A stretch of 32,000 nt of DNA, taken from the NCBI GenBank assembly GCA_965250005.1, contig OZ252279.1, forward strand, positions 780,001 to 812,000, read 5' to 3'. Shown here one piece after another: positions 1-32,000 of this stretch. The notes beneath the pieces are model-generated. The model saw nothing but the letters and a program-made list of their open reading frames with translations, ran no database searches and was not told the DNA's origin. Position 1 is the stretch's first letter, and every line of letters starts with the position of its first letter. The stretch is from Demequinaceae bacterium (lineage in GTDB: Bacteria > Actinomycetota > Actinomycetes > Actinomycetales > Demequinaceae). Position numbers and translations under genes: made by a program.

Positions 1-321
1 GCGGGTTTCGCGGCCGCCATATCGCCACTAGGCGACAGCATTACGCTCGGCTCGTGCCCGTACGCAGAACTGGTTGCCGAACACCCGATTATCTGCGACA
101 TCCACACGGAGTTGCTCTCGAGCATCCTGGAGGACACCAAACAAGACGTGGCCGTCGCGGGCGTCGATGTGTGGGTCAAGCCCGGCGTCTGCCAAGCGCG
201 CCTGACCCGCGTCGACCTCTCGCCCACCCGAACCGCGACGCCCGGCGCGCTTGATGGCGCCAAACCAGATTTGAAAGAATCGTCAACACCAGCACCGTCA
301 ACCGATAAGGACCCATCATGA
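1..321 (+). CDS. 3' end of a putative transcriptional regulator (Cys/His-containing C-terminal domain), 5'-truncated by the window edge
   Basis: Frame 1 is open from nt 1 to TGA 319-321 (AGFAAAISPLGDSITLGSCPYAELVAEHPIICDIHTELLSSILED...) with GC-rich third positions. The CP[FY]..(n)..C..H pattern resembles, from memory, the C-terminal domain of actinobacterial ArsR-like HTH regulators. Its stop overlaps the narG ATG (ATGA). Confidence 0.4.
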   Translation, partial: AGFAAAISPLGDSITLGSCPYAELVAEHPIICDIHTELLSSILEDTKQDVAVAGVDVWVKPGVCQARLTRVDLSPTRTATPGALDGAKPDLKESSTPAPSTDKDPS

Positions 322-3300
322 CCGCAGTCGAGGAAAACACCGGAAAGATCGCCGGCGACTTCCTGGTGAAGGCAGGCCGCTTCTTCACCCCAGGCGTCAC
401 ATCGCCCGACCTGCGCACGGTGACCCGTGAGGGCGGGCGCGAGGCCGACTCGTTCTATCGCGACCGGTGGAGCCACGACAAGATCGTGCGCAGCACGCAC
501 GGCGTGAACTGCACGGGATCCTGCTCGTGGAAGGTGTACGTCAAGGACGGCGTCATCACGTGGGAGACGCAGCAAACCGACTACCCGAGCGTTGGACCCG
601 ACAGCCCGGAGTACGAGCCCCGCGGGTGCCCGCGCGGCGCCGCCTTCTCCTGGTACACGTACTCCCCCACGCGCGTGCGCTACCCCTACGTGCGCGGAGT
701 CCTACTCGAGGAGTACCGCGCGAAGAAGGCGCAGCACCCCGATCCCATCGACGCGTGGGCTGCCCTCCAAGCCGACCCCGAGGCTCGCGCGCGCTACCAG
801 ATCGCCCGCGGCAAGGGTGGACTAGTCCGCGCTTCATGGGGTGAAGCCCTGGAAATCGCCGCCGCTGCCCACGTCCACACCATCAAGGAGCACGGCCCAG
901 ACCGCGTGTTCGGCTTCTCTCCCATCCCCGCAATGTCGATGGCGTCGCACGCGGCCGGCGGTCGTTTCATCAGCATGCTCGGCGGCTCGATGCTGTCGTT
1001 CTACGACTGGTACTGCGACCTCCCCATCGCGTCGCCCCAGGTGTTCGGCGACCAGACGGACGTCCCCGAATCCGCAGACTGGTGGAACGCGTCCTACCTG
1101 ATCATGTGGGGCGCGAACGTCCCCGTGACCCGCACCCCCGACGCCCACTTCATGGCCGAGGCCCGCTATCGCGGCCAAAAAGTTGTCACCGTCTCGCCCG
1201 ACTACGCCGACAACACCAAGTTCGCCGACGAGTGGATGAGCCCCCACCCCGGCACCGACGGCGCACTAGCGATGGCCATGGGCCACGTGCTCCTCAAGGA
1301 GTTCTACGTGGACCGCCAGGTGCCGCGCTTCGTCGAATACGTCAAGCAGTACAGCGACCTGCCGTTCCTGGTGAGCCTGCGCGAGAAGGACGGCGCGTGG
1401 GTGCCGGACAAGTTCGTCACCGCCGCAGACCTAGGCGACAAGAGCGAAAACGCCGAGTTCAAGACGGTGCTAATCGATTCGAAAACCGGCAAGCCCGCGG
1501 TGCCCAACGGATCGCTCGGCTTCCGGTTTGGCGAGGAGGGCGAGGGCAAATGGAATCTCGACCTCGAAGGCGTGGACCCCGCACTGTCGATGTACAAGGC
1601 GAAGGGCACAGAGACCGCCGAGGTCCTCCTGCCGCGCTTCGACCTAGCCCAGGAAAAGAACGAAGGTGGCGGCGTGCACCACCGCGGCGTCCCCGCGGGC
1701 CGCCTCAAGACCAAGAACGGCGAACGCCTGGTCACCACCGTTTTCGACCTCACTCTCGCGCAGTACGGCGTGGGCCGTGACGGACTGCCAGGCGAATGGC
1801 CCAAGGACTACGACGACCCGGCCCCGTACACGCCTGCGTGGCAGGAGGGCATCACCGGCGTCCCCGCCGAGACCGCGGCGCGTATCGGCCGCGAGTTCGC
1901 GCAGAACGCCGAGGACTCGGGTGGCCGCTCGATGATCATCCTTGGCGCAGGAACCAACCACTGGTTCCACTCCGACGAGATCTATCGGACGTTCCTCGCG
2001 CTCGTCACCCTCGCGGGCACGCAGGGAATCAATGGCGGCGGTTGGGCCCACTACGTTGGCCAGGAGAAGTGCCGCCCCGTCACCGGCTGGGCCACGCTCG
2101 CCTTCGGGCTCGACTGGGTGCGACCGCCGCGCCAGATGATCGGCACCGCGTTCTGGTACGTCAACACCGGCCAGTACCGCTACGACGGCATGGGCCCCGA
2201 AGCTGTCTCCTCGCCGCTCGGCGACGGCCGCTTCAAGGGCAAGGCCGCGATCGACGTGATCGCGCAGTCGGCGCGCTCGGGATGGATGCCTTCGTACCCC
2301 ACGTTCGACACCAACTCGCTCGAGCTGGGCGCCGCGATCGAGAAGTCGGGCAAGTCCGCCGGCGACTACATGACGGAGAAGCTCAAGTCTGGCGAGGTGA
2401 ACTTCGCGATCGAAGACCCGGAGGCCGAGAAGAACTGGCCCCGCGTGCTCACCGTGTGGCGGGCCAACCTGCTGGGCTCGTCGGCCAAGGGCAACGAGTA
2501 CTTCCTTCACCACCTGCTGGGCGCGGACAGCTCGAAGCGGGCTCAAGAGTCCGGCGAGGAGCATCGACCGCAGGATGTCAAGTGGGGCGAGGCGGGCGCC
2601 GGCAAGCTCGACCTGCTCATCGCAATGGACTACCGGATGACCAGCACCGGCCTATACAGCGACGTCCTTTTCCCTGCCGCCACCTGGTACGAGAAGCACG
2701 ACCTGTCCTCGACCGACATGCACCCGTTTGTGCACGCCTTCACCCCGGCCATCAACCCGCCGTGGGAGACCAAGAGCGACTACGACACGTTCCAGGACCT
2801 TGCGCGCGAGGTCTCGAAACTGTCCAAGGGCCACCTCGGCAAGGTCAAGGACCTGGTCGCCGTCCCCCTTCTCCACGACACTCCCGACGCCATGGCGCTG
2901 CCCAGCGGCATCGTCAAGGACTGGAAAACCGGAGAAGTCGACCTGATCCCCGGCAAGACCGCACCCAAGTTTGTCGTGGTCGAGCGCGACTACACCGAGT
3001 TCGCGGACCGCATGTCCGCGCTCGGACCGCTGGTCGAGAAGCTCGGGACGATGACCAAGGGCGTGCCGGTGAAGCCGGAGGCCGAGGTCGAGCTCCTAGC
3101 CGGCGTCAACGGCGTGATCGCCGAGGGCCCCGCGGCCGGGCGCCCCGCACTCACCACCGCCATCCACGCGTGCGAGACCATCCTCGCGCTGTCCGGCACC
3201 ACCAACGGCCGCGTCGCGGTCGAGGGCTTCCGCGCGCTCGAGAAGCGCACGGGGCAGAAGCTAGCCGACCTCGCGCTCGACAACGAGGGCAAACGCATCA

Positions 3301-4016
3301 CGTTCGCGGATACCCAGGCGCGACCGGTGCCGGTGATCACGAGCCCCGAATGGTCGGGAAGTGAGCACGGCGGACGCCGGTACACCGCCTTCGCGATCAA
3401 CGTCGAACGACTCAAGCCCTGGCACACCCTCACCGGACGCCAGCACCTGTTCCTCGACCACGACTGGATGACGGAGATCGGCGAAAACCTGCCCACGTTC
3501 CGGCCCCCGCTCAACATGCACCGGATCTTCGGCGACCAAAAGACCGGCAAGGGCAAGGAGGTCACGGTCCGCTACCTGACGCCGCACTCCAAGTGGTCCA
3601 TCCACTCGAACTACCAGGACAACCAGTACATGCTCTCGCTCAGCCGCGGCGGGCCTGACATCTGGATGAGCCCGGAGGACGCCGACGCGATCGACGTCAA
3701 GGACAACGAGTGGATCGAGGCGTACAACCGCAACGGCGTGGTGGTCGCTCGCGCGATCGTCTCGCACCGCATGCCCGCTGGCACCGTGTACATGTACCAC
3801 GCGAAGGATCGCCTGGTCGATGTGCCGATCGCAGAAGAGTCCGGCAAGCGCGGCGGCATTCACAACTCGCTCACGCGGCTCATGATCAAGCCCACCCACC
3901 TGGTCGGCGGCTATGGCCAACTGTCCTTCTTCTTCAACTACCTGGGCCCAACCGGTAACCAGCGCGACGAGGTGACGGTCATACGTCGCCGCTCGCAGGA
4001 GGTGACGTACTCATGA
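318..4016 (+). CDS. narG: Respiratory nitrate reductase alpha subunit (Mo-bisMGD catalytic subunit)
   Basis: 1232 aa. It has the N-terminal FS0 motif H-x3-C-x3-C (HGVNCTGSCSW), and its length and sequence are typical of NarG. There is no twin-arginine signal. An AAGGA SD lies ~7 nt upstream, and narHJI follow. Confidence 0.97.
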   Translation: MTAVEENTGKIAGDFLVKAGRFFTPGVTSPDLRTVTREGGREADSFYRDRWSHDKIVRSTHGVNCTGSCSWKVYVKDGVITWETQQTDYPSVGPDSPEYEPRGCPRGAAFSWYTYSPTRVRYPYVRGVLLEEYRAKKAQHPDPIDAWAALQADPEARARYQIARGKGGLVRASWGEALEIAAAAHVHTIKEHGPDRVFGFSPIPAMSMASHAAGGRFISMLGGSMLSFYDWYCDLPIASPQVFGDQTDVPESADWWNASYLIMWGANVPVTRTPDAHFMAEARYRGQKVVTVSPDYADNTKFADEWMSPHPGTDGALAMAMGHVLLKEFYVDRQVPRFVEYVKQYSDLPFLVSLREKDGAWVPDKFVTAADLGDKSENAEFKTVLIDSKTGKPAVPNGSLGFRFGEEGEGKWNLDLEGVDPALSMYKAKGTETAEVLLPRFDLAQEKNEGGGVHHRGVPAGRLKTKNGERLVTTVFDLTLAQYGVGRDGLPGEWPKDYDDPAPYTPAWQEGITGVPAETAARIGREFAQNAEDSGGRSMIILGAGTNHWFHSDEIYRTFLALVTLAGTQGINGGGWAHYVGQEKCRPVTGWATLAFGLDWVRPPRQMIGTAFWYVNTGQYRYDGMGPEAVSSPLGDGRFKGKAAIDVIAQSARSGWMPSYPTFDTNSLELGAAIEKSGKSAGDYMTEKLKSGEVNFAIEDPEAEKNWPRVLTVWRANLLGSSAKGNEYFLHHLLGADSSKRAQESGEEHRPQDVKWGEAGAGKLDLLIAMDYRMTSTGLYSDVLFPAATWYEKHDLSSTDMHPFVHAFTPAINPPWETKSDYDTFQDLAREVSKLSKGHLGKVKDLVAVPLLHDTPDAMALPSGIVKDWKTGEVDLIPGKTAPKFVVVERDYTEFADRMSALGPLVEKLGTMTKGVPVKPEAEVELLAGVNGVIAEGPAAGRPALTTAIHACETILALSGTTNGRVAVEGFRALEKRTGQKLADLALDNEGKRITFADTQARPVPVITSPEWSGSEHGGRRYTAFAINVERLKPWHTLTGRQHLFLDHDWMTEIGENLPTFRPPLNMHRIFGDQKTGKGKEVTVRYLTPHSKWSIHSNYQDNQYMLSLSRGGPDIWMSPEDADAIDVKDNEWIEAYNRNGVVVARAIVSHRMPAGTVYMYHAKDRLVDVPIAEESGKRGGIHNSLTRLMIKPTHLVGGYGQLSFFFNYLGPTGNQRDEVTVIRRRSQEVTYS

Positions 4017-5668
4017 AAGTCATGGCCCAAGTAGGAATGGTGATGAACCTCGACAAGTGCATCGGCTGCCACACGTGCTCGGTCACATGCAAGCAAGCGT
4101 GGACCAACCGCGATGGAGTCGAGTACGCGTGGTTCAACAACGTGGAGACGCGGCCCGGTCAGGGCTACCCGCGCGGCCACGAAGATCAAAACAAGTGGCA
4201 GGGAGGCTGGGAGCTTAACAAGCGCGGGAAGCTGAAGCTCAAGTCGGGCGGCCGCCTCAAGCGCCTCGCGACGATCTTCAACAACCCCAAGTTGCCCGAG
4301 GTCAGCGACTACTACGAGCCCTGGACCTACGACTACGACAACCTCATCTCGGCTCCGGCAAGCAAACACTCGCCGGTAGCTCAGCCCATCTCCGTCAATT
4401 CGGGCAAGCCCATGAAGATCCAGTGGTCGGCCAACTGGGACGACAACCTGGGCGGCGGCGTGGAGAACGGGCCCAAGGACCCGATCATCCAGAAGATCAA
4501 GGGTGAGGTGGGTGACCGGGTCAAGTTCGAGTTCGAGCAGGCGTTCATGTTCTACCTGCCGCGCATCTGCGAACACTGCCTCAACCCCGCTTGCGTCGCA
4601 GCCTGCCCGTCGGGTGCGATGTACAAGCGCAGCGAGGACGGCATCGTGCTGGTGGACCAGGATGCGTGCCGCGGTTGGCGCATGTGCGTGACTGGCTGCC
4701 CGTACAAGAAGGTCTTCTTCAACCACGCGACAGGCAAGGCCGAGAAGTGCACCATGTGCTACCCGCGCATCGAGGCGGGTCAGCCCACGGTTTGCTCGGA
4801 GACATGCGTCGGCCGCTTGCGTTACTTAGGCCTGTTCTTGTACGACGCGGACAAGGTCGCGGCAGCGGCCACCACGCCGGACGAGACGGACCTATACGAG
4901 GCGCAGCTCGACCTCATTCTCGACCCGCACGACCCCGAGGTACAGGCAGCAGCCAAGCGCGACGGCATCGCCGATGACTGGATGGTGGCGGCACAGAAGT
5001 CCCCCATATACCGTCTGGCCAAGGAGTTCCGCGTGGCGCTACCGCTGCACCCGGAGTACCGGACGATGCCCATGGTTTGGTACATCCCGCCGCTGTCGCC
5101 CGTGGTCGACTCGCTCAAGGAGACCGGTCACGACGCGGAGGACGCCGACAACCTGTTCGGCGCGCTGCGCTCGCTCCGCATCCCGGTCGAGTACCTTGCG
5201 GAACTGTTCACCGCGGGAGACGTCGCGCCCGTGCTTCGCTCGCTGGACACACTGTCCGCAATGCGCTCGTACATGCGCGACAAGAACATTGGCAACGAGC
5301 TGCAGCCGGACATCCCGGCGCGCGTAGGCATGAGCGAAGAGACGATGCTCGAGATGTACCGTTTGCTCGCGATCGCCAAGTACGAGGACCGTTACGTGGT
5401 CCCCGCCGCTCACGCAGAAGCCGGCAAGGAACTCGAGGACCTGGCGTGCTCGCTCGACGGCGAGGGCGGCCCCGGCCAGTTCGCGCACGCGGGCGCGGCC
5501 CAGGCAGCCAAGCCCAAGTCCGTTGCCGCCGAGAGTTTCCATGCCCTCAAGGACGACGGACACCTGCAATCGGATGCCTCTCGCACGATGTCCGCGGACG
5601 TCAACCTCCCCAACTGGGACGGCAAGGGTGTCCCACTGGGAATGCCGAAGATCAGGAACAAGTCATGA
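4013..5668 (+). CDS. narH: Respiratory nitrate reductase beta subunit (4 Fe-S clusters)
   Basis: 551 aa with four Cys cluster motifs: CIGCHTCSVTC, CEHCLNPACVAACP, CRGWRMCVTGCP and CTMCYPRIEAGQPTVCSETC. ATGA overlap with narG. Confidence 0.97.
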   Translation: MKVMAQVGMVMNLDKCIGCHTCSVTCKQAWTNRDGVEYAWFNNVETRPGQGYPRGHEDQNKWQGGWELNKRGKLKLKSGGRLKRLATIFNNPKLPEVSDYYEPWTYDYDNLISAPASKHSPVAQPISVNSGKPMKIQWSANWDDNLGGGVENGPKDPIIQKIKGEVGDRVKFEFEQAFMFYLPRICEHCLNPACVAACPSGAMYKRSEDGIVLVDQDACRGWRMCVTGCPYKKVFFNHATGKAEKCTMCYPRIEAGQPTVCSETCVGRLRYLGLFLYDADKVAAAATTPDETDLYEAQLDLILDPHDPEVQAAAKRDGIADDWMVAAQKSPIYRLAKEFRVALPLHPEYRTMPMVWYIPPLSPVVDSLKETGHDAEDADNLFGALRSLRIPVEYLAELFTAGDVAPVLRSLDTLSAMRSYMRDKNIGNELQPDIPARVGMSEETMLEMYRLLAIAKYEDRYVVPAAHAEAGKELEDLACSLDGEGGPGQFAHAGAAQAAKPKSVAAESFHALKDDGHLQSDASRTMSADVNLPNWDGKGVPLGMPKIRNKS

Positions 5669-6294
5669 GCGAGACAACCGCAGCAGCGCGGCTCGCGGCG
5701 TCCTGGCTGCTCTGGTACCCGGACGAAAAGCTCATGGAGCGGCTGCCGGGTATCAACGAGGTCATCGAGCAAGCGCCCGCCAAGGTGCGGGACCCTCTCG
5801 CGCGGATGATCGAGCACCTGGAAGGCACGCCTCTTCTCGACGTTCAGAAGCACTACGTGCAGACGTTCGACATGAAGCGCAAGGCCTGCCCGTACCTGAC
5901 GTACTGGACCGATGGGGATACGCGCAATCGCGGGTTCTCTATCGTCCGCTTCAAGCAGGCGTACCTGGACGCCGGGTTCGACATCGGCGACTCCGAGCTT
6001 CCCGACCACCTCGCGGTGGTGTTGGAGTTCGCCGCCCTGGGGGACCGCATGACGGGCGACGCGCTTCTCGTCGAACACCGTGTGCCTATCGGCCTGCTGC
6101 GCGAGGCGCTCGCCAATGTCGAGTCGCCTTACGTGGACGTACTCGACGCGGTGCTGGCAACGCTGCCGAATATGACCCCCGAGATCGCCGAGCGCATGGC
6201 GTCGCTCGCCAAGCAGGGACCACCAACCGAAATGGTGGGCCTTGACCCATTCCCGACTGCGCTGGGCGCAGAGGCTGTAGGAGGCCGACGATGA
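5665..6294 (+). CDS. narJ: Nitrate reductase molybdenum cofactor assembly chaperone
   Basis: The track ORF 5077..6294 overlaps narH. I chose the in-frame ATG at 5665, which forms ATGA with the narH stop, giving 209 aa (MSETTAAARLAASWLLWYPDEKL...). Size, position between narH and narI, and sequence fit NarJ. Confidence 0.88.
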   Translation: MSETTAAARLAASWLLWYPDEKLMERLPGINEVIEQAPAKVRDPLARMIEHLEGTPLLDVQKHYVQTFDMKRKACPYLTYWTDGDTRNRGFSIVRFKQAYLDAGFDIGDSELPDHLAVVLEFAALGDRMTGDALLVEHRVPIGLLREALANVESPYVDVLDAVLATLPNMTPEIAERMASLAKQGPPTEMVGLDPFPTALGAEAVGGRR

Positions 6295-7079
6295 TCGCCG
6301 AAGCTGTAGAAATTAGCGGCGCAGAGTCGCTGTCGAGCGCGAGCCTGATCCTGTGGGTGGCGCTGCCCTACGTGTGCGTGGCGACGCTGATCGTGGGCCT
6401 TATCTGGCGCCACCGCTACGACAAATTTGGCTGGACCACGCGGTCGAGCCAGTTCTACGGCGGCCGAGTCATGAGCATCGCGAGCCCGCTGTTCCACTTT
6501 GGCATTATCGCCGTGATCATGGGCCACATCCTTGGGCTACTCGTTCCCGACTCGTGGACCGAGGCGATCGGAATCAACGAGCACACGTACCACACGTACA
6601 CGGTCCCGCTCAGTCTGGCCGCCGGCGCCGCGACCGTCATCGGCGTGGCGATGCTCATCTACCGCCGACGCACAACCGCGACGGTGTTCAACCGCACCAC
6701 CACCAACGACAAAGTCATGTATCTCTTCCTTGGAAGCGCTGTCCTGCTCGGGATCACCGCGTCGTGGTACGCCGCGGGAGTGATCGGCGAGGGGCACGAG
6801 TACCGCCACGACGTCTCAATTTGGCTGCGATCGGTGCTGACCTTCCAGCCCGAACCCGAACACATCGCGTCTGCTCCGTGGGCGTTCCAGTGGCACGTGA
6901 TCGCCGGATTCGTCCTGTTCGCCGTATGGCCGTTCACACGCCTCGTGCACGTGTTCAGTGCGCCGTTCCAGTACCTGACCCGGCCCTACGTGGTGTACCG
7001 CAGCCGCGGCAAGCGCAAGACGTTCGGAACCGGAAACCGCGAGGCGCGACGCGGGTGGGAACCCAGCCGTCGCAACTAG
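6291..7079 (+). CDS. narI: Respiratory nitrate reductase gamma subunit (di-heme b membrane anchor)
   Basis: 262 aa multi-pass hydrophobic protein with two His pairs in helices (SPLFHFGIIAVIMGHILG; FQWHVIAGF...RLVHVFSAP). ATGA overlap with narJ. Confidence 0.93.
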   Translation: MIAEAVEISGAESLSSASLILWVALPYVCVATLIVGLIWRHRYDKFGWTTRSSQFYGGRVMSIASPLFHFGIIAVIMGHILGLLVPDSWTEAIGINEHTYHTYTVPLSLAAGAATVIGVAMLIYRRRTTATVFNRTTTNDKVMYLFLGSAVLLGITASWYAAGVIGEGHEYRHDVSIWLRSVLTFQPEPEHIASAPWAFQWHVIAGFVLFAVWPFTRLVHVFSAPFQYLTRPYVVYRSRGKRKTFGTGNREARRGWEPSRRN

Positions 7080-7101
7080 CGGCGCCGCCTAAACTGACCT
7101 G

Positions 7102-7602
7102 ATGTCCTCTACCTCCCTCGCGGGCGTTCCGTGCACCGTGATCACGGTCTCCGATCGGTCGGCTCGTGGTGACCGCGCGGACGCCACGGGTCCCGTCATT
7201 GCCGCTGCCCTCGCAGATGCGGGGGCAGCCGTCACGCCAACCGTGATCGAGGATGGCGAGCAGTCAGTAAGCGATGCGCTTGGCGCGGCGATACAAGCCG
7301 GCGCGCGCGTGGTGGTGACAACGGGAGGAACGGGCGTCGGCCCCCGCGACAAGACGCCCGAGGGCACGGCGCCGCACATCGCCGTCGCGCTTCCGGGCAT
7401 CCCCGAGCTCCTGCGCGGGCGCGACATTCGCGCCCTGCCGCAAGCGGCGCTATCCCGCGGGCTCGCCGGCCTGAGCGCCGGCACTGCACCTGCCGTCATC
7501 GTCAACCTTCCGGGGTCGCCCAACGCCGTCGAATCCGCGATGCACGTGGTTCCCACCCTGGTCGCCCACGCGCTGGCCCAAGTAGACGGGGGCGGCCATT
7601 GA
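7102..7602 (+). CDS. mog: MogA/MoaB-family molybdenum cofactor biosynthesis protein
   Basis: 166 aa with the TTGGTGVGPRD motif and overall MoaB/MogA-like sequence. It lies 22 nt after narI. Confidence 0.85.
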   Translation: MSSTSLAGVPCTVITVSDRSARGDRADATGPVIAAALADAGAAVTPTVIEDGEQSVSDALGAAIQAGARVVVTTGGTGVGPRDKTPEGTAPHIAVALPGIPELLRGRDIRALPQAALSRGLAGLSAGTAPAVIVNLPGSPNAVESAMHVVPTLVAHALAQVDGGGH

Positions 7603-8015
7603 TCGCCATTGCCGCCATCACGCCTGAGCCGCTGTCGCTCGACGCGCACGTCGACGCGGTCCGGTCGCCGCGCTTCGGCGCCGTCGCCACATTCGTGGGC
7701 CTAGTCCGCGACCACGATCCGTCGGTCGCGGGCGAGGTCACCCACCTCGAGTATTCATCGCACCCGGACGCAGGCTCCGCGATTGCAAGACTTGCCGCGC
7801 ACCTCGACAGGGACGACGTCACCATCGCCGTCACTCACCGGACGGGCATGCTCGCGGTCGGTGACGCCGCGATCGTAGCCGCCGTTGGCAGCGCACACCG
7901 CGCCGAGGCGCTGACCGTGCTCGCGGAGCTGGTGGAGCGCGTCAAGGCCGAGGCGCCGATCTGGAAGCGCGAAATCCTCACCGACGGCTCCCACACGTGG
8001 GTGGGCATCCAGTGA
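7599..8015 (+). CDS. moaE: Molybdopterin synthase catalytic subunit
   Basis: 138 aa with a MoaE-like sequence ending ...APIWKREIL.... The TTG start overlaps the mog stop (TTGA), so the start is less certain than the rest. Confidence 0.85.
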   Translation: MIAIAAITPEPLSLDAHVDAVRSPRFGAVATFVGLVRDHDPSVAGEVTHLEYSSHPDAGSAIARLAAHLDRDDVTIAVTHRTGMLAVGDAAIVAAVGSAHRAEALTVLAELVERVKAEAPIWKREILTDGSHTWVGIQ

Positions 8016-9013
8016 CCGCCGGGATGCTGATCGACAAACACGGGCGCGTGCACCGCGACCTGCGGATAAGCCTCACGGACCGGTGCTCGCTTCGCTGCAC
8101 GTACTGCATGCCCGCGGACGGCGTCCCTTGGCTCGCCTCGTCCACTCTGCTGACCACAACGGAACTGGTGCGACTCACACGAGTCGCCGCCGGCCTAGGC
8201 GTGAGGGGAGTCCGCCTCACCGGTGGCGAGCCTCTCCTGCGACCCGACGTGGTGGACGTGGTCCGTCAACTCACCGCCGTGGAAGGCCCCGACGGGCCGC
8301 TCGAACTATCTCTAACGACGAACGCCCTGCGCCTGCCCGCACTTGCCGCTCCCCTCCGCGATGCCGGTCTCGCGCGCGTGAACATCTCGCTCGACACCCT
8401 GCAGCGCGCGCGCTTCATCGAACTCACCCGGCGCGACCGGCTCGCGGACACACTTGCGGGAATCGAGGCTGCGCGCGTGGTCGGGTTCGATCCGGTCAAG
8501 ATCAACGCGCTCATCATGAAGGGCGTCAATGAGGACGAGGCCCTCGACCTGGTCCGGTTCGCCGCCGAGCGCGAACTCCACATGCGGTTCATCGAGTTCA
8601 TGCCTCTGGACGCCGGGCACGCGTGGAAGCGCAACCAGATTGTCACGGGTGAGGAGATCTTCGACGCCGTCGCCGCGGCACTCCCGCTCGCGGAAGTTCC
8701 CGGTCGCGGCAGGTCCCCTGCCCAAGAGTGGCTCATCGATGGTGGACCCGCGACGCTGGGCGTCATCGCATCCGTGACTCAGCCGTTCTGTGAGGCATGC
8801 GACCGTGTGCGGCTCACGGCCGACGGCCAGTTCCGTAACTGCCTCTTCGCTCACGAAGAATCGGACCTGCGCACGCTCATGCGCAACGGGGTGGACGACG
8901 ACGCGCTGGCTGCGGCCATGATCGCGTGCGTCACGCGCAAGCAGCCCAGCCACGGAATCGACGATCCGACGTTCACGCAGCCCGACCGTCCCATGAGCGC
9001 CATCGGCGGCTAG
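8012..9013 (+). CDS. moaA: GTP 3',8-cyclase (radical SAM)
   Basis: Radical-SAM motif CSLRCTYC and a C-terminal ...SAIGG double-Gly tail. The track ORF starts at 7997; GTG 8012 overlaps the moaE stop (GTGA) and is my preferred start. Confidence 0.93.
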   Translation: MTAGMLIDKHGRVHRDLRISLTDRCSLRCTYCMPADGVPWLASSTLLTTTELVRLTRVAAGLGVRGVRLTGGEPLLRPDVVDVVRQLTAVEGPDGPLELSLTTNALRLPALAAPLRDAGLARVNISLDTLQRARFIELTRRDRLADTLAGIEAARVVGFDPVKINALIMKGVNEDEALDLVRFAAERELHMRFIEFMPLDAGHAWKRNQIVTGEEIFDAVAAALPLAEVPGRGRSPAQEWLIDGGPATLGVIASVTQPFCEACDRVRLTADGQFRNCLFAHEESDLRTLMRNGVDDDALAAAMIACVTRKQPSHGIDDPTFTQPDRPMSAIGG

Positions 9014-9026
9014 CCCGAGGTTTGGC

Positions 9027-9263
9027 CTATCCGCCGGCAAAAGGCGGCAGGACGTCCACCTTGGCGTCCGGCGCGAGGGCCCGGGCCGCATCGTCTACCC
9101 GTACGCCGTCCACAATCACAGCGCATTGGCGCAGAACGCGCGACGCGTCGGCGCCCCTGGATCCGAGGGTCTCGATCAGCGCGCCAAGAGTGACGGCATC
9201 AACGTCTAGTTCGGACGCGTCGCACGCCTCGGCGGCGGCGGCAAACAGGCGTACCTGCGCCAC
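9027..9263 (-). CDS. moaD: Molybdopterin synthase sulfur-carrier subunit (ThiS/MoaD family)
   Basis: The track ORF 9027..9356 ends in ...LPPFAGG, the diagnostic C-terminal Gly-Gly. GTG 9263 gives a 78-aa product (VAQVRLFAAAAEA...) and abuts the upstream stop (TAGTG). Confidence 0.75.
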   Translation of the reverse strand: MAQVRLFAAAAEACDASELDVDAVTLGALIETLGSRGADASRVLRQCAVIVDGVRVDDAARALAPDAKVDVLPPFAGG

Positions 9264-9517
9264 TAGCGCGACTCCCACTCGATGGCGAGCTTGGACGCAG
9301 CGGCCGACGCACGCGCAACGGCATCCGGATCGCCGCCTGAAGCGCCAGCGGCCCAACCGATCAGGAATGTAGCGAGAGGCGCGGCAGGTCGCGTGACGCC
9401 GTGGGCGGCGTCACGCGCCACGTCCAACAGGGCCTGAACGTCCACATCTCCGACCTCTAGATTCAGCTCGGCGGCCAATGCGCGCAACCAACTCTCCATC
9501 AGTTCCGGGTCAGCCAT
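9263..9517 (-). CDS. Small conserved hypothetical protein, DUF6457-like (mobA-associated)
   Basis: 84 aa from ATG 9517 (MADPELMESWLRALAAELNLEVGDVDVQALLDVARDAAHGVTRPAAPLATFLIGWAAG...). It is sandwiched between mobA and moaD by 8-nt and 1-nt overlaps. The family assignment is from memory. Confidence 0.5.
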   Translation of the reverse strand: MADPELMESWLRALAAELNLEVGDVDVQALLDVARDAAHGVTRPAAPLATFLIGWAAGASGGDPDAVARASAAASKLAIEWESR

Positions 9518-10127
9518 GAACCTCACGCATCCTCTCGACGTCTTGCCACGTGTCCGCATCTTCTGAGCCGACGCCTACGGGCACGTCTATCATCTCGCCT
9601 GATTGCGTGATCATGCGCATCGAAAGTCCCACAAGCCCGCCCGCGCCGTCCAGTTCGGAGAGCCTGGCCCGCAACTTGACCGCATCGTAGGCAGCCAGCA
9701 GCGGCTGCGTCCTGCCCGCCGGGTCGGTGCCCCACGCACCGAGAACCTCTGGCGACATGAACGCCGCGCGTGCGACCACGCTCGCCACGGCAGGCGCCGA
9801 GTAGGGCATGTCGCAAGCGAGCACGAGGGTCAATGGCGGCGCCTCGCTAGCCCGCCCGTCGCCGCCCTCCGCGTCGAGCGCCGCGGTGCCCGCCCCGACG
9901 GCCGCGACTGGACCGCCGAAGGCCGGATCCTCTTGCGTTCCAAGGACGCGCTCAGACCATTCCGACTCAGGGCCAACCACCACCACGCCCTGGGCGCTCG
10001 CGACAGCGGCCAAGGCGCGCGCAAGCAGAGTCGTTCCTCCTACCTCGAGTTGTGCCTTCGACTCGCCGCCGAGCCGTATCGCTCGACCACCTGCAAGCAC
10101 AATCGCCTCGAAAGCCGCGCCGGTCAT
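9510..10127 (-). CDS. mobA: Molybdenum cofactor guanylyltransferase
   Basis: The N-terminal ...FEAIVLAGGRAIRLGGESKAQLEVGGTTLL... matches the MobA LAGGxxxRMGGxDK signature. ATG 10127 forms ATGA with the moaC stop. Confidence 0.85.
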   Translation of the reverse strand: MTGAAFEAIVLAGGRAIRLGGESKAQLEVGGTTLLARALAAVASAQGVVVVGPESEWSERVLGTQEDPAFGGPVAAVGAGTAALDAEGGDGRASEAPPLTLVLACDMPYSAPAVASVVARAAFMSPEVLGAWGTDPAGRTQPLLAAYDAVKLRARLSELDGAGGLVGLSMRMITQSGEMIDVPVGVGSEDADTWQDVERMREVHG

Positions 10128-10594
10128 GCACACCGCCAATCTCCCGACTTGCCGCCTGTCTTGGATACCAGGCGAACTTCGCGAATCGTGGTTCCCTTGT
10201 CGAGGCCCTTAACCATGTCGACAACGTTGAGCGCCGCGACTGAAGCGGCGGTGAGAGCCTCCATCTCGACACCCGTGCGGTCTGCGGTGCGGACAGTGGC
10301 CGTGATCGCGACTCCCGCGTCCGTGACCTCAAGATTGACGACGACGCCGTGAACGCCGATGACGTGCGCTAGCGGCAACAGCTCCGGGGTGCGCTTGGCC
10401 GCGGCGATTCCCGCGACGCGAGCGACCGCGAGCACATCACCCTTGGGCACAGCGCCATCGCGCAGGGCGGCGACTACGTGCTCGGCGCACTCGACGAAGG
10501 CCTCGGCCGTCGCGGCGCGAACCGTGGGCTCTTTGGCCGTGACGTCCACCATGCGGGCGTGACCTGCGTCGTCCAAGTGCGTCAACTCTTTCAT
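10124..10594 (-). CDS. moaC: Cyclic pyranopterin monophosphate synthase accessory protein
   Basis: 156 aa from ATG 10594 (MKELTHLDDAGHARMVDVTAKEPT...GVEMEALTAASVAAL...). ATGA overlap with the moeA stop. The Arg-rich upstream extension in the track ORF is rejected. Confidence 0.93.
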   Translation of the reverse strand: MKELTHLDDAGHARMVDVTAKEPTVRAATAEAFVECAEHVVAALRDGAVPKGDVLAVARVAGIAAAKRTPELLPLAHVIGVHGVVVNLEVTDAGVAITATVRTADRTGVEMEALTAASVAALNVVDMVKGLDKGTTIREVRLVSKTGGKSGDWRCA

Positions 10595-11790
10595 GAATCC
10601 CACCTTACGACCGCGACGGTGTCGCCGGTCTCCACATCTTCTACGTCCGGTTCCACGAGAGCCCATGCCTCGCCGCGCGCGAGCGCCACGACCAGGTGCG
10701 ACGCCGACCCGCCCGGCGTCGCCAGGCGCACGCCTTGCGCGTCGACGGTGACGGGAACGACCTGAAGTTTTCCTACGGGCGAAGTCCACCTGGCAGCGAC
10801 CGTCGCCCGCTCGGGAACGGGCCACGGATCCTGGCCGAGCGCTGCGCGAATCGCCGGGCGCACGAACATGTCGAAGGACGCAAGCGCGGAGACAGGATTC
10901 CCGGGAAGCGCAAGGATGGGCTTCCCGCCCGGCAGCCTGCCGATGCCTTGCGGTTTGCCTGGCTGCATCGCGAGGCGCACGAACGACACTCCGGTGCCCT
11001 CGAGAGCCGCCTTGACCACATCAAAGGCACCCATGCTCACCCCGCCTGTGGTAACCACCAGGTCCGCGTCCGCCATCTCTACAGCGTCGATAAAACCAGC
11101 GGGATCATCGGGCACGCGGCCGATGCTCACTACCTCCGCGCCGGCGGCGCGGGCTGCGGTGGAGAGCATCAGCGAGTTCGAATCGAAGCCGCCACGCGGC
11201 GGGAGCTTCGCGCCGGGCGCGACCAACTCGCTTCCGGTCGCGACAATGGCCACGCGCGGACGGTCCCGAACGTCGAGAAACGCGTGCCCCGTGCTCGCGA
11301 GCGCGGCGAGCGCAGCCGAGCCAAGCCTGTCTCCCGCTCGCACAACGGTGGCGCCTACAGCGACGTCCTCGCCCGCCCGACGGACGTGAGCTCCAGGAAC
11401 GGGGGCGACGCGAATGTCCACCCAGCCATCCCCCACTTCGACGTTCTCGACCGGGACGATTGCCTCGCAGCCTTGGGGCACGGGTGCACCGGTCATCACC
11501 GCGACCGCCTGACCACGCGCGAGCGAACGATCCCACCCGCCCATCGGGTCCGGCTTGTCCGCGAGGAGGCGCACGGGGCTGGCCTCCGAAGCCCCCGCGA
11601 CGTCCGAGAGTACAACCGCGTACCCGTCCATTGCTGAGTTGTCCCACTGCGGAGATGCGAAGCGCGCGCTAACGGAGCGTGCGCTTACGCGGCCGTGCCC
11701 GTCGGCGATAGGGACTTCCTCGACTCCCGTAAGCGCCATGAGTTCAATTGCTGCAGAACGATGGGCGTCGACCGGCAACAGCTCAGCCAT
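10591..11790 (-). CDS. moeA: Molybdopterin molybdotransferase
   Basis: 399 aa with a MoeA-like sequence including ...SPQWDNSAMDGYAV.... Confidence 0.92.
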   Translation of the reverse strand: MAELLPVDAHRSAAIELMALTGVEEVPIADGHGRVSARSVSARFASPQWDNSAMDGYAVVLSDVAGASEASPVRLLADKPDPMGGWDRSLARGQAVAVMTGAPVPQGCEAIVPVENVEVGDGWVDIRVAPVPGAHVRRAGEDVAVGATVVRAGDRLGSAALAALASTGHAFLDVRDRPRVAIVATGSELVAPGAKLPPRGGFDSNSLMLSTAARAAGAEVVSIGRVPDDPAGFIDAVEMADADLVVTTGGVSMGAFDVVKAALEGTGVSFVRLAMQPGKPQGIGRLPGGKPILALPGNPVSALASFDMFVRPAIRAALGQDPWPVPERATVAARWTSPVGKLQVVPVTVDAQGVRLATPGGSASHLVVALARGEAWALVEPDVEDVETGDTVAVVRWDS

Positions 11791-12511
11791 GCGACGACCT
11801 CAGCGGCACGGCGCTCCAGCTCCCAGACCTGCCCTCGAATACGCCCACGCGCCCCGCGAGCGGATCACCTACGCCTGCCAGGACCTTAATCGCCTCGGTA
11901 GCCATAGTCGCGCCCACGACCCCGCACACAGTCCCGAGTACGGCGCCTCCCTCGCATGAGTCGAGCTCAAGTCCTGGTTCTTCCGGCAGGAGGTCGCGCA
12001 GCGTCGCGCCGTCCCGAAACACGGACACCTGCCCGTCGTACCCCTGGACCGCTCCCCACACCACAGGAACTCCAGACGCCGCCGCCGCATCGGCGATGGT
12101 CAGGCGGGTGGCGAACGTGTCGGTTGCATCGATCACGAGGTCGTGCTCGCTCAACAGCTCCCCTGCGCTGCCCTCAGTCAACCGTGCGGACACGGCCTCG
12201 ACCGCGACGCTCGGCGCGGTCCGGGCCAGCGCATCGAGCGCGACGTCAACCTTGGTGCGCCCCACGTCGTCGGGGCCGTACAGGATCTGGCGGTGCAGAT
12301 TCGACGCCGCAACGTGGTCGCCGTCCACAAGCGTAAGGTGCCCCACGCCTCCGGCTGCGAGGTACATCGCAACAGGACAACCGAGCCCACCAACGCCCAC
12401 GATCACGACTCGCGCGGCGCCCAGCCTCGACTGTCCAGCGTCGCCAAATCCCGGCAAACTCACCTGTCGAGCGAAGTTATCTCCCACACATGGAACGGTA
12501 TCGGTCGGCAA
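11783..12511 (-). CDS. moeB: ThiF/MoeB-family adenylyltransferase (MoaD-activating E1-like enzyme), single-domain form
   Basis: It contains ...ARQVSLPGFGDAGQSRLGAARVVIVGVGGLGCPVAMYLAAGGVGHLTLVDGDHVAASNLHRQ... (nucleotide-binding GxGxxG) and a conserved SCEGGAV Cys. The start is uncertain (TTG 12511 or GTG 12487). Confidence 0.85.
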   Translation of the reverse strand: MPTDTVPCVGDNFARQVSLPGFGDAGQSRLGAARVVIVGVGGLGCPVAMYLAAGGVGHLTLVDGDHVAASNLHRQILYGPDDVGRTKVDVALDALARTAPSVAVEAVSARLTEGSAGELLSEHDLVIDATDTFATRLTIADAAAASGVPVVWGAVQGYDGQVSVFRDGATLRDLLPEEPGLELDSCEGGAVLGTVCGVVGATMATEAIKVLAGVGDPLAGRVGVFEGRSGSWSAVPLRSSHG

Positions 12512-13181
12512 TGATCTGCACCAGTCGCGCGTCAGGCGCGAGCGGGCCGGTCACATGGTCACCGCCAGCGTCGGCCAGCTTGTCCTGGAAGTGGCCAGGC
12601 GCAAGCAAGTAGGAGGCGACCGCCACCACGTCATCGCCGGACTCGCGGGTGGATGCGACGGCGCCTGCAACAGTGGGCTCGATGTTCGCGGCGTACCCGA
12701 TCCGCACTGGGCCATCCCAGGCGGCCCTGAGCATGATGGCGGCCGCCTCGACGTCTGCTTGGCTGCGCGCGTCAGTGGACCCCGCGGCAGCCAGGACGAC
12801 CGTCGCACCGGCCGGCACGTGAGCCTCACGGAGGCGATCCACGACGATCTCAAGGACTCTCACGTCCGGACCGAGCGGCGGTGCCGCGACCACATCCACC
12901 CGGTCGGCCACGGCCTGCGCAATATCCACGTTGACGTGGTAGCCACCGCTCATCAAGAGGGGAACCACCACTGCTTGAAGGCCGTTACTGGTCGCCAATG
13001 CCGCCACAACATCGCCGATGCGCGGCTCCTGCACGTCGACGAATGCCTCCCGAGTTTCGATACCGAACCGCTCAGTTACGGATGCGATGAGGCCGGCGAC
13101 CACCCGCTGCCCGTTTTGCGAGCGCGTGCCGTGCGAGCATCCAATCAACACCGGGTCGGTGTGGTTCGCCGTCCCGCTCAT
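12477..13181 (-). CDS. Sirohydrochlorin chelatase (CbiX/SirB family)
   Basis: 234 aa from ATG 13181, preceded by GGAGGAGG (MSGTANHTDPVLIGCSHGTRS...PLLMSGGYH...LAAAGSTD...). It has the two-lobed CbiX-like pattern. The upstream part of track ORF 12477..13709 is Arg-rich junk. Confidence 0.7.
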   Translation of the reverse strand: MSGTANHTDPVLIGCSHGTRSQNGQRVVAGLIASVTERFGIETREAFVDVQEPRIGDVVAALATSNGLQAVVVPLLMSGGYHVNVDIAQAVADRVDVVAAPPLGPDVRVLEIVVDRLREAHVPAGATVVLAAAGSTDARSQADVEAAAIMLRAAWDGPVRIGYAANIEPTVAGAVASTRESGDDVVAVASYLLAPGHFQDKLADAGGDHVTGPLAPDARLVQIIADRYRSMCGR

Positions 13182-13276
13182 GCCTCCTCCCCCAGCGCGC
13201 TCCCGCGCCTCATGACGGTGCGCACGCTGCCGCTTCCTGCGAGGCGATCTCCGATGTGTGTCACAGACGTCTCCCG

Positions 13277-14494
13277 CTAGTGAGGCGTGGCGGCGTCGGT
13301 TGACTTGAGCAAGCCCGCTCGCGCCACCTCTCCGATAACGATGATCGCGGGAGCCTTGACGCCTGTCTCGTTCGCCGTGCGGGCTGCCGAACCGAGCTCC
13401 GCATACGTGACCCGCTCGCGCGGCGTTGAGCCGGACTCGATGATCGCCACCGGGAGTTTCGCACTGGCTCCGGCGGCCAGCGCCTCGGTGCAAATCGCGT
13501 CGAGAGCCTTGACACCCATGAGCACCACTACCGTGGCGCCGCCGATTATCGCGGCGAGCATCGCCGGTTCCGGGCCCTCGTGCCCCGTGGTGACCAGGAA
13601 CGACCGCGCAATTCCACGCTGTGTGACCGGGATTCCAGCGAGCGCGGGAACGGACAGCGCGGAAGAAATTCCCGGGATCATCTGGCACGGGACTCCCGCG
13701 TCGATGCACGCATGCATTTCCTCGCCGCCGCGACCGAACACGAACGGGTCTCCGCCTTTGAAGCGCACAACAACGTTGCCTGCGAGAGCACTGTCGACCA
13801 GGATCGTGTTGATCTCCTCCTGCGACACCGGTTCGCTGTCGCGAGCCTTGCCCACGTCCACCAGCTCGACTTCCGCTGGCACGTGGGCAAGGGCGTCGAC
13901 CGCGCCGAGTCGATCGGCGACCACCACGTTCGCCTCGGCGAGCGCGCGCCGCGCAGCAATGGTCATTAGCTCAGGGTCGCCCGGCCCGGTTCCAATCAGC
14001 ACCACGCGCCCGGCTCCCTTGCGGCGGTGCCTGAGGTCGGGAATGTCGGCGTCAATGTGGAGCGCGAGGGCGTCGCGAATGGCGCGTAGCCGGCGTGGGT
14101 CGGGGTCCGCGAGAGAAACCACTCCGAGCGCGATGTCGCCGTGACGTGAGGTCGCGGCCATACGCGCCGATCCGCGCGCAGCGTCGGAGGCATTGATGCA
14201 CAGTATTTCGCGCTGCTCGGCATCGGCGCTCACGGTGTCGTTGAGCGCCTGGTCGTCAGTCGCCGCGACAACCAGCCTTGCGCCGTCAAGATCCGCGGGC
14301 TCGTAGGGGCGCTGACGCCACTCGATCTCGCGGCTGTCGGCAAGCGTCGCGAGTGCATCCGTCAGTTCGGGGGCGACAACCACCACGGCCGCAGCGTCTG
14401 CAAGGAAGATAGGGACGCGTCGGTTCGCGACGGCCCCGCCTCCCACCACCACGACGCGCCTTCCCGCGAGGTCAACGCCAAGAAGCGTCGTCAC
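13277..14494 (-). CDS. cysG: Siroheme synthase-like fusion: N-terminal NAD-binding precorrin-2 dehydrogenase domain plus C-terminal uroporphyrinogen-III C-methyltransferase
   Basis: N-terminus: LAGRRVVVVGGGAVANRRV (Rossmann). C-terminus: VVLIGTGPGDPELMT...VRFKGGDPFVFGRGGEE...IPGISS (SUMT signatures). GTG 14494 is preferred as the start; the track start is 14548. Confidence 0.85.
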   Translation of the reverse strand: MTTLLGVDLAGRRVVVVGGGAVANRRVPIFLADAAAVVVVAPELTDALATLADSREIEWRQRPYEPADLDGARLVVAATDDQALNDTVSADAEQREILCINASDAARGSARMAATSRHGDIALGVVSLADPDPRRLRAIRDALALHIDADIPDLRHRRKGAGRVVLIGTGPGDPELMTIAARRALAEANVVVADRLGAVDALAHVPAEVELVDVGKARDSEPVSQEEINTILVDSALAGNVVVRFKGGDPFVFGRGGEEMHACIDAGVPCQMIPGISSALSVPALAGIPVTQRGIARSFLVTTGHEGPEPAMLAAIIGGATVVVLMGVKALDAICTEALAAGASAKLPVAIIESGSTPRERVTYAELGSAARTANETGVKAPAIIVIGEVARAGLLKSTDAATPH

Positions 14495-14605
14495 GGGGCG
14501 CCTGCAAGATAGGTGTTCACCGTTCCATTGTCGATGGTGCGGGGGCAAGGGATCAAACTCGCGCCCGACGCGGCCAAGGGAACCGCGGAGAGTTGAAGGC
14601 GAGAT

Positions 14606-15952
14606 CTACGCGCGCGCGAGCTCGGAAGCCGCGAACGCGCCCACCGCATCGCTGATCGCCTCAAGCTCCCTCGCCCCGTGCGCGAGCGACACGAACCACG
14701 CCTCGTACGCGGACGGCGGGGGCAGCACCCCTGCACTTTCGAGGACCGCAAACAGCCGCGCGTAGGCCGCGACATCTTGCTGCGACGCCTCCGCGAAGTT
14801 GCGCGGCGCCTGCTCGAGTCCCAGGAAGAACGAGAACAGCGTGCCTGCCGCCCCAACGGAGTGAGTGACGCCCGCGCTTGCTAGCGCGTCCTCGACGGCC
14901 ACGGTGGTTAGCGCGGCCGAACGCGCCAGGTTCGCGTACGCGTCATCGTCGAGCGCCTCGAGCGTTGCAATCCCTGCCGCAACGGCAACGGGGTTGCCCG
15001 ACAGGGTCCCCGCTTGGTACACATCGCCAGCGGGCGCGAGCCGCTCCATGAGTTCCCCACGGCCGGCGACTGCCGCGACAGGGAGCCCCCCTCCAATAAC
15101 CTTCCCGAACGTCACGAGGTCGGGCACCCACGGCTGCTCGCCGTCTCGCACTGCGGCGTCGCGCTCGATCCCCCACCACCCGGCACTTCCTGCACGGAAT
15201 CCAGTCAGCACCTCATCAAGAATGAAGACGGCTCCGGCGTGGGCGCACAGCGACGCGAGCTCGGCGTTTAACCGGGGTTCCGGAGCAATCACGCCCATGT
15301 TCGCGGGCGCCGCCTCTGTAATCACTGCGGCAATCTCGCCTCCGCGGTCGGCAAACAGAGCGCGCGCCACTTCGATGTTGTTGTACGGAAGGACGACGGT
15401 GAGATGAGCGACCGCTTCTGGCACGCCAGCGCTTTCGGGGATTCCCGCAGTCGCAAGCCCCGACCCGGCAGCAACTAACAGCCCGTCGCTGTGCCCGTGG
15501 TAGCACCCCGCGAACTTGACGATCAGGTCGCGGCCCGTCGCTGCGCGCGCGATCCGCAACGCCGTCATGGTCGCCTCGGTGCCCGTCGACACCAGGCGGA
15601 CGCGCTCGGCCGGGGGGTAACGGCGCCGAATTTCCTCAGCGAGCTCCACCTCCGCCTGCGTGGTCGCGCCAAAACTCAGTCCTCGCCCGGCCGCCTCACG
15701 CACGGCTTCGACCACCGCAGGGTGCGCGTGGCCGAGGATCGCGGTTCCCCACGAACCGACGAGGTCGACATACTCGCGACCCTCCGCACTCGTGACGCGC
15801 GAGCCGTTCGCCGACGCGATCGCCACGGGGGTTCCGCCCACGGCCGCCCAGGCCCGCACGGGTGAGTTCACACCGCCCGGCAACACGCCACTCGCGCGCG
15901 CGAAGGAGTCTGCGCGGCCGCCTGCGCTCACCTGGTATCTTCGCGAATCCAT
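14606..15952 (-). CDS. hemL: Glutamate-1-semialdehyde 2,1-aminomutase
   Basis: 448 aa with ...GGVNSPVRAW... and a class-III aminotransferase-like sequence throughout. Confidence 0.95.
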   Translation of the reverse strand: MDSRRYQVSAGGRADSFARASGVLPGGVNSPVRAWAAVGGTPVAIASANGSRVTSAEGREYVDLVGSWGTAILGHAHPAVVEAVREAAGRGLSFGATTQAEVELAEEIRRRYPPAERVRLVSTGTEATMTALRIARAATGRDLIVKFAGCYHGHSDGLLVAAGSGLATAGIPESAGVPEAVAHLTVVLPYNNIEVARALFADRGGEIAAVITEAAPANMGVIAPEPRLNAELASLCAHAGAVFILDEVLTGFRAGSAGWWGIERDAAVRDGEQPWVPDLVTFGKVIGGGLPVAAVAGRGELMERLAPAGDVYQAGTLSGNPVAVAAGIATLEALDDDAYANLARSAALTTVAVEDALASAGVTHSVGAAGTLFSFFLGLEQAPRNFAEASQQDVAAYARLFAVLESAGVLPPPSAYEAWFVSLAHGARELEAISDAVGAFAASELARA

Positions 15953-16938
15953 GTGGCAAGGTCCAACGCCGCGTACGAGACAACGATGTCCGCGCCCGCC
16001 CGCGCCATCGATGTGAATGCCTCCAAGTGCGCCGCGCGGCGGTCAAGCCACCCGCGAGTTGCCGCAGCCTCGATCGAGGCGTACTCCCCCGAGACGTGAT
16101 AGGCGGCCACCGGTACGTCGGACTCGGCCGCGACTTCTGCAAGCACGTCTAGATAGGGCAGCGCAGGCTTCACCATGACGATGTCCGCGCCCTCCTCTAG
16201 GTCGAGGGTGACTTCGCGCATGGCCTCGCGCCCGTTGGCTGGGTCCATCTGGTAGCCAAGCCTGTGGCCTTCCAGCGGCGATTCGACAGCATCGCGGAAG
16301 GGCCCGTAGAACGCTGACGCGTACTTGGCGGCGTACGCCAGCAGTGCCGTGTCGTGGTGGCCGGCGGACTCGAGCGCGTCGCGTACGGCGGCCACTTGGC
16401 CGTCCATCATTCCGCTGAGCCCAAGAATGTCGGCGCCCGCCTCCGCGAGCACCTCTGCCATTTTTCGGTAGACAGCTAGCGTGGCGTCGTTGTCCACGTT
16501 CCCCGCGGAGTCCACAACGCCGCAGTGTCCGTGGTCGGTGAATCCATCCATGCAGAGGTCGGCCATCACTACGAGCTGGCCGCCGGCGGCCGTTTTGGCG
16601 CGGCTGACCGCGAGCGAGAGTATCCCTTCGGGATCGCACGCCGCGCTCCCCTCCGCATCCCGAGTTTCCGGGACCGCATACAGCAAGACCCCGCCTACCC
16701 GCATCGCCGCGGCCCGCTCGACCTCGCCGACGAGAGACTCGAGCGTGTGCTGGTGGACTCCTGGAAGCGAGTCGATCGGATGTGGGGCGTCCAGGCCCTC
16801 GCGGACAAAGATTGGTAGGACCAGATCCGCTGCATGCAGACGAGTCTCGGACACCAGCCTGCGCATGGAGGCCGTCGCCCGGAGCCTGCGCGGGCGAACC
16901 ATCGGTGTGTCCCCATCGCGGTGTTCGTCAGTACCCAT
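15928..16938 (-). CDS. hemB: Porphobilinogen synthase (delta-aminolevulinate dehydratase)
   Basis: 336 aa from ATG 16938 (MGTDEHRDGDTPMVRPRRLRATASMRRLVSETRL...), typical of HemB. The start shares 1 nt with the hemD stop (TGATG). Confidence 0.94.
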   Translation of the reverse strand: MGTDEHRDGDTPMVRPRRLRATASMRRLVSETRLHAADLVLPIFVREGLDAPHPIDSLPGVHQHTLESLVGEVERAAAMRVGGVLLYAVPETRDAEGSAACDPEGILSLAVSRAKTAAGGQLVVMADLCMDGFTDHGHCGVVDSAGNVDNDATLAVYRKMAEVLAEAGADILGLSGMMDGQVAAVRDALESAGHHDTALLAYAAKYASAFYGPFRDAVESPLEGHRLGYQMDPANGREAMREVTLDLEEGADIVMVKPALPYLDVLAEVAAESDVPVAAYHVSGEYASIEAAATRGWLDRRAAHLEAFTSMARAGADIVVSYAALDLATWIREDTR

Positions 16939-17753
16939 CACGATTCCTCCTCGATCATTCCCAGGCAATCTGCCAGCGCCTGGACCATTGCCTCGTACGT
17001 CGGGTTCTCTGCAACGGCATCCACCGTGAGTCCGCAGGCAGTCGCGCCCGCGACGGTATTCTCGCCGATCGCTACCACCATCGTGCCACTTGCCATGTCT
17101 GGACAGTCACGACGCAGTCGCTCGGCCGCCGACGCCGACGTCAGCAGCACCGCATCAACGGCCCCCGATGCGAGAGCGTGCACCACCTCAGCGTCTGGTC
17201 CCTGGCCGTCCACCGTCCGGTATGCCTCGACCGTGACGACTTCCCAGCCGAGCGCCTCAAGTCCACGGGCCAGGGTGTCAGCAGCAAGGCTTCCGAGCGG
17301 CGCTAGGACTCGGCTCGCCGCCCCGCTCACCCCGACAATTGGCGCAGGGAACACCTCAACAAGCCCGCGCGCCGATTGATCAGATTCCGGGACAAGGCTC
17401 ACCTCGAGATCGAGCGCGCGGCATGCCCCAAGCGTCGACTCGCCCACCGTGGCAACGCGTGCATCTGGCTGCGGGTCAGCGAGCGATATGCCCGCGCGCG
17501 CCGCTGCGTCCGCCAGCGCGCCCACGGCGTTCCGGCTGGTGACAGCGAGCCAAGCAAACTCGTGCGCGCACCACCGCGCGGCTGCCGAGTCGAGCGCGCC
17601 CAGCGTCATTGGAGGCTCGATCGAGATGAATTCGACAGCGTCCACGCGCGCGCCCAGCGCGTCAAGCTTGTCAGCGAGCGCCCGGCGCCCGGGTGTCACG
17701 GGCACGAGCACCCTGCGGCCACTCAAGTTGGGTTGAGCCTGGCGCGCCGTCAC
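16938..17753 (-). CDS. hemD: Uroporphyrinogen-III synthase
   Basis: 271 aa HemD-like sequence in the canonical hemC-hemD-hemB position. The GTG start overlaps the hemC stop (GTGA). Confidence 0.8.
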   Translation of the reverse strand: MTARQAQPNLSGRRVLVPVTPGRRALADKLDALGARVDAVEFISIEPPMTLGALDSAAARWCAHEFAWLAVTSRNAVGALADAAARAGISLADPQPDARVATVGESTLGACRALDLEVSLVPESDQSARGLVEVFPAPIVGVSGAASRVLAPLGSLAADTLARGLEALGWEVVTVEAYRTVDGQGPDAEVVHALASGAVDAVLLTSASAAERLRRDCPDMASGTMVVAIGENTVAGATACGLTVDAVAENPTYEAMVQALADCLGMIEEES

Positions 17754-18670
17754 GCGCCACTCACGAGGCGCGCGGCGCCGCGACCCAGCAGTGAGCGCCC
17801 CGCATCGCTACCGAGCGCCACCGCCTCTGACGCGGGACCGGACGAGTAGTCGTTGATGGCGAGCGCCCCGTCGATGCTGAGCGCTCTGACGTGCAATGAG
17901 AGCATGCCATCCGCAACAGTCGCGTATGCGCCCACGGGCGACGAGCAACCCGCCTCAAGCACTCCCAATGCCGTACGTTCCGCGAGCGTCGCCACACGTG
18001 TGTCGGGATCGTCGAGACTAGCCACGAGCGAGCGGAGCTCATCCGGCGCGTCGGCGCGAATCTCGACCGCGAGCGCGCCCTGGCCGGGTGCGGGCACCAT
18101 CACCTCGGTTTCCATTACCTCGGCAATCGCGTCGGTCTGGCCCAGCCGGTCGAGGCCTGCCATCGCGAGCACAATGGCGTCGAAGTCGCCGTTTTCAAAT
18201 TTGGACAAGCGAGTGTCGATGTTTCCGCGCAGCCCCTCGACGTGGACGTCGGGGCGCTGGGCGAGAATTTGCGCCGCGCGACGAGGAGCGCTAGTACCCA
18301 CGCGCGCGCCAGCAGGGAGTTCCGCGAGGACGAGGCCCGCGCTGCACAGGGCATCGCGAGCATCCGCGCGCGCAGGAATCGCGGCAATCTCGAGATCCGC
18401 GTGCTGGTCGACCGGCATGTCCTTGAGCGAGTGCACGATCAAGTCGCACTCGCCTGATATGAGCGCGACGCGCAGGGCGGCGACAAACACGCCCGACTTG
18501 TCGGAGCCGGAAATGGGGCCCTTGATCTTGTCGCCCTCGGTCGTGACGGGCTGAAGGTCAATGTCGAGCTCTTCGCCCCGCTTCGCGGCAATGGCGCTCA
18601 ATTGGCTCACAATCAACCCAGATTGAGTGCGCGCGAGCGAACTTGCCCGCGTTCCAAGCCGAAGTTTCAT
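17750..18670 (-). CDS. hemC: Hydroxymethylbilane synthase (porphobilinogen deaminase)
   Basis: 306 aa (MKLRLGTRASSLARTQSGLIV...), colinear with HemC. Confidence 0.95.
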   Translation of the reverse strand: MKLRLGTRASSLARTQSGLIVSQLSAIAAKRGEELDIDLQPVTTEGDKIKGPISGSDKSGVFVAALRVALISGECDLIVHSLKDMPVDQHADLEIAAIPARADARDALCSAGLVLAELPAGARVGTSAPRRAAQILAQRPDVHVEGLRGNIDTRLSKFENGDFDAIVLAMAGLDRLGQTDAIAEVMETEVMVPAPGQGALAVEIRADAPDELRSLVASLDDPDTRVATLAERTALGVLEAGCSSPVGAYATVADGMLSLHVRALSIDGALAINDYSSGPASEAVALGSDAGRSLLGRGAARLVSGA

Positions 18671-18777
18671 GCCCTTAGCGTGCCACAGGCCGCCTCACGC
18701 GCCGCACCGCCCGCGGCGCCTCCGCGGGGCTGCGGGTCGCGAGGGCAGGCCCTCGCCCCGCGCGGCAACGTAGCTCG

Positions 18778-19140
18778 CTAGCCCGCTTCCGCAGAGAGCA
18801 GGATGTCGACCTCAACGATCGCGCTCGGTTCAACCACCGCGAAGCCCAAGTTCGGCGCGGTGAGGTCATAGTCCGTGTAGTCGATCTCTATGGTGCCAAC
18901 GACCCGTATCTGGCTACCCTCGCGCTATGCCTCGATACGCGCCGACTCGTCCAGCGAAACGCCGTGGAGCACCATGCTCCCGAGCACGTCAACGGAGATG
19001 GGGCCGTCGTCTAGGTCCGTGATATCCAGCTCAGACGTGAACGTGAAAAGCGCGTCGGGAAAGTCCGCCAGTTCGAGGTGACCGCGAAAGAAGGCATCCC
19101 GCGACTCGTTGCCCGTCTTGACAGTCGCTAGGTCGATGCC
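18778..19140 (-). pseudogene. YceI-family lipid/polyisoprenoid-binding protein remnant (N-terminally truncated, internal TAG)
   Basis: My minus-strand translation reads ...GIDLATVKTGNESRDAFFRGHLELADFPDALFTFTSELDITDLDDGPISVDVLGSMVLHGVSLDESARIEA*REGSQIRVVGTIEIDYTDYDLTAPNLGFAVVEPSAIVEVDILLSAEAG*. It aligns by eye to the YceI C-terminal two-thirds. There is an in-frame TAG at 18925-18927, a further stop upstream, and no start or signal peptide. Confidence 0.55.
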
Positions 19141-19213
19141 TGCTTGCTCGTGGCAAGCCGGAGGGCGCGCGCATCGCTACGGCAAGGTCGCAGTTTCTTG
19201 AACTCGGCCGGAG

Positions 19214-19816
19214 CTATCTGCTGCCGCGCCGCTTGGTGATGATTTTGCTGAACACGAATCGCGCTACCACGAGCAAAAGGAATCCGGCGACAATGCGCAG
19301 TACCAACGTCGAGTCTCCCGCGTCGACCTGAGCACTCGCGGCGGGCTCGCGCGAACCAGGCGCCCCCTCCGATGGTTCCGCATCGCCGGGTATCGCGTCT
19401 GCCGACGGGTCAGGCGAGTTAGCGGCTGCCGAGGGCTCGCCTGCCGCGCCTGCGACGGTGAATTCGAGCGCACCGTCGATCGGATGCCCGTCGGCCGAAA
19501 CCACGCGCCAGGTGACAACGTACGGTCCGTCGCCAAGGTCCTCCACCGGCGTCACCGCGAGTCCGCCGCTGCGTATCTCTACAGGAGCGGCGGCGCGGTC
19601 GATGCCGTCGGCGTCGACAATCGCAACTGACGCGCCAATGTCGAGAAGCTCTCCTGAAAACGTCAAAGTAACTTCCGTGAGCTCGGCGACGGTCGCCCCC
19701 TGCGTTGGGGTGGACGCGACGAACCCGGTATGCGCGAACGCCGCCGAGCCGGATCCAAATGCGACACCGAGCCCAAGCGCAATTGCCGTCAGCACTTTGA
19801 TCTTGCCTACCGTCAT
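19214..19816 (-). CDS. copC: CopC-domain copper-binding protein with signal peptide and C-terminal membrane anchor
   Basis: 200 aa. The signal peptide ends ...SAAFA/HTGF, giving a mature N-terminal His. The CopC core is GPYVVTWRVVSADGHPIDGALEFTV, followed by a Pro/Ala/Glu/Ser linker and then the TM helix LVLRIVAGFLLLVVARFVF. Confidence 0.8.
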   Translation of the reverse strand: MTVGKIKVLTAIALGLGVAFGSGSAAFAHTGFVASTPTQGATVAELTEVTLTFSGELLDIGASVAIVDADGIDRAAAPVEIRSGGLAVTPVEDLGDGPYVVTWRVVSADGHPIDGALEFTVAGAAGEPSAAANSPDPSADAIPGDAEPSEGAPGSREPAASAQVDAGDSTLVLRIVAGFLLLVVARFVFSKIITKRRGSR

Positions 19817-19898
19817 GCCTCAATCCTGGCACGCGTGCAGGATAAGGTTTCGCAGCGGTGGACGCCGCGATCGCCCAAGGGCACCTGAGCGGGGCAAG

Positions 19899-21080
19899 AT
19901 GGTTGCCATGAAGGTTGCGTTGGTGGCTGAGTCCTTCCTGCCGCATTCCAACGGCGTGACAAACTCTCTGCTGCGCGTGATCGAACATCTCGCCGAGCGA
20001 GGGGATGAAGCGATGGTGATCGCTCCGGAATCGAGCCGCTCCGAAGGGCCCGCGCGCTACGGTATCGCGTCAATTACCCGGGTTCCAGCAATGGGCTGGC
20101 CGGGCTATCGCGACGTGCGCTTGAACCTCAGCGGAGTGGGCAAGATCGCTGACATCCTCGAGAACTACGGCCCCGACGTGGTCCACCTAGCGTCCCCGTT
20201 CACGTTGGGATGGACCGCGATCCGGGCAGCGGACAAGCTGGGGCTGCCGACCGTGGCGGTCTATCAGACCGAGATCCCCTCGTACGCGGGCAAATACCGC
20301 GGGGCCTGGAGTCAGCCACTACTGTGGAACCGTGTGCGCAACATCCACGATCGCGCCACGCTAACGCTCGCGCCGTCCACCTACGCCGTGGCGCAACTCG
20401 AGGACCTGGGAATCGCGCACATCCGACTCTGGCCGCGCGGCGTAGACGCGATTCGCTTCGGCCCCGACAAGCGCAGCGCCGACGTACGCACGCGATTCTC
20501 TCCCCACGGCGAGGTTGTCGTCGGGTACGTGGGACGCCTCGCGCCCGAGAAGCGCGTCGAGGACCTCGCAAGGCTCGCCGCCGTGGACGGCATTTCGGTG
20601 GTCGTTGTGGGAGAGGGCCCCTCGCGCGGCAAACTTGCCGCGAAGCTTCCTGGCGCCACGTTTACGGGGTTCCTGGATGGCGAAGAGCTGGCCGAGGCCG
20701 TCGCGAGTCTCGACGTCTTCGTGCACTGCGGGGAACTCGAAACGTTCTGCCAGACAATTCAGGAGGCGCTCGCCTCAGGTGTCCCGTGCGTCGCGCCGCG
20801 GCGGGGCGGGCCGATCGACCTGATCCAGCACGGAAACACCGGGTTTCTCTACCCGCCGGGAGACTTGGACGCGATGGTCGCAGCCGTCAAAGAGCTTGTC
20901 GACGACGCCCCGATGCGTGCCGAATTCGCACGGCGCGCGCGCACTTCTGTTATCGGCCGCACATGGGACAACGTCTGCACCGCGTTGATCGCCCACTATG
21001 AGGACGCCATCCGCCTTAATGACACGCTTCCCAACCCGCGCTCGGACGGCGCTACGAGTTCCAACAGGGAAGCCTCCTAA
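19899..21080 (+). CDS. GT4-family (GT-B fold) glycosyltransferase, MgtA/Rv0557-like
   Basis: The start is ATG 19899 or 19908; the track ORF from 19458 is antisense to copC. The N-terminal KVALVAESFLPHSNGVTNSLLRVIEHL resembles, from memory, the actinobacterial alpha-mannosyltransferase MgtA. The E-x7-E region is ELETFCQTIQEALASGVP. Confidence 0.8.
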   Translation: MVAMKVALVAESFLPHSNGVTNSLLRVIEHLAERGDEAMVIAPESSRSEGPARYGIASITRVPAMGWPGYRDVRLNLSGVGKIADILENYGPDVVHLASPFTLGWTAIRAADKLGLPTVAVYQTEIPSYAGKYRGAWSQPLLWNRVRNIHDRATLTLAPSTYAVAQLEDLGIAHIRLWPRGVDAIRFGPDKRSADVRTRFSPHGEVVVGYVGRLAPEKRVEDLARLAAVDGISVVVVGEGPSRGKLAAKLPGATFTGFLDGEELAEAVASLDVFVHCGELETFCQTIQEALASGVPCVAPRRGGPIDLIQHGNTGFLYPPGDLDAMVAAVKELVDDAPMRAEFARRARTSVIGRTWDNVCTALIAHYEDAIRLNDTLPNPRSDGATSSNREAS

Positions 21081-22213
21081 TGCGGATCGCGCACGTCGCC
21101 AACTTCTACGGCCCTACGTCAGGGGGCCTTCGCACCGCGATCCATGCTCTCGGCAGCGGCTACTCCCAGCGGGGCCACGAGTTTCTCATGATCGTCCCGG
21201 GCGTCGTCGACTCGGACAAGCAGACCGAATTCGGCCGCCGCGTGACGGTGCGCGCACCCGTGATTCCGTTCACCGGCGGGTACCGCGTGATCCTGCGCAT
21301 CCGGCGCGTGCGCGCGGTGCTCACCCAGTTCGATCCGCACCGGCTGGAAGTATCAGATCGGACCACCTTGCACGGACTTGGCGGCTGGGCGGCCAAGCGA
21401 GGGCTGCGATCGACCTTCTTCAGCCACGAGCGCGCCGACGGGATCCTCCGCGCGAACATCCCGCGATGGCTTCACGTGACTGTCCCCATCACCTGGCTTG
21501 TGAATGTTCACAATCGAGGGACGGCAAAGAGGTTTAGTACGGTCGTGTGCACCACGGGGTACGCGGCCGTGGAGTTCGACCGCCTGCACCTGCCGTCGGC
21601 GCGCGTGCCGCTCGGCGTGGACCTCGAAGCGTTCAATCCCGAGCGTTTCGACGCGCGCGTACGGGAGCGCTACGCCGCAGAAGGCGAGGCGCTCGTGGTG
21701 ATGGCGAGCAGACTGTCGAAGGAAAAGAGGCCCGGCCTGGCCATCGAGGCGGTGCGCAAACTTGCCGACGAGGGTGTCGCGATCCGACTCGTGAGCGCGG
21801 GAACGGGCGCAATCGCCCGGCAGGTCGAAAGCGATGCTCGCGGCGCTCCCGTGACGTTCCTCGGCTTCGTGGACGGGCGCGGTGACTACGCGGCCCTACT
21901 GGCATCGGCCGATGTGCTCGTAGCGCCGGGGCCCATCGAGACCTTCGGACTTGCGGCGCTCGAAGCGCTCGCTTCGGGCACGCCCGCCGTCGTGAATTCT
22001 CAGAGCGCACTCCCCGAGGTGGTCGGTGACGCGGGGGCCATCGCCGCGCCCTCTGCCGCGGGTTTCACCGCCGGGCTCCGCGAGGTTCTGGCGCGAGATC
22101 CAGTGGAGCGTCGAGCTGCGGCACGGACGCGTGCCGAGCAGTTTCCGTGGAGCGCCACGGTCGAGCGCATGCTCGCGATCTACGGTTCCGACGACCACCG
22201 GCCCGGCGAGTAG
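21080..22213 (+). CDS. GT4-family glycosyltransferase (second of a pair)
   Basis: 377 aa (MRIAHVANFYGPTSGGLRTAI...) with the E-x7-E region IETFGLAALEALASGTP. The start overlaps the previous stop (TAATG). Confidence 0.75.
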   Translation: MRIAHVANFYGPTSGGLRTAIHALGSGYSQRGHEFLMIVPGVVDSDKQTEFGRRVTVRAPVIPFTGGYRVILRIRRVRAVLTQFDPHRLEVSDRTTLHGLGGWAAKRGLRSTFFSHERADGILRANIPRWLHVTVPITWLVNVHNRGTAKRFSTVVCTTGYAAVEFDRLHLPSARVPLGVDLEAFNPERFDARVRERYAAEGEALVVMASRLSKEKRPGLAIEAVRKLADEGVAIRLVSAGTGAIARQVESDARGAPVTFLGFVDGRGDYAALLASADVLVAPGPIETFGLAALEALASGTPAVVNSQSALPEVVGDAGAIAAPSAAGFTAGLREVLARDPVERRAAARTRAEQFPWSATVERMLAIYGSDDHRPGE

Positions 22214-22222
22214 TCGCGGGCG

Positions 22223-24169
22223 CTAAGCCCCGATGTAGCAGTAGTAGACGATCCCGAACGCGATCCACGGCAAGAGCAGCCACGGTGCGATGAAGCACCA
22301 CATCTGCCACGACGTTCGCCGGATGCGCCAGAACCACCAGGCGAGGAACGCGATGCCCACTACGGGCAGCACCCACCACCAGCCGGGTCCGACCCACCAC
22401 CACCACACAAACACCCAAGCGATGGTGGCGCCAAAGGCAACCCACATCCACGACCGCCACCATGGGCGGCGCAGCGCGTGCGCGTACAGGTAGAGCCCGA
22501 CCCACGGCAGCCAGAAGACGCCCAAGAAGATCGCGCTCCACCACATCGACCAGGCCGGGACAGCACTCTGCCACTGCAGGGCGAGGATGACGACGACAAC
22601 CTGAACGCCCGCCCAAATCGCCGCGGCGCGCCTGAACCACGGGCGCCACCAGCTCGGCTGGTGAGTTGCGGCCCAATCGACCAACAGCCACAGCGCAACA
22701 ATCCACGGTATGAGCAGCCCCCACGACCATCCCCACCCGCTGACGAGCGTGAAAACGAACGTGAATAGCCACACGGGGATCCAGAAGAATATGAGGAGGA
22801 ACCACAGCGTCCACCAACTCCACCACGAGGCCGTGCTCCACCACACGCGCACGATGCCGACCTCGACGAGTACGAAGAGAGCGACGAGCAGCCAGCACCA
22901 CCACAAGTCCCAGAAGAGGTTTCCCCAAATCAGCCACGGCAACCACAACCAGGGAAGGAAGAACAGCAGCGTGGACCGCGAGGCGGCCCAACCACCTGCG
23001 TTGGCCCGCCAGAACCACCACAGAACAGCGACGCCGAAAACTGGCAGCAACCACGCCCACAGGTGCCACGTGGCCCACACGAATACCCCCGCGCCCACGA
23101 CGGCGAACGCCTGCCACGCCCAGGTGCGCCACCACGGCAGGCGGCTCGCGACGAAGCGCGCATAGAACAGCGCCGGCACCAGCCAGAAAACTGTGAGCAG
23201 CAAGCCCGCGGTCAGCCACCAACTGGTTGACCCCCAAATGAGGAGCGCGATCGCTGCCGCTGTCCACGCGCCGAGCGCCAGCCACAGCGAACTGGGCTTG
23301 GGCCCCGCCCGCCTCAGCGAGAGGACCCACGGCAGCGGCACCAAGAAGGCAAACGGCACCCACCACCAGCCCGGCATGGCAACACCGGCACCAGTGATCC
23401 CGTACGTGAAGCCGTAGACGAGGAAGGGCACCCACACGAGGTGCAGGATTGCCCCCCAGAGCGACCAGCGCCACCACGACGCGGTCCGCCACCACACGAC
23501 AACCGCGCACAGGAAGACGAAGACGATGAAGAGCTTGAGGCCCCAGCACCACCAGCAGGTCGTGCTCGACGAGGTGCCACCTGATTCCGTTGCTTCGTCG
23601 GCCGCGGAGGTGGTCCCCGGCTCGCTAGTGGTCTCGGGCTCGGAGGTGGTTTCGGGCTCGGCAACGGTCTCGGGCTCCGAGGGAGTCTCCGCGCCCGGCG
23701 CAGAGCGCGGTACGCCTAAACCGTCGAATATGCAGATCGATACTGGCAATCCGGTCGCCATCGAGAAGGCGATGACCTCGATGGTGTCGCTTTCGACCAA
23801 GCTCGTCAGGCGGTCCGGCGGCATCTCTATCGAACAACCTGTGGCGTCTCGACACTGAGTACCGGAATCTTCGGCGTAGCCCCCGTGTACCGCCTGCCCG
23901 TTGACAAAGACTTCGATCTGCAGCGGGAGGAGGGCGCGGACATCGACCGTGTTGCTCGCCAGGATGATTTCTACCTGCTGGCCGATTGGCAACTCACTTG
24001 TGAGTTCGCCGGTTTCCCAGTTGTAAAACTCCCAGGTGAAGTCGTCGGTCGCCGGGTCTGTGAGGGTGCTGGCGTGAGCTGCGCCGGAGAACAACAGCGG
24101 CGCGGCGACGGCAACGAGCGCGGCGAGCAGCCATCTTCGAAGTGTCGTCAGGCGCGTGGTCTTCAGCAC
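22223..24169 (-). CDS. Extremely Trp-rich secreted/polytopic membrane protein of unknown family
   Basis: A 666-codon uninterrupted frame (22223..24223). GTG 24169 is preferred as the start because GGGGAGGG (24177-24184) lies 7 nt upstream. The product has a Sec signal peptide (RRWLLAALVAVAAPLLFSGAAHA/ST), a soluble domain of ~125 aa, an acidic P/T/E/S linker, then ~444 aa of hydrophobic helices separated by Arg-rich loops. Third positions are GC-rich in this frame. Confidence 0.75.
   Translation of the reverse strand: MLKTTRLTTLRRWLLAALVAVAAPLLFSGAAHASTLTDPATDDFTWEFYNWETGELTSELPIGQQVEIILASNTVDVRALLPLQIEVFVNGQAVHGGYAEDSGTQCRDATGCSIEMPPDRLTSLVESDTIEVIAFSMATGLPVSICIFDGLGVPRSAPGAETPSEPETVAEPETTSEPETTSEPGTTSAADEATESGGTSSSTTCWWCWGLKLFIVFVFLCAVVVWWRTASWWRWSLWGAILHLVWVPFLVYGFTYGITGAGVAMPGWWWVPFAFLVPLPWVLSLRRAGPKPSSLWLALGAWTAAAIALLIWGSTSWWLTAGLLLTVFWLVPALFYARFVASRLPWWRTWAWQAFAVVGAGVFVWATWHLWAWLLPVFGVAVLWWFWRANAGGWAASRSTLLFFLPWLWLPWLIWGNLFWDLWWCWLLVALFVLVEVGIVRVWWSTASWWSWWTLWFLLIFFWIPVWLFTFVFTLVSGWGWSWGLLIPWIVALWLLVDWAATHQPSWWRPWFRRAAAIWAGVQVVVVILALQWQSAVPAWSMWWSAIFLGVFWLPWVGLYLYAHALRRPWWRSWMWVAFGATIAWVFVWWWWVGPGWWWVLPVVGIAFLAWWFWRIRRTSWQMWCFIAPWLLLPWIAFGIVYYCYIGA
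23612..23683 (-). repeat. Four imperfect 18-bp tandem repeats encoding the EPET(T/V)(S/A) linker of the Trp-rich protein
   Basis: The plus-strand units are ggtccccggctcgctagt / ggtctcgggctcggaggt / ggtttcgggctcggcaac / ggtctcgggctccgaggg. On the minus strand they translate to ...PSEPETVAEPETTSEPETTSEPGTT.... Confidence 0.6.
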
Positions 24170-24309
24170 GTTGCTACCCTCCCCAGGTTCGCAAGCCTTA
24201 GTTAACCGTAGGACCGCGGCCATGTCTAGAGTGAGATCGTCCTGCGCGCCAATGGCGGACGGAAGGAGAACGGGTTCATCGACTTGGTCAGGGTTCTAAA
24301 GAGCCCGTC
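24170..24309. promoter_or_regulatory. Divergent intergenic region between the Trp-rich protein gene and the HTH gene (promoters not resolved)
   Basis: A 140-bp spacer between oppositely oriented starts. The only element I can point to is the SD GGGGAGGG at 24177-24184 for the minus-strand gene. Confidence 0.3.
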
Positions 24310-24750
24310 ATGGTGGACCTCTCTGAAGCTGACTCGAACAAATGGAACAAGCTTGTGGCCCACCTCTCGAAACCTCAGGCTACCCCTGTCGTGGAGGGAG
24401 GCGTCGCGCTCGCGGCTCAGCCTGGTTCGAAACAGATCCAACGACGTTTCACCGAAGCGGAAGAACTCCTGGTAATCGCCGACTACAAGGCGGGCGGCAC
24501 CGTCTACTCTCTCGCGGCCAAGCACGGATGCCACCGCACGACGATCAGTCGCATATTGAGGTCGAGCAAGATTCGGCTCGCAAATTCACCGACCGACCCT
24601 GCCACAGTCGATGAAATCGTTCGACTTTACGAATCGGGGCTCTCAATGAGCAAGGTTGCTCAACGGGTAGGCGTCTCCGCGAAGACTGTTCTCAACGTGT
24701 TGCGCAAGCGACGGATACCAACACGGGATGCACATGGCCGCAAACGCTAA
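24310..24750 (+). CDS. Small DNA-binding protein with two tandem helix-turn-helix units
   Basis: 146 aa. Unit 1 is LLVIADYKAGGTVYSLAAKHGCHRTTISRILRSS and unit 2 is IVRLYESGLSMSKVAQRVGVSAKTVLNVLRKRR, followed by a basic tail. Many A/T-ending codons make it atypical for this window. The RBS is weak. Confidence 0.6.
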   Translation: MVDLSEADSNKWNKLVAHLSKPQATPVVEGGVALAAQPGSKQIQRRFTEAEELLVIADYKAGGTVYSLAAKHGCHRTTISRILRSSKIRLANSPTDPATVDEIVRLYESGLSMSKVAQRVGVSAKTVLNVLRKRRIPTRDAHGRKR

Positions 24751-25239
24751 CGAGAGTCTCGTACGCAGTCGGCGGGGCTGGTCAGCCGGTACTGGATCGC
24801 TTTCTTGAGCTGTGTGAGGCGAGTGTTTCTTCAGGACGGCCAATTGAATTTGTGTGAGTGCGTTCAGGGGTCACTGGATGCCTCGGGTTAGCCGTGCCAG
24901 TTGCGGCCCAGGCATATAGGTCTCGCTAAATATGGCGTTCTACTGAGGCGTCGATATGAATTGCAGTCCGACACCTGAACCTTGTTCGACGCGTTCGGGG
25001 CCACCTGAGTTGTCCACAGAAGCCTGATAGTCGCGGCGTTTGGGTTGTGGCATTGGTCACGGATTGAAGCGTTTCGGGGCCCCAAAGTAAGCGCATATGG
25101 CGCAAAATGGTGCAAACCTGCGTGCCCATTCAATCGAGTGTTTTGATTTCAACAAGACAAATTTGGTGATCTCTGCCATGTTCTTGTCAACACTTTCACT
25201 CGAGTTACCTGGGCTAACGCCCGTCCCTGAAGGGGATAC
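24751..25239 (+). promoter_or_regulatory. AT-richer 5' region of the rhs gene (promoter not resolved) with SD AGGGGA at 25231-25236
   Basis: GC is visibly lower here than elsewhere in the window (about 45-55 % in stretches I counted). -35-like hexamers are present (TTGATT 25144, TTGTCA 25185) but have no convincing -10 partner. An in-frame TGA at 25228-25230 fixes ATG 25240 as the first possible start. Confidence 0.3.
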
Positions 25240-28200
25240 ATGCACACCGTCGCGCGCTCAATCCTGACCGCAATGCTTACCGCCGCGCTCGCCATTGGCG
25301 TCGTCACCCCGGTCTACGCCGTAGACGACTCACTCCTCCTTGAGGGCGAGTCCACCACCATCGCTCTGCCCGATGGCGGCGAGGCCGACTTCAACGTGGT
25401 TGACCAGGCTACGGACGGCGCGAGTGTCGAGGCCGAGCCAATCGCCGTTGAGGGCGCGACCGCGGAGACCATCGATGGAGACGTGTTCGCCTTAAGCGAC
25501 GGCGTCTCGATTGTCGCCACCGACGCTGCGGGCGAGGACATCTCAGATTTCGAGCACGACGTGACGATTGTCGAGGCCACCGAGGACACCCCGGCTTACG
25601 TCTCTGAGTTCATCCCCGCGATCGAGCTGACATTCCCCATCTCAGAAGAGCAGCTCGCTGAGGTCGACGTCGCGTCGCTCGGCGTGTACTCACGCGAATC
25701 CGAGGACGACGAGTGGCAATGGGTGCCCTCGGCGTACGACGCCGAGCTCGGTGCCGTCGTGGCGCAGTCCGACCACCTGAGCGAGTTCACGGTCATGGCG
25801 GCCCCGGCCGCAGTCGCGCCGGACCCGACCGTGCCGCGCATTGCGCTCGACCCGGACGACGCGCTGGGCAAGGCCCTCTGGAACGGCACCGTCTACAACG
25901 AGCTTCAGTTCAGCCACGCTGTCGCAACCGCCGTCAAGGCCAGGCTCGAGAACGAATGCTTGGCAGAAGTCCTCATCACCCGCAATTCCTCGACGGCATT
26001 TGTTGCGCGGACCACTCGCTCAAACCGCATCCGGAACTTCGACGCGGATATCGCGATGACCCTCGCATTCAATAACTACAACACCGCGTCAGACGGCATC
26101 GCCCGCCCGTGGGGTATCAGCAGGGACGGCGGAGTGGTCGCGTGGTCCGCGAGCAACAGCGCGAGCACCCGGCTGGGTAACAACACCAAGACTCAGATTG
26201 TGAACTGGACGGGGCGCCCCGACCGCCGCGGGCTCAACCCTCCAAGTTCGGTGTTGCCTTACAGCCAGCTCGTCGGGTCGGCCCCGGCGTACGCACACGC
26301 AGAACTCCTGTTCCTCAGCCACAACTACGACTGGCCGATTATCAGCACGCGGCTTGATTTGGTGACCGACGCTGTGTACTCCAGCATCATTCAGCAAATC
26401 GAAGCAACGGGCGGGATCGCCTGCGCCGAGCCCGTGACGCTGCCGACGCCGCCCACGCAAGACGTGCTCGACGATCTCGCTCAGCTGGGCCAGAACAACT
26501 ACCAGATTTACGGCACGGACCCGGTCAACCTCGCGACAGGGAACTTCCTCGCCTCAGAAGAGGTGTTCACCCTCTCTGGCGTCGGCGACCAGGTCATCGA
26601 CCTGACCCTCGCCTACAACGCGCTCGACGGCCGCGTTTCACCGGTTGGCAACGGTTGGAACTTCGGGTATTCGTCCCGGGCGCAGTTGTATGACAACGGC
26701 GCTGTCATGGCGATCCTCGCGGACGGTCGCAGCGTGTACTTCGAGTCCGACGGCGCCGGCGGCTTTGCAACGCCCGCGGGTGCGCGCAGCACCCTTGCCG
26801 CAGTCGAGGGCGGAGCCGTGCTGACCTTTGCCGACAATACGTCGCTTGAGTTCACGTTCGATGAGGAGTCTGGGTATGGAACGTTGGCCCGCGCGGTGGA
26901 CCGCCAGGGCAACGCGTACACGCTGGTTTATGGACCGCTCGCGGAGGCCGCGGAGGGCGGGTACACGTTCCCGCCGTTGCAGAGCATCACGGACCAGGCT
27001 GGCCAGACGGTCGCGGTCCAGTCCACCCCCGAGGGTCGCATCACCGGATTCACGCATCCGGATGGCCGTCAGTGGACCCTCGCCTACGACGCCGCGGGCA
27101 ACCTGACGTCCATCTCGGATGGCGCGAACCGCACCCGCTCCTTCGCGTACAACGCGGGCGGTCTGCTTGAGGTTGTCACCGGAGCCGACGGCGTGGCCGA
27201 GCTAACCAACGTGTTCGACACCGAGCAGCGTGTGGTCATCCAGACTGATGGTGCGGGCTACATCCGCACCATTGCCTACGGCCCTAACCGTGAAACCACG
27301 CTCACCGATGCCCTAGGCAACGCGAGCACGCTGAGCCACAACGACAAGAACCAGGTGGTCCGGGCCCTCGACGCCGAGGGCGGTGTGACGCTTAACGGTT
27401 ACGACGACAACTACAACCCGAACACGTCGACTGACGCGAACGGCAACGTCTTCACATCGGAATTCGACGTCTACGGTCGCGTGAAGTCGTCCACCAACGC
27501 TCTGGGCGAGACCACCACATATGGTTACAACCCCCGCGGCGACCTGGTGTCCATCAGCAGCCCTGACCCGAACGGCGGCACCGCTACCACCAGTTTTGTC
27601 CTCAACGAGGACGGCCGCGCAACCGAGACTCACCTGCCGGACGGCACCGTCACGTATGCGTCCTTCGACGCGCACGGCGATATGACAAGCATCACGGATG
27701 CGACCGGCGGCGTGACCACTATGGCCTACGACTGGCGGGGAAACTCTGTCACCTCTACGGATGCGCTGGGCCACGTCACGGCACGTACGTACGACCTGGC
27801 GAACCGCCTCACGTCGGTCACCGACGCGAAGGGCGCCCTGACCACTCTTGCGTACGACGCTGCCGATAACCTGATCAGCACCCTCGACGCCCTCGGCGGC
27901 GTCGCCACGTTTGTTTATGACGTCAACGACTCGCTCGTGAGTGAAACTAACGAGGCTGGCGAAACAGCAACCTACGAATACAACGTCAACCTCCAGCTCA
28001 CCGCAGCGAACCGCGCCGACGGCTCACGCATCGAATATTTGTACGACGCGGAGCACCGCATGGTCGCGCAGACCAACCCGGACGGCACGCGCCGCACGTG
28101 GGAGTACGACGGCCTGGGCCGCGCCACCGTCATGGTGGACGAGGCAGGCGCACGCTGGCTCACGGAGTACGACGCGATCGGCAACCCCGTCGCTTCCATC

Positions 28201-31200
28201 GACCCGAGCGGTGCGCGCAGCGAGGTTGGCTACGACGCGCTGTCGCGCCCGGTGACGTTCACGGACGCACTCGGCAATGCCGACACTGTCACGTACCTGC
28301 CTGGCGGTGTCGCTGGCACCGAAACGGATGCGCTCGGGCGCACCTCGAGTTACGGCTACGACGTCATGGGCCGCCTGCTGTCCGTGACCACGCCGGATGG
28401 CGAGACGCGCGCTTACAGCTACGACGCGAACGGCCGGCTGGTGTCGGCCACCAACGCCCGCGGCTTCACGCAGACGTATCAGCTGGACGCGCTCGGTCGC
28501 GAGGTGTCAATGACGGACGCGCTCGGCAACCTGTGGCGCGCGGAACTCGACGCACTCGGCAACGTGACCGCGACCGTCGACCCGCTCGGCAGCCGCACCC
28601 AGATGGAATACGACGCCCTGTCGCGCCCGGTCGCGACCAAGGACGCACTCGGTGGACGTGCGAGCGTCGCCTATGACGCCGTTGGACGTGCAACGTCGGT
28701 GACCAACCAGAATGGCAACTCGATCAGTTACCAGTACGACGCACTCGGCCGCCCCACGCGCACCACGTACCCCGAGGGCTTGTTCACGACCACCGGCTAT
28801 AACGCCCGGGGTTTGGCCGTAGCGGTGGTGGGCACACGCGGTTTTCCGACCGCCTACGAGTACGACGCCCGCGGCATGCAAACGGCGATGGTGGACGAGG
28901 CCGGCGAACGCTGGCTCACCGAGTACGACTCGCGCGGCAACGTCGTCGCGAACATCGACCCCTCCGGCGGGCGGACCGAGTTTGACTACGACGCGCTCTC
29001 GCGCCGGGTCGCCTCGACGGACCAAGTGGGCGCGCTCACCTCGTTCGTCTACGACGCCGTGGGACAGATGACGTCTTCGACCGACGCGTTGGGAAACCCC
29101 ACGGCATACGTGTTTGACGCGATGGGGCGGGTGGCCGCGGCCACGACCGCCGACGGCGCCACCGTTGTGTACGGCTACGACGCCGACGGTAACCTGACGT
29201 CCTTCATCAACCAGCGCGGGTTTACGGAGACGTTCCAGCTCGACGCGCTCGACCGCATGGTGTCGCGCACCGACACCCTGGGCGGCACCTGGACCACGGA
29301 GTTCGACACCCGGGGCAACGCGACTGCCACGGTGGACCCGCTGGGCAACCGGACCGAGTCCACGTACGATGCGCTGTCGCGCGTAGTTGGCGTGACGGAC
29401 GCGCTCGCCGGTGAGGCGACCTTCACGTACGACGCCCTCGGCGCCCGCACGTCCACCACGAACGCGCTGGGCCAGACCACGGCCATCGAGTACGACACGC
29501 TGGGCCGCCCGGTCGCGTCGACGTTCGCGGACGGCACCACCGTGAGCAACGCTTACGACGCCGCCGGCCTGGTGGTCAGCTCGACCGATCAGCGCGGGAA
29601 CGCGATGTCCTACGAGTACGACGCGCGCGGGCTCAACGTCGCGAGCGTGGACACCGCGGGCCAGCGCTGGCTGACCGAGTACGACTCGCGCGGCAACGCC
29701 ACCGCGACGGTGGACCCCCTTAGCGCGCGGTCAACCGCTGAGTACGACGCGGCCTCGCGCCCCGTCGCCGTTGTCGACGCTGTCGGTGCACGGACCACGT
29801 TCGCGTACGACGCGCTCGGGCAGGTGGTCTCCACGACCAACGCCCTGGGCGACACCACGGCGTACACCTACGACGCCATGCAGCGTATGGTCACCATGAC
29901 CACTCCCGAAGGCGCCACGAGCCAGTACGGCTACGACGCCAACGGAAACACCACCTCGATCACCAACGCGCTCGGCGATGTCCTTGCCACCGAATACGAC
30001 GCCGCAGGCCGCGCGATTGCTACGGTGCTCCCTGACGGCGGCCGTACTGAGACCGCGCGCGACGCCCTGGGACGCGAGATCGCCACCACCGACGCCCTGG
30101 GCAACACCACCAGCGTGACGTACGACGCTCTCGGCCGCGCGACCATCGTGGTTGACGCCGCCGGTTTCTCCACGACCGCAACCTACGACGCGGGCGGCAA
30201 CCGCCTGTCAACGACGGACGCCCGCGGCGGGATCACCGCGTTCGTGTACGACGTGATGAACAGGCTCGTGTCAACCACCAACGCCGAAGGCGAAACCCGC
30301 ACACAGTCCTACGACGCAGCGGGCAACGTCACGGATGGGGTCGACGCGCTGGGCGTGGCGACGCACTTCACATATGACGTGCGGAACCTGCTGACCGAGA
30401 CAATCGAGAACTACTTGCCGGCCGAGCCGTCGAGCGAGTCGGTCAACGTGACGACGTCGGTGAGCTACGACGCCCGCGGCGACGCGGTGGCGACCGTAGA
30501 CCCGCGCGGCAACGCCACGACGTATGTGCGCGACGCGCTTGGCCGCGTGGCGGCAGAAACGGACGCACTCGGCCAGACCAGCGTCGTCGGCTTCGACGCG
30601 CTTGGCCGCCCGTCCGTGGTGACCGCACCTGATGGCTCGGTGACGGCGACCACCTACTCGCCCGACGGCTACCCCGTTGAGATCGCGTTCCCCGATCAGA
30701 CCGTGACATCCGAATTCGACGCGCTGGGCAACCGAACGTCCATGACCGACGCGCTCGGAACGTCTTCCTGGACGTACGACTGGGCCTCACGGGTCACCGT
30801 CGCCGTGGACGCGCTAGGCCAGAAGAACACGAACCAATACGACCTCGCAGGCAACCAAACCCGCGTGACATATGATGACGGCCGCTCGCTGCTGCGCACG
30901 TTCGATGCACGCAACCTAGCCGTCACGCAGGCTGATGCTGACGACATCACATCCTTTGATTACGATCAGGCCGGTGCGCTGGTAGGTATTTCGCGCCCGT
31001 CGGGTGTGGAGACCGCCATCGACCGCGACCTACTAGGCCGGGTGACGGCGATTGTTCACACCGGTGAAGGCGTCGTGGGCAACACGCTTCCTAGTGGTGA
31101 GGTGAATCCGTCGTCGATGGCTCCGGGTAATGCGTATGGGCATTGCAAGGACAACGGGAATGGCCACCCGAACCAGCAGCCTGCGGGTTGTTCGACGCAA

Positions 31201-32000
31201 GCTCTGACGTTCGAGTACGAGTACGACGCGCGTGGTCTGGTGGATGAGCGGGAGCTGTCCACGGATGAGGCGACCACGCTCACGGATTACACGCATGATG
31301 CGCTTGGGCGTCTGACGGAGTCTGTCACCGGTGACTATGTGGCCACGTATGGGTGGGATGCGGCGTCGAACTTGGTGTTTGAGTCGGTGTCTGAGGATCT
31401 GTCGACGAACAAGAAGGGTGATGGGTACACGGTCACCTGGACCGTCAACGCGATCAACCAGCTCACGCAGTCGGTGATGGATCCGTCGGCGATGCCGGCG
31501 AACAAGACGGAAACGACGGCGTTCTCTTATGACGCGCGCGGCAACCGCACGCAGGCGTTGACGACCACGACGTCGGGCAACAAGACGCACACGGTCAGCG
31601 ACATCCAGTACTCGTATGACGGTCGCGATTTGGTCAGTTCTGTGACCGGTGGTGACACGGATGTGGCGTATGCGCGTGACGGCGTGGGCCGTGCTCTTGA
31701 GGTGTCCGAGGATGGTGACACCCGCACCCGCCTGTATGACGGGCTAGCGATCGTGCGTGATGGTGACACTCAGCTGACGCGCGGTCCGGGTGGTGCGGTG
31801 TTGTTTGAGGCCACGATGGTGACGTCGGGCAAGGGCAAGAAGGCGACGACCTCGATCCAGACGGTGGATGTGCTGGCGGACCTGCTGGGTTCGGCTGTCA
31901 CGACCGCCACGGATGGCGTGATTTCTGCGGACCTGGCGCTGTTTGGAGACTTTGGTGACCTACTGACAGACACCTCCCTGGACACCGTCACTGGGTTTAC
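25240..32000 (+). CDS. RHS/YD-repeat polymorphic-toxin protein, 3'-truncated by the window edge (>2,250 codons)
   Basis: Frame 1 is open from ATG 25240 to the window end by my manual translation. It is absent from the ORF track because it has no stop in the window. The signal peptide is MHTVARSILTAMLTAALAIGVVTPVYA/VDD. The RHS-entry motif is DPVNLATGNFLASEEVF...LTLAYNALDG. Dozens of ~21-aa YD repeats follow (xYxYDxxGRLxxxTDAxG). The late-core motifs RLYDGLAIVRDGD and VDVLADLLGSAV...LFGDFGD fall at 31.7-31.96 kb. Confidence 0.93.
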   Translation, partial: MHTVARSILTAMLTAALAIGVVTPVYAVDDSLLLEGESTTIALPDGGEADFNVVDQATDGASVEAEPIAVEGATAETIDGDVFALSDGVSIVATDAAGEDISDFEHDVTIVEATEDTPAYVSEFIPAIELTFPISEEQLAEVDVASLGVYSRESEDDEWQWVPSAYDAELGAVVAQSDHLSEFTVMAAPAAVAPDPTVPRIALDPDDALGKALWNGTVYNELQFSHAVATAVKARLENECLAEVLITRNSSTAFVARTTRSNRIRNFDADIAMTLAFNNYNTASDGIARPWGISRDGGVVAWSASNSASTRLGNNTKTQIVNWTGRPDRRGLNPPSSVLPYSQLVGSAPAYAHAELLFLSHNYDWPIISTRLDLVTDAVYSSIIQQIEATGGIACAEPVTLPTPPTQDVLDDLAQLGQNNYQIYGTDPVNLATGNFLASEEVFTLSGVGDQVIDLTLAYNALDGRVSPVGNGWNFGYSSRAQLYDNGAVMAILADGRSVYFESDGAGGFATPAGARSTLAAVEGGAVLTFADNTSLEFTFDEESGYGTLARAVDRQGNAYTLVYGPLAEAAEGGYTFPPLQSITDQAGQTVAVQSTPEGRITGFTHPDGRQWTLAYDAAGNLTSISDGANRTRSFAYNAGGLLEVVTGADGVAELTNVFDTEQRVVIQTDGAGYIRTIAYGPNRETTLTDALGNASTLSHNDKNQVVRALDAEGGVTLNGYDDNYNPNTSTDANGNVFTSEFDVYGRVKSSTNALGETTTYGYNPRGDLVSISSPDPNGGTATTSFVLNEDGRATETHLPDGTVTYASFDAHGDMTSITDATGGVTTMAYDWRGNSVTSTDALGHVTARTYDLANRLTSVTDAKGALTTLAYDAADNLISTLDALGGVATFVYDVNDSLVSETNEAGETATYEYNVNLQLTAANRADGSRIEYLYDAEHRMVAQTNPDGTRRTWEYDGLGRATVMVDEAGARWLTEYDAIGNPVASIDPSGARSEVGYDALSRPVTFTDALGNADTVTYLPGGVAGTETDALGRTSSYGYDVMGRLLSVTTPDGETRAYSYDANGRLVSATNARGFTQTYQLDALGREVSMTDALGNLWRAELDALGNVTATVDPLGSRTQMEYDALSRPVATKDALGGRASVAYDAVGRATSVTNQNGNSISYQYDALGRPTRTTYPEGLFTTTGYNARGLAVAVVGTRGFPTAYEYDARGMQTAMVDEAGERWLTEYDSRGNVVANIDPSGGRTEFDYDALSRRVASTDQVGALTSFVYDAVGQMTSSTDALGNPTAYVFDAMGRVAAATTADGATVVYGYDADGNLTSFINQRGFTETFQLDALDRMVSRTDTLGGTWTTEFDTRGNATATVDPLGNRTESTYDALSRVVGVTDALAGEATFTYDALGARTSTTNALGQTTAIEYDTLGRPVASTFADGTTVSNAYDAAGLVVSSTDQRGNAMSYEYDARGLNVASVDTAGQRWLTEYDSRGNATATVDPLSARSTAEYDAASRPVAVVDAVGARTTFAYDALGQVVSTTNALGDTTAYTYDAMQRMVTMTTPEGATSQYGYDANGNTTSITNALGDVLATEYDAAGRAIATVLPDGGRTETARDALGREIATTDALGNTTSVTYDALGRATIVVDAAGFSTTATYDAGGNRLSTTDARGGITAFVYDVMNRLVSTTNAEGETRTQSYDAAGNVTDGVDALGVATHFTYDVRNLLTETIENYLPAEPSSESVNVTTSVSYDARGDAVATVDPRGNATTYVRDALGRVAAETDALGQTSVVGFDALGRPSVVTAPDGSVTATTYSPDGYPVEIAFPDQTVTSEFDALGNRTSMTDALGTSSWTYDWASRVTVAVDALGQKNTNQYDLAGNQTRVTYDDGRSLLRTFDARNLAVTQADADDITSFDYDQAGALVGISRPSGVETAIDRDLLGRVTAIVHTGEGVVGNTLPSGEVNPSSMAPGNAYGHCKDNGNGHPNQQPAGCSTQALTFEYEYDARGLVDERELSTDEATTLTDYTHDALGRLTESVTGDYVATYGWDAASNLVFESVSEDLSTNKKGDGYTVTWTVNAINQLTQSVMDPSAMPANKTETTAFSYDARGNRTQALTTTTSGNKTHTVSDIQYSYDGRDLVSSVTGGDTDVAYARDGVGRALEVSEDGDTRTRLYDGLAIVRDGDTQLTRGPGGAVLFEATMVTSGKGKKATTSIQTVDVLADLLGSAVTTATDGVISADLALFGDFGDLLTDTSLDTVTGF
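28135..30402 (+). repeat. Higher-order 756-nt (252-aa, ~12 YD units) tandem super-repeat inside the rhs ORF, 3 copies
   Basis: The signature VD(E/T)AG(A/E/Q)RWLTEYD(A/S)(I/R)GN starts at 28135, 28891 and 29647, exactly 756 nt apart. Copies 1 and 2 are colinear along their length (e.g. ARGFTQTYQLDALGREVSMTDALGN vs QRGFTETFQLDALDRMVSRTDTLGG). Copy 3 is more diverged in its second half. Confidence 0.7.

Follow-up and report, generated by a model that had tools for sequence, protein, structure and literature searches.

Gene and Features at the Locus

The window (i.e., the whole 32,000-nucleotide stretch of DNA that was analyzed) contained a minus-strand open reading frame (ORF) spanning 22223..24223, which from a GTG start at 24169 encodes a 648 amino acid (aa) protein rich in tryptophan (Trp, W). 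The following features were assigned:

22223..24169, minus strand: whole coding sequence, 648 aa plus stop (ORF list, recount, GC3 0.835, start context)
24177..24184, minus strand: Shine-Dalgarno-like GGGGAGGG, 7 nt upstream of GTG 24169 (sequence read)
24071..24169, minus strand: signal peptide, aa 1-33, MLKTTRLTTLRRWLLAALVAVAAPLLFSGAAHA/S (assigned by reading the sequence, with no predictor)
23705..24070, minus strand: extracytoplasmic N-domain, aa 34-155 (homologous domain in relatives)
23558..23704, minus strand: acidic Thr/Pro/Glu/Ser linker, aa 156-204 (recount, repeat finding, T-rich counterparts in the family)
23605-23682: 18-nt tandem repeat inside the linker, 4.3 copies, EPETTS units
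23546..23557, minus strand: CWWC (CxxC), aa 205-208, outer end of transmembrane (TM) helix 1 (family alignments, Cys table)
22907..23557, minus strand: Trp-rich repeat 1, aa 205-421, 8 TM helices, 37 W (repeat alignment, AF2, family alignment)
22226..22906, minus strand: Trp-rich repeat 2, aa 422-648, 8 TM helices, 47 W (repeat alignment, AF2 single-repeat model, hhalign)

An in-frame ATG at 24223 offered an alternative start that is less likely than GTG 24169, which is supported by homologues starting at a comparable distance upstream of the signal peptide. The strong Shine-Dalgarno sequence and the GC-rich third positions reported in the initial annotation were both recovered, GC by codon position being 0.55/0.56/0.835. 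The signal peptide had a basic n-region, a hydrophobic core and an AHA/S site (…SGAAHA/STL), and was followed by the Cys-containing soluble domain and the acidic P/T/E/S linker that the same annotation had described. A promoter and terminator scan around the gene gave uninformative output. An antisense ORF of 495 aa (22065-23552) was dismissed as an artefact of GC-rich antisense sequence.

Tryptophan Content and Selection

No residue is rarer or costlier than Trp, which is encoded by one codon only. Exact recounting found 87 Trp among the 648 aa of the whole protein (13.4%) and 84 among the 444 aa running from CWWCW (aa 205) to the end (18.9%), identical to the earlier hand count of ~84 (~19%) in ~444 aa. 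All of the runs singled out at that time were found (VWWWWVGPGWWWV, GWWWVPF, CWWCW, SWWSWW, RRPWWRSW, and WFWRIRRTSW). The other 17 genes in the window pooled to 1.36% W (range 0-3.8%); base composition therefore does not explain the Trp content, as had been argued.

Positions occupied by Trp averaged 62% identity in homologues versus 25% for other residues, and at 47 alignment columns W was present in ≥80% of 13 family members. By place, the W share was 26% at helix ends, 20% in loops and 10% in mid-helix. Conservation of the Trp residues is thus position-specific, and their concentration at helix ends gives each face of the bilayer an exaggerated aromatic belt.

Long spurious ORFs occur in high-GC DNA, and an antisense frame overlaps this same region, so that the Trp-rich frame might itself be a chance opening and no gene. 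The probability of this is negligible. The frame had a GC3 of 0.835, its W were conserved at aligned positions of homologues, and its domain architecture was kept across the family. Against the closest DNA relative, L029, 160 codons aligned with no indels, 31 of 32 Trp were kept, and dN/dS was 0.33; close family pairs had dN/dS of 0.08-0.09 in this frame. These values, from the comparison across relatives that the initial annotation had called for, indicate purifying selection with no frame disruption relative to L029, and together with the homologues they refute the chance-frame reading. As originally called, this ORF is a true gene; selection maintains it, and its product is an integral membrane protein.

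Architecture of the Membrane Domain

The protein consists, in order, of a Sec signal peptide, an outside domain of ~120 aa, a Thr/Pro/Glu linker and 16 TM helices. An eight-helix unit, itself built of four helical hairpins of ~58 residues, has been duplicated in tandem to give the membrane part. The two units measured 217 and 227 aa (17.1% and 20.7% W), the second beginning with LWWCW and ending with YYCYIGA. Eight helices were present in the AF2 single-repeat model (pLDDT 76, pTM 0.60) and 16-17 in a weak whole-domain model (pLDDT 62). A self-match by hhalign at a shift of ~58 aa (probability 94.6%, E 6.6e-8) pointed to the hairpin sub-repeats. An even helix count is required because three relatives (P0001, P0003, and P0042) have a soluble domain after helix 16. 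Lys plus Arg numbered 9.7 per repeat in odd (inside) loops versus 0.7 in even (outside) loops, which fits an N-out topology. The helices of the AF2 model and this charge bias bear out the earlier proposal that the protein begins with a Sec signal peptide and is polytopic in the membrane.

Inside loops carried motifs combining Arg/Lys with Trp (RxRxPWWRPW / RRPWWRxW). Conserved columns were restricted to W, P, C, R/K, L, and F; the family alignment contained no conserved polar or charged residues within the bilayer, and no cytoplasmic domain was found.

Four conserved Cys lay at the outer face. The CWWC that opens TM1 contributes two, and the others are found where TM8 meets TM9 and at the C-terminus. 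Among 24 sequences, columns C1, C4, and C221 were invariant and C440 was Cys in 23. Near the inner leaflet, Cys pairs between TM1 and TM16 and between TM8 and TM9 co-varied, being kept or lost together. At columns 17/421, 18 sequences had both Cys and six had neither; at columns 198/234, 20 had both and four had neither; mixed states numbered zero at each. Losses of these pairs were spread over several lineages, and each conserved Cys was flanked by W.

Distribution and Relatives of the Family

About 40 relatives were found among roughly 15 billion proteins, all of them named 'hypothetical' and located on high-GC contigs. The few that were taxonomically labeled came from Actinomycetota or Acidimicrobiia metagenome-assembled genomes (MAGs). 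W-rich matches numbered 13 among 1.84 billion representatives, with 14 recovered by profile search and 13 as metagenome loci. The query matched P0003 (E 5.6e-52) and P0004 (E 3.3e-37) by phmmer, and profile matches reached E 1e-169. The first family alignment (A1) was too diverse for locus finding. The membrane domain of every family member contained 17-23% W. The family was defined from its members, and the query had two of its sequence traits: the CWWCW opening (aa 205) with x-W-W-C at the start of repeat 2 (LWWCW, aa 422), and two tandem units of ~215 aa, each of eight helices, with 17-23% Trp at conserved columns.

Outside domains varied among family members and were found at either end of the constant membrane domain, and T-rich linkers equivalent to that of the query occurred in all members. 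The query-type N-domain, with conserved motifs LP and C-R-D-A-T-G-C-S (CX5C) and an invariant Cys pair, had homologues in P0003, P0042, P0009, P0014, and P0017-P0031. Neither this N-domain nor the Acidimicrobiia-type outside domain had a Pfam or PDB relative, and an N-domain profile search of a 5.8-billion set returned zero matches. The Trp-rich tail of P0014 was considered as a repeat homologue (hhalign E 0.25, not significant), and homology is not claimed.

The initial annotation could name no family for the protein, and searches with wider reach gave the same answer. The whole protein had zero Pfam matches at E ≤ 10, and NCBIfam at E ≤ 10 returned two sub-threshold linker matches that were taken as noise (RiPP_CPAC, E 0.095; S-layer glycoprotein, E 0.16). 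PADLOC anti-phage defence profiles gave zero matches for the query, P0033, and P0042. The PDB sequence profile search gave E ≥ 0.16, its best match being NDUFB3, a Trp-rich, single-helix protein whose similarity was judged compositional. With Foldseek, no PDB or BFVD entry scored below E 1 or above TM 0.29. Searching the literature on Trp-rich membrane proteins turned up nothing relevant, and a scan of viral contigs detected no relative. Species-representative genome contigs contained no relative bearing the query-type motifs CW[WA]CWGLK or WD[PL]WWC[WF]; this applies to the query-type form only, because these patterns would miss Acidimicrobiia-type members. The family is very rare, conserved, actinobacterial and undescribed, and matches nothing among described families or solved structures. 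It probably represents an undescribed membrane architecture, in which hairpin solenoid units are stapled by cysteine pairs.

Gene Neighborhoods

The window copy lay between two GT4 genes (convergent), which end 9 bp from its stop codon, and HTH/RHS genes (divergent). The giant RHS gene (25231->32000) was 1 kb away, with a GC dip and a transposase-type double-HTH gene in between. None of these GT4 or HTH/RHS neighbors recurred beside any homologue in about 20 loci. The best relatives of the GT4 neighbor were 49-50% identical (an Actinomycetota MAG, Nocardia, and Nocardioides), and none of them had a Trp-rich neighbor; the exact GT4 product was absent from the gene collection searched. The links to Rhs-mediated competition and glycolipid metabolism implied by the initial annotation therefore found no support in gene orientation or in recurrence.

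A different context was seen at nine metagenomic loci from two sub-clades, where the genes formed a same-strand array, uvrB-uvrA-(methyltransferase)-Wrich-uvrC-rapZ, with a gap of about 10-110 bp or a short overlap between the Trp-rich gene and uvrC. The location between uvrA and uvrC was a feature of the Acidimicrobiia-type clade only; the window copy and the other sub-families (P0003, P0042, P0007, P0008, and L029) were not near uvr genes. Among the neighbors of different sub-families no shared regulator or partner was found.

Proposed Function and Alternatives

We tentatively favor, at somewhat less than even chances, a reading in which the Trp-rich domain is a rigid membrane scaffold or anchor, a platform for exchangeable surface domains. 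It would be neither a transporter nor an acid-base enzyme nor a signaling receptor. The platform would be self-contained, with cysteine pairs stapling its two halves where TM1, TM8, TM9 and TM16 meet. It would be locked into the lipid interface by Trp belts together with cation-pi clusters of Arg and Trp, and a flexible tether, probably glycosylated, would display an interchangeable binding domain on the cell surface. Consistent with such a platform are the variable outside domains on a constant membrane domain, the coupling of Cys without mixed states at both column pairs, and the restriction of conserved residues to six classes. The stapling itself is putative, and the whole-domain AF2 model is weak.

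Sixteen helices and 84 residues of the costliest amino acid would be a lavish outlay if the protein were only an anchor. Since it is the membrane domain that is conserved, the key activity may lie there. The invariant CxxC at a helix N-terminus has the classical redox-active geometry and need not be only a structural disulfide; the cytoplasmic leaflet, for its part, would be an odd place for Cys pairs that serve as structural disulfides.

A rather unlikely alternative to the platform is that the protein acts in the membrane as a thiol-disulfide oxidoreductase or conducts electrons across it. Thioredoxin-fold and VKOR/DsbB enzymes have a redox-active CxxC at a helix N-terminus, and the CWWC that begins helix 1 on the outer side would be another, placed as in DsbB/VKOR. 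Electrons or holes would pass through the inner-leaflet Cys pairs and the dense Trp lattice to the other side of the bilayer or to menaquinone, with the tethered CX5C domain or other exported proteins as substrate. This reading draws on the invariance of C1, C4, and C221, the near-invariance of C440, the coupled pairs at the opposite leaflet, the W flanking each conserved Cys, and the invariant Cys pair of the query-type N-domain. Yet repeat 2 has a single motif Cys (PWWC), several lineages dispense with the inner pairs (the query with one of them), and the outside domains of most members have no obvious Cys pair. Sequence and fold comparisons gave no similarity to DsbB, VKOR, DsbD, or CcdA, and no thioredoxin-like partner recurred at the homologous loci. 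The 16 TM helices in two homologous halves, an arrangement shared with many transporters, also bring to mind a transporter, channel or lipid/glycolipid flippase acting with the adjacent GT4 glycosyltransferases or in envelope assembly. Trp can stack on sugars, and the GT4 genes end close to the stop codon. Such a role is nonetheless unlikely: the helices lack conserved polar or charged residues, no transporter, GT-C or flippase family was matched, the GT4 genes are convergent, not co-transcribed and non-recurrent beside homologues, and the closest GT4-bearing genomes are without the Trp-rich gene.

The Trp lattice might instead be photochemical or electron-transfer hardware and not packing, a long shot in which ~80 Trp would serve as a UV-B antenna or hole-hopping wire. 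The wire would be coupled to Trp-flanked disulfides (the outer CWWC and the co-varying inner-leaflet Cys pairs), which UV-B or redox input would open, switching the protein. The main clade has the gene within the excision-repair array, between uvrA and uvrC. A UV-B-responsive device with a cofactor-free Trp antenna, functionally tied to nucleotide excision repair, is very unlikely. In it excited Trp would pass an electron to neighboring disulfides (CWWCW, WWC, KWCW), whose breakage would switch the protein. Trp-mediated UV cleavage of neighboring disulfides is documented in other proteins (PMC4682814, PMC4312030, PMC3207388). The uvr arrays at nine loci, the Trp content of the domain and the conserved Cys adjoining Trp would all fit, but the window copy and the other sub-families lie away from uvr genes, the uvr context may stem from one insertion, passed on by descent, into an array of housekeeping genes that is stable in itself, and there is no output domain. 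Finally, the proximity of the giant RHS gene, the intervening GC dip and transposase-type gene, and the sporadic distribution of the Trp-rich gene could suggest an accessory gene of a Rhs toxin island (an immunity protein, receptor or export helper). This is highly improbable: the gene is divergent from and upstream of the RHS gene, but immunity genes of Rhs systems are found after the toxin tip; the ~20 homologous loci examined had no adjacent RHS gene, and PADLOC returned nothing.

A Trp content of ~19% in a conserved membrane domain is far outside normal protein composition, and strong purifying selection keeps these Trp at their individual positions, so they do something specific. Membrane biophysics gains from this family a natural case in which to study how bilayer proteins are stabilized by Trp belts, Arg-Trp cation-pi clusters and intramembrane Cys pairs. 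If the redox or UV readings were true, the protein would be a device of a new kind, handling electrons or photons with no cofactor. The domain is now open to modeling and naming, so that about 40 'hypothetical proteins' can be grouped.

Comparison With Known Systems

'Hypothetical proteins' of uncultured Actinomycetota and Acidimicrobiia (MBI4885224.1 HY826_14335, MBI5157292.1 HZA58_04675, P0003, and P0042) belong to the same family as the query. They share the signal peptide or outside domain, the T-rich linker, the CWWCW start, and the two Trp-rich eight-helix units of ~215 aa with W/P/C/R columns; P0003 and P0042 also share its N-domain. Relatives were 28-41% identical to the query (60-64% for the fragment P0004/L029), and most differed from it in their outside domain and in lying between uvrA and uvrC.

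The 'tryptophan-rich sensory protein' TspO/MBR (PF03073) is likewise a membrane protein with high Trp. TspO is a small bacterial protein of five helices and ~160 aa with a far lower Trp content, and it has no repeats, CxxC or outside domain, all of which are present in the query. With 16 helices, no Pfam match at E ≤ 10 and no fold match, the query is not a member. DsbB and VKOR resemble it in having a CxxC at the extracytoplasmic end of a TM helix and further conserved outside Cys. These enzymes are four-helix bundles with a quinone site; the query had no Pfam (E ≤ 10), NCBIfam, PDB sequence or fold match to DsbB (PF02600) or VKOR (PF07884), places its CxxC in a different architecture, and has only one Cys of the motif in its second repeat. 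Against DsbD/CcdA (PF02683) there was no Pfam (E ≤ 10) or NCBIfam match, and the Cys pattern differs. Known transporter, GT-C and O-antigen-ligase superfamilies gave zero matches, the query conserving only W, P, C, R/K, L, and F.

UVR8, the plant UV-B photoreceptor, is a soluble beta-propeller in which clustered Trp and neighboring Arg form the intrinsic chromophore. The query is similar in its abundant Trp-Arg motifs, and many relatives lie inside a uvr gene array; it is, however, an all-helical membrane protein with no homology to UVR8. Its RRPWWRSWMW and RLPWWRTWAW resemble indolicidin and tritrpticin in chemistry, not in family. Those are free, interface-seeking antimicrobial peptides of 13 residues, rich in Trp, Arg, and Pro, whereas the motifs of the query are loops at the cytoplasmic face of a 16-helix protein.

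Coding status and composition

A minus-strand ORF was present at 22223..24223, as the initial annotation had claimed. Translation from the GTG at 24169 gave a protein of 648 aa with 87 Trp (13.4%), and GGGGAGGG was located at 24177-24184, 7 nt before this start. The membrane part, which opens with CWWCW at aa 205 and makes up the rest of the protein, contained 84 Trp in 444 aa (18.9%). This exact recount was identical to the earlier hand count, and every Trp run and Arg-rich loop that had been quoted was present. GC at codon positions 1, 2 and 3 was 0.55, 0.56 and 0.835, respectively. The 17 other genes in the window pooled to 1.36% Trp (highest: NarI, 3.8%), so the Trp excess is not explained by base composition, as had been argued from the sequence alone. 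The plus-strand AT skew of the window was strongest over the gene (22001-24000; 0.43 at 22-23 kb, then 0.24) because 87 CCA triplets lie antisense to TGG. Here, amino-acid composition drives the local nucleotide skew, not the reverse.

In the homologue alignment, 62% of the cells opposite a Trp of the protein were also Trp, against 25% identity at other residues; in 47 columns, at least 80% of 13 members had Trp. Among members represented by DNA, dN/dS over the Trp-rich domain (Nei-Gojobori) was 0.08-0.09 in close pairs (loci L020/L021/L022 and L026/L025) and 0.15-0.31 in more distant pairs. The closest DNA relative, a contig-end fragment (L029, equivalent to protein P0004), aligned over 160 codons without a gap and to the same end point, keeping 31 of 32 Trp at a dN/dS of 0.33. 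The conserved Trp positions, the family dN/dS and this gapless alignment identify the ORF, as judged from sequence, as a real and selectively maintained gene, in line with the initial annotation; the chance that it is a non-gene is negligible. Two further ORFs overlapped it:

22065-23552, minus strand: overlapping ORF of 495 aa, judged a GC-rich artefact
22665-23165, plus strand: ORF in another frame/strand of the Trp-rich gene, judged a GC-rich artefact

One of these had high GC3, and neither had homologue support as a gene.

Domain architecture

Outside the membrane domain, the protein contained three features:

N-terminus: Sec-type signal peptide, …SGAAHA/STL
After the signal peptide: outside domain of ~120 aa with invariant LP and C-x5-C-S motifs
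Between the outside and membrane domains: acidic T/P/E/S linker with an 18-nt tandem repeat inside

The signal peptide, soluble Cys-containing domain and acidic linker had all been proposed earlier. The same outside domain was found in several settings: on homologues P0003 and P0042, whose architecture is the same overall; on membrane proteins with a single pass; C-terminally on large proteins that are secreted or carry SLH domains; and on the small proteins P0009 and P0014, whose membrane tails are even richer in Trp (31% and 24%). Both proteins (tails at aa ~140-243 in P0009 and aa ~150-332 in P0014; locus L034, 1423-2154) come from a contig of lower GC (0.54). An hhalign comparison of the P0014 tail with the repeat profile was not significant (E 0.25). 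P0009 and P0014 are either very divergent relatives or a separate case in which this outside domain became joined to a Trp-rich membrane module.

The membrane domain consisted of two tandem units (217 and 227 aa), which could be aligned with each other and with the two units in all homologues. AlphaFold2 modeled a single unit, from 30 aligned single units, as eight helices (pLDDT 76, pTM 0.60); for the entire 444-aa domain it gave 16-17 helices, but with low confidence (pLDDT 62). In hhalign, the unit profile matched itself off-diagonal at a shift of ~58 residues (probability 94.6%, E 6.6e-8, a score that compositional bias could inflate), in agreement with the recurrence of two motifs: WW-[ILV]-P-L-L-A-W-F-P…W-A-R-x-R-x-W-W-x-P-W and F-W-L-P-W-V…R-x-R-R-Q-P-W-W-R-P-W-M-W. 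Each unit thus consists of four copies of a two-helix hairpin. Per unit, loops after odd-numbered helices contained 9.7 Lys+Arg and loops after even-numbered helices 0.7, a bias that fits an N-terminus-out topology. Homologues P0001, P0003 and P0042 carry a soluble domain after helix 16, which requires an even helix count and agrees with N-out. The helix counts and alternating loop charge bear out the polytopic membrane protein first described.

Trp was most frequent near helix ends (26% of residues no more than six positions away), less so in loops (20%) and least in mid-helix stretches (10%), in effect a double aromatic belt in much exaggerated form. Invariant or near-invariant columns were limited to W, P, C, R/K, L and F; inside helices, none of the residues conserved in the family alignment was acidic, an amide, His, Ser or Thr. 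Single-unit, eight-helix forms (P0044; locus L024, 2-1060) had a C-x-C-C end and no second unit. Locus L027 contained two Trp-rich paralogues close together on one contig (3-800 and 1997-4777).

On the outer face, C1 and C4 (CWWC, N-terminus of helix 1) and C221 (TM8/9 junction) were invariant, and C440, at the end of helix 16, occurred in 23 of 24 sequences. Inner-leaflet cysteines of TM1 and TM16 were both present in 18 sequences and both absent from six; those of TM8 and TM9 were both present in 20 and both absent from four, with no mixed cases for either pair. Losses arose in several separate lineages, and the window protein kept the TM1/TM16 pair and lacked the TM8/TM9 pair. This co-variation looks like the pattern of physically coupled cysteines (disulfide or shared ligand), and it predicts that TM1, TM8, TM9 and TM16 meet where the two units adjoin.

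Distribution

Among 5.8 billion proteins, a word-indexed search picked up two relatives. Exhaustive phmmer against 1.84 billion cluster representatives gave 31 matches: 13 contained the Trp-rich domain and the remainder matched the N-terminal soluble domain only. A profile of 13 membrane domains retrieved 14 proteins, and a metagenome scan retrieved 13 loci on contigs of GC 0.61-0.70. Only a few proteins carried taxonomic labels, namely Actinomycetota/Acidimicrobiia MAGs (MBI4885224.1, MBI5157292.1); every one was labeled "hypothetical protein" and lacked a Pfam domain. Query-type motifs were found in none of 185,579 species-representative genomes and in no viral contigs. By these sequence searches, the Trp-rich family is very rare and undescribed.

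Genomic context

The gene was convergent with two GT4 glycosyltransferase genes (stop codons 9 bp apart; best relatives of the GT4 neighbor only 49-50% identical) and divergent from a double-HTH gene, beyond which lie a dip in GC and a giant RHS gene. None of these genes recurred beside any homologue. Between the Trp-rich and RHS genes, GC fell to 0.59-0.62 (24226-26000). The HTH gene (24310-24750) encoded a 146-aa protein with a pair of HTH motifs of the transposase/resolvase type and a weak match to PADLOC "mad1" (E 5e-6); dip and gene may mark an island boundary. The RHS-repeat protein (25231-32000, plus strand; >2256 aa, 29 RHS repeats, DUF6531) ran past the window end, and neither its toxin tip nor an immunity gene is visible in the window. 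Elsewhere, the window contained narG, narH and narI (respiratory nitrate reductase), with presumably narJ between narH and narI, then the molybdenum-cofactor genes moaA, mobA-like, moeA and moeB/thiF (318-12511); and CbiX/CysG-type sirohaem genes, the haem-synthesis genes hemL, hemB, hemD and hemC (minus strand) and a CopC-domain protein (19214-19816) within 12477-19816. With this gene content, the source is a divergent actinobacterium of high GC.

BLAST found no shared partner among the neighbors of homologues. P0003, the best full-length relative, adjoined a sortase gene and a pair of LPXTG-like surface proteins, of which one has an LPLTG-like sorting signal (locus L028, 12360-15802), with a RES-domain toxin gene upstream. 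P0042 neighbored MFS and ligase genes, P0007 followed a small MerR-type gene, P0008 adjoined an S8 peptidase, and L029 neighbored TetR and epimerase genes. Nine Acidimicrobiia-type loci (L015, L016, L018, L019, L021, L023, L026, L027 and L001) shared the same-strand array coaE-uvrB-uvrA-(SAM methyltransferase)-Wrich-uvrC-rapZ-yvcK-pgk-tpiA, placing the Trp-rich gene inside nucleotide-excision-repair genes; the window copy was not in such an array. The uvrA-uvrC position may go back to a single insertion, inherited since, into a housekeeping array that is itself stable.

Putative function

The outside domains were interchangeable and joined to one terminus or the other through flexible T/P-rich tethers, and the family contained no cytoplasmic domain. 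Together with the constant membrane domain and the lack of a conserved polar bilayer residue, this argues against a classical transporter, an acid-base enzyme or a transmembrane signalling receptor. In the preferred, though tentative, reading, the Trp-rich domain would be a rigid, cysteine-stapled hairpin-repeat platform that is fixed in both lipid interfaces via Trp belts and Arg-Trp clusters and displays a binding domain on the outside of the cell. What counts most against the platform reading is that no other part of the protein is as conserved as the costly membrane domain. That conservation, with an invariant CxxC in the classical redox-active position, makes a thiol-redox or electron-conduit role the chief rival, itself unlikely.

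A transporter or flippase is improbable given that no polar residue is conserved within the bilayer. The uvrA-uvrC context of the Acidimicrobiia-type loci suggested a UV-B Trp-antenna with a disulfide switch, and other proteins are documented to undergo disulfide cleavage sensitised by Trp (PMC4682814, PMC4312030, PMC3207388); the window copy is without this context, however, and such a role is quite doubtful. A link to the neighboring Rhs island deserves very little credence, as the RHS gene does not recur beside homologues.

Comparison with known families

The initial annotation could name no family, and database comparison agreed. Pfam gave no match (E <= 10), NCBIfam only two sub-threshold matches judged noise (E 0.095 and 0.16; E <= 10), and PADLOC none (E <= 0.01). 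The best PDB sequence-profile match was the small Trp-rich NDUFB3 (E 0.16), judged compositional. With the single-unit model, Foldseek reached at best E 1 (TM <= 0.29) against PDB and E 6 against BFVD. A literature search found no description of such a Trp-rich membrane protein. TspO, DsbB/VKOR, DsbD/CcdA, GT-C/ligase families and UVR8 were considered as identities; each failed its defining sequence/fold tests and offers an analogy of chemistry only. The membrane architecture is probably new, and the protein belongs to a very rare, undescribed family with extraordinary, position-specific Trp content.
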